DNA from: a virus
Taxonomy: Duplodnaviria > Caudoviricetes
Reading direction: 5' to 3' (one strand)
IMG/VR virus record: IMGVR_UViG_3300031902_000003
Coordinates: 1 to 64,000 of that record
DNA length: 64,000 nucleotides
This document shows positions 1 to 64,000 of the stretch, in pieces (position 1 is the first letter of the stretch; every line of letters begins with the position of its first letter). A program made the translations under genes and the position numbers. The notes under the pieces were generated by a model. That model ran no database searches, was not told the DNA's origin, and saw nothing but the letters and a program-made list of their open reading frames with translations.

Positions 1-2
1 TA

Positions 3-641
3 TTAATCGGTCTGACTGTTGACGAAAAAAGTCCAAAGTTTCCTTACAACTTTAAACAAGTAACAAAGTTTCTAAATGACATCGTTAAGAAGTCAGATGA
101 TAAAAAACAGAAGATTAAGTTGACAGTCGGCGATGGTGGCGAATCAATAGACGTGTTTGATCAAGATATCGATGCAGTCGATGCACGAGCAATCTTTAAA
201 CTTCTTAAAAAGATTTCAGGAATAGATCATCAGTCAGTAATGACGAATGTCGTAGCTCACATTATAGATTCTAACTTTAGATTAAGGAATATTAATCTAA
301 AGCAGGTAGATGATAAGTACGTAGAGAATGTATTCTTCTCAGCTTATGATCCAACGAAAATACTTTCAGACATTGACAAGATTGTGGTCGTCGATGAAGA
401 GAAGGGTTTCTTTATGTTTGATCCGAACAAGCTATTAATCTATTTCAAACCAGGTGGAATATCAAAGTCTACACAGGGTCTCCACCCTGTGTCACCTCTC
501 GGTGGAAAATCGAAGAAGTCATCAGCAAAAACAACTTCTACAGATAAGAGTCCAGCTCAGAAGAAGAAAGAACCAAAGCAAACAGATTTGATTAAGAATG
601 TTGGTGGTAAGGAAAAGCCAGGTCCTGTATTCAAAAAATAA
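3..641 (+). CDS. hypothetical protein, 5'-partial
   Basis: The frame of the 120..641 ORF stays open back to position 3 (TTA ATC GGT ...), so the gene probably begins before the window. Lys-rich C-terminus. Confidence 0.7.
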   Translation, partial: LIGLTVDEKSPKFPYNFKQVTKFLNDIVKKSDDKKQKIKLTVGDGGESIDVFDQDIDAVDARAIFKLLKKISGIDHQSVMTNVVAHIIDSNFRLRNINLKQVDDKYVENVFFSAYDPTKILSDIDKIVVVDEEKGFFMFDPNKLLIYFKPGGISKSTQGLHPVSPLGGKSKKSSAKTTSTDKSPAQKKKEPKQTDLIKNVGGKEKPGPVFKK

Positions 642-1163
642 ATGTCTTCTTGGAATGTAGTGGATAATGGAAGCAGAGAATTTTTGCTAATACATTCTAG
701 CACTGCTATTCGTTTAAGTCCGTCTTCTAAACCAGACATCACAAAGCTTATGAGTGAAATGGAAGAAGCTGATGTTCCAATTTCATACACAAATGAGTTA
801 GAGGAAATTTACTTTACAAAGATCCCAGGTGGAAATCACGGAGATTATTGTTCAGACAGAATAAGACTTGCTGCTGATAAGAAGACAAGAGAAATTCTAG
901 GAAAGGTTCTAGTTCATGAACTTGCACATCATGTAGATGATCAGGAAGATATATGCTCAGATGATCGTCTTATGAAAGAAAAGAAGAAGAAAGCGAAGTA
1001 TATGTCAGACACATACGCGAAGAGAAATGTGGGTGAATATTTTGCTGTCGGCTTTGAAGTTTATTACTTCGGAACAGATAAAGAAAAGAGGCAAATGAAG
1101 AAGAAGAACCCTTATCTCCATAGGACGATTGAGGCCATTCACAAGAAATATAGTCGCATGTGA
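642..1163 (+). CDS. zincin metallopeptidase, anthrax lethal factor/Pro-Pro endopeptidase-like domain
   Basis: VLVHELAHHVD (HExxH) followed by YAKRNVGEYFAVGFEVYY, the downstream Glu motif typical of ATLF-like domains. Confidence 0.7.
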   Translation: MSSWNVVDNGSREFLLIHSSTAIRLSPSSKPDITKLMSEMEEADVPISYTNELEEIYFTKIPGGNHGDYCSDRIRLAADKKTREILGKVLVHELAHHVDDQEDICSDDRLMKEKKKKAKYMSDTYAKRNVGEYFAVGFEVYYFGTDKEKRQMKKKNPYLHRTIEAIHKKYSRM

Positions 1164-1271
1164 TTGGGCCTACTCGCCACCTGTCAACCTATTTAATATG
1201 TGAGCAGGTAATGGCACTCGCTGTAAAAGAAAAACTAATTCACTATACACACTTACACAAAGGAAAAACAA

Positions 1272-2156
1272 ATGGATATCAATTCACTTAGAGAAAGACT
1301 CACTCAACTTAATCGCAGCACAAAGAAAAGCGATAGCCTCTGGAAGCCAAAGGATGAACACAACGTTCGTCTTACACAGGATCCTAAGGTAGACGACCCC
1401 TTCCAGCAGATTTTCTTCCACAATGAAATTGGTGATAACATGCCAATTCCTTGTCCTAAGATGAATCATGGAGAGGAATGCGCCATCTGTGAGTTTGCAG
1501 AAGTTCTAAAGGCGTGGAAGAATACTGACGGCGAAGATAAGCCCGAAAAGGAAAGGAAGGCTGACTTCGAAATCTTCAAGAAGATTCAGGCAAAGGCGCG
1601 CGTCTACGTTGCAATGGTTGAACGTGGTCATGAAGATGAGGGAGCTAAGTGGTGGGGTATGACTCCTGCTCAGGCCACTCAGGTTCTTGATGTCTGCATG
1701 GATGGCGATAGACTTGAAGAAGTTGGCGTCGATAAGGACGATAGTAAGAATGCCCTCAAGGTTTTGTTCGATACCAAGAAGGGATATGATCTCTCTGTCA
1801 GCTTCGCTAAGCCAGGAGAGAAGGGAAATAGCAAGACGTTCACTCAGGTTACTATCAAGGGTCGTATTAAGCCAAGTCCTCTTGCTAAGGACGAAGCTAC
1901 TGCAAAGAAGATTGTTGAGTCAATCAAGAATCTTTCGGACCTCTTTCCCAAGGTTCCTTCTTCTGAAGTCGAGAAGATGTTCAAGAAGTATCTTGGCAAT
2001 GGATCAGCTGAAGCAAAGACTGACGGCGGCACTGAGAAGTACGGCGGTGAAAAGACCAAGGAAGTTGCTAAGCCAGCTAACACCAAGGAGAGCGCAAAGC
2101 TTTCCGGAACGCGTAGTATAGACGAAGCGTTCGGTGACATGCTAGCTGAAGAATAA
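1272..2156 (+). CDS. single-stranded DNA-binding protein (T4 gp32-like)
   Basis: LWKP...HNVRL...FFH...CPKMNHGEECAICE zinc motif and an acidic tail (AFGDMLAEE). SD aaggaa upstream; followed by a terminator. Confidence 0.75.
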   Translation: MDINSLRERLTQLNRSTKKSDSLWKPKDEHNVRLTQDPKVDDPFQQIFFHNEIGDNMPIPCPKMNHGEECAICEFAEVLKAWKNTDGEDKPEKERKADFEIFKKIQAKARVYVAMVERGHEDEGAKWWGMTPAQATQVLDVCMDGDRLEEVGVDKDDSKNALKVLFDTKKGYDLSVSFAKPGEKGNSKTFTQVTIKGRIKPSPLAKDEATAKKIVESIKNLSDLFPKVPSSEVEKMFKKYLGNGSAEAKTDGGTEKYGGEKTKEVAKPANTKESAKLSGTRSIDEAFGDMLAEE

Positions 2157-2170
2157 TACAGAGTTCAAAT

Positions 2171-2202
2171 GACAAGGGGGCTTCGGCTCCCTTGTCTCTT
2201 TT
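2171..2202 (+). terminator. rho-independent terminator
   Basis: 11-bp stem GACAAGGGGGC/GCTCCCTTGTC with a TTCG loop, followed by TCTTTT. Confidence 0.9.
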
Positions 2203-2213
2203 GATCCAGGAGA

Positions 2214-2711
2214 ATGGATATGGGAAAGTTTTATCTTGTGAGTGGACTCGGTGCTGGGTTCGATGGTTTGATCATCGAAGGTAATAAAATTTCAGTGCCT
2301 GAAGGTCTTGAAGTTGTCGAGGTTGAAAAGATATTAGACAGAAGCATTGTGACTGGAGATAGGAATGTTGTCTTGTCATTTCCTCCAGGAGGATTGTTCA
2401 TAGGGTGTGATCATCTAGATCAAGTAGATGATCCAGGCATAATGGAATTTGCCTATGACAATCCTTATGGAAAGTTCTTACTAGAAGGTCGAATGGACTG
2501 CGGTGATCTTCGAGTAACATATGCTCAGTTTGAAAAGGCAATGACCGTCACAGTTCTTGACACGCAGGCAAATAGAACTGTAATCTCGGAGAATTTCTCT
2601 AAGGATTTTGATGCTGTCAAGGCGGCAATTGAAGACGTTCTAAAGAATGGCGGACAGGAAGATCTTGTCTTTAAGCTTCGTGAGTTGAAGGAGATAGAAA
2701 CAAATGGCTAA
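2214..2711 (+). CDS. hypothetical protein
   Basis: SD aggag; overlaps the recA start. Confidence 0.7.
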   Translation: MDMGKFYLVSGLGAGFDGLIIEGNKISVPEGLEVVEVEKILDRSIVTGDRNVVLSFPPGGLFIGCDHLDQVDDPGIMEFAYDNPYGKFLLEGRMDCGDLRVTYAQFEKAMTVTVLDTQANRTVISENFSKDFDAVKAAIEDVLKNGGQEDLVFKLRELKEIETNG

Positions 2712-3999
2712 GAAAAATAAGGAAGAGAAGGAAGAGAAAGTAGAGGTAGCGAAGGAACAAGATTCCATGAAGCTTAGTAAGCTTCTTATCAAGGAATTTA
2801 ATAAGGATGAAGATAAGACTGGCAAGATGGCTTGGTGTCTTGCTACCGATGAAGACAATCCCACTGACGTCAAGGAATTTATTAGCACCGGCTCTACTCT
2901 TCTTGACTATCTTATCGCGAATAAGAAGGGTGGAGGAGTTCCAGTTGGAAAGCTAACAGAGATTTCTGGCGAAGAGGCGTCTGGTAAGTCTCTTATCTGC
3001 GCTCATCTTATCGCTGAGTGCCAGAAGCGTGGAGGCTTAGCGATCTACATTGACACAGAGAATGCAGCTAATCCTTCATTCATGCAACAGATCGGTGTGA
3101 ACATCTCTGAGATGGTCTATCTACAACCTGGAACAATAGAAGAGGTTGGTGAAGCAATAGAAAAGACAATCATTATGGCTAGAACCAGAGCACCAGGTAA
3201 GCTTATCTTGATCATCTGGGACTCAGTCGCCGGCACTCCGCCCCAAGCTGAAATAGAAGGTAACTACGATCCAAATGAAAGAATCGGTCTTGCTGCAAAG
3301 GCTCTTGCTAAGATGATGAGGAAGCTCACTCAGGTCTGGGGAAGAGAAAGAATCGCAATGGTCTTCACTAACCAACTCAGAGTTAAGTTCGGAGTGATGT
3401 ACGGTGACCCTATGGGGACGACAGGTGGTAAGGCAATTCCTTACCACGCTTCAGTTAGAGTGCGGCTCGAACGAGGTGTGAACCTCAAGCCGGCAGGGAA
3501 AGAGGATGATCCTAAGTCTGCAGTCTACGGAGTTCATACGAGAGCCAAGACTGTGAAGTCTAGACTTGGTCCTCCACTTAGAAAGTGTGAATTCGATATC
3601 ACTTTCTCTTCTGGAATAGATGACGTTAATTCCTGGTTAGAAAAGCTGCATCAGGTCGGAGAGATAGTTAGATCTGGTGGATGGTGCTATCTTCCGGCAG
3701 TTCCTTCTGGAAACATAGAAGAGAAGGGTGTCGACAAGGGAAAGGACTGTGGCATCGCATTCAGAGAAAGTCAATGGCCAGATATCATAAAGAATGGCGT
3801 CGATGTCAAGAGAACAAGTCCAGATAATGAAAAGAAGAAGATTGACGTGCATGTTGATGTCAAACCGATTGTTCTAGATCTTCTTGATAAGCACATGGTT
3901 GTTCGTTATGGAGAGAAGCCAAAGGACATGGTTATTGATCCAGAATCGTTAATGGATGCAGAGGCAGTCACAGAGGCTGTGATAAATGGCGAAATTTAA
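2704..3999 (+). CDS. recA: RecA/UvsX-family recombinase
   Basis: Walker A GEEASGKS, YIDTENA, IIWDSVAG, VFTNQLR, TTGGKAIPYHASVR. Confidence 0.95.
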   Translation: MAKKNKEEKEEKVEVAKEQDSMKLSKLLIKEFNKDEDKTGKMAWCLATDEDNPTDVKEFISTGSTLLDYLIANKKGGGVPVGKLTEISGEEASGKSLICAHLIAECQKRGGLAIYIDTENAANPSFMQQIGVNISEMVYLQPGTIEEVGEAIEKTIIMARTRAPGKLILIIWDSVAGTPPQAEIEGNYDPNERIGLAAKALAKMMRKLTQVWGRERIAMVFTNQLRVKFGVMYGDPMGTTGGKAIPYHASVRVRLERGVNLKPAGKEDDPKSAVYGVHTRAKTVKSRLGPPLRKCEFDITFSSGIDDVNSWLEKLHQVGEIVRSGGWCYLPAVPSGNIEEKGVDKGKDCGIAFRESQWPDIIKNGVDVKRTSPDNEKKKIDVHVDVKPIVLDLLDKHMVVRYGEKPKDMVIDPESLMDAEAVTEAVINGEI

Positions 4000-4522
4000 A
4001 CCCGGCGAAATTATAAGATTCACTTATAATGCCAAGCAACTCGATGAAGCCTCAGGAGATCGCTTCAAGGAAGTTCTTGTTCTTAATCCTTCGTGGCAAG
4101 GAAAAGTTCATGGAATAGACATGAAGCGTCTCACTGAAGCTGAGCGAATGGCTCTTGTTGCTATATTCGATCCGAAGACAAAGAAGGGTTTACACAGACT
4201 TCCTATTGTCAATGACGTTCTAAGAAGAATGCAACCTCTGGTTGAAGTAAAGAATCCAATGAGCTTCTACCAGAAGTTTGTTAAGGTCTTCCTAAGAAAC
4301 AAGGATGCTTACCGAATGTACGAAACTCCGAGAATGGCGAACGTAACGATCGTAAAGGATAGCGCTGTTCAAGGTGGAGTATATAATCCCAAGCCATTGT
4401 TTCACAAGGTAGAGTCTAAGGTAACAGACAAGGCTAGACTTGATCTTATTAAGAAGGTCGCCGCTGAAAAGGGTGTCAGTGTATCTCCAAAGGTTACTGG
4501 TGGAACGTTTAAGAAAGTGTGA
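3986..4522 (+). CDS. hypothetical protein (weak resemblance to gp2 DNA end-protector-like proteins)
   Basis: PGEIIRFTY...VLVLNP...VHGID pattern only. C-terminal peptide shared with the 58843 ORF. Confidence 0.55.
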   Translation: MAKFKPGEIIRFTYNAKQLDEASGDRFKEVLVLNPSWQGKVHGIDMKRLTEAERMALVAIFDPKTKKGLHRLPIVNDVLRRMQPLVEVKNPMSFYQKFVKVFLRNKDAYRMYETPRMANVTIVKDSAVQGGVYNPKPLFHKVESKVTDKARLDLIKKVAAEKGVSVSPKVTGGTFKKV

Positions 4523-5487
4523 TCATGATTCCCGATAAAGTTCTTCTTATAGATGGAATGAATTTGTTTATCAGATGTTTTTGTGTTGTCCCAACGATGG
4601 ATACAAATGGAAATCCGACGGGAGGAATAACTGGATTTCTAAAGAGCATGAAGAACATGATCAGAGATTCACTAGCTGATCGTGTTATAGTTGCTTGGGA
4701 TGGAGAGGGAGGTTCAAGTAGACGAAGAGGAATTCTTAAAGAATACAAGGAAGGAAGAAAAGTTCGACTAAATAGAGAATACGATTTTGAATCTCCAAAT
4801 GAATCTAAACAAAATCTCTCTGATCAACTTTCTAAACTTAAGCAATTTCTAGAACTACTTGGAATAATCCAAGTTGAAACACCAGAAACAGAAGCTGATG
4901 ATGTTATAGCACTCATTTGCAAATCAATTTACCCAGATGTTCAGAAGGTTGTACTTACTTCTGACAGAGATATGCTGCAATTAATTGACGACAAAACAGT
5001 TGTTTATTCACCAACAAAGAAAGTTTATTGGACCTACTTTGAGATGGTAGACAAGATGAAGATACTTCCTGAGAATTATATCTTTGTCAAGGCTCTGATG
5101 GGTGATAACAGCGACAATGTTGATGGAATCAAAGGGATTGGAGAAAAGACAGCGCTAAAGCTTTTCCCGTTCATTTCAGAGAAGCCAACGTCACTTGAAG
5201 AAATTCGACAACATTGTATAGCAAACGCCAAGCCTGCTACTAAGTATCAAAGCATATTAGATCAGTGGGACCGTGTTCTTGAGAACGTGAAGTTGATGCA
5301 ACTCTCAAGTCCTATTATAAGTCCTAACTCAGCGAGGGTTATTAGAATTTCGACACTAGAACAGCGTCCTAAATTCGTTTTCACTGAATTCAAACTTGAA
5401 CTTATAAGACATGGAATCCAAGCATTAGAGCAGGATTTCTTTGGCGTTATCCAAGGATACAAGCACCGTGCAGAGGCTACAAAATAA
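4519..5487 (+). CDS. 5'-3' exonuclease / flap endonuclease (T4 RNase H / PolA N-terminal family)
   Basis: LLIDGMNLFIR, VAWDG, EADDVIA, SDRDMLQL, GDNSDNVDGIKGIGEKTA. Confidence 0.93.
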   Translation: MIMIPDKVLLIDGMNLFIRCFCVVPTMDTNGNPTGGITGFLKSMKNMIRDSLADRVIVAWDGEGGSSRRRGILKEYKEGRKVRLNREYDFESPNESKQNLSDQLSKLKQFLELLGIIQVETPETEADDVIALICKSIYPDVQKVVLTSDRDMLQLIDDKTVVYSPTKKVYWTYFEMVDKMKILPENYIFVKALMGDNSDNVDGIKGIGEKTALKLFPFISEKPTSLEEIRQHCIANAKPATKYQSILDQWDRVLENVKLMQLSSPIISPNSARVIRISTLEQRPKFVFTEFKLELIRHGIQALEQDFFGVIQGYKHRAEATK

Positions 5488-5591
5488 AATTAATGTGTGT
5501 GACTCTGTAGAGTGTTATACCAATTATTAAACTTAAGCAGCTAACAAGGTTTCTAAACTACGATATAATAGTATTCACTGGAGGATAAAGG

Positions 5592-6992
5592 ATGTCTGAA
5601 GATACGGTTGACAAGGAAGCAACTTTCTCTAAAATGGGAAAGGGCTATCAGGAAAAAGTAGTTCAAGCGTTACTTCAGGATTATTTGTTTGCAGAACAAA
5701 TGTCTGATGTTATTCAACCAAAGTATTTTGATGTTAAGTATCTTCAGGAGATTGTAAAGAAGTTTTATGATCATAAGTCGAAGTACAAGACATATCCTTC
5801 ACAGGATATCTTGGAGGTAATGATTACTAGAGAGGACGACAATGGTGATGCTATCGTCAACTCACAGGTTCGAGAGTACCTTGGCAAGATCAAGGAGACT
5901 CAACTCAACGGAGATAAGGGTTACATTGAAGATAGTTCTCTTGAGTTCTGTAAGAAGCAGAGTCTTAAGGATGGTATTGTAAAAGCGATAGACATGATGG
6001 AAAGTGGAAACTATGATTCCATTCAGGGTGTTATCAAGGATGCACTGAATCGTGGTGGTACTCGTGACATGGGTCATGACTACATTGAGGGATTTGCTCA
6101 GCGTGGTCAGAAGTCTGTTCGTAAACCAATCAGCACAGGTTGGCCTCTCATTGACAAGGCATTCAACGGTGGTTGGGAGCGTGCTACGCTATCGACATTT
6201 ATTGCTCCAACTGGAGCTGGTAAGTCAATGTTCCTTGTTAACTGCGGTGCTGCTGGTATCGCCGACGGCTTGAATGTTGTTTATATCACTCTCGAGATGG
6301 CAGACTGGAAGATTGGTCTTCGTTTCGACTCTTACTACTCTGGAGTCGAGATCAACAACGTTGCTGACAATCAGGACGTTGTCAAGAACGAAGTGAACGG
6401 AAAAGTAAAGGGAAGACTTTACATTAAGGAATTCCCAACGAAGACTGCAAGTGTTCAAACAATTAGAGCATATCTTCAGAGATTGGCAGCTACAAAGAAC
6501 TTTACACCTGACATGGTCATAGTTGACTATGCTGATTTGTTGAGAGGTTCTAGAAACACTGGCGACAAGAGATTTGAACTTGAAGGGATCTATGAAGAGC
6601 TTAGAGGTCTGGCTCAGGAATTCAATGTCGTTATGATTACGGCTGATCAGACTAACAGATCTGGATTGGATATGGAAGTTGTAACGATTTCACAGATTGG
6701 CGAAGCTTATGCAAAGGCAACAGTGTGCGACGTCATTATGACTGTCAGTAGAAGAATGGAAGACAAGCAAGCTCATTGTGGAAGATTGTTCATTGCCAAG
6801 TCAAGACTCGGTCAGGATGGAATGGTGTATCCATTCCAGTTGAATACTGCGACAGTGAAGGTTACAGTGCTCAATCAAGGTGAAGACCCAATTGCTCTAT
6901 TCATGGACAATCAACAGAATAGAATGCAAATGATGGCTGACAAGTACAACAGATTTGTTAAGACTAAGTCTGGCAACGCATCTGACAAGTGA
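5592..6992 (+). CDS. dnaB: replicative DNA helicase (DnaB / T4 gp41 family)
   Basis: APTGAGKS, YITLEM, VIVDYADLL, TADQTNR, IAKSRLG. Confidence 0.92.
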   Translation: MSEDTVDKEATFSKMGKGYQEKVVQALLQDYLFAEQMSDVIQPKYFDVKYLQEIVKKFYDHKSKYKTYPSQDILEVMITREDDNGDAIVNSQVREYLGKIKETQLNGDKGYIEDSSLEFCKKQSLKDGIVKAIDMMESGNYDSIQGVIKDALNRGGTRDMGHDYIEGFAQRGQKSVRKPISTGWPLIDKAFNGGWERATLSTFIAPTGAGKSMFLVNCGAAGIADGLNVVYITLEMADWKIGLRFDSYYSGVEINNVADNQDVVKNEVNGKVKGRLYIKEFPTKTASVQTIRAYLQRLAATKNFTPDMVIVDYADLLRGSRNTGDKRFELEGIYEELRGLAQEFNVVMITADQTNRSGLDMEVVTISQIGEAYAKATVCDVIMTVSRRMEDKQAHCGRLFIAKSRLGQDGMVYPFQLNTATVKVTVLNQGEDPIALFMDNQQNRMQMMADKYNRFVKTKSGNASDK

Positions 6993-7002
6993 GGCAATTG
7001 AC

Positions 7003-8763
7003 ATGACTGAAAATTTCTATGAACCAACTGGGTTGGCACTTGAAATATTTAAGAAGAGATATGCAAGACATGAGAATGAAACGTGGCATGAGGCTTGTGA
7101 TAGAGTTGCAACACACGTAGCTGCAGCCGAAACGAATGGTCATATTTCGCAGTACACAAAAGAGTTCTCAGGTATCTTGAAGAGGAATTTATTCTTTCCT
7201 GGCGGGAGAATTTGGTACGGATCTGGTCGACCAAAGGGTCAGCTTCTTAATTGTTTTGTTATTCCGACAAAGGATAGCAGAGAGGGGTGGGGAAGAACTG
7301 CGTCTGATACTATTGTAATCTCTGGAACTGGTGGTGGAGTAGGTACAAACTATTCAAACATTAGACCGAAGAGATCTCCGATCGCCGGTGTTGATGGTGC
7401 TGCATCTGGAGCTGTATCTCTTATGCGTGGAATTAATGCGTTTGGCGAGGAAATGAAGAGTGGTGGCGGGCGAAGAGTCGCGTTGATGATGGCTTTGAAT
7501 TTAAATCACGGAGACATCATAGAGTTTCTGGATGCAAAACTTGATCTCAAGAAATTAAACAACGCAAATGTAAGCGTAATCTTTGATGAGAATCCAGAAG
7601 ATTTCTTTAAACTTGTCAAAGAGGAAAGAGATCTTGAGCTTAAGCACAACGGCAAGGTAATTGGTAAGGCTCCAGCTGCAACGCTTTGGAAGAAGATTAT
7701 ATCAAATGCATTGAAGTCTGGTGAACCTGGTATTCTAAATGGATACTTCGCAAACAAGATGAACAATGTTTGGTACTTCAAGCCAGTAATTTGCACCAAT
7801 CCGTGTGGGGAAATCTGGTTGATAGAATACGATTGTTGTGACCTCGGCGCCCTAGTTCTTCCAAGATTCATTGTCGGAGGAAAGATCGACAAGGAACTCA
7901 TCAAGTCTACAGTCAGAACTGCTGTAAGATTTCTAGACAACGTTCTGACTGTAAACAACTATCCTTTAGAAGAGATAAAGGAAACATGCAGTCAGATAAG
8001 AAGAATTGGTCTCGGTGTTACTGGTTTGTCCACAATGTTGCTACAACTTGGTATGAAATACAATTCTGTAGAGGCATTAGAGTTTGTAGACAATCTAATG
8101 AACTTTATCAAGAATTGTGCGTATGAGGCAAGCATCGAACTTGCAGAAGAGAAGGGAAGCTTCCCAATGTTCGATGCAGAGAAGTTCTTGAAGGGAGGGT
8201 TCATTAAGACTCTCAAGCCTTCTATCAGAGATGGAATTAGAAAGAAGGGAATCAGGAACTGCGCTCTATTGACAATTGCTCCTGTCGGTACAGGATCTAT
8301 GGTCTGTAATGTCGACAGTGGCATCGAGCCATCGTTCGGACCAGGACATAAGAGAACATTCAGGGATGGTGATGAACTTAGGTCTGAGATCGTCGTACAC
8401 CCTCTCTTTAAGGAGATGTTCATCAATGGTAAAGATGTTAGCCATTTCCAAAGTGCATATGAATTGAAGATGAGAGATCACTTTGAAATGCAAAGAGTTT
8501 GCCAGAGACATATTGACAACGCTGTCAGCAAGACAATCAATGTTCCACCAGGAACTTCTGAGCAAGAACTCTCAGATCTCTACATGGAATACTTACCAGA
8601 ACTGAAAGGTGTAACCGTATATCCCGAAGGTAGCAGAGAGAATCAGCCAATCACTCCAATGACGTTCGAAGATGTTCTTCCATTTATAAATTCAACTTCA
8701 GAGGCTGCTCTCAGTGGTGATGCATGCAAGGATGGATCTTGTGATGTACCTTGGGCTAAATAG
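7003..8763 (+). CDS. nrdJ: class II (B12-dependent) ribonucleotide reductase
   Basis: FFPGGRI, LLNCFV, GGGVG, SGEPG, TNPCGE, CDLG, RRIGLGVTG, TIAPVGT, IDNAVSKTIN, C-terminal Cys pair. No small-subunit gene adjacent. ATG at 7003 follows SD gagg. Confidence 0.85.
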   Translation: MTENFYEPTGLALEIFKKRYARHENETWHEACDRVATHVAAAETNGHISQYTKEFSGILKRNLFFPGGRIWYGSGRPKGQLLNCFVIPTKDSREGWGRTASDTIVISGTGGGVGTNYSNIRPKRSPIAGVDGAASGAVSLMRGINAFGEEMKSGGGRRVALMMALNLNHGDIIEFLDAKLDLKKLNNANVSVIFDENPEDFFKLVKEERDLELKHNGKVIGKAPAATLWKKIISNALKSGEPGILNGYFANKMNNVWYFKPVICTNPCGEIWLIEYDCCDLGALVLPRFIVGGKIDKELIKSTVRTAVRFLDNVLTVNNYPLEEIKETCSQIRRIGLGVTGLSTMLLQLGMKYNSVEALEFVDNLMNFIKNCAYEASIELAEEKGSFPMFDAEKFLKGGFIKTLKPSIRDGIRKKGIRNCALLTIAPVGTGSMVCNVDSGIEPSFGPGHKRTFRDGDELRSEIVVHPLFKEMFINGKDVSHFQSAYELKMRDHFEMQRVCQRHIDNAVSKTINVPPGTSEQELSDLYMEYLPELKGVTVYPEGSRENQPITPMTFEDVLPFINSTSEAALSGDACKDGSCDVPWAK

Positions 8764-8780
8764 GGTTTATAATAAAAAAT

Positions 8781-9707
8781 ATGGAAAAGCCAACTAGTAT
8801 GGCCGATGTTATTCTTGCAACTCATAAAGGTTGCATGGATGGATCGGGTTGTACAATCATGTTTCTTCGTGCTGGAGGTAAACTTGAGAATGTTCACTTC
8901 GTCGGTGCAGGAATGGTTGAGAGGTTTATCAAACGCGATCTTCCAAAGTTCGGAGATAAGTTTGTAATCTTTGCAGACATTGGTCTTTCTGGTCCAGATG
9001 ATGGTGAATCGTTTAGTTCAAGTCAGACAAAGTATGCAGACATTTTGGAGAAGCGTGGCAACTGTATTCTTATTGATCATCATATTACTTCTGAACATCT
9101 TAAGTCTAGAAGCTGGTGTGATGTAAGACAGGAATTCTGTGGCACAGAACTTCTTAGACAGTATCTTGGGCTAGAGGATGAAAGCTCAAAAGCTCTAGCT
9201 ATTCTTATTCAGGATCATGATCTATGGCTCATGAAGGATCCAAGATCAGTTGAACTTGCGGCATTCACAGTCTTTGTTGGTCAGGATATCTTTGTCGAAA
9301 GATTCCTCAATAGAGATGTTTCAAAGGAATTCTTTACTCCTCTTGAAGCAGAAATGATGGCGATCATGATTAGACGTCGCGATCAGTTTATTGCCGCTGC
9401 CATTAAGAAGGTCGTCATTAAGGATGTGACTTGGGGTAATGGAAACATCGCCAAGGTTGGGTACATTGTTTCTCCTGAGATGAACGTCTCTCTTCTTCTT
9501 GACACTCTTCTTACACAGCACACAGAACTTGATGTCGGTTGTCAGATCAATTTTGAGAAGGGTGCTGTTAGTTTGAGGTCACGTCGTGGGTACGATGTGT
9601 CAGAGATGGCTAAGTATTTCGGCGGTGGCGGTCATAAGGCAGCGTCAGGACATAAGATTTCAGACACGTTTGTTAATGATATCATAGAGGACATTCATGG
9701 CCATTGA
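8781..9707 (+). CDS. DHH/DHHA1 phosphoesterase
   Basis: HKGCMDG, FADI, IDHH, QDHDLW, SLRS, GGGGHKAASG. Confidence 0.9.
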   Translation: MEKPTSMADVILATHKGCMDGSGCTIMFLRAGGKLENVHFVGAGMVERFIKRDLPKFGDKFVIFADIGLSGPDDGESFSSSQTKYADILEKRGNCILIDHHITSEHLKSRSWCDVRQEFCGTELLRQYLGLEDESSKALAILIQDHDLWLMKDPRSVELAAFTVFVGQDIFVERFLNRDVSKEFFTPLEAEMMAIMIRRRDQFIAAAIKKVVIKDVTWGNGNIAKVGYIVSPEMNVSLLLDTLLTQHTELDVGCQINFEKGAVSLRSRRGYDVSEMAKYFGGGGHKAASGHKISDTFVNDIIEDIHGH

Positions 9708-10653
9708 AGGCAGACATCTAATCACAGGTAGTACATTTGACGACATCTATCAAGATCTTCTGTGGACTGTAAACAATAATCCACAACATGTTTGCAGTCC
9801 AAGAGGATCAAAGATTAAAGAGAATCTTGCAGTAACTCTTGTTCTTTCAAATCCAAGAGCACGACTTCTTTCTTGCGTGAAGAGGAATACGAATTATGGA
9901 TTTGCAGTTGGAGAGTTCCTCTGGTATTGGAATGGTAAGCGCGATCTAGAAACAATGTTGTACTATAACAAGAGGATGAAGGATTACTCAGATGATGGTG
10001 AGACTTTGAACTCTGCTTATGGATATAGATTGAAAGTGGAGAATGCTCAGTTCATTAATCCGAAGGGACAGTGGTCAACAGCAATTCACACCCTCGTAAA
10101 GGATCCAGATTCGAGGAGAGCTGTTCTTCATATCAATAGAGCTTCAGATCAACTTGTTGCAGACATTGAGGGTTCAAGTGATGTTCCTTGTACTCTTTCA
10201 CTTCAATTCTTCATTAGAGATAATAGACTCGATCTTCATGTTCATATGCGTTCAAATGATATCATGTGGGGATTGACGTACGATCTCTTTAGTTTCACTC
10301 TATTTCAAGAGTGTATGTTACTTGAACTTAAGGAATGGGAGAAGTTCAAGGATCTAAAGCTCGGTAAGTACTATCACACGGCAGGCTCTCTTCATATCTA
10401 CGAGAAGCATTTCGACCAAGCCTCAGAGATCTGTATGGAATATGGTCTTGGTGTTGATTACAAGCAACCACAGGAACCTCTGGTTAGCCTCGAGGACCTC
10501 GATAAGGTGAGTGATGTGGAAAAGGTCCTACGTTTAAAGCAGGGTCCTCTGTTCGTCTCTGGCTCAATTGAAGGAACTGAATTGTGGATGATTGATGAAT
10601 TGAAACATCACAGAGCTAAGAGAGACCTGGAAGCACTGAATAAGAAAGAATAG
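9697..10653 (+). CDS. thymidylate synthase-fold pyrimidine (probably dCMP) hydroxymethylase/modifying enzyme
   Basis: GEFLWY, DSRRAV, DVPCT (catalytic Cys), RSNDIMWGLTYD with Asp at the position of E. coli ThyA N177, YYHTAGSLHIYE. Confidence 0.85.
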   Translation: MAIEGRHLITGSTFDDIYQDLLWTVNNNPQHVCSPRGSKIKENLAVTLVLSNPRARLLSCVKRNTNYGFAVGEFLWYWNGKRDLETMLYYNKRMKDYSDDGETLNSAYGYRLKVENAQFINPKGQWSTAIHTLVKDPDSRRAVLHINRASDQLVADIEGSSDVPCTLSLQFFIRDNRLDLHVHMRSNDIMWGLTYDLFSFTLFQECMLLELKEWEKFKDLKLGKYYHTAGSLHIYEKHFDQASEICMEYGLGVDYKQPQEPLVSLEDLDKVSDVEKVLRLKQGPLFVSGSIEGTELWMIDELKHHRAKRDLEALNKKE

Positions 10654-10673
10654 TTATTAACGGGAGAGCTAAT

Positions 10674-11045
10674 ATGGAATTTCCGAAGTCAAACTACAGA
10701 GCAAGATGTATCAAGGTTGTAGATGGGGACACTCTAGATCTAGAAGTAGATATTGGTTTTCATCTAAGAGAGATTGGAAGGTTCCGAGTTCTTGGAATCG
10801 ATACTGCTGAGCTTCATGATAAGGATCCAGCTAAGAGGGCATTGGCTGTAAAGGCCAAGGAAACTGTTACAGAGCTTATGAAGACTCCAGTCGGCGTTGA
10901 ATGGCCACTTCTTGTAAGTACTGAAAAGGATCCTGATAACTTTGGTCGCTGGCTTATTAGTGTTCAGTTCGAGCAGAACTCATTACTTGTAGATCTTGGA
11001 CAGACTCTTATCGGGATGGGACTCGCTGTTCCATATGTGAAATAA
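10674..11045 (+). CDS. SNase/thermonuclease-like nuclease
   Basis: KVVDGDTL...FRVLGIDTAE...DNFGRWL...GLAVPY. Confidence 0.85.
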   Translation: MEFPKSNYRARCIKVVDGDTLDLEVDIGFHLREIGRFRVLGIDTAELHDKDPAKRALAVKAKETVTELMKTPVGVEWPLLVSTEKDPDNFGRWLISVQFEQNSLLVDLGQTLIGMGLAVPYVK

Positions 11046-11413
11046 TGAACAAGGACATGCTAGAAGATATCTTTGAGAGACAAAGAGTATTCATGGAGTT
11101 GTTGCGTGAGAATGATGTTCTCCCTGAATATCCAGTTGATTTGACCACGAAGCCAGGTCAACGACTAATAAGAGAGACGATGCTTAACACCATCGAAGAA
11201 CTCATGGAGGCTTCATTCTGTCTTCGTAATAAGGTTCATAAGTTGTCTGATGATAGATCAGTAGATCTTGATCACTACAAGGAAGAACTCGGAGATGCAT
11301 TGGCTTATTTCGTTGAAGCATGCATCTTCTCTGGATTTACTCCGAAGGAGATCTACGAAGAGTATTGCAGAAAGAATCAAATCGTGCAGGATAGAACAAG
11401 GAACGGGTACTAA
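11045..11413 (+). CDS. MazG-like / all-alpha dNTP pyrophosphatase
   Basis: IEELMEA...KEELGDALAYF (ExxE/ExxD helices) and YCRKN. Confidence 0.8.
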   Translation: MNKDMLEDIFERQRVFMELLRENDVLPEYPVDLTTKPGQRLIRETMLNTIEELMEASFCLRNKVHKLSDDRSVDLDHYKEELGDALAYFVEACIFSGFTPKEIYEEYCRKNQIVQDRTRNGY

Positions 11414-11415
11414 AC

Positions 11416-11706
11416 ATGAGTCAGATTGAACCGAATTTGGGTAAGGTTGTTGTGAAGGTTGAAGTAGAGAGTGAGAGAACTTCTGGTGGTCTTTACATTC
11501 CAGGGAGTGTTGTCTCTGACGGTGTCAAGAAGGCAACTGTTGTTGTCGTCGGCCCGCTCAGGAAGGTTGACGGTGAACTCACTGCTCTTCTTCTTAAGGA
11601 AGGTGACAGAGTTCTTGTTGATCCGCTTGGTGCAACCAAGATGAAGGTCGACGGTGTTGAGATGTTGTTAATGCGAGTTGAAGATATTCTAGCAAGAATT
11701 TCTTAA
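11416..11706 (+). CDS. groES: co-chaperonin GroES (Cpn10)
   Basis: IEPNLGKVVVK...TSGGLYIP...VVVGP...KEGDRVL...DGVEMLLMRVEDILA. Confidence 0.9.
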   Translation: MSQIEPNLGKVVVKVEVESERTSGGLYIPGSVVSDGVKKATVVVVGPLRKVDGELTALLLKEGDRVLVDPLGATKMKVDGVEMLLMRVEDILARIS

Positions 11707-11716
11707 GGAGAATAAA

Positions 11717-11911
11717 ATGTTTAACTACAAGAATGTTGATATTAAGTTTGAAGAGCATGCACAGAATTATTCGTCTAAGGATGGGTCTTTCACCGTAACC
11801 AGCGATGGCATGATCTATGTTGCAGAGAGTAAGTGTGGAGTGAGCTTCGGTTCTAATCCTGAAACTGCTCTCAATGGTGCCAAGAAGCAGATCGACTCTT
11901 CAACGAAGTAA
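11717..11911 (+). CDS. hypothetical protein
   Basis: SD aaggag; in-operon position. Confidence 0.65.
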   Translation: MFNYKNVDIKFEEHAQNYSSKDGSFTVTSDGMIYVAESKCGVSFGSNPETALNGAKKQIDSSTK

Positions 11912-11938
11912 TACAAAAGATTCAGGGAGTGGTGCTTA

Positions 11939-12955
11939 ATGAAATTGATTCAAGAGGAAAGCTTTGTCTTTGACGATCTATTAATAGTACCACAATATAG
12001 TGATGTAGCATCAAGATCAGATGTAAGTACCAGAGTAGAGATTGCTGGAATGCAGTTAGAAATTCCAATCATAGCAGCAAACATGGACACGATTTGCGGA
12101 CCAAAAATGGCTAGAGCAATGCATGAGCTTGGCGGTTTAGGAATTATGCATCGTTTTGCTGAGGCAGATCAAAGAATAATATGGGTCGGAAATCTTAAAG
12201 ACGATGGTGTGTACGCAGTTCCATCTGTTGGTTTAGGTACACAAGCTCTTGACGAACTGAATGCTTTTTTCAACGCTGGTGCCGATGCTGTTTGCATAGA
12301 TGTTGCCCATGGAAATTGTAAGAAGATGCATGATCTTGTCGATGAATTTTATAGTAAGAGAGTTAATAATGATAGACATCTCATCATCGGTAACTTTACA
12401 AGCGTAAATGATAATTTCATTCCCAGTCATCTTGACAATATCACATGGAAGATTGGGATAGGTCCTGGCAGTGCTTGCGAAACAAGAGTAGTCGCTGGGG
12501 TAGGTATGCCTCAAGCATCTGCAATCATGAACTGCAGGAAGCATATGCCTTACATGTATGCTCCTCTCATAGCAGATGGCGGAATTAAGAAGCCGGCCGA
12601 TGTTGCAAAAGCAATTGGACTTGGCGCATCTGCTGTAATGGTTGGCGGATATATCGCATTCACCGATGAAGTTCCAGATTTAGGAAGGGAAACATATAGA
12701 GGAATGGCTTCTGGAGCAGCTCAGATTGAACACAGTGGAAGAATTTCAAATGGTGTTCCAGAGGGCAAAAGTTTTATGGCGTCAGGAGAAGCACCGGGTT
12801 CTGTTGTCGATAAGGTGAATGAGCTTGTTGGAGGATTAAGATCAGCAATGAGTTACACTGGGGCACATAATGTGTTAGAATATCAAAACAAGGTAATCTT
12901 TCAGCGTGTTACTCCAGCAACCTCAACGGAGAACATAGCACACTTCGGGAAATAA
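11939..12955 (+). CDS. IMP dehydrogenase / GMP reductase family, no CBS domain
   Basis: FDDLLIVP, PIIAANMDT, GGLGIMHR, IDVAHG, GIGPGSACETR, IADGGI, YRGMAS, GGLRSAMSYTG. Confidence 0.92.
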   Translation: MKLIQEESFVFDDLLIVPQYSDVASRSDVSTRVEIAGMQLEIPIIAANMDTICGPKMARAMHELGGLGIMHRFAEADQRIIWVGNLKDDGVYAVPSVGLGTQALDELNAFFNAGADAVCIDVAHGNCKKMHDLVDEFYSKRVNNDRHLIIGNFTSVNDNFIPSHLDNITWKIGIGPGSACETRVVAGVGMPQASAIMNCRKHMPYMYAPLIADGGIKKPADVAKAIGLGASAVMVGGYIAFTDEVPDLGRETYRGMASGAAQIEHSGRISNGVPEGKSFMASGEAPGSVVDKVNELVGGLRSAMSYTGAHNVLEYQNKVIFQRVTPATSTENIAHFGK

Positions 12956-13627
12956 ATGGAACAATCTCAATTTATAATCTATGGACTTGTAGATCCAAGA
13001 AATGGAGAATTGAGGTATGTTGGGCAATCATCACGTGGATTTGATCGTCCAATGAATCATTGGAATAGAAAGAGATGTCGTGAAGCAAATGATCACTGTC
13101 ATTGCTGGATTAAAAATGTTCTCAGTGATTCTTTGATACCAGAAATTGAAGTATTGCAGGAATGCACTTTCGAAGATGAATTAAGCGAAGCTGAAATATT
13201 TTGGATAGCTTATTTTAAAGCCATCGGTTGCAGGTTAACAAATGCAACTCTTGGAGGAGAGGGAACAAGGGGATTTGTTTCTCCAATGAAAGGAAAGAAA
13301 CATTCTGAAGAAACAAAGAAAAAGATATCTATCGCAAATCTTGGAAAAATTTCGTGGAATAAAAACAGAAGTACAAAATTGTCTCACGCAGAAGCATATT
13401 CCAAATCTGGCGCGAAACAAAGATTGAGAAAAGGAACATTTTCAGAAGAAACAAAAAGAAAAATCGGAGAAGCAAGTTCTAAAAAAATTCCGTGGAATAA
13501 AGGAAAAACACAGAAGGGTCATCCTCATACAAAAGAATTTAAAGAAATGATGAAAAATCGTATTGTTTCTGATGAGACTCGTCAAAGAATGAGATTATCT
13601 GCTAAGAAACGATGGGGAAAAGAATGA
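12956..13627 (+). mobile_element. free-standing GIY-YIG homing endonuclease with NUMOD3-like repeats
   Basis: IIYGL...YVGQS, EIFWI...LTN..GGEG, and repeated HSEETKKKIS/FSEETKRKIG/VSDETRQRM. AT-rich; ATGA overlap with dnaE. Confidence 0.88.
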
Positions 13628-16600
13628 TAAAGGAATTTGCAAGTCTTCACAACCACACACATTTTTCTACAATGGATGGTCTGTCTTTGCCGGAGGAATT
13701 AATCCTTGCTGCAAAAAATAAAGGATTACGATCAATAGCTGTGACAGATCACGGTACTTGTCATTCGCACGCAGACATTTTCTTATTCGGAAAAAAACAC
13801 AATGTAAAAGCAATCCTCGGTGTTGAAGCATATGTTATTCACGACATCGATGAATGGAAGCTTCTGAAGGATTCTGTTGGTCTTGATGATACTGAAGAGC
13901 GTGATTCAAACTCTGCTGGTGATGACGAAGCAAAGAAGTTATCTAAACAGTTGTATCGTAAAGGACATCTCGTTCTTCTTGCTTGTAATCGAGAAGGTCT
14001 CGCAAACATCTACCAGTTGACATACAAGGCTCATAAGCTTGGATTTTATTCCAAACCTCGTATGGATAAGAAGATGCTCAAGGAACATGCAACTGGCGTT
14101 GTTGCAACTTCTGCCTGTATGGGTGGAGTTGTTTCAAATAAGTGCTGGGACTTGAAGAATGGTCGTTGTGAGTGGAAAGATGTAGTCAATGAAGCAAGAG
14201 AGTACGACGACATCTTTGGGAGAGGAAGATTCTTTCTTGAGCTTCAATTCAATGAGAGTGAAGGTCAGACGTTCATCAATGATTGTCTTATCAAGATTCA
14301 TCAGGAAACTGGAATCCCATTGACTGTCACCACAGATTCTCATTATGTCAATGAGGATCAATGGAAGGCTCAAGAGTTTCTTTACATGCTTCGTTCTAAG
14401 AAGACTCTTGCAACTCGTGGTGACAAGTGGAACTTTGAAGTCAAGCAACTCTATATCAAGTCTCCAGAAGAAATGTGGCAGACATTTGAGAAGTTCGGAA
14501 AGACTGTTGACACTAAGATTGCACTTGAAGCCTTTCAGAACACTCTTCTCATTGATAGCCTAGTGGAATCCTTTGAGCCTGATACGCATCGACGGCTGCC
14601 CTCTCTGCCCTTCGAGGATCCATTCATGGAGATGGCCAAGAGAGCAGTGAAGGGTTTGAAAGGTCTTGGACTTGCAGATAAGGACGAGTACAAGCAAAGA
14701 CTTCTAAGAGAACTTAAGATTATTCAAGAGAAGGGATTCTCTAACTACTTCTTGATTACACAGAAGATTATCGAAGAAGCAAAGAAGTATATGCTTGTTG
14801 GTGAAGGTCGAGGTTCTTCTGCAGCTTCACTTGTATGTTATTGTCTTGGTATCACTGACCTTGATCCTATTGAACACGATCTCCTCTTTGAAAGATTCAT
14901 GGATCCTAGTAGAACTGAAGAGCCTGACATTGACGTTGACTTCGAAGATACTGAAGCTACAAAAGACATGCTTCGTAAGATGTTTGGAGAACAGAACGTC
15001 GCTTGCCTTTCTTCATATGGTACATTTCAAATCAAGGGATTGCTAAAGGACATCGGCAGAGTCTACGACCTTCCTGTGAAGCTCATCAATGATGCAAACA
15101 AGAAGATCGACAAAGAGTTAAAGGTTCTTTTCCACAATCAAGATAAGAGTACTCTTGTTATTAAGCTTGAAGACGTTGAAAGAGTTAGTGCTACATTCAA
15201 CCAACTCATCAAAGAATATCCAGTCGTTGGCGAACAACTTAAGAATCTATATGGAAGAAATCGTCAGGTAAGTCGCCACGCTGCAGGTGTGATCATCGGA
15301 GATAATCTTCCAGCAGAAACTGCACTCTTCGTACAGAAAGATCCCGATACAGGTAAACAAATCGTTCAGACATCATTCACCGAGGGTATTGTCAATAAGA
15401 ACGTTTCATCGATGGGATTCACCAAATTCGATATTCTTTCTATCACGACTCTTGAAGTTATACATTATGCTTTGAAGCAGATCTCTGAAAGAACTGGAAG
15501 ACCGTTACCAGAGCTTAGAGAAATGATTCGATCCAAGAATATGAACCTTAATGATCCAAAGATCATGAAGCACGTATTCTCCGATGGTAACTTCGCTGGT
15601 GTATTCCAGTTTACTGAAAAGGGAATCAGAAGATTTGCAAAGAGTGTAAAGCCAGATACATTCGTAGACATCTCTGCTATTGCTTCGATCTATCGTCCTG
15701 GTCCTCTTGCTGGTAAGTTCGATAAGCTTTATGCTCATAACAAGCATCATCCAGAAGATGTCACATATGAACATCCGATGTTAGAGGTGTTGCTGAAGAA
15801 GACAAGAGGATGCATCGTGTTTCAGGAACAGCTGATGCAGATTTGTAACTCTCTTGGTAAGATGTCTTGGAAGGACGTGAATGCCGTCCGTAAGGTTCTT
15901 CTCAAGAAAGACAAGAGCAAGAGCGAAGAGTTCCTAAAGTCAGAGAATGAAAGACTTGCTGGACTCTTTTTTAAAGGTTGCGAAGAGAATGGATATCCGA
16001 AAGATAAAGCAGAGAAGTTGTGGAAGGATCTGCTCGCATTCGGTGGTTACGGATTTAACAAGGCACACTCAGATGCTTACTCTGTTATGACGATGCAGTG
16101 TGCATACCTTGCAACGTATTATCCAATGGAATTCTATTCTGCTCTTCTTACCGTCGGCAAGTCTGGCGAGTTGCAGCAATACGTTGGAGATATTCAAAGA
16201 GCTGGGATAAAGATTCTTCCAGTAGATATCAACGCTAGCAAGGGTGCTCATGTCATTGAAGGTGATACAATTAGACTATCACTGAGATCTGTCAAGGGTG
16301 TTGGTCCGTCGGCCATCGAAAAGATTGTTGCGGCTCAGCCATACACAAGTTTCGTTGACTATATGGAGAGATCTGGCGTTGGTAAGACTGCAACTGAACC
16401 TCTCATTGCAGCTGGAGCATTCGACTCTATTCATCCCAACATGCATGATCTTGATATCAACTACTCAATCTACTGTGAGATTCCAGATTATAAGAGGAAG
16501 ACAAAGAAGAAGAATGATCCCGAGGCAATTTGTTTCGATGACTTCGTTAAATTCTTTGATAGACAAGATGTATATGAAGATTATAATCTGCATCAAAAGA

Positions 16601-17064
16601 TGCAATTTGAAATTGAATTGTTTGACTTCTCTCTTAGAGGAACTCCATTTGATGTATTGAATAGAGAATCTAAGATTGTTTCATATCTTGAAAGTAAGAT
16701 CTCACCATCATCAGCAATTGGGTATGGTATTGATTTGGCTGATGTTTTGGCTACTGATCACGAGATAATCTGTCTTCCTGTTGCTGTAAAGAGAATCTTT
16801 GAAAAGGTACAAAGAAACGGACAGATGATGGCATTCTTAACTCTTGCTACTTATGATGGAGCAGAATTCGATACTGTATGCTTTGGTACAATCTGGAAAT
16901 GGGTTAGACCAGCAGTCAAGAAGGGTTCTGTTTACATGGCGACTTTCAATAGAAAGCTTGGAGAAGATTCTGAGAACTTGGTCGTTGGCAAGCCAGGGTT
17001 TGCTCACTCCATGAATTCTGCTCAAGGCTACATGGTCAACGTAGATTCACTGGGGATTTCATAA
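13624..17064 (+). CDS. dnaE: DNA polymerase III alpha subunit (family C)
   Basis: PHP motifs HNHTHFS/TDHG/TDSHY, GRGSSAASL, PDIDVDF, GVFQF, YRPGPL, FQEQ, YGFNKAHS, C-terminal OB fold. Confidence 0.96.
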   Translation: MIKEFASLHNHTHFSTMDGLSLPEELILAAKNKGLRSIAVTDHGTCHSHADIFLFGKKHNVKAILGVEAYVIHDIDEWKLLKDSVGLDDTEERDSNSAGDDEAKKLSKQLYRKGHLVLLACNREGLANIYQLTYKAHKLGFYSKPRMDKKMLKEHATGVVATSACMGGVVSNKCWDLKNGRCEWKDVVNEAREYDDIFGRGRFFLELQFNESEGQTFINDCLIKIHQETGIPLTVTTDSHYVNEDQWKAQEFLYMLRSKKTLATRGDKWNFEVKQLYIKSPEEMWQTFEKFGKTVDTKIALEAFQNTLLIDSLVESFEPDTHRRLPSLPFEDPFMEMAKRAVKGLKGLGLADKDEYKQRLLRELKIIQEKGFSNYFLITQKIIEEAKKYMLVGEGRGSSAASLVCYCLGITDLDPIEHDLLFERFMDPSRTEEPDIDVDFEDTEATKDMLRKMFGEQNVACLSSYGTFQIKGLLKDIGRVYDLPVKLINDANKKIDKELKVLFHNQDKSTLVIKLEDVERVSATFNQLIKEYPVVGEQLKNLYGRNRQVSRHAAGVIIGDNLPAETALFVQKDPDTGKQIVQTSFTEGIVNKNVSSMGFTKFDILSITTLEVIHYALKQISERTGRPLPELREMIRSKNMNLNDPKIMKHVFSDGNFAGVFQFTEKGIRRFAKSVKPDTFVDISAIASIYRPGPLAGKFDKLYAHNKHHPEDVTYEHPMLEVLLKKTRGCIVFQEQLMQICNSLGKMSWKDVNAVRKVLLKKDKSKSEEFLKSENERLAGLFFKGCEENGYPKDKAEKLWKDLLAFGGYGFNKAHSDAYSVMTMQCAYLATYYPMEFYSALLTVGKSGELQQYVGDIQRAGIKILPVDINASKGAHVIEGDTIRLSLRSVKGVGPSAIEKIVAAQPYTSFVDYMERSGVGKTATEPLIAAGAFDSIHPNMHDLDINYSIYCEIPDYKRKTKKKNDPEAICFDDFVKFFDRQDVYEDYNLHQKMQFEIELFDFSLRGTPFDVLNRESKIVSYLESKISPSSAIGYGIDLADVLATDHEIICLPVAVKRIFEKVQRNGQMMAFLTLATYDGAEFDTVCFGTIWKWVRPAVKKGSVYMATFNRKLGEDSENLVVGKPGFAHSMNSAQGYMVNVDSLGIS

Positions 17065-17298
17065 ATGAAAATACATTGGTGGGAAGATTCTGGCAGTAGA
17101 TACACTTGCCATGAAAATGTAATGGGAGCGAGCTTCGATGAATCAATAAGAGGCTATCTTGTAAGAGAAAGTAATTCGAGATGGTTCTACGTTGTCATTG
17201 GACAAGATGAAAAGGTCGGACCGTTTGAACAATTGCTGGTGGCTCGTAAAGCATTAGAGGCTGCTTTGCATGCTGAACCTGTAGATACTAATGACTGA
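17065..17298 (+). CDS. hypothetical protein
   Basis: Abuts the dnaE stop; in-operon. Confidence 0.6.
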   Translation: MKIHWWEDSGSRYTCHENVMGASFDESIRGYLVRESNSRWFYVVIGQDEKVGPFEQLLVARKALEAALHAEPVDTND

Positions 17299-17307
17299 GA
17301 GGATATA

Positions 17308-18450
17308 ATGAGAGAGATTTGTCTTGTAGTTCCCACGATCAGAGAGAATTCCATGAAGGATTTTATTGATCGCTGGCGTGATATTGGTTTGTTCGAGGCT
17401 GTTGATTTGATGGTTATGGAAGATAATCCTACCAAGACCTTTACACTTCCATCGCTTGTATCAAAGAGTGAGCAGGAGGCTGCAGAAAAGGGACAGGCAA
17501 CTGATAGGAATAGCTATCACTTGTCATGGGAAGACATTGCCGCCGACCTCGGAGAGAACGAGTGGATCATTCCTAGACGGTCCGATACAGTTAGGAGCTT
17601 TGCATATTGGAAGGCATGGAAGCTTGGTTACAAGTTTATCATGACTCTCGATGATGACTGTTATCCTTGTGGTGAGAAGGACGGCGTAACGTACACTGGA
17701 CAGGCATTTGTCGGTGAGCACCTACGCCAACTCACTCAGAGAACGAAGTGGTTCAATACGCTGAATTCCGTTAAGCCAAGAGGCATTCCATTCTTTAATC
17801 ATGGTGTCTGTGACAATGTCATTGTCAATCATGGTCTGTGGACGAATGTTCTTGACTATGATGCTCCGACTCAGCTTGCGGCTCCTGTTGCCGAGAAGTT
17901 CTCATTCGACAGTAAGGTCATTCCCAATGGTCTTTACTTTCCGATGTGTGGAATGAATGTCATGTGGAAAGCAGAGGCGACTCCTCTTATGTATCATCTA
18001 CTTATGGGAAAGAGGAAGTCTGCATTTCCTGGCATGTCGACAGACAAGGATGGTCTCGTTAAGCTTCCATTTGATCGCTTCGGAGATATCTGGGCTGGTA
18101 TCTTGATGAAGAAGGTTGCAGATCATCTTAGACTCTCTGTTGCGACTGGCATGCCATATATTCGTCATGAGAGAGCTTCAAATCCTTTTACCAATCTTAA
18201 GAAGGAAGCAAACGGAATTGAGGTCAACGAAGGATTCTGGATGTACGTAGATAAGATTGCCTTGAATGGCTCTCACGAACTAGATGTCATCTACGAGCAG
18301 ATTGGTCTCTGGTTTCAAGGAGAATGCGGAGATGAGACTGTTCCGATGATCACTCAGGTATTCAAAGAGTTTGCAGAGCATGAAGAATACTTTGTACTAC
18401 TTGGGAAGGCTATGGTACAATGGGCAAGGTTGTTCCGAAAGGATAAGTGA
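17308..18450 (+). CDS. reversibly glycosylated polypeptide (RGP) / UDP-arabinopyranose mutase-like protein (GT75, GT-A fold)
   Basis: [74 protein letters not shown]. These align motif by motif with recalled plant RGP motifs (DDDC, [58 protein letters not shown]). Confidence 0.9.
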   Translation: [380 protein letters not shown]

Positions 18451-19016
18451 TGTACGATCAAAAGATTTATATCTTTGACTCTCCTGACGGAACTGGAAAG
18501 ACTGAGATCGCAAAGGAACTTTCAAGAAGGATTCAGGTTCCTTATTTTAAGATGACAACTGAACATGAGAACTGGAGGAAGGGAACGTTCATTGACGCTC
18601 TTCGTTTTGACCAGACTTATCTTGCTCAGTTCCTGAAGCAGACTAGACACTCAGCAATTATCGATAGAGCATTTCCAGCTGAATGGGTATACTCAAGAGT
18701 GTTTGGTCGTATGACAGATCATGATGTTTTGAATAAGGTTGATGCTGACTTTGCAGAACTTGGTGCAAGAATCATCATGCCTCTTCGTAGAGATTATACT
18801 AACACTAGAGATGACGAAGTAGTTCCAAGAGAGAAATATCAGGCCATTCACAACATGTATCTTCAGTTCTCTTCATGGACAAAGTGCAGCGTCGTTCAGC
18901 TTTACGTTGATGATTTCGAAAATAAACTTTCAGATGAAATCCATCAAATCTATCAAGGTCTTGATGATGTCGATTACTTTAAATGTAAAAGAGTAAGCAT
19001 AAGAGGAAAATTGTGA
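18447..19016 (+). CDS. P-loop nucleotide monophosphate kinase (dTMP kinase-like)
   Basis: IFDSPDGTGKT, IIDRAFPAEWVYSRVFGR. GTGA overlap with the RGP-like gene. Confidence 0.85.
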   Translation: MMYDQKIYIFDSPDGTGKTEIAKELSRRIQVPYFKMTTEHENWRKGTFIDALRFDQTYLAQFLKQTRHSAIIDRAFPAEWVYSRVFGRMTDHDVLNKVDADFAELGARIIMPLRRDYTNTRDDEVVPREKYQAIHNMYLQFSSWTKCSVVQLYVDDFENKLSDEIHQIYQGLDDVDYFKCKRVSIRGKL

Positions 19017-19279
19017 AATTCATTCATAGAATTAGAATCATCCTTGCAAACTTTTTCTTCATGTTATCTGTTTGGTTAGAGCCAGAGATTGATTACAACA
19101 AAGAGTATCTTGAACAAGTGGAAAGTGAAGTTGACAAGATGCTTCTTGACAAATCAATCAAAACAACAGTAAAAGGATTCTCACCCATTTCAACAATTAA
19201 TAAACATTCAACCACGACAGATCAAGACATGGATGACATGGTTCGCGGGTTTCTTATTGGAAAGGAAGATAAAAAGTGA
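19013..19279 (+). CDS. hypothetical protein, hydrophobic N-terminus
   Basis: 4-nt overlaps with both neighbours. Confidence 0.65.
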   Translation: MKFIHRIRIILANFFFMLSVWLEPEIDYNKEYLEQVESEVDKMLLDKSIKTTVKGFSPISTINKHSTTTDQDMDDMVRGFLIGKEDKK

Positions 19280-20412
19280 GAGTTGGATTGTCATTTTGGG
19301 GGTTTCAAGGAGATGTTAAGATCGGGCCAGGTGGAGAAGAACTTTCAACTCCAGATGGCAATGCGACATACACTTGGTCTCTCATCTGGGAAATGCAGAA
19401 GAGAGGTCACACTGTTTATGCAATGCAAGAAGACAGAGACTGGCACGGGTTTAGACGCTGGGGTTCTGGATTGTTCGGTTCATTCTCACAAGAGAAGAGA
19501 ACTTCTGCATACACAAATATCAAGAACACATTTGGTTCTTCTGAAATTCTTCCTAATCTTGATGTTCTTTTGATAGAGTGGAGATTCCCGATTCCTGGCA
19601 GGAATTGTGAAATCAACAAAGAAACTGGAGAGATTCTATTTCCAGAGCATGAATCTCAAAGAGGATTGCTTGACGAGAAGTATCAACGTGATCTCTTCAG
19701 GCAGACTCAGATTCTTCATCACTACAAACAATCTCACACGAGAATTATATTCTGGGATTTGGATCACAAACTCACGAAGGCAGATGAAATTAGATGGATG
19801 CCCGATGCAATCTTTGAAACCTCCACGTCACCTCTGGAGCTATCAAAGAAGAGAGTTAGTGTAGAACCACCATTCAATATCCCTGACCTTCTACAGCACC
19901 CCACGATCCCCCAAGACCCCAATAGAAAGTTGGTGTATATTGGTAGTCGTTATGAGAGGGACGATATCATTGATGAATGGATTAAGCCAGTCTCTGAAGA
20001 GTACCAGAATCAAGTTGAGTTTCATGGCAAGTGGGATGATGAAGCCAAGGTTAGATGGCCCAATATTAAGATGGGACAGCGTTGTACCGTCAGAGATTTC
20101 CAGGGATTATACGCTTCAGCATGCGCAGTTCCTCTTCTTGCAAAGAAGAGTTATCTAGAGACTGGATTCATTACTCCAAGAGTTTGGGAAGCTTTGTTAT
20201 TCGGTACGCTTCCAGTAGGACTAGGTACTGCTAAGGGGATTGAGAAGTATACGACTCTTATTGCAAACGATTCCAGTAACATGAAAGAGATTGTGAATGA
20301 ACTTTCTAAGCAGCCAATAGAAAGAAGAGGTACGCTTAGAAGAGACATGGTCGAAAGACTGGAGTTCATGGATGCAAAATACTTTGTTGACAAGATTGAA
20401 GAAGTTCTTTAA
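19276..20412 (+). CDS. GT-B glycosyltransferase (DNA-base glycosyltransferase / CgeB-like)
   Basis: N-terminal RVGLSFWGF...EMQKRGHTVY, IFWDLD, LVYIGSRYER, FHGKW, Y...AVP......Y..GFITPRVWEALLFGTLPV. Confidence 0.75.
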   Translation: MRVGLSFWGFQGDVKIGPGGEELSTPDGNATYTWSLIWEMQKRGHTVYAMQEDRDWHGFRRWGSGLFGSFSQEKRTSAYTNIKNTFGSSEILPNLDVLLIEWRFPIPGRNCEINKETGEILFPEHESQRGLLDEKYQRDLFRQTQILHHYKQSHTRIIFWDLDHKLTKADEIRWMPDAIFETSTSPLELSKKRVSVEPPFNIPDLLQHPTIPQDPNRKLVYIGSRYERDDIIDEWIKPVSEEYQNQVEFHGKWDDEAKVRWPNIKMGQRCTVRDFQGLYASACAVPLLAKKSYLETGFITPRVWEALLFGTLPVGLGTAKGIEKYTTLIANDSSNMKEIVNELSKQPIERRGTLRRDMVERLEFMDAKYFVDKIEEVL

Positions 20413-20437
20413 GAAAGAAAAACCAAAGGAGCAAACA

Positions 20438-20758
20438 ATGGCTAAGAAGAAGACGGTGAAGTTTAAGGTAACTGATGGCAAGCAACCAAAGAAGCTTGCG
20501 AGTGTTGGTGGTCCATTCGGACTTCGTGCTCCAATGAATGTCAATATTCCAGCAAGGTCAACGAGAACCTTGAAGCTTGGTTTGTCTTGTGAGCTTCCAG
20601 TTCTGTTGGTCGTTGGTGATCGACCTCCAGAGTTTTTCGCACCAGGTGTAGAACTCGCTGTGACGTTGGGATCTCGTGAAAGCACTGATTTCAGCGAGGG
20701 CGAAGTTGTCGCGAAGGCTTTTGTTCTTGACAACTCTGATGTGGAGCTTGCTGAGTAA
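20438..20758 (+). CDS. degenerate trimeric dUTPase-like protein
   Basis: FGLRAPMNVNIPARSTRTLKLGL and ELAVTL...FSEGEVVAKA resemble dUTPase motifs 1 and 4, but the RSG and DxDYxG motifs are absent. Start at ATG 20438 after SD aaggag. Confidence 0.5.
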   Translation: MAKKKTVKFKVTDGKQPKKLASVGGPFGLRAPMNVNIPARSTRTLKLGLSCELPVLLVVGDRPPEFFAPGVELAVTLGSRESTDFSEGEVVAKAFVLDNSDVELAE

Positions 20759-20940
20759 TGGATATCATGGTCCTGATTTTCCTTGGTATACTTATTCTTG
20801 GTTTGAGAATCGCGTATGTCAAGGAAAGAAGACGCTGGGAAACAGACGACACCATAGACTTCGATGATTGGAGAGGTGGAGATCCTTACCAGGAAGTTCC
20901 TGAAGACGCAAAGAGGATTGATCTTGAGACCAAGCTTTGA
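20758..20940 (+). CDS. small membrane protein
   Basis: N-terminal hydrophobic helix; TAATG coupling. Confidence 0.6.
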   Translation: MDIMVLIFLGILILGLRIAYVKERRRWETDDTIDFDDWRGGDPYQEVPEDAKRIDLETKL

Positions 20941-21364
20941 ATCTATTTGGATGAACCTCGCTGTAACTCTGGCAAAGAGGAGCACATGCAAACGTGCTCA
21001 TGTCGGATCAGTTGTTGTGTCCGAAGACAATCAGAGAGTTCTCGCAATAGGATATAACGGGAACTACAAGGGTGGACCGAATCATTGTGATTCAGATGAA
21101 CCGGGACTTTGTGGTTGTCTACACTCTGAAGAGAACTCTCTAATCAAGTTGAACTACAACGATTCATCTAGAAAGAAGATCTATACGACGACATCACCAT
21201 GTGTGCAGTGTGCCAAGAGAATCATTAATGCTAGCATAGACGAAGTGATCTATTTAAATGAGTATAGGAAGACGGAAGGTTTAGAACTTCTTAGATCATC
21301 AGGAGTTTATGTCAGGAAGATATCTCAAGGGGATATACAAATCGAAGAAGACAAAGCTGAGTGA
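20924..21364 (+). CDS. dCMP deaminase
   Basis: STCKRAHVG, IGYNG, CLHSEEN (HxE), SPCVQCAKRI (PCxxC). Probable TTG start at 20924 after gagg. Confidence 0.92.
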   Translation: MRPSFESIWMNLAVTLAKRSTCKRAHVGSVVVSEDNQRVLAIGYNGNYKGGPNHCDSDEPGLCGCLHSEENSLIKLNYNDSSRKKIYTTTSPCVQCAKRIINASIDEVIYLNEYRKTEGLELLRSSGVYVRKISQGDIQIEEDKAE

Positions 21365-21668
21365 GTGGTATGAATCTTCGTACGAGCTAGAAAGATTCAA
21401 AGCTCTTGATGCATCACCACTTGTAAAGTTCTGGACAAAGAGTCACGGTCTTAGAATTCCGTATAGAATTAAAAAGAGGAAGCATCATTACATTCCAGAT
21501 ATCTTAGTGGAATATAGAGACGGTAAGAAGTACCTTGAGGAAGTAAAAGGTTTTGTTTTCAATAGGATACAGTTCGGAGCAAAGAACATTGCAGCTATTT
21601 CTTATTGTATGTCTAAGGGAATGACATTTCGTATCATTTTTAAGGAACAACTGGCTGTTGTTCTATAG
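21309..21668 (+). CDS. PD-(D/E)xK nuclease, TnsA N-terminal / head-completion nuclease-like
   Basis: YESSYE...IPY...HYIPDILVEY...LEEVKG. Confidence 0.8.
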   Translation: MSGRYLKGIYKSKKTKLSEWYESSYELERFKALDASPLVKFWTKSHGLRIPYRIKKRKHHYIPDILVEYRDGKKYLEEVKGFVFNRIQFGAKNIAAISYCMSKGMTFRIIFKEQLAVVL

Positions 21669-21688
21669 TTAAGAATAGAGGATCTAAA

Positions 21689-21934
21689 ATGCTAAGCGAT
21701 GTATTCAAGAAGAAAATCAACATAGATGACGTTCTAAATAAGAATCTTCGCCAGGCGCTCGATGATATATCGAAGCAAGAAAACGTTCCAGTCGAGCAAC
21801 TTAAGCTACTTGGTGGTAATCTCTTCCTCGATCTTGATGCAGATGGAAAGGGAGATCTTACCATCGTTCTTCCAGATGGCAGAGAATTCTTTTACTCTGC
21901 AGAAGAAGATACTGTGTACGAGCCTAACGAATAA
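21689..21934 (+). CDS. hypothetical acidic protein
   Basis: SD gagg. Confidence 0.65.
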   Translation: MLSDVFKKKINIDDVLNKNLRQALDDISKQENVPVEQLKLLGGNLFLDLDADGKGDLTIVLPDGREFFYSAEEDTVYEPNE

Positions 21935-21942
21935 GGATCGAA

Positions 21943-22323
21943 ATGAAAAAGACAATCAAGAAGCAAGACGGCTCAGAAGAAGTTATCGAGGGTTCTGCGG
22001 AAGAAATTGCAGACTATGAGAAGAAGATGCGTGGAGAGGTTCGAGAGGCACCAAAGCCAGTTGGCCCCGGACTCTTAACGGACGAGGTGAAGCGCTTTCT
22101 AGAGACACTCAGGGACACTCAACAGCCATACGTGAGTGTGCCGTCTGTGTTTGCTTCACATCAACCATGGTGCGCAGCATTCACAAGTCCATGGTTTGGA
22201 ATCACTCCTCCACCTTGTAACTGTGGAGCTGGCATTTACAAAACTCAGATAACTTTGACTACAACGTCTGGCACTCTTGATATGTCTAATCCAAATACAG
22301 TTATTAAATTCGATGGAAATTAA
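21943..22323 (+). CDS. hypothetical protein
   Basis: SD aagga. Confidence 0.6.
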   Translation: MKKTIKKQDGSEEVIEGSAEEIADYEKKMRGEVREAPKPVGPGLLTDEVKRFLETLRDTQQPYVSVPSVFASHQPWCAAFTSPWFGITPPPCNCGAGIYKTQITLTTTSGTLDMSNPNTVIKFDGN

Positions 22324-22495
22324 TTCCACAAAGATTCCAAAGCCTCATGTGATAGAAGAAGTAGAGAAGCATCGAAAAGAAAAGGAACAAAGAATACCTG
22401 CTCCTCTTCACTTACCTCTTCCATCATATGATTATCCGGAAAAGAAAGAACCAGAAAAGAAAGGCGACTCAGTTATTCTGATTCAATTGTAGAAT

Positions 22496-22813
22496 ATGGC
22501 TCTCGATAAAGATAAGAACGTAAGAAGACTGGCATTTAGAATTCATTTGAACGATGAAAAGTTGTTCATGAAGCTTCTTGACGATGATAACATTACATAC
22601 CAATTCTTCGCAGATGCATGTGCTCAAGCATATTTGCGAGGTGATAGATCAATTCTTAAAGTTCTAAAGGACTGGAAAGATCTCACGACAGTTCCAGTTG
22701 AACACAGAGAACTTTATACATTGTCGCATAGAGAACGTTCATTGATTCAAAAAGAACTTGATGAGATTCAAGCAGAACAAGATATCAAACCAAACAAAAA
22801 GAATGGAGAATAA
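22496..22813 (+). CDS. hypothetical protein
   Basis: In-operon; abuts the next gene. Confidence 0.65.
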   Translation: MALDKDKNVRRLAFRIHLNDEKLFMKLLDDDNITYQFFADACAQAYLRGDRSILKVLKDWKDLTTVPVEHRELYTLSHRERSLIQKELDEIQAEQDIKPNKKNGE

Positions 22814-23095
22814 ATGGGTTCGCTAGATAGAAAGATTGAAAGAAACAGAATTCGTAATGAGTACAAGGAGTTCACCAAGCAATTCCAGATTGAGAAGAGA
22901 TTCCAAACTGAGAGACTTGCAAATGGAGAATCTCTTGGCAAGGATGAACAACGTCTTGGAACCAAGCCGAGCTTTAGCCAATTCATGAAGCGATTGAAGT
23001 CATTTGAACTCATGCAGAGAATAAACAAGAGCATTGCACAGAAGCAAAAGGTCGAGGATGATAAGAAGATCGATCTAGAATGGAAGGATGAATAG
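22814..23095 (+). CDS. hypothetical basic protein
   Basis: SD ggag; coupled to the upstream stop. Confidence 0.65.
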   Translation: MGSLDRKIERNRIRNEYKEFTKQFQIEKRFQTERLANGESLGKDEQRLGTKPSFSQFMKRLKSFELMQRINKSIAQKQKVEDDKKIDLEWKDE

Positions 23096-23371
23096 ACCCA
23101 GGAGGCAACAAACAGTTGCTCAAAGAACCTCGTTTTCGTTTTACAACAGTTAAACAACCAGGTACATTCAAGTTCACTCTTAAAATAACAGAACTTAATA
23201 CAGATCAGCCGATCAAGAAAAGAAAGACAAAGAAAGAAAAAAGGCGGATCAGAAAAATGTATAGACATCAAGAGGAAGAAGTAACTGAGAAGCATGACGA
23301 AGATAAAGCGGTTCGACCATCCTTTAGACAAGCTCCATCAAGTGGAAGCTTTAGAAAATAAGTGAGACAAA

Positions 23372-24001
23372 ATGAAGATTGTAGAGGCGTCAGCAGAGCT
23401 GCTGAGCATTACAGATATGCCTGCTGAACTGATAGAGAAGGCTGCAAGAGTTTGTTACAAGAGTGAGGAACAGATTGCTCCAGGTTCTGCAGACAGATTG
23501 ATTAAGAGTTGTATGAACAAACATCACATGTCTATCATTGAACATGGAGTTGCTTCATTTAGAATCATTTGTGATAGAGGTATCTCACATGAGATTGTTA
23601 GACATCGTATCGCAAGTTACTCACAAGAGTCTACGAGATATTGTAACTACGGTAAGGATAAGTTTGGAAATGAGATCACTGTCGTTGAACCTCCTGGTCT
23701 TGACTGGGAAACATCTAGATCTCATTGGGTGTCAGCGATGCTGAATGCAGAGACATCTTACTTTAAGTTGCTAGAGGCTGGCTGTACTCCACAGATTGCT
23801 CGTTCAGTTCTTCCAACATGTCTAAAGACAGAGTTGATTATGACAGCAAACTTTAGAGAGTGGAGACACTTTATCGATCTCAGAGAAGCCAAGACAGCTC
23901 ACCCACAAATAAGACCATTAGCTACGCAAATTAGAAAGATACTTATTGAGAGATGCCCAGCTGTATTCGGAGATCTGATAGGAGTTGAAAATGGGACTTG
24001 A
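23372..24001 (+). CDS. thyX: FAD-dependent thymidylate synthase
   Basis: HMSIIEH, RGISHEIVRHRIASYSQESTRY, QIARSVLP, ANFREWRHFIDLR, AHPQIR. Confidence 0.95.
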   Translation: MKIVEASAELLSITDMPAELIEKAARVCYKSEEQIAPGSADRLIKSCMNKHHMSIIEHGVASFRIICDRGISHEIVRHRIASYSQESTRYCNYGKDKFGNEITVVEPPGLDWETSRSHWVSAMLNAETSYFKLLEAGCTPQIARSVLPTCLKTELIMTANFREWRHFIDLREAKTAHPQIRPLATQIRKILIERCPAVFGDLIGVENGT

Positions 24002-24410
24002 GAAGGAAGAAGTTGCTAAGATATCTTGGAAGCCTGAGAATGAAGTGAAGCCGACAGGATTGACTGGTGACCCAGAAATAGATTCATTTCTCCTAGATTG
24101 TTTCAAAACGATGGAAGTGAAAGGAAAAGACTACACGTTAGGAAATAATGACATAGATAGACTATACAATTTTAGGAAGGTTGGTGGATTTATTGGTCTC
24201 GATATGGCTAAGGTGTGGTCTGTTTATTTTTCTAAACATATTTTTGCCATTTTGAATTTTGTAAAAACAGACGGACAATCAGAGAGTGAACCAATAGAGG
24301 AAAGGATAAAGGATGCAGTTGTTTATCTTTTGCTTTTTTTGAAGATCACAAGAGAAATGAAAAATGAAGAAACATCTAATCTACGCTCTGACAGATCCGA
24401 GGACAAATGA
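23985..24410 (+). CDS. nucleotide modification-associated domain 1 (DUF1599-like, all-alpha)
   Basis: KGKDY...LYNF...KH...EPIEERIKDAVVYLLL. Confidence 0.7.
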   Translation: MKMGLEKEEVAKISWKPENEVKPTGLTGDPEIDSFLLDCFKTMEVKGKDYTLGNNDIDRLYNFRKVGGFIGLDMAKVWSVYFSKHIFAILNFVKTDGQSESEPIEERIKDAVVYLLLFLKITREMKNEETSNLRSDRSEDK

Positions 24411-24615
24411 AATAAGATACGTGGGAAGATCAAGCAGCGGTTTGTCTAGACCAAATGCTAAACACTCTGGACATTGTGGTAACTGGGTAAAGAATCCGCA
24501 ATCTAATGGTTATAAGCCAAGCGTTAAAATTATTCAACAATTTGATTCGTATAGAAGAGAAAATATTGCTCAGATAAAAGGAATTCTTAAATTACCATTC
24601 TCGTCATCTCCGTGA
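24364..24615 (+). pseudogene. truncated GIY-YIG endonuclease remnant
   Basis: LIYALTDPRTNEIRYVGRSSSGLSRP matches the N-terminus of the 12956 ORF (IIYGLVDPRNGELRYVGQSSRGFDRP). It ends at 83 aa without the conserved Glu/Asn helix or NUMOD repeats. Confidence 0.7.
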
Positions 24616-24630
24616 TATAATAGGAACAAT

Positions 24631-25074
24631 ATGAAAAAGAGATCTATCAAAGAATACTTGGAATCAAGAGCTGAAAAGCAAAAGTTTGCTATCTCTGAGT
24701 TCGAAAGAACCTTGATTGTATACAACATTCCAATGCCTCCTTGCTATTCTGGAGTGGGACCAGGTTGGCTTCCAGTTGTGTCTGAGATGTTTCAGAAGAT
24801 GATTGCTGCTGGGTGGGACAGGAAGTTGGAACAAATCAAAGAGAAGTTCTGTCAACTCAGAGTCTATACTTCACAGAGTCAGTATGAGATGAAGGATGGA
24901 AAATTTGTCAAAGAAGGTGAGTTCATTAAGATAAACAAACTTGGTGAGATCATTGATGAGGCAGTAAAGAAGTGTGACGAGCTATGTGAAGATTGTGGCA
25001 AGGAAAGAGAGTTGAAGGGTTGCAGAACAGGGGCTGCATGGTGTAATGCTTGTTTGAAAGATGGTTATAAATGA
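24631..25074 (+). CDS. conserved phage hypothetical protein
   Basis: GPGWLP...QIKEKFCQLRVY...CEDCG pattern. Confidence 0.7.
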   Translation: MKKRSIKEYLESRAEKQKFAISEFERTLIVYNIPMPPCYSGVGPGWLPVVSEMFQKMIAAGWDRKLEQIKEKFCQLRVYTSQSQYEMKDGKFVKEGEFIKINKLGEIIDEAVKKCDELCEDCGKERELKGCRTGAAWCNACLKDGYK

Positions 25075-25628
25075 GACTCATTGTAGATCAAGATGAAATT
25101 TTGTGCAGGTGGGTCGATAGAATTCTCGAATGGTATAACGAGGATTATAAGACTGAGTTTACAAGACATGATGTAAAGAATTATTGGGACATGGAGAACA
25201 TTCTAGGTCCACAGGGAAAACCGTTCATCAGGTCTTGTATTCGTTATCCAGAACTTTATAGGGATCTTAATGAGGTTTCTGGAGCAGTCAAGGGCATGAT
25301 GAAGCTCAAGGATCTTGGTCATGACGTGATCATCGCCACCGCTGTTCCGCATCACGGTGGATTTGCGTACCATGGAAAACTTGAATGGCTAAGAAGAAAC
25401 ATGCCAGGGTTTCCTCTGAATAACTTTGTAGCAATTCAGAGGAAGGATCTTCTCAATGGAGATCTTCTTCTTGATGATGGTCCTCATAACATTGAAGCAT
25501 GGAACAAGACTGGAAGGACGTCTGTTGTATTTGATGCACCGTGGAACAAGGAATGCAAGGCTACGCATAGAGTAAGAAACTGGGAAGAATTTGTTAACCT
25601 TGTTGAAACACTTAGTGAAAAGAAGTAG
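25071..25628 (+). CDS. 5'(3')-deoxyribonucleotidase (HAD, NT5C family)
   Basis: IVDQDEIL, IATA, KLEWLRRN, LLDDGPHN, VFDAPWN. Confidence 0.88.
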   Translation: MRLIVDQDEILCRWVDRILEWYNEDYKTEFTRHDVKNYWDMENILGPQGKPFIRSCIRYPELYRDLNEVSGAVKGMMKLKDLGHDVIIATAVPHHGGFAYHGKLEWLRRNMPGFPLNNFVAIQRKDLLNGDLLLDDGPHNIEAWNKTGRTSVVFDAPWNKECKATHRVRNWEEFVNLVETLSEKK

Positions 25629-25661
25629 TATTTATCTGAGGCAATCAAGCCTAGAAAAGGA

Positions 25662-25946
25662 ATGGACAAAATGGCGAAGACAGTTACCAAGACGGAGAAG
25701 TTGCTGAGGCAGTTGAAGAAGACGAAGAATGGTATGACGAGGAAGGAGATGGTCACGTTCCTTCTCAGTCTAAGTCACAATGCGTATAGTGCTAGTTTGA
25801 ATGACAATCGAAACTATAACTCTACGCTTTATGGGACCAGCGCTCGAACTGGTATTCTTGAGAAGTTCTGTAAGAAGACCGGCGAAGGTACGTATGTTCT
25901 TCGTAAGTCTGCGAAGATTGAAGGTCCGTTCACCGAAGCTCGTTAA
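25662..25946 (+). CDS. hypothetical basic protein
   Basis: SD aagga; followed by a hairpin. Confidence 0.7.
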   Translation: MDKMAKTVTKTEKLLRQLKKTKNGMTRKEMVTFLLSLSHNAYSASLNDNRNYNSTLYGTSARTGILEKFCKKTGEGTYVLRKSAKIEGPFTEAR

Positions 25947-25955
25947 TAGCTTAAA

Positions 25956-25974
25956 GAGGCGGTAGCTCCGCCTC
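25956..25974 (+). terminator. probable terminator hairpin
   Basis: GAGGCGG-TAGCT-CCGCCTC with a weak T tail. Confidence 0.55.
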
Positions 25975-25981
25975 AACCTTT

Positions 25982-26326
25982 ATGACACCTCCCTTTATCT
26001 CAAAAGATCTATTAGATGAAAAGATCCTCGCAAAAGAACTCTATAATTACTGGATGTCATTGCTGAAGACAGATAAGGCAGAGGGTGTAGATGCAACGAT
26101 GTCTTGGGATTCACTCGACGACCCGTTCAGACAGGACTTTGAAGAAGCTGTGCGAACAGTCATCGTGATAGACTTGAAAGACTACGTCCAAGATGTAGAG
26201 AAGAATGGCAAGTTTGAAGATCCTAATACACCAAAGCATTTTCCTTGCTATATATGTTCTGGAGTGGCTGTACAGTATGCTGGTGGTGTATGCAACAACT
26301 GTGCCTTTAATCATCTAGGAGATTAG
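25982..26326 (+). CDS. hypothetical protein with C-terminal CxxC...CxxC
   Basis: CYICS...CNNC. Confidence 0.6.
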   Translation: MTPPFISKDLLDEKILAKELYNYWMSLLKTDKAEGVDATMSWDSLDDPFRQDFEEAVRTVIVIDLKDYVQDVEKNGKFEDPNTPKHFPCYICSGVAVQYAGGVCNNCAFNHLGD

Positions 26327-26328
26327 AT

Positions 26329-26607
26329 ATGGAAGAAGAAGTTAAGAAGCCGGTCAATATCCCTAGAACATTCTGGTCTAAAGCATACCTCAAAGAACTA
26401 GATCTTGGAGTCTTTGGTTTGTTTAGAGATTGGTTGGTTGAAGGAACAGATCCTAAGACAGGAGAGAAGACAAAGGAGAAGATGGGTAAGCCTGTCGGAC
26501 CTATTAAGGTCCTTCGAGAGGCCAAACAGGGTGAAGAAAAAGAGGTAGTGTTAAGAACCTTCCACCCAACTGAAAATCGTCCTATCGACCTCGTAGAGGT
26601 TCAGTGA
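26329..26607 (+). CDS. hypothetical protein
   Basis: SD ggag. Confidence 0.65.
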   Translation: MEEEVKKPVNIPRTFWSKAYLKELDLGVFGLFRDWLVEGTDPKTGEKTKEKMGKPVGPIKVLREAKQGEEKEVVLRTFHPTENRPIDLVEVQ

Positions 26608-26936
26608 GGCAAAGAGTGAGGCTTGCAAAGAGGCCACAGAGAGTAGACGTGTTCCTCGCCACAAGCCTGTACTTCCTGAACGTTATAGATACATTCCTTA
26701 CATTGTACGTCGTGCGTGTCGCAGGCACGTCTATGGAAATGAATCCATTTCTTCATTTTCTATTTACGTTCGGTGAGATCCCATTCCTTCTTACAAAGCT
26801 TGTAGGTGGATTGCTTCTTACTCTTATTCTTCTATTCTATCCACTTCCTAGAAGATATAGCATGGGATTGGTTGTAGCTACTATTGTTTACTTCTGCTTT
26901 ACGTCCTATCATCTATGGGGAGTGATCAATGGATGA
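26604..26936 (+). CDS. membrane protein (DUF5658-like)
   Basis: LNVIDTFLT...EMNPFL...TK plus three hydrophobic segments. Confidence 0.6.
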   Translation: MRQRVRLAKRPQRVDVFLATSLYFLNVIDTFLTLYVVRVAGTSMEMNPFLHFLFTFGEIPFLLTKLVGGLLLTLILLFYPLPRRYSMGLVVATIVYFCFTSYHLWGVING

Positions 26937-27210
26937 AGAGAAGTGCAAGCACGAGAAGTACACGACAACACACAAGATGGTCGTTGTTAAATTGCCAGAA
27001 CTAGAATCGTGGCAAATGATATTGAAAGTAAAGATTACTTGTGCTATCTGCAAGAAGCCATTTACTTTCAGAGCAAGACATGGATTCTCTACTCGTGAAC
27101 CAGTTATCAGCAATGATGAAGCTGAGCTTAGAGTTCCTATAGATTATCCTAAGGAAGAAGGAGAGGACGATTATATACCTCCTCTACCTGTAACTGATTT
27201 ACTCCACTAA
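26929..27210 (+). CDS. hypothetical zinc-ribbon protein
   Basis: CKH...CAICKKPF. Confidence 0.6.
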   Translation: MDEEKCKHEKYTTTHKMVVVKLPELESWQMILKVKITCAICKKPFTFRARHGFSTREPVISNDEAELRVPIDYPKEEGEDDYIPPLPVTDLLH

Positions 27211-27226
27211 CAAATTGTGATATAAT
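27198..27226 (+). promoter_or_regulatory. phage early-type sigma70-like promoter
   Basis: TTTACT-17-TATAAT; ATG 7 nt downstream. Confidence 0.75.
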
Positions 27227-27232
27227 ATTAGT

Positions 27233-27520
27233 ATGCCGACGTTTGACGAAAACGATATAGACATTGTCATGGGATCATTTGATGATATGATCATCAAGGA
27301 AGAGTCTCATGAACTTGACGTCGCTATCTCCAAATGTCCTATGTGTGGAGAGAGTCTTAATGAAAAAGAGTGGTATGCATTAAAGGTGGAAGATTCAGAG
27401 CTTGGAAACGTTCTTTGGGATATGTGCTCGATGTTCTGCTCAGTTTCATTCTTTAATCGGAAATATAGGAACGTGAGCAAGCTCTCTTCTTCTATTAAAA
27501 AAATGAGTGCTCCTAAGTGA
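27233..27520 (+). CDS. hypothetical protein (CxxC...CxxxC), apparently leaderless
   Basis: ATG 7 nt after the -10, no SD. Confidence 0.65.
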   Translation: MPTFDENDIDIVMGSFDDMIIKEESHELDVAISKCPMCGESLNEKEWYALKVEDSELGNVLWDMCSMFCSVSFFNRKYRNVSKLSSSIKKMSAPK

Positions 27521-27570
27521 TTGATTCAATTTCAATTTTTAAAAAAGTTCATATCGGTGGAAGAAAATGT

Positions 27571-27599
27571 TTCACTTCTTGTAAGACAGTGGTTATAAT
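27571..27599 (+). promoter_or_regulatory. early-type promoter
   Basis: TTCACT-17-TATAAT. Confidence 0.8.
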
Positions 27600-27675
27600 G
27601 GTTTCACAATGATGGAAAACGCCACCATCAAAAAAGAAGTGGCACTAACCGAAGTTCAAACAATGGAGAAACAAA

Positions 27676-28131
27676 ATGACTGAGACTACCAACACTGAGA
27701 TGACTGAGAAGTTGATGGCGGCTGGTGAGAAGGCGGAGACCCAGAAGCAGGCTCGCCGGGAGCGAGTTGTTAAGGGGGCTCACCTTCTTCCCCAGCTGAA
27801 GGACCTTGCCACTGCGGCTGGCCTCAATGTCGAGGAGAAGAGCGGCTTCCTGAAGGTTTCTGCCGGTGTAAAGGGCAAGAACGTTTACCTCGCTAAGAAG
27901 GGTGGCCGCGTTGATTTGAGCGGCTTCTCCGTCGAAGCGGCTGCTATCCGTCAGATTTCCGAGCAGGAGGCTCGGGAGAAGCACCTCGGCAAGGTTCGTG
28001 GTCAGCTTGACTTCAACCAGTCTGATGAGCAGGTCCTTGAGGCTTTCACTGCGGCTCTTAAGGAGGTTGCGGTCCGGGCTGAGCCGGCCGAGCCTCTCAC
28101 CGCTGGTGCTGAGACCGCCGAGGAAGAGTGA
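27676..28131 (+). CDS. early protein, paralog family A (copy 1)
   Basis: KSGFLKV...KGKNVYLA...RVDLSGF shared with the 58843 and 61870 ORFs. Confidence 0.85.
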   Translation: MTETTNTEMTEKLMAAGEKAETQKQARRERVVKGAHLLPQLKDLATAAGLNVEEKSGFLKVSAGVKGKNVYLAKKGGRVDLSGFSVEAAAIRQISEQEAREKHLGKVRGQLDFNQSDEQVLEAFTAALKEVAVRAEPAEPLTAGAETAEEE

Positions 28132-28148
28132 ATTAAGAGGTTGCTGTG

Positions 28149-28197
28149 ATGGTGCTCAGGGTTCGGTCCTGACAGACTGTGAAAGCCAGTCCACCAT
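28149..28197 (+). ncRNA. compact three-way-junction RNA structure
   Basis: ATGGTG/CACCAT closing stem enclosing TCAGG/CCTGA and GACTG/CAGTC hairpins, followed by TTTT. Confidence 0.5.
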
Positions 28198-28201
28198 TTT
28201 T

Positions 28202-28300
28202 GAGTGATCGTATAGCATACTGTCGGCAGATAGGATGCGTGATGGATAATACTGGTGGCTTTTAACCACTAAATATGAGGTTCGAGCCCTCATTCACTCT
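28202..28300 (+). tRNA. tRNA-Lys(TTT)-like gene with a hairpin inserted in the D-loop
   Basis: Acceptor GAGTGA/TCACTC, D-stem GTAT/ATAC, anticodon arm GGTGG-CTTTTAA-CCACT, T-arm TGAGG-TTCGAGC-CCTCA. Extra hairpin at 28215-28238; no encoded CCA. Confidence 0.7.
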
Positions 28301-28314
28301 CTTGGAGGAAGTCA

Positions 28315-28605
28315 ATGAAACCTAGTAACGAACTCACTCCGGGCGACGCCGCCTGGCTTTTTACGAAGGTTCTTCTGTTTCTTTTTCTTAGTGGCACAGC
28401 AATCATGTGTGTTGTTGCAACTGGAATCTTTGTCGGCGTAGACGCCTATCTCTCTACCAATTCACACACAATTGGAGTTGCATGTGCATTCTGTGTTTGG
28501 CTAGCCGGAATGGCTGGTCGTGAGTGGTTTCATGTTCTTCTTGCTAGACTCTTCTTCTCTATTTCAGATGAGAAGGAAATTGACCGTGTTAGCCGAGGTG
28601 AATAA
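28315..28605 (+). CDS. membrane protein
   Basis: SD ggagg; two hydrophobic segments. Confidence 0.65.
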   Translation: MKPSNELTPGDAAWLFTKVLLFLFLSGTAIMCVVATGIFVGVDAYLSTNSHTIGVACAFCVWLAGMAGREWFHVLLARLFFSISDEKEIDRVSRGE

Positions 28606-28874
28606 TGGGTGTTGAATTCTACCCTTGCAAGTCTTGTGGTGAAGTGTTTTGTGATGCTGGAGAATATGCACAGTGTGATTGTGGGTGCGCATTTTGCTCA
28701 AAGAAATGTGGTGGTGTTCTTCGAGATAAGAACGGCGATTGGTCCTGTGCCTTTTGTCGAGGTGAATCAGTTGGCAACTTTGAGCTTGTTGAACATGCTC
28801 TTGTTCTTCTTGGTATGTCGTGGGACCAGCTTAAAGAATCTTATTTGAAGACTCTCGTAAAGGAAAAGCCTTGA
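28605..28874 (+). CDS. Cys-rich hypothetical protein
   Basis: CKSC, CDCGCAFCSKKC, CAFC. Confidence 0.65.
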   Translation: MGVEFYPCKSCGEVFCDAGEYAQCDCGCAFCSKKCGGVLRDKNGDWSCAFCRGESVGNFELVEHALVLLGMSWDQLKESYLKTLVKEKP

Positions 28875-30106
28875 ACATTGATATCATGGAGAAGGTCGCA
28901 GCTGTTGGTTCTCGTCTAGAGAAAGAAAGACTTCTCGCTCAGCTCGATAAGGAGAGCATCAAGTTTCTTGTCTGGGCGCTCGACCCAATTATCACGTTTG
29001 GCGTGACATCAGACTTCAAGAACCCTCCGTATGATGGGACTGCCACTCTTCCTCACGATTACTTCTGGGAAGCAATGGATCGTCTTCTTATGGATCTTTC
29101 TAAGAGAAAGTTTACTGGCAATGCAGCTCAGACAAAGATCGAAGTTACATTGCTTCATGCTCCAACTGATCTTGATTTTATCTGGGCTCAGAGGATTATA
29201 AACAAGGATCTTCGAGCCGGCTTCTCAGAGTCTACATTAAACAATGTATTCCCTGGAACCATTGAACCTTTTGCATGTTCATTGGCTAAGCCGTACGATC
29301 CTGACAAACATGAACTCAAGGGGGCCTGGTGTGTCGAACCGAAGCTCGATGGCTTGAGGATGGTGGTATTGGATGGCGTTGCCTACACGAGGAACGGCAG
29401 GACTATAGAGACCGTGGGGCACATTCTCAAGGATCTTGAAGAGTTTAAGAATGAATATGTCTTCGATGGTGAAATCATGGGTAAGACAGAGTTCAATGAA
29501 GACTCTGGTAAGATTCGCAAGAAGGGAACCGGAGAGAACAAGGATCTTGTTTACAATGTCTTCGACTGCATTCGAAGAGATGAATGGCTTTCCAAGAAGA
29601 CCAGAAGTCTTGATGATAGGAAGTCAGACCTTCTCCGCGCGATTGGCTTGAAAGGTATCGGAGAAAACATCAAGCTTGTTGATCACGTTATTATTGACGA
29701 TGCCACGACAGAGGAACTCTTTAAAGCTCGTGATAAGTTTATCAAGAAGGGATACGAAGGAGCGATGGTCAAGCAACTCTCTTCGCCATATGTCTTCAAG
29801 CGTTCAGACTCTCTTCTGAAGTTGAAGACTGTTCTTGATGCAGACGGAGTCATCGTCTCTGCATTCGAGGGTAAGGGAAGACTTAAGGGAAAGCTCGGTG
29901 GGTTCTCTGTAAACTTTGATGGAGTTGTTACAGATGTTGGCTCTGGGTTCTCAGATGCGACTCGAGCAGAATTCTGGGCAGATAGAAAAGAAATGATCGG
30001 TAGAGTTATTGAAGTCAAGTATCAGGAGAAGGCTCCATCTGGAGCTCTTAGGTTTCCTGTCTATATCAAAATGCGCCCGGACCGGGACGAAAGGAAGAAC
30101 GTATGA
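28871..30106 (+). CDS. ATP-dependent DNA ligase
   Basis: EPKLDGLR (KxDG), FDGEI, VFDCI, GYEGAMVK, KRSDSLLKLK, VGSGFSD, LRFP. Confidence 0.95.
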   Translation: MNIDIMEKVAAVGSRLEKERLLAQLDKESIKFLVWALDPIITFGVTSDFKNPPYDGTATLPHDYFWEAMDRLLMDLSKRKFTGNAAQTKIEVTLLHAPTDLDFIWAQRIINKDLRAGFSESTLNNVFPGTIEPFACSLAKPYDPDKHELKGAWCVEPKLDGLRMVVLDGVAYTRNGRTIETVGHILKDLEEFKNEYVFDGEIMGKTEFNEDSGKIRKKGTGENKDLVYNVFDCIRRDEWLSKKTRSLDDRKSDLLRAIGLKGIGENIKLVDHVIIDDATTEELFKARDKFIKKGYEGAMVKQLSSPYVFKRSDSLLKLKTVLDADGVIVSAFEGKGRLKGKLGGFSVNFDGVVTDVGSGFSDATRAEFWADRKEMIGRVIEVKYQEKAPSGALRFPVYIKMRPDRDERKNV

Positions 30107-30447
30107 CTAGTCAAGAGAAGACGAACGCAATCAACGAGATGCTTGGTTATATGGGTCGTATGATTTCTGGATCCAAGGTCGCCCCTAAGGGACAGCGAGT
30201 CTTTTGGAATGGAAATATCTTTGACTCTTCTGCCAACAAGATTTGGTACGGCGACATCAATTTCACCAGGGATGCTGGTAAGCTCCAAAAGATCGCCTCT
30301 GCTCTTAATGAGAAGATTTATGTCACCACAGAGAGCCCATATCGATTCATGGGTGCATTTGGTAACACTGAAAATATCACTGCAGAGAAACTTGAGAATG
30401 ATGCTCTGGAGAAAGATTATCCTCGAGTCATCATCTTTACTCCATGA
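30103..30447 (+). CDS. hypothetical protein
   Basis: 4-nt overlap with the ligase. Confidence 0.65.
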   Translation: MTSQEKTNAINEMLGYMGRMISGSKVAPKGQRVFWNGNIFDSSANKIWYGDINFTRDAGKLQKIASALNEKIYVTTESPYRFMGAFGNTENITAEKLENDALEKDYPRVIIFTP

Positions 30448-30522
30448 AGAAGCTAATCAACATCATCTTTGTTATTGCTGCAAGAACTGATAGGTTCATT
30501 AGAACCGTGAGGAGATTTTACA

Positions 30523-30732
30523 ATGAAAGACATTCTCGGTAACACGATTAAAATTGGCGACTTTGTTGCCTGGCCATCTAGAAGGTCTTCAACTCTTGAG
30601 ATGCATTACGGAAGAGTTATTAGTGCAGAGCATGGTAGGGTAACAATTCTTGCTAAGAAATATCTTGGACAGCTATATGTTGAAATGTGGACAGAACATC
30701 TCGAGAGAGTTGTGAGGGTGAAGGAAGTCTAA
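30523..30732 (+). CDS. small SH3-like hypothetical protein
   Basis: KDILGNTIKIGDFVA; SD gagga. Confidence 0.6.
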   Translation: MKDILGNTIKIGDFVAWPSRRSSTLEMHYGRVISAEHGRVTILAKKYLGQLYVEMWTEHLERVVRVKEV

Positions 30733-30734
30733 GG

Positions 30735-30763
30735 TTTACTTCTAGTTTTAGACATGTTATAAT
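30735..30763 (+). promoter_or_regulatory. early-type promoter
   Basis: TTTACT-17-TATAAT; ATG 7 nt downstream. Confidence 0.8.
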
Positions 30764-30769
30764 TCTTTC

Positions 30770-31096
30770 ATGATCCTCAGTGTAAATACTGAAAAACTTC
30801 CTGACGAAGATTGGACGAATCGTAACTATAGATTACATCTTTTGAAGATTGAAGTTCAGGGTTATATTAACAAGTTCATGCGCACAAAAGGTTGGCGTAA
30901 ACTTCAAAGGCCTAAATCTATCTCTGAAGAAGAACGTGTGTATTTTCTTGCCCTGAAGGATTTCATGGCAGATAATGGCGTTGATGCTAGACTTTTTATG
31001 TGGAGAGCAAAGACGTACAGAAGAAATGATTTCATGATTCAGATCATCATGGAAGGACCAACAGATCTTCTCTTTAACATGATGGTGAATAAGTGA
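30770..31096 (+). CDS. hypothetical protein, apparently leaderless
   Basis: ATG at the predicted +1. Confidence 0.65.
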   Translation: MILSVNTEKLPDEDWTNRNYRLHLLKIEVQGYINKFMRTKGWRKLQRPKSISEEERVYFLALKDFMADNGVDARLFMWRAKTYRRNDFMIQIIMEGPTDLLFNMMVNK

Positions 31097-31125
31097 TGTA
31101 CCTTTGGAGTTAGAAGAATTATAAT
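31097..31125 (+). promoter_or_regulatory. early-type promoter
   Basis: TGTACC-17-TATAAT. Confidence 0.8.
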
Positions 31126-31170
31126 AGTCTTTCAATTGGTGCAGATGTTTAACACTCACAATGGAGACAA

Positions 31171-32142
31171 ATGGTTCCTCTTATTTCTAAAAACAATAAC
31201 GCCGAGATCTTGAAGGACATCGTAGTTCCCAAGAAGTTCTATAGCCGTATCGACCTTGGTGTTCCCATCCTGAACGAGGTGTTCGGTGGAGTTGATATGC
31301 CCGGTATTCTTCCCGGCACTTCTTTTCTCTTCACTGGTACTCCTGGCGCAGGGAAGTCGACCATGGCTCTGCAGTTAGCTGATCTCTTTACCAAGAATGC
31401 AGGACGCAATGTTCTGTATAACATTGGTGAAGAGAATCGGTACATGGTGAAACTGCGAGCAGATCGTCTCGGATTGGTCGGTAACTTCTGCATCCAGCAG
31501 ATCGAGGAAGTAGATGATCTCATCAAGTTCTGCGATGATCTTGGTGTTGAGATTCTCTTCCAGGATTCGCTGCAGACTCTCCGTGACGGTGATCTTGGAG
31601 GGAACGCTCTTCTTAAGTCTGTCACCAAGAAGCTCCAGGCTTGGAAGGAACACAGCGATGTTACCATCTTCTTGATTGGTCATTCGACCAAGGGAGGTAT
31701 GTTCGCTGGTCCTAATGAGATCAAGCACGATGTTGATGCTCACGCTCACCTGAAGCTCAACACTGATACTGGGAATCGTGCATTTGAACTCCAGAAGAAT
31801 CGGTTCGGTCCTGCTGCGATTCCTTATGAGTTCTCGATCTCCAGCTCCGGTCTTGACTTCCAGGCAATGACTGTTGCTGTCGATGGTGAAGATGAAGAGA
31901 AGAAGCAGACCACTTCTCGAGCAGCTGATCGTCGTGAACGCATCTGCTCTTTGATCAAGGAGAAGATGTTGGCTGGCGAGAAGGTAACTGGTTACTGCTT
32001 CGAGAGGTTCGAGGTTGATTGCTCTGGCGGCTTCTGGCGAGGTATGTTGGCTCGTGCTTGCAAGGAACTCCAGAATGAAGGTCATAAGATCGGTGAGTCC
32101 AAGCTTGATGGGCGTCTCGCTAACTACGTGGAAGGAAAGTAA
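31171..32142 (+). CDS. radA: RadA/Sms-like RecA-fold ATPase (no Zn finger, no Lon-like domain)
   Basis: GTPGAGKST, LYNIGEE, FQDSLQT, IGHSTKGGMFAGPNEIKHDVD, QKNRFG. Confidence 0.8.
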   Translation: MVPLISKNNNAEILKDIVVPKKFYSRIDLGVPILNEVFGGVDMPGILPGTSFLFTGTPGAGKSTMALQLADLFTKNAGRNVLYNIGEENRYMVKLRADRLGLVGNFCIQQIEEVDDLIKFCDDLGVEILFQDSLQTLRDGDLGGNALLKSVTKKLQAWKEHSDVTIFLIGHSTKGGMFAGPNEIKHDVDAHAHLKLNTDTGNRAFELQKNRFGPAAIPYEFSISSSGLDFQAMTVAVDGEDEEKKQTTSRAADRRERICSLIKEKMLAGEKVTGYCFERFEVDCSGGFWRGMLARACKELQNEGHKIGESKLDGRLANYVEGK

Positions 32143-32144
32143 TC

Positions 32145-32396
32145 ATGGGAAACATTCTTAGCTGGTTGCTTCTTGGATACGGTGGATGGAAGCTTTGGGT
32201 CGCAATTCTCGGACTCGGACAGGTTCTTATCTGTCTTCCTCTCTTCCCTATTGCATTGGCCGCTGACTATCAGGAGAAGAAGAACAAGGAAAAGAAAGCT
32301 CTCGAGGAAGAGAGACGACTCAACGAATACAATCGAGTCAAGTACGATGTCTTGAAGAAGCCTGATGTTGATGAGAACGGTATTCCTTACCTCTAA
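32145..32396 (+). CDS. membrane protein
   Basis: Hydrophobic N-half followed by a charged helix. Confidence 0.6.
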   Translation: MGNILSWLLLGYGGWKLWVAILGLGQVLICLPLFPIALAADYQEKKNKEKKALEEERRLNEYNRVKYDVLKKPDVDENGIPYL

Positions 32397-32405
32397 AAAT
32401 AGAAG

Positions 32406-32434
32406 TGTCCATCTAGTGAGTGATGATATATAAT
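32406..32434 (+). promoter_or_regulatory. early-type promoter flanked by a 12-bp inverted repeat
   Basis: TGTCCA-17-TATAAT; GTGTCCATCTAG (32405-32416) / CTAGATGGACAC (32440-32451). Confidence 0.65.
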
Positions 32435-32485
32435 TACTTCTAGATGGACACGTAGTCTCCCTCGAAGTTCATGGAGTGAATTCAA

Positions 32486-32752
32486 ATGGCAAAGTATTGG
32501 CTTAGTCCTCCCCCTGACACTTGTGACATCTGTGCCTCTCCGATTGACGATGAATTCATCGATGGGAAGACCAAGTACGGTCCTTGGGCGAATATGTGCC
32601 CGAAGTGTTTCCACTGTGATGATGAGTTCTGCAAGTCAATCACTCATAACATGGGTATTCGTCTTGGCATCGGATTCGGTCAGAGGTTTAGGAAGGAAGG
32701 AAAGAAGAAGGGCAGGGAGTGGGTGTGTGTCGAGGGAGATAGGGTTGGATGA
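32486..32752 (+). CDS. conserved phage zinc-binding hypothetical protein
   Basis: CDIC...FIDGKT..GPWANMCPKC...GIGFGQ. Confidence 0.7.
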   Translation: MAKYWLSPPPDTCDICASPIDDEFIDGKTKYGPWANMCPKCFHCDDEFCKSITHNMGIRLGIGFGQRFRKEGKKKGREWVCVEGDRVG

Positions 32753-32942
32753 AGGCCAAGATCTGCCCAGTCTGCAATAGAGGTTTTGTAATAAGCAGAA
32801 GCGATAGATCTACTTCTTGCTCAAGATATCCAGAATGTGATGGACAGGAATCTGTTTACTACGATTGGAATGTAGATCCAGAAGAAGATGCCGATGAAGC
32901 ATGGGCAATGGGATTAGATATTGGCAGCATCGGAGATAGAGA

Positions 32943-33263
32943 TTGAGGATTGAGACTGGTCAAAGAATGTACAGGGTTCGAGGACCTGATGGACTCTGGG
33001 TAAAGAAGCTCGGACCAGGTGTATTTGGTTGGGTAGAGAATGAACATGCTTCAATGATCTGGAAGAAGCTTCATCATCTTAAGAGAGACATGGAACATAT
33101 CATGTCAGAAAAATATCTCGAGGGACTCCCAGCTGAAGCCATGCATGTTGTTGAATTTGAAGTTACAATTCAGAGAACCAGAAGGAAACATAGACTCACT
33201 GAGATCGATAGGTTCTATGAACCAGATCAGGAAGAGGAGTTCGATGGCTCGCCGGTCATTTGA
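32943..33263 (+). CDS. hypothetical protein
   Basis: Coupled to flanking ORFs. Confidence 0.55.
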   Translation: MRIETGQRMYRVRGPDGLWVKKLGPGVFGWVENEHASMIWKKLHHLKRDMEHIMSEKYLEGLPAEAMHVVEFEVTIQRTRRKHRLTEIDRFYEPDQEEEFDGSPVI

Positions 33264-33448
33264 CGAATGGCTTCAGGAACTCAGAGTTCTTGTTGAAGAT
33301 AGACTTGAGTCCAAGTTGGAAGATCTTCCAGAGTTTGATAAGGCAGATGCTCGTATGTACTTCAGAGATAAGAGTGCTCCAATCATGTATTTCGACGAAT
33401 GCCTTGCTGAATCTGGAGAGTTTGATACCTCTCTATCGGAGATTGTAA

Positions 33449-34102
33449 GTGGCAAGTAATATTCTCTTTACGAACTGGGATGAACAGAGATGCTATCTCT
33501 TGAGGGAAAATGTGAGAGATCTTGCAGATTTATTCATTCGGTTTGACAACAAGACAATTTACTTCCACGGCTATATGCGGGAAGATAGGTTGAAGAACAA
33601 GAAGAAGATGACTCTTGGTCTTCACTCATATGATCCGCTCTTCGATAGGCATGACATCTATATCGATCCACAGAAGATTGAATTTTGTTTCGGATCTAAG
33701 ATGAGAACTGGTGGTAATAGAATTGCTCCTGACATTCACATTGCAGTAGGCATGGTCCTTGCACATGAGATGCAGCATGCGAACCAGTATATTCATCACA
33801 ATGGTCAGTTAAGCTTCTTTGGTAAGAAGAAGAGCAAGTACAAGACTCGGCCATGCGAACGTGAGGCAAGAAGTTTTGCAGATGAGAATGTTCAAGTTAT
33901 TGCGAATGTTCTTGGCATTAGTATCTCGAAGGAAAAGCTTATTGATGTTCCTCAAGATGAGCTTAGTCTTATTGCAGATTGTCTCTCTGAGTCTGATGAA
34001 GTCACGGTCACAGACATTGTAGATGAACTTAGACAGTCTGGATTAAACAATGCTGTAAATGTTATGAAGGTGAAATCTCTTCTCCAGAATTTTACTTCTT
34101 GA
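33449..34102 (+). CDS. zincin-like metallopeptidase domain protein
   Basis: VLAHEMQHANQ and downstream PCEREARSFA. Confidence 0.7.
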   Translation: MASNILFTNWDEQRCYLLRENVRDLADLFIRFDNKTIYFHGYMREDRLKNKKKMTLGLHSYDPLFDRHDIYIDPQKIEFCFGSKMRTGGNRIAPDIHIAVGMVLAHEMQHANQYIHHNGQLSFFGKKKSKYKTRPCEREARSFADENVQVIANVLGISISKEKLIDVPQDELSLIADCLSESDEVTVTDIVDELRQSGLNNAVNVMKVKSLLQNFTS

Positions 34103-34119
34103 ATTAGAAGTGTTATTAT
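34091..34119 (+). promoter_or_regulatory. early-type promoter
   Basis: TTTACT-17-TATTAT. Confidence 0.7.
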
Positions 34120-34199
34120 ATCACTGTGCCATTCCATATTTGCCCACAAGAAATTATGGCCGTAATGTTGGCACTCCCTGGAGTTGCCTATGTTTGTAA

Positions 34200-34505
34200 T
34201 TGTTTGAAGTGCTGGCTCAAGAGGAGAAAGACTTGAACAAGAGGGATTATGTGGTTCTTTTTTATTGCACTTTCACTGCTTCTCATCATTGGTCTGTAAT
34301 GAGAAAGGATCAATTCGATGATTCTAGACCTGCGATTGCCTGGCTTAAAAGACAGGTTTCATTTGTAGGATCTCAGTGTTATTGTAGTAGATGTCAACGT
34401 AACACAAGACCAACTTGGTTTAGAGTTGGTTGCATTGCTTCAAAGGAATACTGGGACTTCAAACGTGGATGGGATGGACTGGAAGAAGTTAAGGAGGCTG
34501 AATGA
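34200..34505 (+). CDS. hypothetical protein
   Basis: SD ggag; CSRC motif. Confidence 0.6.
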   Translation: MFEVLAQEEKDLNKRDYVVLFYCTFTASHHWSVMRKDQFDDSRPAIAWLKRQVSFVGSQCYCSRCQRNTRPTWFRVGCIASKEYWDFKRGWDGLEEVKEAE

Positions 34506-35278
34506 GTGAGGTCATCGAAGAGATGCGAGATGTGTTGCGCGAGCGCGAGGAGTTGATTGCCGCCGTAAAGACGCTGGAGCGGGTGTGTCGACAATTGCAG
34601 GCCAGCGTCGACGACATGGGCGAGGAGCTGGTGGCGACGCGCCTGCACCTGGACCACGCCGAGAGACAGCGCGATGCATACGCCGGCGACTGGCACACCG
34701 AGCAGCTTGCGCACACGGCGACGATGGTTGAGCTGGACGCCGCCCTCGCGCGGGTGAGGGAGTTGGAGGCCGAGATAGCCGACGCCTTTGATGCCGCAGT
34801 GCTGCGTGGTGCCAAGCCGACGACGCTCAACGGTAGGCGTAAGACATTGGTCGAACTAGTGACTGATGCACTGCACTCGTACCTGACGACGGAGATGGCA
34901 TTCAAGAACGAGGTCATCCTCACAAACAGGGAACGCGCCAAGGTCGCCGCGCTTCAAGAGGAACGCGACGAACTAGACCGCGTACTCCACGGGCCTCCGG
35001 GTCAGCGCACGCCGATGGTGGCCGCGCTGGAGAAGGAGCGGGACGAGGCGCAGGAGAACTACGTCTACACCGAGAGCATGCGACAGGACTGCGCTCGCAG
35101 GTTCGAAGAGTGCCAGATTCAACACGCCGCCGAGCGCGCCAAGGTCGCCGCGTTGGAGTCTCAGAATAAAGAACTTAGGCATTTATGTGCAAGAGCACTC
35201 TCTAGAATACAAGGACTTGCTGAGCATGGAATTCAGAATGATTTGATAGAAACTCTTGCTCTTCTGAAGGATAAATAA
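34502..35278 (+). CDS. coiled-coil protein encoded by a GC-rich segment
   Basis: Heptad-like sequence with ERAKVAAL twice; sharp GC shift. Confidence 0.75.
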   Translation: MSEVIEEMRDVLREREELIAAVKTLERVCRQLQASVDDMGEELVATRLHLDHAERQRDAYAGDWHTEQLAHTATMVELDAALARVRELEAEIADAFDAAVLRGAKPTTLNGRRKTLVELVTDALHSYLTTEMAFKNEVILTNRERAKVAALQEERDELDRVLHGPPGQRTPMVAALEKERDEAQENYVYTESMRQDCARRFEECQIQHAAERAKVAALESQNKELRHLCARALSRIQGLAEHGIQNDLIETLALLKDK

Positions 35279-35279
35279 A

Positions 35280-35498
35280 ATGATCCTCGATGAGAATGGT
35301 ATTCCATATAAGTGTCAAGATAAAGAAACTTGTGAACACAATGGCGCAGTTGTAACATTTGATCATGAAGCTGCCAAAGGTCTTGATACATATGAAATCA
35401 GGAAGCGATGGCCAAGATTCTTTGGTACATGTCCTGATTGTGGTTGTCAACTAATCAAGTATCATTCTAAGGCACATTATGTTTATGGAGACTGGTGA
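35280..35498 (+). CDS. small zinc-ribbon hypothetical protein
   Basis: CPDCGC. Confidence 0.6.
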   Translation: MILDENGIPYKCQDKETCEHNGAVVTFDHEAAKGLDTYEIRKRWPRFFGTCPDCGCQLIKYHSKAHYVYGDW

Positions 35499-36318
35499 CT
35501 AAGATTGGTCATATCTTTGGCTCATGGCTAAGCTGCTGTCCTTGGCTTCGCTGGTGTCGTAGATGTGGATTGATAGCTTTAAAGAATGAAAGAACAGAGA
35601 AGGCAATGAAAGCTGGATGCGAGGCTGATGATGATTAAGAAAACTCTTCTATTCAAAGTTGCTTACCCGTGGAACAGAGCAATCATCTGGGACATCTCTT
35701 CAAATGATCTCAGAGAGAAGAGTTATGTTGATCTGTTCAATATTCTTGATAGAGAGTTTAGAGCATATGAAGTCGGAGACTCTGTGACGTGGGCTCTTCT
35801 CTCCATGGCTCGTGCTGGTAATCCAGAAGCATGTGAAGCATTGCTTGTGTATAGACGTAATCGTGGAGGAGAGTTCTTTGAAGAAATTGAAGTCAAGGAT
35901 TCTGGGTCTGGTGTCCCTGTTTTTGTCCGCCCTGAAGATAGAATCCATATTACATTCTGTGACCCCGAAGCAACCTCGGAAAAGAATCTCCCGGAAGAAG
36001 ATGCCAAATAAAACTCTGTCTTACACACTTAAGTTCAGAAGAAAAGGAAAGTTGCTTGACGCAGAGATTCATCCCTACTTTGAAGACGCTGCACAATCTG
36101 CTATTGATTATGCTTCAACGTATTGCACTGCACGGTCCGCAATGGCTCTTGAATGTCTTGTCTTGAGTTGGGATGAACTTCTTGGTCCGCTTGAGTGGAG
36201 TGACGGTGAATACACCATCGTGATAGAGTCCTATCTGGCTAAGCATAATGCCCGTAAGGATAACGATTGTAAGATTATTCAGTTGTACTCCTCGTCCAAG
36301 GTGGGATAAAATACTCAT

Positions 36319-36588
36319 ATGACTCCAACAGATGACATCATTCCATTGTGGGGCCCAGAGTGGAAGCAAGATAAGCTTCCTATTCTTGTGTGGCCATTTC
36401 ATGAAGCTCCAGAATCTCTTCGTAAGTTGAGCACGAGTGGTGGAGATGAAGATTGGATTGCTCATGTTCCTAAGCATTTCGCAGGTAGATACATTGCCTG
36501 GCTTGAGACTGGTGGGTTTGGTGTTTGTGATGTTGAAAAAATTGAAATCGCAGATGGATCAATTGTTTACATTGGGAGCCACGCGTGA
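36319..36588 (+). CDS. conserved hypothetical protein
   Basis: VWPFHEAP...GGDEDWIAHVP. Confidence 0.6.
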   Translation: MTPTDDIIPLWGPEWKQDKLPILVWPFHEAPESLRKLSTSGGDEDWIAHVPKHFAGRYIAWLETGGFGVCDVEKIEIADGSIVYIGSHA

Positions 36589-36861
36589 TTGAAGTAAATG
36601 ATGGAGATGTTCTTTTCGAACTCATGCTCGATGAACCAGATCCAGATGATCTTGGTCCAGCTTCAGATGAATGGATTATGAAAGTTGCTGGTACTGTCCC
36701 CAAGGATCTTCTCGCTGAGATGATTACGAACATAGAGAAAGAGATTGTCGGCAACGACGGGTCAGATACAATTTCAACAGATCTTCGTTACATTATGGCA
36801 ATGACGAAGCGAAGACTCAAGAAGGCTTTATCAGTTCAGGTTCACATTTAAGGAGACCACA

Positions 36862-37065
36862 ATGACGAAGGACGAGAAGAAGGAAGAGAAGAAGCAGATC
36901 GAGGAAGACAAGGCGAAGATTGAAGCTCGCAGAAAGTTCAAGATCATTCGCAAGGCTCGACGTGTTGCTCGTCGGACTGCACTGAAGGCTCAAGGTTACA
37001 AGCCGAATCGTCGCATGACTAAGTGTAAGAAGTCCGGGAAGGATCTCAAGGAGATTAAGACGTGA
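36862..37065 (+). CDS. small basic protein
   Basis: SD aaggag. Confidence 0.65.
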   Translation: MTKDEKKEEKKQIEEDKAKIEARRKFKIIRKARRVARRTALKAQGYKPNRRMTKCKKSGKDLKEIKT

Positions 37066-37581
37066 GTCTAAGACCTCAGGACTTCGATGATCTTGATGAG
37101 ACTGCAAGGATCCTGAAGTTCAGTTTCAACAGCTTCATCAAGTTCTCTGATGAATGGAGACCTCTTGTAAACTATATTCAGGAGGTTGCTAAGCAGTGTT
37201 ATGAATCTGGTCTCATGGATGGAAAGCGTGAAGCGGAGAAGAAATGAAATTTCCGTCTCTTCTTCCTCCTGAAGACTGGAGCAGCATTGCATTGATAAAG
37301 TGTTATTACAAAATAACATTGCCATACCAGATTCGTAAATGGTTTAGGATGGAAGTCAGACCTTTGTTTTGTAGACATACAAGATCTTATAATGACATTA
37401 ACTGGGGACACACGTATAGAAAGTGTGGTAGCTGTCATAAGGTCTTAGATGATCTTCGAAAGGATCCAAAATGAGTGTTGATACTTACACTGCAGTAATT
37501 GATACTGCAATTCTTGCTCTGCTTCTTGCATGGTCTTATATAGATCGTAATAACATCTATTTTAAGAAATAGAATCTAGAT

Positions 37582-37610
37582 TGTACTTCTTGTGATGGCT
37601 GTTATAAAAT
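37582..37610 (+). promoter_or_regulatory. early-type promoter
   Basis: TGTACT-17-TAAAAT. Confidence 0.7.
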
Positions 37611-37617
37611 AGAATCT

Positions 37618-37986
37618 ATGAAGATAGAAAACCATGTTGTCACCCCAGTTTCTATACTTGAACGTGGAGAGAAGTATAGAAAGTTCTGGGTGAGCGGATG
37701 GGCTTTTGGTACACTTTGTATTTGCGCCATGGCATATATGGGTGGACTGGTGAAAGCCCACCACGACGACATGCAGGAGATCAAGAAGACCAAAGATGAG
37801 ATGACCAGGCTGATTGGTAACATGAATGGTTATCTTGAGAAGTTTACAACCGCAGCAGCTGCTCAAGAAGAGCATACGAAGCTTGTGATACAATGGGCTG
37901 AATATATCAAGAGCAGAGATGAGATGTCAAACTACAATCGGAAGAATCATCCCGATCCTTTTGCTGGAGTGGCCGGTGGAAAATAG
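37618..37986 (+). CDS. membrane-anchored coiled-coil protein
   Basis: TM segment WVSGWAFGTLCICAMAYMGGLV. Confidence 0.6.
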   Translation: MKIENHVVTPVSILERGEKYRKFWVSGWAFGTLCICAMAYMGGLVKAHHDDMQEIKKTKDEMTRLIGNMNGYLEKFTTAAAAQEEHTKLVIQWAEYIKSRDEMSNYNRKNHPDPFAGVAGGK

Positions 37987-38326
37987 ATATTGTAACATCT
38001 GTAAAGCTCCTTGGCACCCTGCGTCGGGACACTACATCTCTGAGACGATGGTGTGGTGTGGACCTTGCACTAAGTCTTGGGTGAAGGAACTGTGTGGCAT
38101 GCAACATAGACGATGGGGCGGTCTGAAGTTCTATGAACATGCAAAGGTGCCACCTGAGACTTGTCATGAGTGATTCTAATAAAGCAAGATTCGGTACGAA
38201 TTGCAAGAAATGGAAGGACACTGTTCTTGCAAGCAAGAGCCAAAAGAAAGCGTATACTAGATTCAAGAGAAAGAGATCCAGAAAAGAAAGACACGCTGAA
38301 AATTTGAATGCCAAGAAGGAGATTGA

Positions 38327-38668
38327 ATGAGAGCTTTTATTCTTGTTAGAGTTCGTGGTGATTACAGTGACGCTCTGACTTCTCTTGTTCGTGGGTATTC
38401 AGTCAAGGAAAATGCAGAGTATGATCTAGATGTTTTAGAAAAAAGTGAGGTCGCTAGAGTGAAGGCTGTTTACAGCTGGGAAAAACAAAATAGAACTCGC
38501 TTCGAGATGGCTTGTGAATTACCAAATGGTGATCTTCGTACTCAAACATTCAACGAGTATTTTGGTGAAAGAGAACCTCTCATGAGGCCATCACCAGCCA
38601 TCGAAAAAATTGATCCAGACAATATGTGGAGTGATCGTTATTATATTGAAGAAGTAGAGATAGACTAG
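38327..38668 (+). CDS. hypothetical protein
   Basis: SD aaggag. Confidence 0.65.
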   Translation: MRAFILVRVRGDYSDALTSLVRGYSVKENAEYDLDVLEKSEVARVKAVYSWEKQNRTRFEMACELPNGDLRTQTFNEYFGEREPLMRPSPAIEKIDPDNMWSDRYYIEEVEID

Positions 38669-38669
38669 T

Positions 38670-38698
38670 TGTACCTCTGGAGATAGAAGAGTTATAAT
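38670..38698 (+). promoter_or_regulatory. early-type promoter
   Basis: TGTACC-17-TATAAT. Confidence 0.85.
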
Positions 38699-38727
38699 AG
38701 CTTCATGATCAACATGGAGAGTGCAAA

Positions 38728-40857
38728 TTGATTCCTGCTGCTAACGTAAGAACTGTGGCAAGTCGTGGCGTGATGGCTGGTGCAGAGTTTGGTATTTCTC
38801 TTGAAGACTCTGCACACATCATGACGATCCTTCGGGATACGTTGTACACTGACAAGATCATGGCTGTTCTTCGAGAGTACTCTGCAAATGCATGGGACTC
38901 TCATCGAATGGTCGGTAAGCCTGAGATGCCTATCAAGGTAATCATGCCGACCTACACAGATCCGACGTTGACCATCCAAGACTTCGGCGTTGGTCTGAGC
39001 CGAGATGATGTGTTCAACATCTATACACAGTATGGTGCTTCAACCAAGCGTGATAGCAACACAGCCGTTGGTATGCTCGGCATCGGTTCCAAGAGTGGAT
39101 TCGCATACTCTGACATGTTTACTGTCACTTCACGATTTGGTGGAGTCAAGAGTGTCTACTCTGCAATGCTTGATGCGTCTGACAAAGGCATCATCTCTCT
39201 GATCGGTGAGGAACCTTGCGGAGATGAGACTGGTATTGCCATCGAGATTCCTGTTAAGACTGAGGATATCGGAGAGTTTGAGGCGAAGGCTTGCCAGCTT
39301 TTCCGTCACTTCGATCCTCGTCCTGATATCAACATTGATCTTCCTGAGTTGCCAGATCTTCTTGGCAAGTTCAAGAATGGCACTCTGTACAACAAGAACA
39401 TGTACGATACTGGTACGATCGTTGCAGTCATGGGTTGCGTCCCATATCGATTGAACCTGAACCAGGTAGCTAACTTTAAGGAAGGTATGCCACAGTATAT
39501 GTGGCAGCTTAATGGAGCTCTTCACTTCGACATCGGAGAAGTCCATATCAATGCTTCACGTGAAGAGTTGAAGTACTCTGACCACACAAAGCGGAATGTT
39601 CTTGATAAATTGAACAAACTTGTTGAGGAGTACATCATTGAATCTGTGAAGGCCATCGATGATCCAAACACTTCATGCTGGGATAGACGCATCAAGGCAC
39701 AGGCTCTTCAGGCATTTAATGTTCTTGTTCCAAAGCATGTTAGGGGTTTTTGCGACAACTATGTTAAACTTGAAAAGCATATCCCAACGATTGAAGTTGA
39801 CAGTGGTTTGAACGATGGTAAGAAGAGAACCATCAAGCTGTTTCACTTTACTGGCAAGAAGAAGAAGGATCAGGTCGATTCGATCTATATCAACAGCAAG
39901 GCAAGGATCATCATCAAGGATACTCCGAAGTCTGTTCGCGGGTATAATCTTGGCGACCATGATATCGTCGTCTATCCTAACCGTGAACATCTTAAGAGCT
40001 TTACTGATCTACGTACGTTCCTTGATTGTTTGTTCACGATCACTGATTTGACTGGCATTCCTATTGTCAACATCTCTTCTCTTCCATGGGAATCAAATCG
40101 CAGGGATACTGGAGATAGGGTTGCAAATCCGAAGCATGGCCAGAAGTTCTTTGTCTACAACAACAGTACTTGCACCTCGTGGAGACGCAAATCGCGTGGT
40201 GAATCAATGGCATGGGACATCGTTGACCATGTTCCATCGAAGGAAGATGTCTACGTAGAGATTGAACACTTTAAGTGTAATATCGATCTTCCTCGCATCT
40301 ATAGTTCAGACAAGATTCTGTTTGAGAAGTTTGGAATCACGATGCCTCCAATCTATGCATACAAGATTGGCAAGCGCAATCCTTCATGTGCTCGTCTTGG
40401 TACTCACTATGAAGTGTGGCGCAAGGAAACTGCTCAGAACATCATGAAGAACAAGACGTTCATCGAACTTCTTGAAAGAGATTCATGGGTGAAGGCTGTC
40501 TATGAGCCTTACTCATATGAATACAATCAGCCAAGTTCTAAGACAGTGAAACATCTCAAGACTCTTGGAGAAGGACATCTTGTCTATGAGTTCTTTAAGA
40601 CCAGAGAATACTACAAGAGTCTTTTTGCATCTGAGAATGCAAGCGCTCTGATCAATACGATGAAAGGCATTCTCACAGATGCCGATATGAAAATCGACAG
40701 TGAGATTCCAATGGAAAAGGTCGAGTTGATTTATAAGACTTACCCAATTCTTTCCATTCAGGGTTTCAATCTTGTGAACCTTATGTTAAAATCAGATGAT
40801 AGTGAAAAGCTAATTAACTACATCAAGATGGTTGACTCTCAAAAGGACGGTGTATAA
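38728..40857 (+). CDS. rIIA: rIIA-like protein (GHKL ATPase N-terminus)
   Basis: ILRDTLYTDKIMAVLREYSANAWDSH, IQDFGVGLS, YGASTKRDSN..VGMLGIGSKS, SREEL. Confidence 0.9.
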   Translation: MIPAANVRTVASRGVMAGAEFGISLEDSAHIMTILRDTLYTDKIMAVLREYSANAWDSHRMVGKPEMPIKVIMPTYTDPTLTIQDFGVGLSRDDVFNIYTQYGASTKRDSNTAVGMLGIGSKSGFAYSDMFTVTSRFGGVKSVYSAMLDASDKGIISLIGEEPCGDETGIAIEIPVKTEDIGEFEAKACQLFRHFDPRPDINIDLPELPDLLGKFKNGTLYNKNMYDTGTIVAVMGCVPYRLNLNQVANFKEGMPQYMWQLNGALHFDIGEVHINASREELKYSDHTKRNVLDKLNKLVEEYIIESVKAIDDPNTSCWDRRIKAQALQAFNVLVPKHVRGFCDNYVKLEKHIPTIEVDSGLNDGKKRTIKLFHFTGKKKKDQVDSIYINSKARIIIKDTPKSVRGYNLGDHDIVVYPNREHLKSFTDLRTFLDCLFTITDLTGIPIVNISSLPWESNRRDTGDRVANPKHGQKFFVYNNSTCTSWRRKSRGESMAWDIVDHVPSKEDVYVEIEHFKCNIDLPRIYSSDKILFEKFGITMPPIYAYKIGKRNPSCARLGTHYEVWRKETAQNIMKNKTFIELLERDSWVKAVYEPYSYEYNQPSSKTVKHLKTLGEGHLVYEFFKTREYYKSLFASENASALINTMKGILTDADMKIDSEIPMEKVELIYKTYPILSIQGFNLVNLMLKSDDSEKLINYIKMVDSQKDGV

Positions 40858-41927
40858 TGAATTACACGATGACGAATGACACTGTAACTGTGTATCACAA
40901 CGGCAAGAACAACACTGTTCGGCGAGGGGCATCGAACTTCATGCAGCTTCGCAATGCTCTGGCTGCAGAGGATTGGGTTGCAGCTGAGCTGGCTCTTTCT
41001 GTGAAGACTGCTCTGCTTGCATGGGCCAAGGGTAAGTTCAAGATTGAAGGAAACATTATCACCCATGATGGCGAGGAACTTCCTCAGGCTCTCTCTCAGC
41101 GAATCATGAAGATGTCTGAGCTTGGTGAAGATGCAGGACCGGTCTGTAAGTTCTGGGAGAAGCTCAAGAAGAATCCTTCAAAGCGATCAGTTGATCAGCT
41201 CTGGCCGTTCCTTGACCAGAAGGGAATTCCTTTGACTCCAGAAGGTAACTTCCTTGCCTATAAGGGTGTTCGCAGCGACTTCAAGGATGCTCATTCTGGA
41301 ATGTTTGATAACAGTCCTGGTGCTGTCAATGAGATGCCTCGCAACAAGATCTCCGATGATCCCAACGAGGCATGTCATGAAGGGTTTCACGTCGGTGCTC
41401 TTGAGTACGCCAGAACCTTCTCTGAACGTGTGGTCATTTGTGAAGTCGATCCCGCCGATGTTGTCTGCATTCCTTACGATCATTCTCACCAGAAGATGCG
41501 AGTCTCCAAGTATAAGGTCATCGGTAACCACAATGGACAGTTCCTGTCGAATACTGTGAACGATGCAGAGATTCCTGATATCGACGTTGACATGGATGAC
41601 GATGACAATCAGTGTCAGGATGGTGATTGTGGTTGGTGTGACAACTGCGACGATGAACAGAATGATGAACCCTGTGATGACTGCAGTGGGTGTGATGACT
41701 GCGATCCAAAGGAAGAAGTCAGAGTTGTTGCACCAGTCGGCTTCATTGTCCCGAAGAAGTATGACAGGTTTCAGAAGCTTGAAACCTTTCAGCTTTTCAA
41801 CGAGACCATGGAAACTCTTAGGGATTACGCTCGAAATGGCCTGAAGATCGTCGGTGCATCAAAGATTCCAGGTGGGAAGATTGCATTGGTCGATGTCATC
41901 GAGAGGACCAGAGACTCACGGAAGTGA
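40857..41927 (+). CDS. rIIB: rIIB-like protein
   Basis: NPSKRSVDQLWPFL, TPEGNFLAYKGV, DNSPG..NEMPR, CHEGFHVG, EVDPADVVCIP, KMRVSKY; adjacent to rIIA. Confidence 0.9.
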   Translation: MNYTMTNDTVTVYHNGKNNTVRRGASNFMQLRNALAAEDWVAAELALSVKTALLAWAKGKFKIEGNIITHDGEELPQALSQRIMKMSELGEDAGPVCKFWEKLKKNPSKRSVDQLWPFLDQKGIPLTPEGNFLAYKGVRSDFKDAHSGMFDNSPGAVNEMPRNKISDDPNEACHEGFHVGALEYARTFSERVVICEVDPADVVCIPYDHSHQKMRVSKYKVIGNHNGQFLSNTVNDAEIPDIDVDMDDDDNQCQDGDCGWCDNCDDEQNDEPCDDCSGCDDCDPKEEVRVVAPVGFIVPKKYDRFQKLETFQLFNETMETLRDYARNGLKIVGASKIPGGKIALVDVIERTRDSRK

Positions 41928-41934
41928 TCTGAGT

Positions 41935-41963
41935 TGTACTTCTTGAAGTGAAAGGGTTATAAT
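41935..41963 (+). promoter_or_regulatory. early-type promoter
   Basis: TGTACT-17-TATAAT; ATG 7 nt downstream. Confidence 0.85.
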
Positions 41964-41969
41964 AGCTTC

Positions 41970-43436
41970 ATGATCGACTCCAACCGTCAATGGTCAGAGC
42001 AGCAGAAGGTTATTTTCAATCACTTCAAGACCGGTAAGGGGAACGTGGTGGTCAGAGCTCGGGCTGGTACCGGGAAGACCACCACGATCCTCGAGGGGAT
42101 TAGCTACGCTCCTGAAGGCAAGATTCTTCTGGCTGCCTTCAACAAGAAGATCGCCGAGGAACTGAAGCTTAAACTCAAGAATTCTAATGCTGAAGCCAAG
42201 ACTCTGCATTCTATTGGATTTGGTTTCATCCTTCGGAACTGGACCAATGTGACTGTGGACGCAGACCGCGGTCTTCGTCTTGCTCGGCAGGCCATGGGTA
42301 ACTCTGCTCCAGATCCTATTGTGTTGCTGGTTAAGCGACTGGCCGAGAAGGGGAAGAACATGTTTCCCTTTCCCACTGAAGCTCAGATGGTTGATACTGC
42401 ATATGCATTCGACCTTGAGCCTGATGAACAGTGGGAGGAAGATGGTTGGAACATCGATGCAGTTGTTATCGGTGCAATGCGAGCCATGGAACTTGCCTGC
42501 GTCAAGGACGGAACCATCGACTTCGACGACATGGTCTTCCTTCCCGTCCGTAATAAGTGGGTCAAGGGTCGTTATGACATGGTCGTGATCGATGAAGCTC
42601 AAGACATGAATGCAACTCAGATCACTCTGGCTCGTGGAATTTGCAAGCCAACTGGCCGAATCTTCGTTATCGGTGATGACCGCCAGGCAATCTATGGCTT
42701 CCGCGGGGCAGACTCTGGTTCCATTGATCGTCTTAAGAAAGAACTGAATGCAACCGAAACTGGTCTGACCATCACTTACCGTTGTCCTAAGATGATTGTC
42801 AAATCTGCCCAGAAGCTTGTTCCAGACTATGTGGCTGCTCCTACTGCACCGGAGGGTGTGATTGAAGATATTGGCTTTGAGAAGCTTCATGAACTTGCTG
42901 ATCGTGGCAATTTCGTTCTTAGCCGTAAGAATGCTCCTCTCGCGAAGGTATGTCTCCGTCTTCTCCGTCATGGTAAGCGTGCTATGATCGAGGGTAAGGA
43001 CGTTGGTAATAGTCTTGTTGCTCTCGTGAAGCGTGTGGGTGGCAAGAGCATGCCTGACTTCCTGACCAAGCTGACCAAGTGGGAGGAGAAGCAGATCAAG
43101 CGCTTCAAGGCTATCGGTAAGAAGTCAGCCGAAGACAAGATCGAGGGTGTGAGGGATCAGGCTGAAACTCTCCGAGCTCTTGCTGAAGGTATGGCTGGTC
43201 TCAAGGAACTTCAGACTCGGATCTCTTCTCTCTTTACCGAGACTCCTGGTGGAAAGGCTGACTACATCATCTGCAGCTCTGTCCACAAGAGCAAGGGTCT
43301 GGAGTCTGATACTGTCTTCATCCTTCGTGATACGCTTTATCCTGGTGGTCGGATGGACCTCGAGGAGCAGAATATCGAATATGTAGCTATCACTCGCGCC
43401 AAGCGGAAGTTGGTGTGGGTTAACGGAGTCTCATAA
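41970..43436 (+). CDS. uvrD: UvrD/Rep-family SF1 helicase
   Basis: ARAGTGKTTT, AFNK, TLHS, VIDEAQD, IGDDRQAIYGFRGA, TYRCP, SVHKSKGLE, YVAITRAK. Confidence 0.93.
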   Translation: MIDSNRQWSEQQKVIFNHFKTGKGNVVVRARAGTGKTTTILEGISYAPEGKILLAAFNKKIAEELKLKLKNSNAEAKTLHSIGFGFILRNWTNVTVDADRGLRLARQAMGNSAPDPIVLLVKRLAEKGKNMFPFPTEAQMVDTAYAFDLEPDEQWEEDGWNIDAVVIGAMRAMELACVKDGTIDFDDMVFLPVRNKWVKGRYDMVVIDEAQDMNATQITLARGICKPTGRIFVIGDDRQAIYGFRGADSGSIDRLKKELNATETGLTITYRCPKMIVKSAQKLVPDYVAAPTAPEGVIEDIGFEKLHELADRGNFVLSRKNAPLAKVCLRLLRHGKRAMIEGKDVGNSLVALVKRVGGKSMPDFLTKLTKWEEKQIKRFKAIGKKSAEDKIEGVRDQAETLRALAEGMAGLKELQTRISSLFTETPGGKADYIICSSVHKSKGLESDTVFILRDTLYPGGRMDLEEQNIEYVAITRAKRKLVWVNGVS

Positions 43437-43705
43437 TGCCAAACATATCATCTCTCGTAGACAACATTATTGGTGCCGCAAGACGGTACAAGAAGAACCA
43501 ACGGCATAGTGGTGGGCGCTATGGCAAGATCTTCACGACGAATCAACTGATAGACGAGATTGCCGAGACGCTGTTATTGGCTAGAAATGCAGATTATCAA
43601 TATCTCTTCAGAGCTTGTGATGTTGGTCCAGTTGCTGAGGAACTTGCTACGCTGATTGAAAATTCAACCCCTGAAAGAATTCCACTTAAGGGTAGGAAGA
43701 AGTGA
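43436..43705 (+). CDS. hypothetical protein
   Basis: TAATG coupling. Confidence 0.6.
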   Translation: MPNISSLVDNIIGAARRYKKNQRHSGGRYGKIFTTNQLIDEIAETLLLARNADYQYLFRACDVGPVAEELATLIENSTPERIPLKGRKK

Positions 43706-44142
43706 ACAAGATTATCTTTCTAGATTTCGACGGTGTCCTCAATACAGAGAGCACTGTTGAACGCATCACTGTTCCTCCATGGTCTGGAATTCGTGGACTA
43801 GATAATGAAAAGGTTGTTCTTGTTTCAGATCTTGCAATTGAAACTGGAGCCGATGTTGTTATCTCTTCATCATGGAGATATCATTTTGACATGCCAGATC
43901 TTAAGCAGCTTCTTGTAACCAGAGGTTGGAAAGCCAATATCATTGGGATGACTCCAATAAAGTTAAGTCTGGATCGTCAGGATGAGATTGCTATGTGGAT
44001 GGAATTAAATGGAAAGCCAGATAAGTTTCTTGTTTTAGACGATCTTTACACAAGATACAAAGATAATCAAATTCTAACAAATGATGTCGAAGGATTTCAC
44101 GCTGGTCTCTATGAGAGAGCTCTGAAGATTCTTGGTGATTAA
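43702..44142 (+). CDS. HAD-domain protein (Swiss-Army-knife RNA-repair-like)
   Basis: IIFLDFDGVLN, VISSSWR, RQDEI, FLVLDD. Confidence 0.85.
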   Translation: MNKIIFLDFDGVLNTESTVERITVPPWSGIRGLDNEKVVLVSDLAIETGADVVISSSWRYHFDMPDLKQLLVTRGWKANIIGMTPIKLSLDRQDEIAMWMELNGKPDKFLVLDDLYTRYKDNQILTNDVEGFHAGLYERALKILGD

Positions 44143-44145
44143 AGT

Positions 44146-44174
44146 TTTCTATCTTGAGTGAAAGGTGTTATAAT
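44146..44174 (+). promoter_or_regulatory. early-type promoter (weaker -35)
   Basis: TTTCTA-17-TATAAT with TGT extended -10. Confidence 0.6.
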
Positions 44175-44181
44175 CTTCTAT

Positions 44182-44382
44182 ATGAAAGACAACTCTCTAG
44201 GCTTCACAGACGAGCAGCTTGAATCTCTTACAAGAGCTCTTACCGAGAGACTGAACAGCTTCTCTCTCTTTCCTCACCAGCGTCTTGGCTTTCCTCCTTT
44301 TGCTCAGGGAAAGGATGTCGATCTTCCCAAGCTTTCTGCCGAGGCAACCTTGAAGAATTTTAAGATGGAGTTCAAGTCATGA
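44182..44382 (+). CDS. hypothetical protein
   Basis: ATG 8 nt after the -10 (the track start 44158 lies inside the promoter). Confidence 0.55.
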   Translation: MKDNSLGFTDEQLESLTRALTERLNSFSLFPHQRLGFPPFAQGKDVDLPKLSAEATLKNFKMEFKS

Positions 44383-44603
44383 GCACTCCGCGCAAGAAGA
44401 TTCTCCGCAATGCAGCAAAGTGCAGGCTTTGTCATGATGTAATCGAATCAAAGGATCGCCATGACTTCGCTCAGTGCAAGTGTGGAGAGATCTTCGTTGA
44501 TGGAGGTCTTGATTATATCAGAGCTGGTGCCAAGAACTTTGATAACTTCGAAAGTCTTGCTGAAGTTGAAGGAGATCAAGATGAGAAAGAAAGTAAAGCC
44601 TGA
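44379..44603 (+). CDS. conserved phage zinc-finger protein
   Basis: NAAKCRLCHDVIES..RHDF..CKCG...VDGG.DY. Confidence 0.75.
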   Translation: MSTPRKKILRNAAKCRLCHDVIESKDRHDFAQCKCGEIFVDGGLDYIRAGAKNFDNFESLAEVEGDQDEKESKA

Positions 44604-44783
44604 AGTTAAGCCTCGGAATTTTGTTCTCTGTCCTGCCTGTAATTCAAAGTCTAAAGTTTTGTACAGTGAGATGGGTGGTCTACAGACCAGACAGTGTAGA
44701 TATGGTCATAGATTCGAGTATGATAAGTGGATTGCAGATAGATTGTTCTGGAATCCTGTCGCCAACCCGTATGGAAAGGCTCG

Positions 44784-45338
44784 ATGAATTACTTTACTTC
44801 TGACACTCACTTCTTTCACTCGAACATTATCACTTACTGTAAACGTCCATTCACTTCTCGTGAGGGTGATAAGGAAGTTCCTGATGCGTTCTACATGAAT
44901 CGTGAGCTGATAAAACGGTGGAATGATCGTGTCAAGCCAAACGACATCGTCTATCATCTCGGCGACTTCTCAATGGGTCCAAGGAATCTTCTTCCTACAA
45001 TCCGCAAGAAGCTTAATGGAACGATCGTCCTGATTCGTGGCAATCATGATAGATCTCCAGCCACTATGTTCGAAGCTGGTATAGATCAAGTTCATGAAGA
45101 TCTTATGATGATGCTCGATGGTCATACAGTTTATATGCGTCATAAGCCACTTGGATATGGAGAACCACTCAAGTCAGAGTTCATGTTCTGTGGTCATATT
45201 CATGAGCGGTGGCGTCGCATTGGTAATATGATCAATGTCGGCGTCGATGTCTGGGATTATACTCCAAGAACTTTTGAAGAGCTTATTGCTGCTCCTGAAG
45301 ATAAGGATACACACCGCTCTGAGGAGAATGACGAGTGA
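44784..45338 (+). CDS. calcineurin-like metallophosphoesterase
   Basis: SDTHFFH, YHLGDF, GNHD, H-P, GHIH, NVGVD. Confidence 0.9.
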   Translation: MNYFTSDTHFFHSNIITYCKRPFTSREGDKEVPDAFYMNRELIKRWNDRVKPNDIVYHLGDFSMGPRNLLPTIRKKLNGTIVLIRGNHDRSPATMFEAGIDQVHEDLMMMLDGHTVYMRHKPLGYGEPLKSEFMFCGHIHERWRRIGNMINVGVDVWDYTPRTFEELIAAPEDKDTHRSEENDE

Positions 45339-45871
45339 AACGAATTCTAATCTCTGCACTTCTTCTCTTCATGAGCTGCGCTGCTGTGAAGACAACTGAG
45401 AATGAAGTGGCAATCCACATTAGACAAGGTGGATCTCAGTGTTCCACAAGCATCTGTGGTATCACAGCTCAGAATCTTTCGAAGGAAGAATGTATGTTGT
45501 TCAATGACTTCGAGTTTGAATTCTTCGGAGCTCTTACTTCACAGACAAAGATTACTGGCATTCAAGCACAGACTGCGTGCACAAGACTTAGAAACTGGAA
45601 TGTTGTCGTGGTTGATGCTGACAACCACGGATCGTGGCAGCTCGGTAAGACTTGGGTCGATGGAGCAACAACTTGCAAGTCAAGGCTTATTTTCGTAGGA
45701 CTTCCCGCTGGGTATATTCTCTCAGCTCTTCCTCATGAAATGTTTCATGCCTTAGAATGTGTTCTTGAAACTCCAGTTAGTGATGACAAGCATTTTGCCT
45801 GGAAAGAAAAAGGTTACTGCGATGTCATTTCTAAGATGAGCATGAGGCCAGATGGATGCTCAAAGGATTAA
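45335..45871 (+). CDS. putative lipoprotein with HExxH metallopeptidase motif
   Basis: Signal peptide LLFMSC; LPHEMFHALE. Confidence 0.65.
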   Translation: MKRILISALLLFMSCAAVKTTENEVAIHIRQGGSQCSTSICGITAQNLSKEECMLFNDFEFEFFGALTSQTKITGIQAQTACTRLRNWNVVVVDADNHGSWQLGKTWVDGATTCKSRLIFVGLPAGYILSALPHEMFHALECVLETPVSDDKHFAWKEKGYCDVISKMSMRPDGCSKD

Positions 45872-45876
45872 CATCT

Positions 45877-45974
45877 GATCACCCACGTTGGCATATGGAG
45901 TGACGAGGCCTATCAGCCATTAGAATACTCATCCTATTAATCTCGTCCCTTCTGAGTGTCACTGGCTCCCTTAG
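45877..45974. repeat. structured dispersed repeat, copy A
   Basis: 33-bp CTCGTCCCTTCTGAGTGTCACTGGCTCCCTTAG (45942-45974) identical to 55072-55104; upstream GGAGTGACGAG can pair with CTCGTCCCTTC. Confidence 0.85.
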
Positions 45975-46003
45975 TGTACTTCTTGAATTAGACATGTTAT
46001 AAT
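45975..46003 (+). promoter_or_regulatory. early-type promoter
   Basis: TGTACT-17-TATAAT; ATG 7 nt downstream. Confidence 0.85.
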
Positions 46004-46009
46004 CTTCTT

Positions 46010-46174
46010 ATGAATAAGAAAGCCAAGATCGATCCGAATAAGTTGAAGACCAGAGACTACTTCATGTTGAAGGTTATTTCTGGTGTCACGAAGGCTGGCA
46101 CTTTCAAGGACCGTAAGAAGCAGAAGAACAAGATGTCTTGCCGTGAAAATATTTCGAGGGAGATTTGGTCATGA
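46010..46174 (+). CDS. small basic protein (54 aa), apparently leaderless; not in the ORF track
   Basis: MNKKAKIDPNKLKTRDYFM...; ATG at the predicted +1. Confidence 0.6.
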   Translation: MNKKAKIDPNKLKTRDYFMLKVISGVTKAGTFKDRKKQKNKMSCRENISREIWS

Positions 46175-46500
46175 AGCCAGTTGAAGTCATTTGGTTTCCG
46201 AAGCTCTGTCCTCACTGCAAGGGTATCATGCGGTGGGCGTATGTTCGCTGGGTTTGTTTCCGTTGTGAGGAGAATGAATGAGCACTGCAAACTTTGGAAA
46301 CATTGTTGGTCGAGATGTTTGGTTCTCTAAGGTCATCGATGGAGACAAGGACAAATACGGCACGATCATTGCCGCTGACGTTGGCGATCGTGGCATTCGT
46401 GTCTATGTTGAAGATATCGTTCTTGGTTCAATCTGGCAGAGGGAACTGTATCTTGTTAAGTTTAACAAGGATCTAGAAACTGACGAGGAGTATCCATAAC

Positions 46501-47043
46501 ATGCGATTTGCTTTAATTCTCGGTATCATGCTTACAGGATGTATAGGATGTAGTCCACGTAACGGTCTTATCTCCACGATGTGCGGAGCTGCGCTTGTAG
46601 TAGATGATCATCCGTATCCAGCCTCGATGCAGTATGCCAGCTTTCGTCCTGAAGATCAATTGTTATGGACTCAGGAAGATCTAGACAATGCTGAGACTAC
46701 CGCTATCGTTCATCTTAATGACCTTCCGACTCTGATGTCTGGAGATCATCTTTGCAATAGACTTAGAACAGTGACAATCATTCAGGAACCGAATTCGGTA
46801 TGGATAGATCCTTGGAGGCGAGACGTTGCAGGGATGACAGAGTGTGACTTGTCACGCATCTATATTGGAACAGGACCATACAGAGATAATGCATATGCGC
46901 ATGAACTTGCGCATCTTGCGCAGAATTGTAATTCTCCACTTCCTATCGACGAACATCTAGATTATGACCATTCCAATTGGAACCGAGACGGGATCTATGA
47001 CGCTATATTTCTGTCTCAGGGATATGTGCGGAGCATTCATTGA
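46501..47043 (+). CDS. putative lipoprotein with HExxH metallopeptidase motif (probable paralog of 45335)
   Basis: Signal peptide MLTGC; G.T.C..SRIYIG; YAHELAHLAQ. Confidence 0.65.
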   Translation: MRFALILGIMLTGCIGCSPRNGLISTMCGAALVVDDHPYPASMQYASFRPEDQLLWTQEDLDNAETTAIVHLNDLPTLMSGDHLCNRLRTVTIIQEPNSVWIDPWRRDVAGMTECDLSRIYIGTGPYRDNAYAHELAHLAQNCNSPLPIDEHLDYDHSNWNRDGIYDAIFLSQGYVRSIH

Positions 47044-47279
47044 GACTCGTTCTACTTCTGCTCTTCACTTCATGCATCTCATGGCAGCCTTCAGCTAGAG
47101 CCAGCGCTCGCTGGGCCGAGAGCCAGAGACTTAGGCAATGTCTGGAGTCTACAAATTGTATGTATCCTCAGCTCTGTCGTGAGGAATCTAATGTGAGATG
47201 TAGAGCTATGGGACTTGAACGTGGCTGTGGTATCGATGATCTTTGGGGAAGACCTTTGAACTGTAATAGGAATTATTGA
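47040..47279 (+). CDS. small Cys-rich putative lipoprotein
   Basis: LLLLFTSC lipobox-like motif followed by six further Cys. Confidence 0.6.
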   Translation: MRLVLLLLFTSCISWQPSARASARWAESQRLRQCLESTNCMYPQLCREESNVRCRAMGLERGCGIDDLWGRPLNCNRNY

Positions 47280-47308
47280 TATACTTCTGGAGATAGAAGT
47301 GTTATAAT
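47280..47308 (+). promoter_or_regulatory. early-type promoter
   Basis: TATACT-17-TATAAT. Confidence 0.8.
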
Positions 47309-47317
47309 GGTCTCATA

Positions 47318-47773
47318 ATGAAAACCACCACTACTGAAAAGTATACCCTTGGTAAGTACCACCTCGAAAACAGCATGGAGAGGATGATGGATCTCGTATG
47401 CTGTGGTCTGGAGAGCGGAACTTATGGTTCCTTCTGCATTGTTAAGTACGTGAAGCCTGAGAAGATTGAGTTCACGATCGATACTATTGGAGGCAATACC
47501 AACTACGCAGATTGTGCAGTCTACAAGCACATCGACTATCCTTTCAATCACGGTGGTGCTGTGATCTTCAAGATCAAGGATGACTACTGCGATTCCGAGG
47601 AAGATGACAAGCAGCGCTTCACTCTTGATCGTGAGGCTCTCATGCGCGGCATGCAGATTCTGATGGAAAAGTATCCTCGAATCTACGGGGACTGGATCAA
47701 GGATAACGAAGACGCTCTGACCGGTGACGCTTTCATCCAGTGTTGTCTTCTTGGGGAAGTGGTTTATGGTTAA
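47318..47773 (+). CDS. conserved phage hypothetical protein
   Basis: C-terminal DALTGDAFIQCCLLGEVVYG motif. Confidence 0.75.
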   Translation: MKTTTTEKYTLGKYHLENSMERMMDLVCCGLESGTYGSFCIVKYVKPEKIEFTIDTIGGNTNYADCAVYKHIDYPFNHGGAVIFKIKDDYCDSEEDDKQRFTLDREALMRGMQILMEKYPRIYGDWIKDNEDALTGDAFIQCCLLGEVVYG

Positions 47774-48013
47774 CGCGAACGACCTGTTCTTGAACATCTG
47801 GTCTTCTAGACTTAACTCTGAAGACTACGATCAGCCGGGATCAGATGACTGGGAAAAGAATCGCAATCGTATTCATCATGATTACTTGAAAGCTTGGATC
47901 GATTGCCAGAAGCTTGTAGAGCATCTGAACCAGTTTGATTATCTTTCGAATGCTGTTAACACGATCAAGTCAGAGACTCAAAGTACTGGTCCATGTATGT
48001 GTGGAAGTATTGA

Positions 48014-48280
48014 ATGCAGTGTCTGCGGTATGGAGGACGTATAATGCCTGACGTAGATGGTATCCCGATTGAGAAGTATAATCGCCTTGTCTGTGATGCG
48101 ATTGAAGACATTGAACGAGTTGGTGGATATATCTCGTTCAGTGGCCAGAGTTCATGTGATGACCTTGAATCTGGTTGCCTCGGTTGGGATGGAGTTTCTT
48201 ACCGTTGTTCTTGCGGTAACCGCAGAGTTTACTGGGAGATCTCGGATGACGGAGAAAGTGTATATGCCTGTGCCAATTGA
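48014..48280 (+). CDS. Cys-containing hypothetical protein
   Basis: GWDG...RCSCGNRRVYW. Confidence 0.55.
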   Translation: MQCLRYGGRIMPDVDGIPIEKYNRLVCDAIEDIERVGGYISFSGQSSCDDLESGCLGWDGVSYRCSCGNRRVYWEISDDGESVYACAN

Positions 48281-48439
48281 TAACTCTTGTCTAGAAGCTC
48301 AGAGGAAATTGAATGTTGTTATCCGCAAGTTCAACGATGCTTGTAATGATTCAGACGATCCTGTCGGAACTCTGATGATCATGAAGGAGATGGCCAAGAT
48401 CTATTCTGAACTTAAGCATCTCCTTGAACCGAGTTCTGG

Positions 48440-49243
48440 TTAGACGTTCTGGTTGCCAGCTGAGTCGAAGGCAAACACTCTGAATGTTGGGTTAGCTCTC
48501 CATCCTCCAGCTTTAAGTACAGAGAATTGTGACCCGCTTACCAGAGCAACGAGAGTGCTTGAACCACTGTAGTTCGGAGCAAAGTTATCTCCATCGTGGA
48601 TGACATCGTAGTCTCCATTAGAGAACTGAGCAACAAGCATTATTCTGCCGAATCCAGTATCGTCTGTCACGTCCAATGTTATCGGAGTCGTGGCATAGAT
48701 TTGTGTACCAGGAGCAGGTAGAATGTTGCTGACCTCTGGAGGATTACCTCCAGATGAATTTCCACCACCTTCTAGATCACCCTGAACCCTGTCTGGGAGT
48801 GATGCCGATCCAAGGTAGACTTCCCAACGGATTAGGTTGGTGAGGTCACTGGCTGTCGGTATGAACCCGTAGAGGCCATTGGCTAGAGGTACTATGGTTG
48901 GTGGCGTAACTGGTGTCCCGTCTGGTTTGTCATAGACAACAAACGTCGGTGTGAGACCAGACTGTAGAGATCCAGTTAGATCATACGCAGGGAAGAATAC
49001 TTTAGATCCACCGACATAACCAGCTCCATATCTCGGATTAGAACCAGACTTACAATCTATAATATACCCGACACCGTCCGTGATGTCTAATGCCGGGCTT
49101 GTGAAAGTATAGGTGCCACCACTTAGATGTGTGATTGTTGGCTGTGACCGAGCAACATTGCTTATATCTCTGTAAGCTATGAACGTCGGCAGAGCTCCAG
49201 TAATTGGAACTCCAGTATCACTCGTCAATAAAAATGATGGCAT
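48440..49243 (-). CDS. putative virion/tail-associated beta-rich protein
   Basis: Two repeated N-terminal domains (LTSDTGVPITGALPTF / YDLTGSLQSGLTPTF), a Gly/Ser linker and an Ig-like C-terminus; lies in the tail-fibre cassette. Confidence 0.6.
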   Translation of the reverse strand: MPSFLLTSDTGVPITGALPTFIAYRDISNVARSQPTITHLSGGTYTFTSPALDITDGVGYIIDCKSGSNPRYGAGYVGGSKVFFPAYDLTGSLQSGLTPTFVVYDKPDGTPVTPPTIVPLANGLYGFIPTASDLTNLIRWEVYLGSASLPDRVQGDLEGGGNSSGGNPPEVSNILPAPGTQIYATTPITLDVTDDTGFGRIMLVAQFSNGDYDVIHDGDNFAPNYSGSSTLVALVSGSQFSVLKAGGWRANPTFRVFAFDSAGNQNV

Positions 49244-49256
49244 TTAAAATCCTTTC

Positions 49257-49514
49257 TTAGACCACTGAACCACTTACCACTGTTGGATCACCAACATCTG
49301 GTAATGCATTGACGAAGTTATCGTACTGAGTTTGCTTAGATACAGCGAAATCAGATGCCGCTTGATTAAGTTGCATGTCTAAAGCGTAAAGCTTTACCTG
49401 AAGAATTGTGATAGCATCTGCGATTTGATTACGTAGATGTTGCTTATTCGTAACAGATGGATCTGCCTTAATCGCGTCTATTGTTGCCTTTCCCTGTTGT
49501 TTTCCTACTCCCAT
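49257..49514 (-). CDS. small helical protein (possible fibre chaperone)
   Basis: SD ggagg; directly follows the fibre gene. Confidence 0.55.
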   Translation of the reverse strand: MGVGKQQGKATIDAIKADPSVTNKQHLRNQIADAITILQVKLYALDMQLNQAASDFAVSKQTQYDNFVNALPDVGDPTVVSGSVV

Positions 49515-49532
49515 GTTTTGTTTCCTCCTAAG

Positions 49533-52500
49533 TTATCCTTCAGCCAAGTATGGCGGAATTTGATCTAAATAGATATAACCCCAAGCTCCGAGTGAGTATT
49601 GAAACTGTCCGGTTGTACTATCAAGAGTTTCGAGACCATTAGCTGAGCCAGAGTTTGTTCTTGTTACATATACCATTGCATTCCCTGGTTTATAGCCAGC
49701 TGGCATCGTAAATATTGGATCTCCGGCAGTTGGTGCACCAGTTGGTAGATAGACAACCCCTCTGAAGTGTACGAAACCAAGGGCGTCCTTCATGTATTGT
49801 GCGCTTGACAATGACGCCCAAGCTCCAGAATATGTAAAATTCTGCCAGGCTTGTGTAGGGCCTATCTTTCCAGATTTATCAACATATAGTTTCTCAGTGT
49901 ATGTTCCACCGATTCCTGTACCAACAGATAGAAGCTTTGCACCTGTGTTTACTGACGCGTCACCGATTACTGTTCCGAGCTTGACAGCAACGTCCGTTGA
50001 TGCAACTCCAAGATCTGACATGAGAGTTAGAGATGCAGATACGGCACCTAGAGAACCAGATTTGTCAACGTATAGTTTTTCTACATCTGCATTTCTGACG
50101 CTTACAAGCTTAGCACCGTTCGAATTCCATACATTTATTGAATTGACAATCAGTCCCTTTGCCGTAGTTGAATCTGCAACTTCAGTACCAAGTCTCATGC
50201 CAGCAGAAGTTGATCCCCATTGAATGCCTGCTAGCGAACCAGCATTCATGTAGATCGAGTATGATACGTTTACTAAAGGAGCTACTGCGCCACCAGCACT
50301 AAATTGACAGATATTAGAACCTTGCGAAGACAACATAACCCCACCAGTTCCAGAAGCATACAAGATAAGCTGTGATGGATGAGTGATTCCTCCATCTTTA
50401 TCAACGTAGATTTTCTCAGTTCCATTATTCTGAATGCTAAGTATCTTCGCTCCGACTGTAGAAAGTGTGTTTCCAGTGTTTATAATATTTGCAACGGCAG
50501 TAGAACTATTTGCTACACCACCTTGAATTCTGCTATTCGTAGCTCCATACATTGCTCCTTGCGCAGAATCAAATGTAACCCATGAAGCATTATTCCACGA
50601 TAATCTTGTCCCTACAGAACTGTCTATACTTAGACTACCAAGCGACGCTCCAGATCCAAGAACGAATCCACCGCTAGCTCCTTTGCTGAATGAAGCATAT
50701 TCTGTTTCAGATCCACTTATTCCAGATCTAATTGATAGCAGCTTTGCACCTGTGTTTACTGAAGCGTCACCGATTACTGTTCCGAGCTTGACAGCAACAT
50801 CCGTAGATCCAGTTCCATTTGATGAAGCTGCAATAAATTGTCCATCTCTCATTACCTTAACTGCGTCTTGTGTTCCAATCTTTAGACGATATGCTGGTTG
50901 AAAGAAATCTAGATTTGTAGGTGCTGAGAAGTTGAACGCAGGGATACTTGAAGTAACCATCGCCGCAGTGCTTACTGTGAAACTCATCAAGTCTGCTACG
51001 CCGTAAGTATTTGAATTTTGTAAGAATGCCATTCCCCAGTTTTCGCATACAACACCCGGAGACGTGTTTGAATAATTTCCAAAGGCAACTACGCCAAGTC
51101 CAATTGGTTGGTACCAGTAACCTCCCCACCCAGAAGATCCACCAGTTATAAGCATTCCAATTCTATTAGTTTCAACTGGAACTGTGACCTTAGCTACAGG
51201 AAGTGTTAATGAGGCTCCCTTTGATATTGAAAAATACTCTACTTCAGATCCACCAATACCAGTTCTAACAGAGAGAAGTGGAGCTGTGCTTGCAGAAACG
51301 TTAGCTATTGAAGTTCCAACCTTCACAGCGATATCTGCTGATCCTGTTGCCATTGCAGAAACTACAGTTGCAAGACCTCCGCCAGACCCAGCTTGCATTG
51401 TAACACCAGTCGGTGTTGCCCCGATCATATTAACGCCGTAATCCATTCTAGCGCCATATGTACTGTTTAGTGTTGCTATAGCAACTCCACCATGACCAAC
51501 CATTGCACCGAATGGTTTGAATGCCATATGCTCAACGTAAGTTCCACCATTGGCCATCCCCGCACCAACTGATAACAGTTTCGCGGCTGAATTAAGAGAA
51601 GCATCAGCAACTCTCGTGCCAAGTTGAACAACCACGTCTGACGCACCCGTTCCATTTCCACCCTGAACATAAAGTTTACCGCCGGAATTTAGTGTTAGAC
51701 CAGGGAGTAAATCTAAACCAGTAGATGCAGCTGCTGCCAATGCATAGTTTGTCGTAGATGGAGTAAAACTTCCAGCAGCGATGTTCAGCCAAAGCGCAGA
51801 GGCTCCGATATTTGCATTATAAGAACCAACAGCAGCTGCAACCCCAGGCGTTAATGAACTTCCAGACGTTGGAGATCCAGAAACTATAAGTGCATATGGA
51901 CTCTTGATTACACCAGAAGAACTTAGAATAAGAGTTGTTCCACCCTGATATTGGATGTCTAGAATATTTCCATTGTTACTTGCTTGAGCAGCTTCAAATA
52001 GAAATGCTGGTGATGCCAATCCAGAATATGAATTCGATCCCTGTGTAAATTTTAAGCTTCTAGCATATGACTTCATGGCAAAGAAACCATCGCCGATACC
52101 TAACTGACTTCCTCCACCAGAATACCAACCACCAAAGTTAAGACCAGTATCACCAGCACCGTTATTGTAAATTGTGATTCCAGCAACATGAGTCTGAGTT
52201 TTACAATCGATGTTTAGAATACCGCCACCAAGTGGACCTCGGCTGACATAGACATACTCTGTTTCTCCGGCGCCAAGTCCTAGACCAGTTCTGACAGAAA
52301 AAAGCTTAGATGTTGTACTCGTCGCACCATCTATTATCTTCGTTCCAACTTTCACAGCAACATCGGCTGCCGCCAATGTTCCAGTTGTGTAACCAGATAT
52401 TATAGAACCAGAGTTCCAGGATCTTATTTCTACTGGAGACGCGTAACCTTGAACATATAAAGCGCTGCTATCAAAATAAATCTTATCGAATGCTCCCCAT

Positions 52501-52718
52501 GAAATAGAACCACCGTAACCATATCCTCCAGTTCCAGCTGGAAGATTGATTGCTGGTGTATTAATACCTGGTTGAGCTATCGTTAGAGACCCTGCGTTGT
52601 TTATGTTCACACTTGCAGCAAAAGTCTTAGCTCCAGAGAATGTTTGAGCTGCAGCATTGACAAGACCTCTGAGAGATCCACTTGCATCTGGAATTGGACT
52701 TGGCTGAAAGTTGCTCAT
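49533..52718 (-). CDS. tail fibre / receptor-binding-like protein with about 7 internal repeats
   Basis: Gly/Ser/Thr/Ala-rich; repeats of D(V/I)AVK(L/V)GT...KLLSVR..G...EY; C-terminal WQNF..SGAW...YMKD..GFVHFRG...IFTMPAGYKP domain; SD gagga. Confidence 0.75.
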   Translation of the reverse strand: MSNFQPSPIPDASGSLRGLVNAAAQTFSGAKTFAASVNINNAGSLTIAQPGINTPAINLPAGTGGYGYGGSISWGAFDKIYFDSSALYVQGYASPVEIRSWNSGSIISGYTTGTLAAADVAVKVGTKIIDGATSTTSKLFSVRTGLGLGAGETEYVYVSRGPLGGGILNIDCKTQTHVAGITIYNNGAGDTGLNFGGWYSGGGSQLGIGDGFFAMKSYARSLKFTQGSNSYSGLASPAFLFEAAQASNNGNILDIQYQGGTTLILSSSGVIKSPYALIVSGSPTSGSSLTPGVAAAVGSYNANIGASALWLNIAAGSFTPSTTNYALAAAASTGLDLLPGLTLNSGGKLYVQGGNGTGASDVVVQLGTRVADASLNSAAKLLSVGAGMANGGTYVEHMAFKPFGAMVGHGGVAIATLNSTYGARMDYGVNMIGATPTGVTMQAGSGGGLATVVSAMATGSADIAVKVGTSIANVSASTAPLLSVRTGIGGSEVEYFSISKGASLTLPVAKVTVPVETNRIGMLITGGSSGWGGYWYQPIGLGVVAFGNYSNTSPGVVCENWGMAFLQNSNTYGVADLMSFTVSTAAMVTSSIPAFNFSAPTNLDFFQPAYRLKIGTQDAVKVMRDGQFIAASSNGTGSTDVAVKLGTVIGDASVNTGAKLLSIRSGISGSETEYASFSKGASGGFVLGSGASLGSLSIDSSVGTRLSWNNASWVTFDSAQGAMYGATNSRIQGGVANSSTAVANIINTGNTLSTVGAKILSIQNNGTEKIYVDKDGGITHPSQLILYASGTGGVMLSSQGSNICQFSAGGAVAPLVNVSYSIYMNAGSLAGIQWGSTSAGMRLGTEVADSTTAKGLIVNSINVWNSNGAKLVSVRNADVEKLYVDKSGSLGAVSASLTLMSDLGVASTDVAVKLGTVIGDASVNTGAKLLSVGTGIGGTYTEKLYVDKSGKIGPTQAWQNFTYSGAWASLSSAQYMKDALGFVHFRGVVYLPTGAPTAGDPIFTMPAGYKPGNAMVYVTRTNSGSANGLETLDSTTGQFQYSLGAWGYIYLDQIPPYLAEG
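49933..50804. repeat. 65-bp intragenic duplication
   Basis: 49933-49997 versus 50740-50804, 2 mismatches. Confidence 0.9.
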
Positions 52719-52785
52719 TCTCTATCTCCTCACGCTGCCGACACTCTATAAATATAACAAGCTTCTAAATCTATTGGATTTTTAG

Positions 52786-52814
52786 TGTATCTCTTGAAAT
52801 ATAAGTGGTATAAT
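52786..52814 (+). promoter_or_regulatory. early-type promoter
   Basis: TGTATC-17-TATAAT; ATG 6 nt downstream. Confidence 0.75.
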
Positions 52815-52819
52815 TTCTT

Positions 52820-53053
52820 ATGACTTTGAGTGAAAAGAACAAGCTCAAGATTCATTTCTTTAAGGATTGCAGTGGTATACACTGGGGAGAACACTCTCGT
52901 TCTGTGATAGAAGATATCTCGAGGATTACCTGCGGACAATGCAAGGGAAGGATTCTTGAAGTTCTACGTCAGAAAGATTGGTCAACTCTCGGTCAGGAAG
53001 AATTAGAAGTTCTTGAGATAGCAGCTTACTTTGCAAATCTGGAAGATAAATAG
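52820..53053 (+). CDS. hypothetical protein
   Basis: ATG at the predicted +1; CGQC. Confidence 0.6.
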   Translation: MTLSEKNKLKIHFFKDCSGIHWGEHSRSVIEDISRITCGQCKGRILEVLRQKDWSTLGQEELEVLEIAAYFANLEDK

Positions 53054-53082
53054 TATACTTCTGGATGTCTAAATGTTATAAT
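53054..53082 (+). promoter_or_regulatory. early-type promoter
   Basis: TATACT-17-TATAAT. Confidence 0.8.
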
Positions 53083-53103
53083 GGTATCACAATGGAGACA
53101 GCC

Positions 53104-53301
53104 ATGACTTACCGAGTTACTAGAAGGTTCTATAGGGGCGACCTCCAAGGTGAACAGATTGTCGAGGAAGGTTTGAGTCTCGAGGAAGCTCAGAAGATTT
53201 GCAGAGATTTAGAATCTTCAAGTCGCACTTGCAGTAACGAAGACAATGTCAAGTTGACTGAGATGTTCGGTCCTTGGTTTAACGGATACTCGGAGGAATG
53301 A
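53104..53301 (+). CDS. hypothetical protein
   Basis: SD ggag before ATG 53104; GLSLEEAQKIC...GPWFNGY.EE. Confidence 0.65.
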   Translation: MTYRVTRRFYRGDLQGEQIVEEGLSLEEAQKICRDLESSSRTCSNEDNVKLTEMFGPWFNGYSEE

Positions 53302-53507
53302 TGAAGCGATTCACCGTGATGCGAAAGTATGTTGAGACCTCTATTCTTGAGATCGAAGCCGAGTCTGAGGAAGATGCTCTCGATCTTGCAGATCAGCAGG
53401 AAGAATTGTTCGAGTGCGTTGACTCTGATACAGAGACGTGGGTGACTGATGTCGAGGAGATTGAACCCGAGGTAAAGGAAAAGAATTATACTGGTTTTGG
53501 TTGTTAG
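53298..53507 (+). CDS. small acidic protein
   Basis: EIEAESEEDA; SD ggagg. Confidence 0.65.
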   Translation: MMKRFTVMRKYVETSILEIEAESEEDALDLADQQEELFECVDSDTETWVTDVEEIEPEVKEKNYTGFGC

Positions 53508-53517
53508 ATAGATGTCT

Positions 53518-53591
53518 GGTCCCGTAGCTCAGCTGGATAGAGCAACAGCCTTCTAAGCTGTGGGTCGCTGGTTCGAGCCCAGCCGGGATCA
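53518..53591 (+). tRNA. tRNA-Arg(TCT)
   Basis: Canonical cloverleaf: GGTCCCG/CGGGATC, GCTC-AGCTGGATA-GAGC, ACAGC-CTTCTAA-GCTGT, GCTGG-TTCGAGC-CCAGC. CCA not encoded. Confidence 0.95.
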
Positions 53592-54774
53592 CTTGTCGAG
53601 TACCTGAATCCGAGAGGGTTTGTTATGCTCCTCTGGTAAGCCATTAAGTGTCTGAAGGATCCAGGGCATCATAATAGAATCCTGGGTAGACAACAAATTG
53701 GAGATAAAATGACTGAACTTGAACAGATATTGACCGACAATGTAATTGAAGCTCGTCAGGAGATTGAAAAGCTTCGACAGGAATGTCAGAAGATTCACGA
53801 TAAGCTTAACGAAGTAATTGACGTTTACAACTATCACTCTAGATTCAATGTTCACGGCGGAAACTCTGATACTGTAGATGTTCTTATCCCATGAAAACTG
53901 TTAAACTCAAGACATACATGTTGTGGCATAATGGGAAGTACCTTGGCAAGTTTACTCGAACTGTAGTGCTACACATAATTCGGGATCCTTATAACACACT
54001 TTTGCTTACAGACATTGGTCGTCATGGTTTGTTTGTTTGGTCTCGCATAACAAACGATGAAAGGAAGCTGCATGTCTAGCAAATTTTCTCGCTACGAGCT
54101 CATGTCCGTAGAAGACATGATCGTTGATCTGAGTTTCTCAATGAACCCTCTCGACATCAAAGATAGAACTATCGTAGCAAACTTTCTTAGAAAGTATATT
54201 GCCCTTGATAAGTTCGAACGGACAATCATGGAAGCTAGAGGTGAAGTTCTCCGAACTCCTCAGATCAAGGTTGATCAATGAGAATCCCTAAACACATTCA
54301 TCTCGACCTTGACTTCCCTTTCAAGAAAGAAAGCCTTTGGCCAGTCGTAACTCAGCATCAATCTTACTCTGAAGGAATCTGGTTTGATAAAGGATGCACG
54401 GCCGTCACGATCGGTCCTATTCGTGTTTGCATTACGTGGGAAGTTCCAAAGGAAAACTTAGATGACTGACGTCGAATTACTGGCGTTACTTGCTTTGTTC
54501 TGGATAATTTTGCTGACGGCAGATGCTTCAATGGATAACAAGAAATGAAAAAGTCTTTCGTATTAAATGTCATTCAGAGTCTTTACCCAGACATTCCTCC
54601 CTGCGAACATGGGAAACATTGTGGTGAATGCTTTAAGCCAGAAGATCTTATTGGTGATCCAGATTCAATCTTTGAAAGAATTGATGAACTTATTCTTGCA
54701 GAGAAACAATTGGATAAGCTTCAAGGTCAGATCAACATCATTACGAATACTTTGAAATCGATGAGAGTCTTGAA

Positions 54775-55044
54775 ATGAAATTCAAACCTCTCGACAAAGT
54801 CAAGTGCGTTCAAGGATCTGAAGATACGAATCACTGTCCAGTTCTTGGAAAGACTTATACTGTTCTTCGTGCATACGAAGTGATTGTGCATGTGAATTGC
54901 TGTGATGAACATTCAAGGTTTCGTGCTACTCTCGATGATGTAATGGGTTGGAACGTGGATAGGTTTGAAAAGGTGAATGAGGATAACACTCTCAATTGTG
55001 ATGGAGGTGGCCAAGATCACCTCCAGAGTGAACGAGATGTATAG
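54775..55044 (+). CDS. hypothetical protein
   Basis: KFKPLDKVKCV...GKTYTV...GWNVDRF. Confidence 0.6.
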   Translation: MKFKPLDKVKCVQGSEDTNHCPVLGKTYTVLRAYEVIVHVNCCDEHSRFRATLDDVMGWNVDRFEKVNEDNTLNCDGGGQDHLQSERDV

Positions 55045-55104
55045 GATGTGTGAATAGGTGGTTGAGCTTCCCTCGTCCCTTCTGAGTGTCACTGGCTCCC
55101 TTAG
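55015..55104. repeat. structured dispersed repeat, copy B
   Basis: 33-bp identity with 45942-45974. Confidence 0.85.
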
Positions 55105-55114
55105 ATAAATCATA

Positions 55115-55143
55115 TGTACTTCTGGAAATAGAAGTGGTATAAT
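55115..55143 (+). promoter_or_regulatory. early-type promoter
   Basis: TGTACT-17-TATAAT. Confidence 0.85.
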
Positions 55144-55170
55144 GGTTCTACAATCAAAGGAGAACATACA

Positions 55171-55419
55171 ATGATGAACCCCAAGCAGCTTGAGGAAGTT
55201 AAGCGTGGTCTCCGAAACACTTGGCAGATGATCGGTGGCGAGATTGCTCAGGGACGGGCTGTTCCTCGAGATGAGGTTATTGAGGTCGTGCTTGACTCTA
55301 GCTATCTTGAGTACGAGGGTCGCATTGACAAATCTCTTGTGAAGGAATTCCGCAAGCTTTCCTTCGACGAGCAGATCAAGATTGCCGAGGAATGCTTCCC
55401 TTGCCGGTGGTATGAATAA
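55171..55419 (+). CDS. hypothetical protein
   Basis: SD aaggag. Confidence 0.7.
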   Translation: MMNPKQLEEVKRGLRNTWQMIGGEIAQGRAVPRDEVIEVVLDSSYLEYEGRIDKSLVKEFRKLSFDEQIKIAEECFPCRWYE

Positions 55420-55838
55420 ACTCTCAGATAAATTCTGGCATACAGTTTTCTGGTTGCTCTGGATAATTGTATTATTGGCAAGATTTTTCTCTGCCTGGGA
55501 GACCAGATGATCATCGAATTCTTGAAGGGTGTTGTAGATGTTCTCGCTAATTTCTTTCTGTATTGTATTAGCTTGATCATTACTTTTTTCGCAGTGTACT
55601 TGCTGATTACAGTTCTTGCTTACTTCTTGAAGTGGACCTGACAATGGCCATTGTAAATCATCAACCGTATTGTCCAGATTGTTTTGTATCAAATGGTGGA
55701 CACCACACATGGGATTGTAATTACGCTGTCTCAGACTACAAGCCGCCCGTTAAGAAGTGTGAGTGCGGGGTAGTTGCGATTGGTTATAGCATCGATGCAC
55801 CAGTACATTCTTGGTGGTGTCCTGCTGTCAAAAAGTAG

Positions 55839-55867
55839 TTTACATCTTGAAATGAAAGTGTTATAAT
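55839..55867 (+). promoter_or_regulatory. early-type promoter
   Basis: TTTACA-17-TATAAT; ATG 7 nt downstream. Confidence 0.85.
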
Positions 55868-56279
55868 ATTCTCATGATCACACAGGAGAAACTTGAAGAG
55901 ATTGTTCGGGACCTGACCATTGGTGCGGGGGAAACTTACAGCACCACGAACATCATCTATGCTGTCGAGAAGAAGATTGGCGAGCGTCTTAATCTCGCTC
56001 AGGAACGGATTGTCCAGCGTACTAATCACGAATGTCAGATGCGAATGGAGTTCCCGTGACCAAGGAAGACGTGATCGAGAAGTTCTGCATGATTGCCATG
56101 AACGTGATGGAGAAGCGGTTTCATTATAGTGAAGCAGCAGACTGCTTTTGTCATTGCTGTAATCAAAGATCATTTCGTGATTATCATTTCTCTCCTCATG
56201 TTCTTACTTTCATTGAGCAGGCCGTGAATGATGCTCTCGCTCGTCGTCAGTTCAATGGGAATCCAGATTAAACTTTGTA

Positions 56280-56308
56280 TGTACATCTCTGAAGAATAGG
56301 AATATAAT
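56280..56308 (+). promoter_or_regulatory. early-type promoter
   Basis: TGTACA-17-TATAAT; ATG 7 nt downstream. Confidence 0.8.
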
Positions 56309-56314
56309 AGTTAA

Positions 56315-56563
56315 ATGGACAACTCAAATAAGAAGTTGACGAATTCAGAGCTTAGGCAGATGGTCGATATCACTGGGCGTGATTACAACATCGTGGCCCA
56401 GAAGGATATTTTGAAAATGTGGCAAGGTAACATCGAATCGTTTCGTCCCAGTAATGATGCCGAGTTTGACATGCTTCGTATGGATGCACTCAAGGGATAC
56501 AGAGATGCTATGAAGCTTCAGTTGAAGCTTGCCGAGGCATGTCGTCTCCGCCTCGAGAAGTAA
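56315..56563 (+). CDS. hypothetical protein, apparently leaderless
   Basis: ATG at the predicted +1. Confidence 0.65.
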   Translation: MDNSNKKLTNSELRQMVDITGRDYNIVAQKDILKMWQGNIESFRPSNDAEFDMLRMDALKGYRDAMKLQLKLAEACRLRLEK

Positions 56564-56569
56564 AGGTTT

Positions 56570-56679
56570 AGGGGCGCTCGGTGTTCTTCCACCGACCTGA
56601 GGGTCGATGGTCGAGCAGCTTGCGGTTGTTTGACGACAGCGAAGATCTACGCGTCAACGTAGATTTAACCCCTGTTTTT
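56570..56679 (+). ncRNA. four-way-junction structured RNA candidate
   Basis: AGGGG/CCCCT closing stem plus three hairpins, followed by GTTTTT. Confidence 0.5.
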
Positions 56680-56730
56680 GTTGCCGCGGCTGGCGGATCC
56701 AGTCTGAAGTTGTAGAGAAGTTGAGGTAAC

Positions 56731-57087
56731 ATGGCTAAGAACCAAAGGCCGTTTCGTGGTCAGAAGGAAGTGGAGTTGTCCAGTCAGCCGTTCAAGTCTG
56801 CTCTCAAGGGGATGAAGGCTGGTCCGTTGTGTTTGAAGTGCAATGACACGATGGATACTCGTGAGTCGTATTCGGTGTCAAACCCTCGTGGCAGCCGTAA
56901 GCTGCAGCGTCATGGCTTCCTGCATGAAGAGTGCATGGTCGAAGCCGAGAAGAAGTATCACGAGGAAGAGTGGAAACCCGGTGAGAAGCCCGGGACCTAC
57001 CTGAAGTTCGTGAAGCGTTCCGTTGGCATGGAGCTTCCCGTGTTCACCGATGCTGAGATCACCACGCTGTTGAATGGAGAGGAATAA
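56731..57087 (+). CDS. hypothetical zinc-binding protein
   Basis: CLKC...HEEC; SD gagg. Confidence 0.7.
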   Translation: MAKNQRPFRGQKEVELSSQPFKSALKGMKAGPLCLKCNDTMDTRESYSVSNPRGSRKLQRHGFLHEECMVEAEKKYHEEEWKPGEKPGTYLKFVKRSVGMELPVFTDAEITTLLNGEE

Positions 57088-57089
57088 TC

Positions 57090-57365
57090 ATGAGCTACAA
57101 TCCCCCGAAGAATATGTACAAGGACGAGTACGGTGTTGCTCGCTTTAACGATCCTGGCACTGCACCTGATGCTGGTCGAGGTAAGCGGTTGTTTCACGGT
57201 GTGATCACCCGCCGAACCGATGTGCTTCGCAATAAGCAGGAAGCAGATGTCTTCGCAACCGAGGATGAGGTCATCGGCGCGATCGTTCGTCAGTGCCCGA
57301 ATCCTTGGGCTGGGCAGGACGTCGGCGAAGTCAAGACCAATATCTTCTTCACGAAGGTTAAGTAA
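57090..57365 (+). CDS. hypothetical protein
   Basis: SD gagg. Confidence 0.65.
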   Translation: MSYNPPKNMYKDEYGVARFNDPGTAPDAGRGKRLFHGVITRRTDVLRNKQEADVFATEDEVIGAIVRQCPNPWAGQDVGEVKTNIFFTKVK

Positions 57366-57738
57366 GTTATGTCAAGATTCCTGGTGACGGCAGTGTCTAG
57401 CGATTGTGTGAGCAACACTGTGCATGAATGGGAAGTGAAAGCTGACCGTCACCAGGATGTTGTCATGTCTGATTACAAAAAAGTTCAGATGGCGAATTTC
57501 GTTATTGTCAGTAACATTCTCACGGGCGAGACTTGGTTAATCAAGAATCGCTTTGGCGCAACTGGTAAAGTTGTGGAGGATCGATGAAAGTTTACGCTCT
57601 CGAACTGCAAGAACCGTATGAAAATTCAGTGATCGAAGAAGTCTTCGAGACGTATGAAGATGCCGAAGCTGCACGTCTCAAGATGCGACCCAGGAAGAAT
57701 TGGTATGTGCAGGAGTATGATGTCACACCTGCTTCCTC

Positions 57739-57829
57739 GGTCACCCAGGTCACACCAGGAAGTGACGAGGGTTAAAGGATGATAGAATATGTGTCTGATT
57801 TATCTCGTCACTTCTGAGGGTCACTGGCT
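57739..57829. repeat. structured dispersed repeat, copy C (diverged)
   Basis: GAAGTGACGAG (57759-57769) pairs perfectly with CTCGTCACTTC (57804-57814), then TGAGGGTCACTGGCT. Confidence 0.8.
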
Positions 57830-58075
57830 GATGACAAAGATTTGGCGGAGTTCCAGATAATCTTCCGCATGTTTGGCCTGTGAAATAGTTCTGGTTCTAT
57901 AGAAGTTAACCAGATGGTGGAGGCGGCAGTTGGAAAAGCAAAGAGGCTGGGAGGATTGGTTACCCTCCCAGCCTTTAGTTTTGTAAAAAGAGTGAAGAAT
58001 TAAAACAGAGTCTTCTTGGCCTGCTTGGTCGCTGCTCATTTTCCTTGATGACGATGTATGGGTACATGATTTCCT

Positions 58076-58399
58076 TTAGAGACCGTACAGCGGGTGAGCA
58101 GGGAGAAAAAAATGAATTTGATTCCAACCAATGCACCTCGGCGAACTGAGACGTGAATAACTGAACTGGTAGTGACCACGAGCCAGCTTCTTGATCGACC
58201 CGTGTTTTAACTGAGCCTTGAGAGCCCGCCCAGCCTGCTGAGACACAGCGTCCTTCTGGTTTCTCCAGGCAGCTCCAGGAGAGATCGAAATCCAAGCGTT
58301 CATCCAATCCTTCCATTTGAACATGAGGTCACGAGACTTGGAGAGATCGCGAACGGTGATGTAAACCTCTTCGGCGACAAAAAGCTTCTTGGTCTTCAA
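58076..58399 (-). CDS. hypothetical basic protein
   Basis: SD aggag before TTG. Confidence 0.65.
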   Translation of the reverse strand: MKTKKLFVAEEVYITVRDLSKSRDLMFKWKDWMNAWISISPGAAWRNQKDAVSQQAGRALKAQLKHGSIKKLARGHYQFSYSRLSSPRCIGWNQIHFFLPAHPLYGL

Positions 58400-58577
58400 A
58401 TGTATTCTCCTGTCACAATCATGTTGTTGATCTCGATCTCCGTGTGAACAGCAATCCGGACAGCCTTTTGAATTGCTGCCTTGATGTCTTTATCTGACAA
58501 CAATTGTCCAACGTAATCGCTACCGCCAATGAGAGTCGCTGCGATCTTTGCAATCTCCAAAGCCTTGTTTGAAACGC

Positions 58578-58784
58578 TCATGACTCCATGACCTCACTGA
58601 TTGTTTTGTGGTGACACCAGATTCGCCAGCCGGACTCCAGTTGAGCTTCGGCTTTAAAGTAACATGCCTCCCAGGTCTCAGCTTCAACTTCAAAGAAGAC
58701 GCACTGAATCTCTGTGGGCTTCTCAGGTTTCTGCTTGAAATTGCTGGCGTGAAAAGTCCATCTCATTGTCTGCCTCGTCAGCAA
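58578..58784 (-). CDS. hypothetical protein
   Basis: Coupled to 58396..58581. Confidence 0.55.
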   Translation of the reverse strand: MLTRQTMRWTFHASNFKQKPEKPTEIQCVFFEVEAETWEACYFKAEAQLESGWRIWCHHKTISEVMES

Positions 58785-58842
58785 GAGGGGAACAAGTCCT
58801 CTTGGACTCCCGGTGTTCTGGGAGTTTCGGCTGTTCTACAAT

Positions 58843-59370
58843 CTACTCGGAGGCCTGAGCCAAGGTCTTCGAAGAGACCGACATGCCCTTCTCCGCAGCC
58901 ACCTTCTTGATGAGTTCCAAACGGTCAGCGATCGTCTGAGTCGTGGGAGCGGGAGCCTGAGGAGTACCCCAAGTCTTCTTCGCACCCTTCTCCTTCTTGG
59001 CCTTGGGAGCCTTCGGGGCCTTCTCGACCGCGGTGAGCTGCTTCATCGCCACCAGAACATTCCGGAAGGTGATGATCTGCTCGTCGGGAGTCCCTTCGAG
59101 GTTCATCATCTGGGTAACCTGACCAAACTTCCCGAGGCGGTGAGGAACGGCCAGAGAACCAGTCGCCTCCCAGCCAGACAGGTCAACCCGGCGGACGCTC
59201 TTGGTGGCCGCCACGTAGACCCGACGACCCTTGGCCGCTTCAACCTTGAGGAAGCCGGACTGCTCGGTGAAGGTGAGGTCCAGTTCCTTGATCACAGCCT
59301 CGTACTGATCACGGGTGGCGAACTTCGGGGCAACCTCAACGGCGGGGACAGTCTCGGTGTTGGTGGTCAT
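58843..59370 (-). CDS. early protein, paralog family A (copy 2)
   Basis: QSGFLKV..AKGRRVYVA...RVDLSGW; Lys/Pro/Ala tail; ATG 59370 after SD aagga. Confidence 0.85.
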   Translation of the reverse strand: MTTNTETVPAVEVAPKFATRDQYEAVIKELDLTFTEQSGFLKVEAAKGRRVYVAATKSVRRVDLSGWEATGSLAVPHRLGKFGQVTQMMNLEGTPDEQIITFRNVLVAMKQLTAVEKAPKAPKAKKEKGAKKTWGTPQAPAPTTQTIADRLELIKKVAAEKGMSVSSKTLAQASE

Positions 59371-59438
59371 TGTTTTGTTTCCTTTGTTTTCTACTACGTT
59401 CACTTTTTCCAACCAGCCTCATTGCCGATTGTGAGACC

Positions 59439-59467
59439 ATTATACATCTTCTTCTATTCGAAGTACA
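59439..59467 (-). promoter_or_regulatory. early-type promoter
   Basis: TGTACT-17-TATAAT on the - strand. Confidence 0.85.
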
Positions 59468-59488
59468 CCTCTATTTTAGATTATTTGT

Positions 59489-59860
59489 CTAAAAAGGAAT
59501 CTTCGAATCTTCCTGAACGAGGTTGACCAAATGCTGCTCGATCTCGTAGAGCCTGTTGAAGTCGCAGAACTTTTCCGCGACATTTTTGGCTTCCTTCAGA
59601 CCGAGACCCAGGCGAGCCCGAAGAACCCTGATCGCCTCGACCTTCTTTCCAGAAAGAGCCAGATCCATCCACTCGCCAGGCTCGCCACGACCCCATGCCG
59701 GGGAGCTGTTCGAAAGAGGAGCAGGTGCAGCAGGCACCGATTCAGGCTTGAACAGTCCCAGTCCGATCATCTCAGTAACAAGGTTTAACACATCGGCTTC
59801 GGTCAACTCCAAAGTGTTGCCGTTGAAGTTCTCGACAATGAATCGCTTGACAATGGTCAT
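59489..59860 (-). CDS. protein with ribosomal bL12 C-terminal-like domain
   Basis: GKKVEAIRVLRARLGLGLKEAKNVAE; SD aaggag before ATG 59860. Confidence 0.65.
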   Translation of the reverse strand: MTIVKRFIVENFNGNTLELTEADVLNLVTEMIGLGLFKPESVPAAPAPLSNSSPAWGRGEPGEWMDLALSGKKVEAIRVLRARLGLGLKEAKNVAEKFCDFNRLYEIEQHLVNLVQEDSKIPF

Positions 59861-59968
59861 CTTGTATTTCTCCTTTACACCGGGTAAACAACCAAACATC
59901 TAAAACAAGAGGAGGAGAAGACTCGACTCTTCTCCGACCGGCCTGGTTACCGGTCTCCCCGAACTTCT

Positions 59969-60283
59969 TTACTCGTGGCCGAAATAGAGGTGATCATGAG
60001 GAAACTTGCTTTCTTTGTCCTGGTCACCCTCGAGGGGCGGAGAGAAGCTCATCATTTCTTGGTAGGAAAGGTCCAACTGCCTCTCTTCTTCATCGCCGAG
60101 AGCCTCGAGGTGACTCTGGTCAATGCTAGCACGGTTCTTCAACCAGAGATCGTGGTCCAGAGCTTCGGAGAACTGGCATTCGAAATTCTGGCAATGAACG
60201 TAGGCAGGACCGTTCTCGGGATCATTGCCGGGGTAAGACCTCTTCGTATCTTGAAGGCAGTAGAGGCAGAAAGTCTTGTTCAT
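59969..60283 (-). CDS. hypothetical protein (CxxC, CxxxxC)
   Basis: SD ggagg. Confidence 0.6.
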   Translation of the reverse strand: MNKTFCLYCLQDTKRSYPGNDPENGPAYVHCQNFECQFSEALDHDLWLKNRASIDQSHLEALGDEEERQLDLSYQEMMSFSPPLEGDQDKESKFPHDHLYFGHE

Positions 60284-60522
60284 GAATCCTCCAGAATTGA
60301 TTTGATGTCCTGGCTGCGGGTGAAGAGCTTGGTGTGCATTGCCTCATTGCCAAGCTCTGAGTATTCGAATCCCTTGTTCCACATGACGATCCCGATGTCT
60401 CGAGCAATCATCTGGAAAGCTTTTTGGACTTCTTCGGGGAAAGGAGCTCCGTCTTCGTCTTTTAAAAGAATCATGTTCTTAGTTTCTCCGGGAGATGAAA
60501 TAGAAAACAACCTCGATGACAA
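60280..60522 (-). CDS. hypothetical protein
   Basis: 4-nt overlap with 59969..60283. Confidence 0.5.
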   Translation of the reverse strand: MSSRLFSISSPGETKNMILLKDEDGAPFPEEVQKAFQMIARDIGIVMWNKGFEYSELGNEAMHTKLFTRSQDIKSILEDS

Positions 60523-60936
60523 CCTGAAGAAGACCCCAGACTCCGACAGTGATACCCAACCCTGCGAAAGAAATGATCAAGAAGGTTTCCAAGTGAAGAA
60601 GTATTATACAACAAAGGGTGACGCGGTGGAAGGAGAAAGAAGAATTATTTGCTTTCAGGGAGACTCTTTTCGACCACAGAGGGGGCAGGAAGAACAAACC
60701 TGAATACCCTTAACTCGCTTATAGATAACCATTACTACGAAGAGGATAAGCGAGTAGCTGCACATAGGGTATACAAAGTCTCCTGAGCAAAGAGTGGAAT
60801 TACTATATCAGGATCTCCCGCGCGAGTAAAGGAGAAGGGGCTTTCTAAGAATAGAAGAGTTGCCAGGCCCTCGTTCCTCTTTTCTAAGCTTAGACGTGCT
60901 CCCCTTTTGTTATTCGTTATAATGGCTTGCATCGTA

Positions 60937-60977
60937 AGAGCCGGTCTGGAGTCGAACCAGACATGTTCCGACGGCCC
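60937..60977 (-). ncRNA. tRNA minihelix-like element, copy 1
   Basis: GGGCCG-TCGGAACAT-GTCTGG-TTCGACT-CCAGAC-CGGCTC-T. Confidence 0.65.
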
Positions 60978-60985
60978 GTCTAAGC

Positions 60986-61198
60986 TTAGTCGACTGTTCT
61001 GGTTAGAAAGAAGCTTCGAACTGCCAGTTCTCCAGTTGCGGCAGAGAGGATCAACCCTGCGAAGTGGGCTGCCTGCTCGGTGGTAAGGTTAAGCTCGATC
61101 TCACCTCCCACGTTGATGATGATTCGGAGTTCGCCTGACTGTTCGTCGACCTCTTGCTTTACCAAACAGTGGGCTGGGACAGTCATTGTGATATCCAT
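60986..61198 (-). CDS. hypothetical protein (70 aa)
   Basis: TAATG coupling to the upstream small ORF. Confidence 0.55.
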   Translation of the reverse strand: MDITMTVPAHCLVKQEVDEQSGELRIIINVGGEIELNLTTEQAAHFAGLILSAATGELAVRSFFLTRTVD

Positions 61199-61314
61199 TA
61201 CTTGCCCTTCCTGACCATCATGGCATTGCACTTGGGGCACCTCTTCGTGGTTGTTGGGGCGTAGGTGGTCGGTTCGACATTGCCGCAGTTGTGATTCACG
61301 CACTCGTAAGTCAC
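61198..61314 (-). CDS. 38-aa zinc-ribbon protein; not in the ORF track
   Basis: MTYECVNHNCG...RCPKCNAMM; GTG start after SD gagg. Confidence 0.55.
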   Translation of the reverse strand: MTYECVNHNCGNVEPTTYAPTTTKRCPKCNAMMVRKGK

Positions 61315-61485
61315 GTTTGCCTCTTTTGCCAAAAGTGGGAAGTTTTATCCGGCGCCAGGGTAACTTGTGCTGCTCTTTGTTCAATCCTTTCGAGGGGTTG
61401 GAGAGAGTGTATCTGAGCTTTACATTTCACCTATTCCCAAGAGTCGCGGAACAGGATATTAAGGGGTTGCAGAGAACAGACCAGG

Positions 61486-61761
61486 TCAGTACGGATCTTT
61501 GATGAACAGGTAGATCCGAGAAGAGGAGGTGATCCGCTCGTAGACCATGGTGTAGTCCTCTCCTTCCAGACTGTCCATCGCCTCGGAGACCCGGTCAAAA
61601 GAGTACCGAGTCTGTCCGTCTGGCATGAAGTGCGGAGAGTTCGGCTTCATCGACCCGTAGCAGACGGTGCACTTAGAGGCGCCGTTCCTATCGCGGTAGG
61701 ATTCCGCAATGATCGTCGCGGTGAGAGGAAGGTTAGAGACAGGGTAGACAGGAAGAGGCAT
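61486..61761 (-). CDS. hypothetical protein
   Basis: SD ggag; GC3-rich codons. Confidence 0.6.
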   Translation of the reverse strand: MPLPVYPVSNLPLTATIIAESYRDRNGASKCTVCYGSMKPNSPHFMPDGQTRYSFDRVSEAMDSLEGEDYTMVYERITSSSRIYLFIKDPY

Positions 61762-61809
61762 CAGGCAGATCTCCAGCTTTGAGGGGAGTTACCGCGGAGG
61801 ATGAATCAA

Positions 61810-61852
61810 TGAGGCGGGGAGGAGTCGAACCTCCCGATGTTCCAGGCGCCTC
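61810..61852 (-). ncRNA. tRNA minihelix-like element, copy 2
   Basis: GAGGCG-CCTGGAACATC-GGGAGG-TTCGACT-CCTCCC-CGCCTC-A. Confidence 0.65.
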
Positions 61853-61869
61853 TACCGACCTACTCTTCT

Positions 61870-62385
61870 TCACTCCTCAGAGGCGAGGACCTGAATCTGG
61901 TGCGCCTTCTCTGCGCTCTTCTTCGCCATCACAGAGAGGAGAGCGTCGGTGGCCTTCTCGACCTCGTTCTTCTTGGAGACCTTGGTGCCCTTGGAGGGAG
62001 TGGCCTTCGGGGCGGGGGTGGGGGTGGGCTTAGCTTCCTTCAGGACCGGCACCGCCTTGGGCTTGGGCTCGACCGGGGCCAGGGTCTTGAGGGTCCGGAG
62101 GATTTCCACGAAGCGGCTGCCGACTTCCTCCTCGGTCCCGGTCATGATCATCTGCTGCTTGACGGCCCCGAACACCCCGCAGTGGGGCTCCTGGGCGTGC
62201 GAGGAGTCGACCTCGAAGCCGGAGAGGTCGATGCGCCCGCACCGCTTGGTGGCCGCGATGTAGAGGCGCCGGCCCTTGACCGGCTCGACCTTGTGGAACC
62301 CGGACTGCGTGGTGTAGGTGAGGCCTTCGGCGTTCAGGATCGCGAGGAGAGAAGCGGTGTTCACGTAGGTGATGTCCTTCTTCAT
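61870..62385 (-). CDS. early protein, paralog family A (copy 3)
   Basis: QSGFHKV..VKGRRLYIA...RIDLSGF; Pro/Lys tail. Confidence 0.85.
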   Translation of the reverse strand: MKKDITYVNTASLLAILNAEGLTYTTQSGFHKVEPVKGRRLYIAATKRCGRIDLSGFEVDSSHAQEPHCGVFGAVKQQMIMTGTEEEVGSRFVEILRTLKTLAPVEPKPKAVPVLKEAKPTPTPAPKATPSKGTKVSKKNEVEKATDALLSVMAKKSAEKAHQIQVLASEE

Positions 62386-62459
62386 ATTGTGTAACCCCTT
62401 GATTTTCCTTACTGCGTTTATAATCTCCGGAGCACCATTGCTCCCTCGATTATGAAACC

Positions 62460-62488
62460 ATTATAATCGGAGTGAGAGTGAATGTACA
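62460..62488 (-). promoter_or_regulatory. early-type promoter (divergent pair, leftward)
   Basis: TGTACA-17-TATAAT on the - strand. Confidence 0.8.
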
Positions 62489-62745
62489 CTCGAGGGAAAA
62501 AATAAATTCATTAATGATATCAAGGAGTTAGGTGCTGCGGTGATTCCTATATGCACAGGAGCACCTGGTATACCTGGCACCGGGGTGCATATGGGTTCAT
62601 AATAAAATCATGGACTTAGAGGCCCGCTTAGCTCTCACTCAAGATTCGAGGCTACTTTTCCCAATGAACTTCGTTTCATGCAACCCTATGATTTTCCTGG
62701 AGAACCTGGCCTCAAAAATTTCCGGAGAAAAATTATGTAATAGAT

Positions 62746-62774
62746 TTCACATCTTGAAAATTCTGTGTTATAAT
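62746..62774 (+). promoter_or_regulatory. early-type promoter (divergent pair, rightward)
   Basis: TTCACA-17-TATAAT; ATG 7 nt downstream. Confidence 0.8.
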
Positions 62775-62780
62775 GAAAGC

Positions 62781-63095
62781 ATGACAAAATGTAAATTTAG
62801 AGCTGAGTGTGAACGTCTTATCTTGCGTGATGAATTTCTAGATCTGCATTGCAATCATCCCTGTGTGCTCACTGGATATCATCGTTACTGTAGATGTGCT
62901 AAGCATCAACGTGAAACTGAGAGAAAAAGAAATAAGCCAGTAAAGCCAGGCTGGAAACCCAAGAAGCAAAAGAGTTCAACGATTCTAAATCTTGAAGAAA
63001 AAAAGAAAGACTTAGAATCTAAACTTGACATCTTGAATAAGATCATCAAGGTTCAAACGTGGTTTGAAAAGTATTCAAAGAAAGGTTCGAAATGA
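62781..63095 (+). CDS. Cys/His-rich hypothetical protein
   Basis: True start likely ATG 62781 at the predicted +1; HCNHPCV...YCRCAKH. Confidence 0.65.
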   Translation: MTKCKFRAECERLILRDEFLDLHCNHPCVLTGYHRYCRCAKHQRETERKRNKPVKPGWKPKKQKSSTILNLEEKKKDLESKLDILNKIIKVQTWFEKYSKKGSK

Positions 63096-64000
63096 AGAAG
63101 ACAAAGAAGTGCCGGCATCATTGTTCAAGATTCTCTAGAAACAAATCTGGTAATATGATCTGGTGTGGCGAGCCATGCGTTCGAACTGAGTCAGAACATT
63201 TTCTTGACTGTCATGACGAGGGAGCCGAATTGTTCTGTCGTTGTGCTAAGCATGAAGCTGAGGTCCAGAAAAAGAGAGATAAGAGATTACTCGAGAAGAA
63301 GATCGGCAAGTTCATCTCTACGTCTCCATCTGGTTATCCTATGATTTGCTCCAGCTGTTCTGAGCTTCCCGCCTATTGCTATTGTCAAGCTGAGGTGCCC
63401 CTCGAGAGCCCACCGTCACCGCTAACCTTGCCTAACTTAGGAGATAAGTATGCAAAGTCAAATGTGTCTCCGAAGACCACGGAGGAGATGGACGAGGCCG
63501 TCGCTGATTTCTTTAATAACGCTGCTCTGAAGGAAGAATCTATTGATGAGGATGATGAGCGGTTTGATAATCAATATCTAAAAGAAGATAATGCTGTCGC
63601 TCGGGAGCCGCGAGGTGTTTCTCTCTGGAATCTAAGAGCTCCAGGAGCCATCGAAAAGAAACTTGAGGTGAACTTTAAAGTCCAGAAGAATCGAGCTCCT
63701 CTTGTCATGAGGCAATATACAGATTCTTTTGTTCTTCCAGTTGGAGAAACTATTAAGCGGACGGACTTTTATTTTGAAGATAGAGATCTCGGAATTGTCA
63801 AGATTGCAAGAGATCTTCAGATGGATGGTTCAAGAGTTCAACACTGGTCTCCGCAATGGAGAAGACCGATTGGAATGTTGACTGAAGAACAAGTTGAAGA
63901 ATCTTTTGAAAAGGTAAAGGAAACTGATAAAATCGTTTCCGTTAAGCATTCATCTCCAGAAATTTCTTCAACTCAGAAGCTTGAAAGCTTTGAAATCATG
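63092..64000 (+). CDS. Cys/His-rich hypothetical protein, 3'-partial; not in the ORF track
   Basis: ATGA overlap; open to the end of the window; WCGEPCV...FCRCAKH. Confidence 0.7.
   Translation, partial: MKKTKKCRHHCSRFSRNKSGNMIWCGEPCVRTESEHFLDCHDEGAELFCRCAKHEAEVQKKRDKRLLEKKIGKFISTSPSGYPMICSSCSELPAYCYCQAEVPLESPPSPLTLPNLGDKYAKSNVSPKTTEEMDEAVADFFNNAALKEESIDEDDERFDNQYLKEDNAVAREPRGVSLWNLRAPGAIEKKLEVNFKVQKNRAPLVMRQYTDSFVLPVGETIKRTDFYFEDRDLGIVKIARDLQMDGSRVQHWSPQWRRPIGMLTEEQVEESFEKVKETDKIVSVKHSSPEISSTQKLESFEIM

Follow-up and report, generated by a model that had tools for sequence, protein, structure and literature searches.

What does a thymidylate synthase-like gene do in a phage that carries an intact ThyX as well? 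The question is raised by an open reading frame (9697..10653, +; 318 aa) in the window, the whole 64,000-nucleotide stretch of DNA analysed here, which comes from an uncultured peat phage (IMG/VR record IMGVR_UViG_3300031902_000003). A GAGGA Shine-Dalgarno sequence lies upstream of its ATG, and its start overlaps the stop of a DHH/DHHA1 phosphoesterase gene (8781..9707, +; Pfam DHHA1 1.3e-6, phrog_4771 2.4e-25). The product matches Pfam Thymidylat_synt (PF00303; 1e-23), and "thymidylate synthase" is the label that annotation pipelines give to it and to its large metagenomic family; a megablast search of cultured phages with 10 kb of the window returned nothing. We consider it likely that ORF 9697-10653 is a folate-dependent deoxycytidylate 5-hydroxymethylase of ThyA fold and MilA-type architecture, whose substrate, product and consequent DNA chemistry we infer from the fold, residues, synteny and phylogenetic placement described below.

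The catalytic cysteine, Cys165 (P-C-T context), aligns with C146 of E. coli ThyA and C148 of T4 gp42, and the other key residues are E73, S106, Y108, R140/R141, D162, T166, R185, S186, D188, D196, H233 and Y235. Residues 185-196 form the motif RSNDIMWGLTYD, the first Asp of which (D188) aligns with D169 of E. coli ThyA (D171 of T4 gp42) while the last (D196) falls at the position of ThyA N177, T4 gp42 D179 and MilA Asp186. The initial annotation had put an Asp opposite N177, and four independent alignments concur: two MAFFT alignments (one with the reference enzymes, one of 273 sequences), pairwise HMMER comparisons with PDB chains, in which MilA chain numbering plus four reproduces the published Cys155, Ala176, Lys133 and Asp186, and a 67-sequence profile compared with the PDB. 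D196 is a conserved feature rather than a product of chance, since it is invariant in a diverse alignment (A2; 67 sequences, 31% mean column identity), and 267 of 268 homologs have Asp at the position, with a gap in the remaining row. Asp162, three residues ahead of the catalytic cysteine (D162-V-P-C165), corresponds to Leu143 of ThyA and Asp145 of T4 gp42; Asp occupies this position in 265 of the 268 homologs, and the combination of Asp at E. coli positions 143, 169 and 177 (D/D/D) is likewise found in 265/268. The S106-A-Y108 stretch matches Ser94/Tyr96 of T4 gp42 (Ser-x-Tyr), Y108 being invariant in A2 and S106 kept in at least 90% of its rows. D188, the pterin-cofactor Asp, is also invariant there, Ser186 and Arg140 (E. 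coli Ser167/Arg126) are of the deoxyribose type, where MilA has Ala and Lys, and Thr166 occupies position 147 (non-His147). Control enzymes read in the same alignment at 143/169/177 gave the expected residues (E. coli ThyA L/D/N, RB69 gp48 E/N/D, SPO1 gp29 D/D/N), and the thymidylate synthase homolog of phage Xp12 gave N/D/D.

These positions carry published meanings derived from mutagenesis and structures. Asp145, Ser94 and Tyr96 of T4 gp42 make up a hydroxymethylation signature, and its D145N mutant is inactive and cannot form the hydroxymethyl product (PMC6400193); N177D gives specificity for cytosine, hydroxymethyl products tend to accompany L143D/E and D169N is the mark of 5-hydroxy-dCMP synthases (PMC13326640); Ser/Arg versus Ala/Lys decides between deoxyribose and ribose preference (PMC5175136); and, in metaviromes, thymidylate synthase homologs with Asp177 and non-His147 associate with cytosine-modified contigs (PMC8670742). 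Read by these rules, the diagnostic residues point to one probable product, 5-hydroxymethyl-dCMP. The earlier suggestion of a cytosine hydroxymethylase or related modifier, as opposed to a thymidylate synthase, is supported in that all testable published discriminating residues agree with it, and "related modifier" is narrowed to hydroxymethylase by the acidic residue at 143, Ser-x-Tyr, Asp169, Asp177 and Ser167/Arg126. The residue rules themselves come from a handful of characterised enzymes, all from outside the clade of ORF 9697-10653, and folate binding is an assumption here because Trp80 of ThyA and T4 gp42 is not conserved.

An enzyme whose substrate is a uracil nucleotide, be it a true thymidylate synthase or an SPO1-type dUMP hydroxymethylase, would be in keeping with the pipeline label, and SPO1 gp29 is indeed among the nearest cultured-phage relatives (35% identity). 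We nonetheless regard it as extremely unlikely. Position 177 is Asp, against Asn in ThyA and SPO1 gp29 alike, and the canonical ThyA features Asn177, Leu143, His147, Trp80/Trp83 and the folate-closing C-terminal tail are all missing: position 80 aligns with Met or, in other alignments, with a gap, position 83 is Y97, and the C-terminus is MilA-type. The same genome, moreover, encodes ThyX (23372..24001, +), which had been reported as intact and proves to be so, with a full-length match to Pfam Thy1 (1e-50; profile positions 1-190 of 191), no stop and the ThyX motif RHRIASYSQESTRY (RHRxxSxxxxSxRY). This flavin-dependent thymidylate synthase is the phage's own route to dTMP, and would be pointless if hydroxymethyluracil replaced thymine.

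Selection of dCMP leaves the nature of the transferred group to be decided. A dCMP methyltransferase of the kind ascribed to Xanthomonas phage Xp12 would use the reductive transfer of ThyA to make 5-methyl-dCMP; Asp177 alone makes a thymidylate synthase a dCMP methylase (Liu and Santi 1992 and Hardy and Nalivaika 1992, both as cited in PMC8670742), PDB 1njc is among the Foldseek matches of the ORF 9697-10653 model, and Ser-x-Tyr also occurs in the Xp12 homolog, whose gene is taken to encode a methylase from its annotation and the known 5mC of Xp12 DNA. What makes this outcome very unlikely is, in the first place, position 143, which is Asp in ORF 9697-10653 and Asn in the Xp12 homolog, the T4 D145N mutant yielding no hydroxymethyl product (PMC6400193). 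Reductive methylation also yields DHF, and in Xp12 a gene annotated as DHFR lies two genes away from the thymidylate synthase homolog, whereas a search of five related phage records, two of which are 91-96% complete, found no DHFR. In a site-heterogeneous tree a starred branch (97) parts E. coli ThyA and the Xp12 enzyme from all acidic-143 enzymes, ORF 9697-10653 included. Finally, the conserved glycosyltransferase described below could not use a methyl group as its acceptor.

Asp177 and an acidic residue 143 are equally shared with the flavin- and O2-dependent 5-hydroxy-dCMP synthases of the RB69 gp48 / HY126 AfhB type, and a sugar-nucleotide mutase and a glycosyltransferase lie nearby, as in arabinosyl-5hoC phages. 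Caution is warranted in this superfamily, where residue-based product calls have been wrong before, the RB69-type "hydroxymethylases" having turned out in 2026 to be flavin hydroxylases. That ORF 9697-10653 belongs to this type is highly unlikely, however: the diagnostic D169N is missing (D188; RB69 gp48 has Asn in the same alignment), G173 is kept, and the 67-sequence profile scores 9iqc and 9iqu at 4.5e-28 compared with 2e-76 for MilA. The site-heterogeneous tree likewise joins ORF 9697-10653 to SPO1 gp29 and phage G gp319 in a starred clade that excludes RB69 gp48; T4 gp42 also falls outside, its position being unstable (long branch). Alignment and phylogeny with ThyA and the T4, SPO1 and RB69 enzymes, proposed in the initial annotation, thus put ORF 9697-10653 with the acidic-143 enzymes, as a D/D/D member.

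The fold comparison brings the CMP hydroxymethylase MilA to the fore. The same profile found MilA as its best PDB match (2e-76; profile positions 3-305 of 311, MilA residues 2-302), ahead of T4 gp42 (7.5e-34) and thymidylate synthases (1e-29 or weaker), and Foldseek aligned the AF2 model of ORF 9697-10653 (pLDDT 95.5) with MilA at TM 0.82 over 311 columns, all other matches reaching at most 0.64 (query-normalised). MilA is absent from the trees, and its closeness to ORF 9697-10653 is a matter of HMMER and Foldseek scores. Both proteins have an extra C-terminal domain, helical in ORF 9697-10653 (about residues 250-318; modelled helices 236-251, 265-280 and 293-317). It could accordingly be asked whether ORF 9697-10653 is a ribonucleotide enzyme like MilA/BcmA, serving a small-molecule product rather than DNA, MilA being by far the closest solved structure. 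This is exceedingly improbable: the ribose preference of MilA depends on Ala176 and Lys133, whereas ORF 9697-10653, like thymidylate synthase and T4 gp42, has Ser and Arg in their place (Ser186, Arg140), and MilA carrying A176S/K133R is no longer active on CMP but still acts on dCMP (PMC5175136). ORF 9697-10653 also sits among phage replication and dNTP-supply genes, with no MilB-like glycosidase among the window ORFs scanned against Pfam. The nearest characterised relatives use CMP (MilA) or dUMP (SPO1 gp29), not dCMP.

A dCMP 5-hydroxymethylase would be at home among its neighbours. Downstream lies a MazG-like all-alpha NTP pyrophosphohydrolase (11045..11413, +; phrog_12184 2.9e-16), with Pfam dUTPase_2 and MazG matches just under the cut-off and a C-terminus that weakly resembles T4 gp56 (pairwise E 5e-4); a PDB sequence search gave a single, meaningless match. 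As a candidate dCTPase, analogous to T4 gp56, it would exclude unmodified dCTP from DNA. A sugar operon opens with a protein of the RGP (GT75) / UDP-arabinopyranose-mutase family (17308..18450, +; Pfam RGP 1.5e-36; 5.8e-15 to the PDB UDP-arabinopyranose mutase 8cid), conserved in relatives. There follows a P-loop nucleotide kinase (18447..19016, +; phrog_761 "thymidylate kinase" 7.9e-9), a candidate hm-dCMP kinase (T4 gp1 analogue) with homology to the kinase domain that P0141 has in fusion with a D/D/D thymidylate synthase-like enzyme (pairwise E 9e-7). The similarities behind the roles given to the MazG-like protein (dCTPase) and the kinase are weak. A GT-B glycosyltransferase comes next (19276..20412, +; Pfam Glyco_trans_1_2 1.5e-5). 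Its sequence found no match in the PDB and only a weak local one in T4 beta-GT (E 0.001); when its AF2 model (pLDDT 79) was compared with the PDB by Foldseek, T4 alpha-glucosyltransferase chains made up six of the top eight matches, ranks 1-6 included (E about 5e-10, TM 0.50-0.59), and T4 beta-GT was also among the matches. Judged from the model, the protein is a candidate DNA hydroxymethylcytosine glycosyltransferase. A dCMP deaminase (20864..21364, +; Pfam dCMP_cyt_deam_1 4.4e-18), the analogue of T4 cd, supplies dUMP for ThyX. That the upstream DHH/DHHA1 phosphoesterase supplies mononucleotides is only a guess.

Related loci were retrieved from IMG/VR with a closer alignment (A3), and are biased towards Asp177 because the A3 search patterns contain the Asp motif; as locus-search queries, the diverse alignment A2 offered no usable conserved stretch and the ORF 9697-10653 protein alone found two loci only. 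In related phages the thymidylate synthase-like gene adjoins the MazG-like pyrophosphatase, with a kinase and a glycosyltransferase resembling T4 AGT close by, and the MazG-like, kinase, glycosyltransferase and deaminase genes are syntenic. Of the 16 nearest loci (L005-L020), 14 have the DHH/DHHA1 gene immediately upstream, and 14 have the MazG-like gene some 1-2.5 kb downstream. Sister enzymes of ORF 9697-10653 carry a fused kinase or dCMP deaminase, and a deaminase homolog stands directly 3' of the thymidylate synthase-like gene in more than 50 more distant IMG/VR loci. Each of the five related records has one thymidylate synthase-fold gene, and four have a Thy1 match. ThyX of one relative (G002) is 64% identical to that of the window; in two others (G003 and G004) the ThyX protein search missed it, and we do not claim its absence since the Pfam Thy1 profile gave weak matches there. 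The synteny, the homology to a fused kinase and the structural matches of the glycosyltransferase support, by inference, the initial proposal that the enzyme supplies the acceptor for glycosylation.

In the reaction that we envisage, Cys165 would attack C6 of dCMP held by Asp196, and the methylene of CH2-THF would be transferred to C5. Water placed by Asp162, Ser106 and Tyr108 would then add to the exocyclic methylene, in place of hydride transfer, to give 5-hydroxymethyl-dCMP and THF; with these products DHFR would therefore not be needed. The neighbouring kinase would phosphorylate 5-hydroxymethyl-dCMP, the MazG-like pyrophosphatase would remove dCTP and, once the modified nucleotide was in the DNA, its hydroxymethyl group would receive a sugar from the GT-B glycosyltransferase. 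Ordinary dTMP would come, in parallel, from the dCMP deaminase and ThyX.

Synthesis of 5-hydroxymethyl-dCMP is the first step of the T4-style route to sugar-coated cytosine, a textbook concept. It has already been anticipated for jumbo phages (PMC7824862), and the literature describes the enzyme class, its signature residues and the logic of the pathway; ORF 9697-10653 is accordingly a well-supported new example of a known trick. If it is read correctly, a widespread family of soil and peat phages of about 180-200 kb is predicted to replace cytosine with glycosylated hydroxymethylcytosine, which would affect restriction digests and modification-sensitive sequencing of their DNA as well as their encounters with host restriction and CRISPR defences. 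Members of the family, whose clade includes no characterised enzyme, could also put the published residue rules to the test. Two bolder readings are possible, although we think them rather unlikely: that 5-hydroxymethyl-dCMP leads to a chemically undescribed cytosine hypermodification, or that long-form D/D/D enzymes like ORF 9697-10653, and not the T4 gp42 type, are the main hydroxymethylcytosine synthases of environmental phages. Under the former, the T4 AGT-like transferase would join to 5-hydroxymethylcytosine a furanose sugar whose donor is made by the conserved RGP/UDP-arabinopyranose-mutase-family protein. To our knowledge, phage DNAs with arabinosyl or galactosyl groups reported to date carry the sugar on 5-hydroxycytosine, not on 5-hydroxymethylcytosine.

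Among known systems, T4 gp42 (EC 2.1.2.8; PDB 1b49, 1b5e, 6a9a/b, 6l18) has the reaction and substrate predicted for ORF 9697-10653, and the same kinds of partners: a pyrophosphatase, a kinase, a deaminase, a separate thymidylate synthase and a DNA glycosyltransferase. The active-site residues compared match except at 80, 83 and 93 (E. coli numbering; 19 positions), or at 80 only in a 16-position MAFFT set. Identity is only 25%, however, gp42 is a short form of 246 aa that lacks the C-terminal helical domain, and T4 pairs it with ThyA-type Td and DHFR where this phage family has ThyX and, in the five records, no DHFR. RB69 gp48 and HY126 AfhB (PDB 9iqc, 9iqu; PMC13326640) share the thymidylate synthase fold, Asp177 and acidic 143, and make an acceptor for DNA glycosylation, as proposed for ORF 9697-10653; they do so with D169N, flavin and O2, whereas ORF 9697-10653 keeps Asp169. 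The nearest cultured-phage relatives, SPO1 gp29 and Bacillus phage G gp319 (35% identity; 1e-30 and 1e-43), are long forms with a C-terminal extension and Asp at 143. SPO1 gp29, a dUMP hydroxymethylase, differs in having Asn at 177 and in replacing thymine, not cytosine, whereas the uncharacterised gp319 is D/D/D and lies near genes annotated as alpha-glucosyltransferase, thymidylate kinase and putative CMP/dCMP deaminase. MilA (PDB 5jnh, 5b6d, 5b6e, 5jp9), the CMP 5-hydroxymethylase of mildiomycin biosynthesis in Streptomyces rimofaciens, has the full-length architecture, C-terminal helical domain included, Asp at 143 and 177, and the hydroxymethylase chemistry predicted here. It is an enzyme of bacterial secondary metabolism, not of phage DNA-precursor synthesis, and prefers the ribonucleotide (Ala176, Lys133); ORF 9697-10653 and its family, as natural Ser/Arg counterparts of the engineered, dCMP-preferring A176S/K133R enzyme, could thus be a source of long-form hydroxymethylases.

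The gene at 9697-10653 (+) encodes a 318-amino-acid protein that matches Pfam Thymidylat_synt (1e-23) and carries the PHROGs label 'thymidylate synthase'. It most likely encodes a dCMP 5-hydroxymethylase; the initial proposal of a cytosine hydroxymethylase or related modifier, rather than a thymidylate synthase (TS), is supported and sharpened in this way. The ATG is preceded by a GAGGA ribosome-binding site and overlaps the stop codon of a DHH/DHHA1 phosphoesterase gene (8781-9707, +), to which the query gene is translationally coupled and which occupies the same position upstream of the TS-like gene in relatives; this phosphoesterase might supply mononucleotides to the pathway. The source is an uncultured phage whose IMG/VR record spans 75.8 kb; contigs of up to 177 kb carry an identical query protein, relatives of the phage reach 185-219 kb, and near-identical DNA is present in many peat metagenome runs.

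In the segment RSNDIMWGLTYD (query residues 185-196), R185, S186 and D188 correspond to R166, S167 and D169 of E. coli ThyA, and D196 to E. coli N177, T4 gp42 D179 and Asp186 of the CMP 5-hydroxymethylase MilA. Four agreeing alignments (MAFFT with reference proteins from annotated records, MAFFT of 273 sequences, pairwise HMMER against PDB chains, and profile-to-PDB) place D196 there, and it is invariant among 67 family members whose alignment has a mean column identity of 31%, confirming the earlier assignment of Asp to the N177 equivalent. Asp177 (E. coli numbering) does not by itself settle the product: known enzymes with this residue yield 5-methyl-dCMP, 5-hydroxymethyl-dCMP or, according to work from 2026, 5-hydroxy-dCMP. 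N177D confers cytosine specificity, non-methyl products correlate with L143D/E, and D169N singles out the 5-hydroxy-dCMP synthases that depend on a flavin (PMC13326640). In the T4 enzyme Ser94-x-Tyr96 and the Asp at position -3 from the catalytic Cys jointly position the substrate water, and D145N is dead (PMC6400193), while the CMP preference of MilA is caused by Ala176 and Lys133', A176S/K133R restoring a preference for dCMP (PMC5175136). Aligned with the references, the query has D162, S106-x-Y108, D188, D196, S186 and R140 at the diagnostic positions, and C165, E73, H233 and Y235 are also present.

Enzymes of known product show the expected residues in an alignment that also holds the query. 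Positions 143/169/177 read L/D/N in E. coli ThyA (dTMP), D/D/N in SPO1 gp29 (5hm-dUMP), E/N/D in RB69 gp48 (5ho-dCMP) and D/D/D in T4 gp42 (5hm-dCMP); the TS homolog of the 5mC phage Xp12, presumptively the responsible gene, reads N/D/D and lies two genes from a DHFR-annotated gene. Against these enzymes the query, with D/D/D, shows the pattern of 5hm-dCMP, its predicted product, and does not fit that of any other known class.

A HMMER search of 1.84 billion cluster representatives returned 424 clusters at E <= 1e-30, and D/D/D is found in 265 of the 268 closest readable homologs. Against the PDB, a profile of 67 family members matched MilA at 2e-76 over positions 3-305 of 311, a match spanning the C-terminal helical domain that is present in MilA but absent from TS and T4 gp42; matches were weaker to T4 gp42 (7.5e-34) and to thymidylate synthases (1e-29 or weaker). 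The AlphaFold model of the query is very confident (pLDDT 95.5, pTM 0.93), and its Foldseek neighbours are MilA chains (TM 0.82 over 311 columns), all others scoring TM <= 0.64 (query-normalised). In a site-heterogeneous model tree, from which the LG+G4 tree departs in detail, a starred branch splits E. coli ThyA and the Xp12 enzyme from every acidic-143 enzyme. The query falls in a starred 11-row clade nested in a starred 20-row clade. Other members of the larger clade are Bacillus phage G gp319 (D/D/D) and two enzymes with Asn177, SPO1 gp29 and Maribacter phage Molly gp103; very long branches outside it carry T4 gp42 and RB69 gp48. The phylogeny suggested at the outset, with the ThyA, T4, SPO1 and RB69 enzymes, places the query protein among the hydroxymethylase-type enzymes and not among the methylases. 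Since Asn and Asp enzymes are interleaved in the trees, residue 177 is the informative character.

Replication and nucleotide-supply genes surround the query gene: those for a gp32-like SSB, RecA, a flap nuclease, DnaB and RNR; the DHH phosphoesterase, the query, an SNase-like nuclease (10674-11045, +; phrog_452, 2.3e-24) and a MazG-like pyrophosphatase (11045-11413); GroES, GMP reductase, a NUMOD3-motif homing-endonuclease-like protein (12956-13627, +) and DnaE; an RGP-family protein (17308-18450), a P-loop kinase (18447-19016) and a GT-B glycosyltransferase (19276-20412); and dCMP deaminase (20864-21364), ThyX and an NT5C nucleotidase. As far as the contigs extend, the succession of RecA, DnaB, RNR, DHH, TS-like, MazG, DnaE, RGP, kinase and glycosyltransferase genes is preserved in the 16 closest IMG/VR loci (41-58% identity). 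No homolog of the SNase-like nuclease was found by tblastn in any related locus, so that this gene looks like a recent insertion in the query phage. Elsewhere in the window, a 173-aa ORF (642-1163, +) matches Pfam ATLF, the anthrax lethal factor zinc-metallopeptidase domain family (7e-10), and, weakly, peptidase M91.

The ThyX gene noted earlier in the same genome (23372-24001) is indeed full length and retains the RHRxxSxxxxSxRY motif. Exactly one TS-fold gene and no DHFR are present in each of five related records, of which two are 91-96% complete; Thy1 matches occur in four of these records (two strong, two weak), a combination that fits an enzyme returning THF, not DHF. This contrasts with jumbo phages, in which classic TS is reported to correlate with DHFR (PMC7824862). 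The weak Thy1 matches are in two near-complete relatives (G004:C1:136074-136784, loci L096 and L098; G003:C1:29764-30195, L097), and the 298-aa G004 frame has the match to Thy1 profile positions 63-190 ahead of that to positions 13-57, an order that suggests a ThyX-like protein that has diverged or been permuted.

In sister clades, D/D/D enzymes occur as natural fusion proteins (P0139, P0141, P0143 and P0263, 470-550 aa; P0264, 432 aa), some with a C-terminal thymidylate-kinase-like domain and one with a dCMP deaminase domain. These tie the family to nucleotide phosphorylation and dCMP partitioning, and the P-loop kinase of the window is homologous to the fused kinase domain (pairwise E 9e-7). 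In over 50 less closely related IMG/VR loci from other phage lineages (L021-L084; e.g. L043:10001-11400), the gene immediately after the TS-like one encodes a dCMP-deaminase homolog and starts within some 100-300 bases of it; this deaminase may act on dCMP, as a T4 cd-like enzyme, or convert 5hm-dCMP to 5hm-dUMP. The MazG-like protein, which is only weakly similar to T4 gp56, is a candidate dCTPase. The six best PDB matches of the glycosyltransferase model (pLDDT 79) are T4 alpha-glucosyltransferase chains, at TM values of only 0.50-0.59 at which many GT-B enzymes score alike.

Two cultured phages carry related enzymes. In phage G (498 kb; NC_023719: 228758-234494), gp319 has the full D/D/D signature and annotated neighbours that include an alpha-glucosyltransferase, a thymidylate kinase and a putative CMP/dCMP deaminase, predicting glucosyl-hmC-type DNA. 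In Maribacter phage Molly_5 (MT732455: 69962-74721), the TS homolog is of the long form and combines Asp143 with Asn177 (dUMP type); its gene directly follows those annotated as UDP-glucose dehydrogenase family, NAD-dependent epimerase/dehydratase and 'beta glucosyl transferase', suggestive of glycosylated hydroxymethyluracil.

The enzyme class, signature residues and pathway logic are already in the literature. The query shares the build of MilA but differs from it in having deoxyribose-type residues, and the arrangement is most likely that of a predicted hydroxymethylase beside ThyX in a T4-like pathway whose parts are partly non-homologous.

Follow-up and report, generated by a model that had tools for sequence, protein, structure and literature searches.

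We have analysed a window of 64,000 nucleotides of DNA from an uncultured, DnaE-using phage with a genome of ~200 kb (the 76-kb record that contains the window is ~37% complete) and, on balance, favour the reading that the DNA of this phage carries furanosyl-5-hydroxymethylcytosine (furanosyl-5-hmC) in place of cytosine. This reading is drawn from sequence and centres on an operon that encodes a predicted sugar mutase of the GT75/RGP family, a nucleotide kinase and a GT-B glycosyltransferase (Table 1). We give equal weight for and against a broader and more specific proposal: that throughout a global clade of uncultured phages of ~200 kb, with hundreds of metagenomic relatives, all cytosine would be replaced by 5-(furanosyloxymethyl)cytosine, the sugar being of the Galf, Araf or L-Fucf/L-Galf type and its donor coming from a metal-dependent GT75 mutase.

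Table 1. Features of the window that bear on the proposed modification pathway
Feature	Coordinates	Strand	Support
DHH/DHHA1 phosphoesterase	8781..9707	+	Pfam DHHA1 1.3e-6; phrog_4771 2.4e-25
ThyA-family enzyme with dCMP hydroxymethylase signature, predicted 5-hm-dCMP synthase	9697..10653	+	PF00303 1e-23
All-alpha MazG/dUTPase_2-like NTP pyrophosphohydrolase, candidate dCTPase (T4 gp56 analogue)	11045..11413	+	phrog_12184 2.9e-16
DnaE-type replicative DNA polymerase	13612..17064	+	phrog_405 1.6e-251
Conserved 77-aa ORF in the dnaE/mutase interval	17065..17298	+	tblastn relatives at equivalent position
GT75/RGP protein, predicted Mn2+-dependent NDP-sugar pyranose/furanose mutase	17308..18450	+	PF03214 1.5e-36
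Thymidylate-kinase-like nucleotide kinase, predicted (5-hm-)dNMP kinase	18447..19016	+	
88-aa ORF with hydrophobic N-terminus	19013..19279	+	Poorly conserved
GT-B glycosyltransferase, remote T4 beta-glucosyltransferase (BGT) relative, predicted to act on DNA 5-hmC	19276..20412	+	
dCMP deaminase	20864..21364	+	PF00383 4.4e-18; phrog_174 2.3e-41
ThyX flavin-dependent thymidylate synthase	23372..24001	+	PF02511 1e-50
NT5C-type 5'-deoxynucleotidase	25071..25628	+	PF06941 2.2e-33

As the original prediction had stated, four ORFs downstream of dnaE (17308-20412) are joined by 4-nt overlaps, all three of which read GTGA. The operon lies inside a block of replication and nucleotide-metabolism genes, between dnaE and the dCMP deaminase gene. 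The order DnaE-(small ORF)-RGP-kinase-(small ORF)-GT-B was present in 10/10 related contexts examined, and >460 homologues of the GT-B and >120 close homologues of the RGP were found on similarly sized metagenomic contigs near 200 kb; GC content in the four related loci measured was 43-62%. No NCBIfam model matched the RGP, kinase, GT-B or small ORFs of the operon. The 77-aa ORF lacked matches in Pfam, PHROG and NCBIfam and had tblastn matches of 30-33% identity at the equivalent position in four related loci (L006, L007, L010 and L011). The 88-aa ORF, also without a family match in these three collections, showed weak similarity to small ORFs at the equivalent position in L012 and L013 and is possibly not a real gene. 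Further upstream, the ORF of the DHH/DHHA1 protein, which probably functions in nucleotide salvage, overlaps that of the ThyA homologue, and the order RNR-DHH-ThyA is kept in related loci L011, L012, L013 and L018.

The RGP of the window matches PF03214 over its full length (residues 3-378 covering profile positions 5-339 of 342) and scores 126.8 bits, where the cut-off is 23.8. Sequence matches in the PDB were to MtdL (4e-16) and UAM 8cid (5.8e-15), and the profile match to 8cid was also full length (5.5e-25). The window protein has D93, R96, D115-117, R158, D183, R257, D260, H287 and R289, none of which varies across 39 close homologues. They include the Mn2+-binding set (D115-D116-D117 and H287, for D109-D111 and H287 of MtdL) and the counterparts of the R159 nucleophile (R158), D87 (D93), D195 (D183), D260 (D260) and phosphate-binding R257 (R257) of MtdL; in an alignment of 141 RGP family representatives, R158 is present in 139 and D260 in every one. 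All residues found essential in the solved mutase MtdL are retained, which bears out the earlier claim that the RGP/GT75 motifs, DDD included, are nearly complete. The invariance of the catalytic residues in the window and the 39 homologues argues for selection for catalysis, and we predict that this protein is an NDP-sugar pyranose/furanose mutase with an intact active site.

The label 'plant-type' was not well supported: the protein mixes plant-like (PTIR, CGMN) with MtdL-like (S92-D93) residues, and it is closest to proteins of prokaryotes and viruses. The three positions for base selectivity in MtdL are similarly mixed (P9 plant-like, P41 like neither, S92 MtdL-like) and thus the nucleotide carrier and substrate are not readable from them. 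A 'GDP-like' reading, in which N40 corresponds to MtdL N42, was refuted by the 141-sequence alignment, which puts D39 at the conserved Asp (MtdL D40) and so makes P41 the equivalent of N42; the N-terminus of MtdL gave no alignment by sequence. The proposal of arabinose also failed to find support. Searches revealed no genes for UDP-xylose or arabinose, the 76-kb record and two related fragments (G000, G001 and G002) yielded no SDR epimerase, decarboxylase or sugar nucleotidyltransferase with which to argue for UDP-L-arabinose specifically, and UDP-Galp is another substrate of plant GT75 enzymes, which turn it into UDP-Galf (PMC9937993). As a donor, UDP-Galf is no less plausible than UDP-Araf. 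No further glycosyltransferase was detected in these three sequences, including by PF00534 and PF00535 searches of the 76-kb record, and this absence, with that of epimerases and nucleotidyltransferases, fits a single host-derived donor remodelled by the mutase.

One divergent member of the clade (L018) has a degenerate RGP, without DDD, R257, H287 and R289, beside an intact GT-B, which implies either that mutase activity is dispensable to the module somewhere or that the RGP has a second role. Together with the retention of inactive class-2 RGPs in plants, e.g. AtRGP5 (PMC9937993), and the use of UDP-glucose by BGT, of which our GT-B is a relative, this locus lends some weight to an ordinary T4-like pyranosyl (e.g. 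glucosyl) 5-hmC, made by the GT-B from a donor plentiful in the host, such as UDP-glucose, with the RGP acting separately or as an auxiliary (for instance as a partner without catalysis or as a protein that glycosylates itself). We consider this unlikely, because the mutase residues are otherwise invariant among the close homologues and the RGP is linked to the GT-B in every context examined. The degenerate RGP may hint at a mutase-transferase complex that channels an unstable donor.

A second transferase function for the RGP is decidedly unlikely. As a GT-A-fold DNA or sugar glycosyltransferase it could build, with the GT-B, a disaccharide on 5-hmC, comparable to the gentiobiosyl-hmC of T2/T6 or the di-/tri-saccharides of RB69 and DLP3, and hypermodifying phages often have two or three transferases (PMC13326640). 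In a 35-kb phage (L017), a distant RGP homologue precedes a TET-associated glycosyltransferase (PF20691), which lies two genes downstream; a search there for a neighbouring TET/JBP gene ran to the contig end without finding one. GT75 enzymes have a GT-A DXD site and genuine glycosyltransfer activity. This activity is autoglycosylation, however: the only known acceptor is the enzyme's own Arg, and all characterised active members are mutases (PMC9937993). The window protein has kept both Arg158, the acceptor, and D260, which serves it as base.

That the predicted furanosyl donor would be used on DNA is suggested by the other genes of the operon and their setting. The last gene encodes a protein of GT-B fold and BGT-like size whose similarity to T4 BGT was detected by BLASTP (E 0.001 over 78 residues) and hhalign (probability 81%, E 1.2e-5, 213 columns). 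The anticipated kinship with BGT is probably that of a remote relative: PF09198 of Pfam did not match at E <= 0.01, and structure-atlas neighbours of the protein carry PF09198. In BGT, D100 is the catalytic base (PDB entry 1nzd is the D100A variant), and R191, R195, R269 and E272 contact UDP. D100 aligns with E101, a conservative change, and further positions of this set with R228, R302 and E305; these four residues of the window protein do not vary among 40 homologues. Opposite R191 is Y226, to which R225 is adjacent. The structural match to BGT was tied with TarM, PimA and BshA. There were no megablast or tblastn (E <= 1e-3) matches among GenBank phages and no phmmer match in the PDB. BLASTP gave no significant match to RB69p047 (lowest local E 0.18), which represents only the N-terminal half of the RB69 p046:47 arabinosyltransferase. 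Given the structural tie and the lack of a PF09198 match, the DNA acceptor is read only from genomic context and remote homology, on which we predict that the GT-B acts on 5-hmC in duplex DNA; a preference for furanose donors is hypothetical.

The kinase of the operon is homologous to RB69p045, the kinase of the RB69 DNA-modification cluster, and the structures that it resembles best in fold (3kb2 and 4s35) have also been reported as the best matches of the DLP3 (gp78) and RB69 cluster kinases. With its P-loop NMP-kinase fold closest to TMK/YorR and its place beside the predicted DNA glycosyltransferase, it fits the thymidylate-kinase-like kinases of phage hypermodification clusters (RB69p045, DLP3 gp78 and RL38J1_214), and it is predicted to phosphorylate 5-hm-dCMP. 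The published assays relied on gp1-type dNMP kinases rather than on the RB69 and DLP3 cluster kinases (PMC13326640), for which phosphorylation of modified dNMPs is likewise a prediction.

A survey of RGP neighbourhoods gave a divided picture. Close homologues co-occur with the kinase and GT-B, as described above, but other phage RGPs sit with sulfotransferases (huge phage LR756511) or with GT2 and methyltransferase genes (a 63-kb phage), and one bacterial homologue is inside a Wzy cluster. Such polysaccharide-type clusters, and the resemblance of the predicted GT-B structure to CgeB-family and other GT4 enzymes, could indicate that the operon glycosylates a target other than DNA (such as proteins of the virion, polymers of the host envelope or some small molecule) and that the 5-hmC pathway, if active, is independent of it. 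This is very improbable in view of the location of the operon between dnaE and the dCMP deaminase gene, the homology of its kinase to that of RB69, the BGT catalytic and UDP-contact residues aligned in the GT-B, and the failure of searches to find flippase, polymerase or lipid-carrier genes or further transferases.

The predicted base follows from the ThyA homologue, whose best PDB matches were the MilA CMP hydroxymethylase (1.8e-34) and T4 dCMP hydroxymethylase (4e-16). Aligned with E. coli ThyA, T4 gp42 and RB69 p048, it has the catalytic Cys (PC(T)), the RSND motif and, in E. coli ThyA numbering, Asp at the N177 position, Asp at 143 as in T4 gp42, and Asp169, for which RB69 p048 has Asn (D169N). 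The dCMP-hydroxymethylase signature is also present in L011, L012 and L013. D169N is diagnostic of 5-hydroxy-dCMP synthases of the RB69 gp48/DLP3 gp80 type and occurs in every 5-hydroxycytosine (5hoC) synthase tested (PMC13326640); with Asp and not Asn at 169, the window protein does not belong to this group and is predicted to make 5-hm-dCMP, like T4 gp42. A base other than 5-hmC is therefore the most improbable of the alternatives: a MilA best match is also reported for 5hoC synthases (PMC13326640) and the kinase-GT adjacency resembles 5hoC clusters, such as those of RB69, DLP3 and RL38J1, but Asp169, kept in the window and four related loci, speaks against 5hoC, and Asp at the N177 position excludes a uracil substrate, and with it 5-hydroxymethyluracil, by the rule of PMC13326640. 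A separate ThyX supplies dTMP, which makes the ThyA homologue redundant for that function and free for another reaction. The MazG-like NTPase also matched phrog_173 (1.8e-6), dUTPase_2 (1.8e-4) and MazG (2.2e-3), the latter two below cut-off, and RB69 gp56 weakly (BLASTP E 0.012); we regard it as a candidate dCTPase. Along with the dCMP deaminase and the NT5C-type nucleotidase, it would form a set of accessory enzymes resembling that of T4.

In the pathway that we propose, the MazG-like NTPase would funnel host dC nucleotides to dCMP, with contributions from the DHH protein and nuclease salvage, and the ThyA homologue, whose residue signature was checked, would convert dCMP to 5-hm-dCMP. Phosphorylation by the operon kinase and a host NDP kinase would yield the triphosphate for incorporation by DnaE, while dCMP deaminase and ThyX would keep up the supply of dTTP. 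The GT75 enzyme would turn a host NDP-pyranose into the NDP-furanose, using Mn2+ on D117/H287 and a glycosyl-Arg158 intermediate, and the GT-B, with E101 as probable general base, would move the furanosyl group to the hydroxymethyl group of 5-hmC in duplex DNA. The equilibrium of NDP-sugar pyranose/furanose mutases is on the pyranose side, such that a transferase specific for the furanose would be needed to draw the reaction forward; translational coupling of these genes would be in keeping with this. The phage would be expected to gain protection from restriction enzymes and CRISPR nucleases. The original prediction of a mutase feeding a DNA glycosyltransferase on modified cytosine, with a dedicated kinase, thus gains from the mutase active site, hydroxymethylase signature, RB69p045 homology, BGT relationship and conserved gene order; it is weakened by the L018 RGP and by RGPs in glycan clusters, and its support is computational throughout.

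If correct, these predictions would add an undescribed base to the known phage DNA hypermodifications and give GT75, so far known only for its part in plant cell-wall synthesis and in making two antibiotics of actinomycetes, its third biological role and its first in nucleic-acid modification; we found no paper connecting GT75 with DNA modification. Furanosylated DNA would then have arisen in phages in no fewer than three ways: through UDP-Araf made de novo, through a Glf-type mutase and through a GT75 mutase. Many restriction enzymes and Cas nucleases would be expected to fail on such DNA, which may be miscalled or under-represented in sequencing, which matters for metagenomes containing this abundant clade. 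The enzymes could be useful reagents, as an hmC-specific furanosyl transferase and a cofactor-free generator of NDP-furanose.

Comparison with known systems shows that the concept is an increment on existing strategies. The enzyme set was described as different, but the mutase alone is new, and the combination of ThyA homologue, kinase and GT-B is the known design of T4, RB69, DLP3 and RL38J1 (PMC13326640). The mutase belongs to the same family as MtdL and Hyg20 (GDP-L-Gal/GDP-L-Fuc) and plant UAM/RGP (UDP-L-Ara, UDP-D-Gal), sharing DDD, the Arg158 nucleophile, D183, R257, D260 and H287, but the members known to date take part in making antibiotics or plant cell walls and none is viral or nucleic-acid-linked (PMC9937993). 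The T4 glucosyl-hmC pathway (gp56 dCTPase, gp42 dCMP hydroxymethylase, gp1 dNMP kinase, Cd dCMP deaminase and alpha-/beta-glucosyltransferases) follows the same logic with mostly the same kinds of enzyme: the gp42 residue signature, an all-alpha NTPase, dCMP deaminase, a nucleotide kinase and a GT-B that is probably a distant relative of BGT, in which E101 stands in for D100 and the Arg and Glu residues that align are kept. The window differs in its TMK/YorR-like rather than gp1-like kinase, DnaE rather than family B polymerase, dTMP from ThyX, a GT-B without a PF09198 match and, ahead of the kinase and transferase, a GT75 mutase, from which a furanose rather than glucopyranose is predicted. 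Rhizobium phage RL38J1 (Pootjesviridae), with a cluster for glycosylated 5hoC, likewise combines a TMK-like kinase, GT-B and ThyA homologue with a phage-encoded NDP-sugar pyranose/furanose mutase, a UDP-galactopyranose mutase proposed to feed DNA glycosyltransferases (Lee et al., NAR 2026, PMC13326640). That mutase is of the FAD-dependent Glf/UGM type, to which GT75 is unrelated in fold and mechanism, and the ThyA homologue of RL38J1, a 5hoC synthase with D169N, leads to a sugar joined to C5-OH by an ether bond (PMC13326640), whereas D169 in the window enzyme predicts hydroxymethyl chemistry. RB69 and DLP3 DNA carries arabinofuranose on 5hoC (PMC13326640; PMC6024577), and their clusters, like that of the window, lie beside a DNA polymerase gene and have homologous TMK-like kinases adjoining a GT-B. 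These phages make UDP-D-Araf de novo from ribulose-5-phosphate, for which they encode an isomerase, a phosphatase and a kinase/uridylyltransferase; none of the three is present in the window, which has a mutase in their place, and furanosylation is predicted on 5-hmC rather than 5hoC.

We favour, with moderate confidence, a reading in which the DNA of this phage contains furanosylated 5-hydroxymethylcytosine (hmC). The four overlapping genes predicted downstream of dnaE were all recovered, connected by three GTGA start/stop overlaps, and a conserved 77-aa ORF stands between dnaE and ORF1. The IMG/VR virus record that contains these genes is 75.8 kb long, its initial 64 kb being the window, and its CheckV completeness of ~37 % implies a genome near 200 kb.

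Features of the module and of other genes in the window
Feature	Position	Strand	Assignment
ATLF-domain ORF	642-1163	+	173 aa; small phage metallopeptidase; Pfam ATLF (anthrax lethal factor zinc-metallopeptidase domain), E 7e-10, above cut-off; also matches M91/M90 peptidases
ThyA homologue	9697-10653		PF00303
GroES-like gene	11416-11706		within nucleotide-metabolism block
GMP-reductase/IMPDH-family gene	11939-12955		within nucleotide-metabolism block
NUMOD3 gene	12956-13627	+	homing endonuclease; directly upstream of dnaE, overlapping its start
dnaE	13612-17064		phrog_405, E 1.6e-251
ORF1	17308-18450	+	RGP/GT75
ORF2	18447-19016	+	thymidylate-kinase-like
ORF3	19013-19279	+	small ORF
ORF4	19276-20412	+	GT-B
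Long ORF	49533-52718	-	1061 aa; no PHROG match at E <= 1e-5

Assignment of the first gene to RGP/GT75, also part of the original prediction, was upheld by a whole-length match to the Pfam RGP profile (PF03214, E 1.5e-36) and by two relatives of solved structure, namely MtdL, a GDP-L-galactose/fucose pyranose mutase of GT75 (7yua/7xpr, E 4e-16), and a UDP-arabinopyranose mutase (8cid). A HMMER alignment, checked against the MtdL structure paper (PMC9937993), provided an ORF1 equivalent for every MtdL residue reported there as needed: D87 and R90 correspond to D93 and R96, D109-D111 to D115-D117, the glycosylated nucleophile R159 to R158 and D195 to D183, while R257, D260, H287 and R289 carry identical numbering in both proteins. 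The catalytic residues of ORF1 are invariant across 39 close homologues and nearly so across 141 family representatives. ORF1 is a mosaic of plant-like and MtdL-like positions: PTIR and CGMN read as plant-like because AtRGP2 has G216 where MtdL has S228, and S92-D93 reads as MtdL-like because plants carry D-S at that site. The MtdL base-selectivity positions are occupied by P9, P41 and S92, a combination from which the nucleotide carrier is not assignable. GT75 enzymes of plants are reported to act on UDP-D-Galp as well as on UDP-L-Arap, yielding UDP-D-Galf and UDP-L-Araf respectively (PMC9937993), which makes a ubiquitous bacterial metabolite plausible as the substrate of ORF1.

Two of the main alternatives concern the role of this protein: the DNA may bear ordinary pyranosyl-hmC, with an auxiliary RGP, or the RGP may be a second transferase. 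One divergent lineage of the window's clade (L018:10001-11077, protein P0249) has a full-length RGP that still precedes the kinase and GT-B genes, but the DDD motif now reads ADT, PTIR reads STKS, and R257, H287 and R289 are replaced by G, N and V, respectively. This RGP is predicted to be catalytically dead, resembling in this the inactive class-2 RGPs of plants. Either mutase activity is dispensable in that lineage or the RGP protein has a second role. In the window's own RGP the catalytic set is complete.

The predicted base is 5-hydroxymethylcytosine, on the strength of the signature of the ThyA homologue together with a T4-style accessory set. Best PDB matches of this protein are MilA and T4 dCMP hydroxymethylase. 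Alignment against Escherichia coli ThyA, T4 gp42 and RB69 p048 showed that it has the catalytic Cys and an Asp at the Asn177 position (indicating a cytosine substrate), shares with gp42 an Asp at position 143, and retains Asp169. RB69 p048 carries D169N in the same alignment, a substitution diagnostic of 5-hydroxy-dCMP synthases (Lee et al. 2026, PMC13326640). The signature of the window's protein recurs in related loci. ThyX, dCMP deaminase, an NT5C nucleotidase and a MazG/dUTPase_2-like NTPase, all encoded in the window, form the T4-style accessory set for dC replacement. The closest cultured-phage ThyA homologue (35 % identity) is gp319 of Bacillus phage G (L005, JN638751 225484-242428), in which the hydroxymethylase signature, RSND together with Asp at the N177 position, is likewise present. 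Genes nearby encode a glucose-1-phosphate thymidylyltransferase (gp309), a HAD phosphatase (gp310), an annotated alpha-glucosyltransferase (gp313), a dCMP deaminase (gp317) and a DnaE-like polymerase (gp329), so that hmC may be glycosylated in phage G too.

ORF2 matches the PHROG thymidylate-kinase family and is homologous to RB69p045 (BLASTP 7e-7 over 168 residues), which makes it the counterpart of the 'nucleotide kinase' that adjoins the first glycosyltransferase in the hypermodification clusters of three unrelated phage families. For ORF4, the proposed kinship with T4 beta-glucosyltransferase (BGT) emerged as a remote match by BLASTP and profile comparison, and Pfam Glyco_trans_1_2 was only just above its cut-off. 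No match was obtained by phmmer against PDB or by tblastn against GenBank phages. BLASTP aligned ORF4 with the BGT segment ITxRVWE (E 0.001), and comparison of the two profiles gave a probability of 81 % (E 1.2e-5, 213 columns), pairing BGT D100, R195, R269 and E272 with E101, R228, R302 and E305, which are invariant in the ORF4 family. A structure model built from 40 homologues was confident (pLDDT 92.3), and clusters dominated by PF09198 (T4-Gluco-transf) were among the nearest neighbours of ORF4 in a protein-language-model atlas. We read ORF4 as a probable remote BGT-like enzyme, for which DNA would be the acceptor.

Seven IMG/VR loci found via the RGP protein keep the order DnaE-small ORF-RGP-kinase-small ORF-GT-B, usually with an RNR-DHH-ThyA homologue block upstream. 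Five more metagenomic contexts, reached via GT-B or RGP homologues, share this order; collapsing near-identical contigs left 10 distinct contexts, with a GC content of 43-62 % in the four loci measured. At >=50 % identity a large protein collection held more than 460 GT-B and more than 120 RGP homologues, and at least 23 contigs (>=20 kb), many near 190-205 kb, had identical sizes in the two lists, which supports GT-B/RGP linkage indirectly. Contigs of ~197 kb with the module (proteins P0108/P0202 and P0195) stand in NCBI under the MAG labels 'Acidiferrobacterales bacterium' and 'Candidatus Thorarchaeota archaeon'; the probable explanation is that phage genomes were binned together with cellular sequences. 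Searches of the window's record and two related fragments revealed no SDR epimerase, no sugar nucleotidyltransferase and no additional glycosyltransferase, and a GDP-mannose-3,5-epimerase-like gene is absent from the 75.8-kb record.

The remaining main alternative is an acceptor other than DNA. The expected co-occurrence of RGP with putative base-modification genes was seen within the window's clade; homologues further away show no tie to base modification and lie mostly in glycan-type surroundings. In LR756511, a 595-kb uncultured phage and the sole phage record in GenBank to have an RGP homologue (L015:10447-15130, 37 % identity), genes for two sulfotransferases, a methyltransferase and an F5/8 type C (discoidin) domain protein flank the homologue, and the locus resembles a cluster for a sulfated or methylated glycan, not nucleotide metabolism. 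In a 63-kb phage contig (L016:5297-13856) the homologue belongs to a block that immediately precedes the terminase and portal genes and also encodes four GT2s, three methyltransferases, a hexapeptide acyltransferase and GT1s, and a bacterial contig has one within a Wzy-type polysaccharide cluster. A 35-kb Mu-F/ParB-type phage contig (L017:8004-11631) encodes an RGP homologue of 38 % identity that retains its catalytic residues; it lies two genes upstream of one for a TET-associated glycosyltransferase (Pfam TAGT, PF20691) and may be a second, independent link of GT75 to DNA glycosylation; the retrieved part of this contig has no TET/JBP gene.

A full-text literature search returned nothing relevant joining GT75/RGP/PF03214 or pyranose mutases to phage or DNA modification. 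The furanosyl-hmC system would work like the T4 glucosyl-hmC pathway, with the addition of a donor-remodelling step. Parallels exist in RL38J1, whose Glf-type mutase is proposed to supply DNA glycosyltransferases, and in RB69 and DLP3, whose DNA bears arabinofuranose made de novo (PMC13326640). What is novel here is the combination of a GT75 mutase with hydroxymethyl instead of hydroxyl chemistry.
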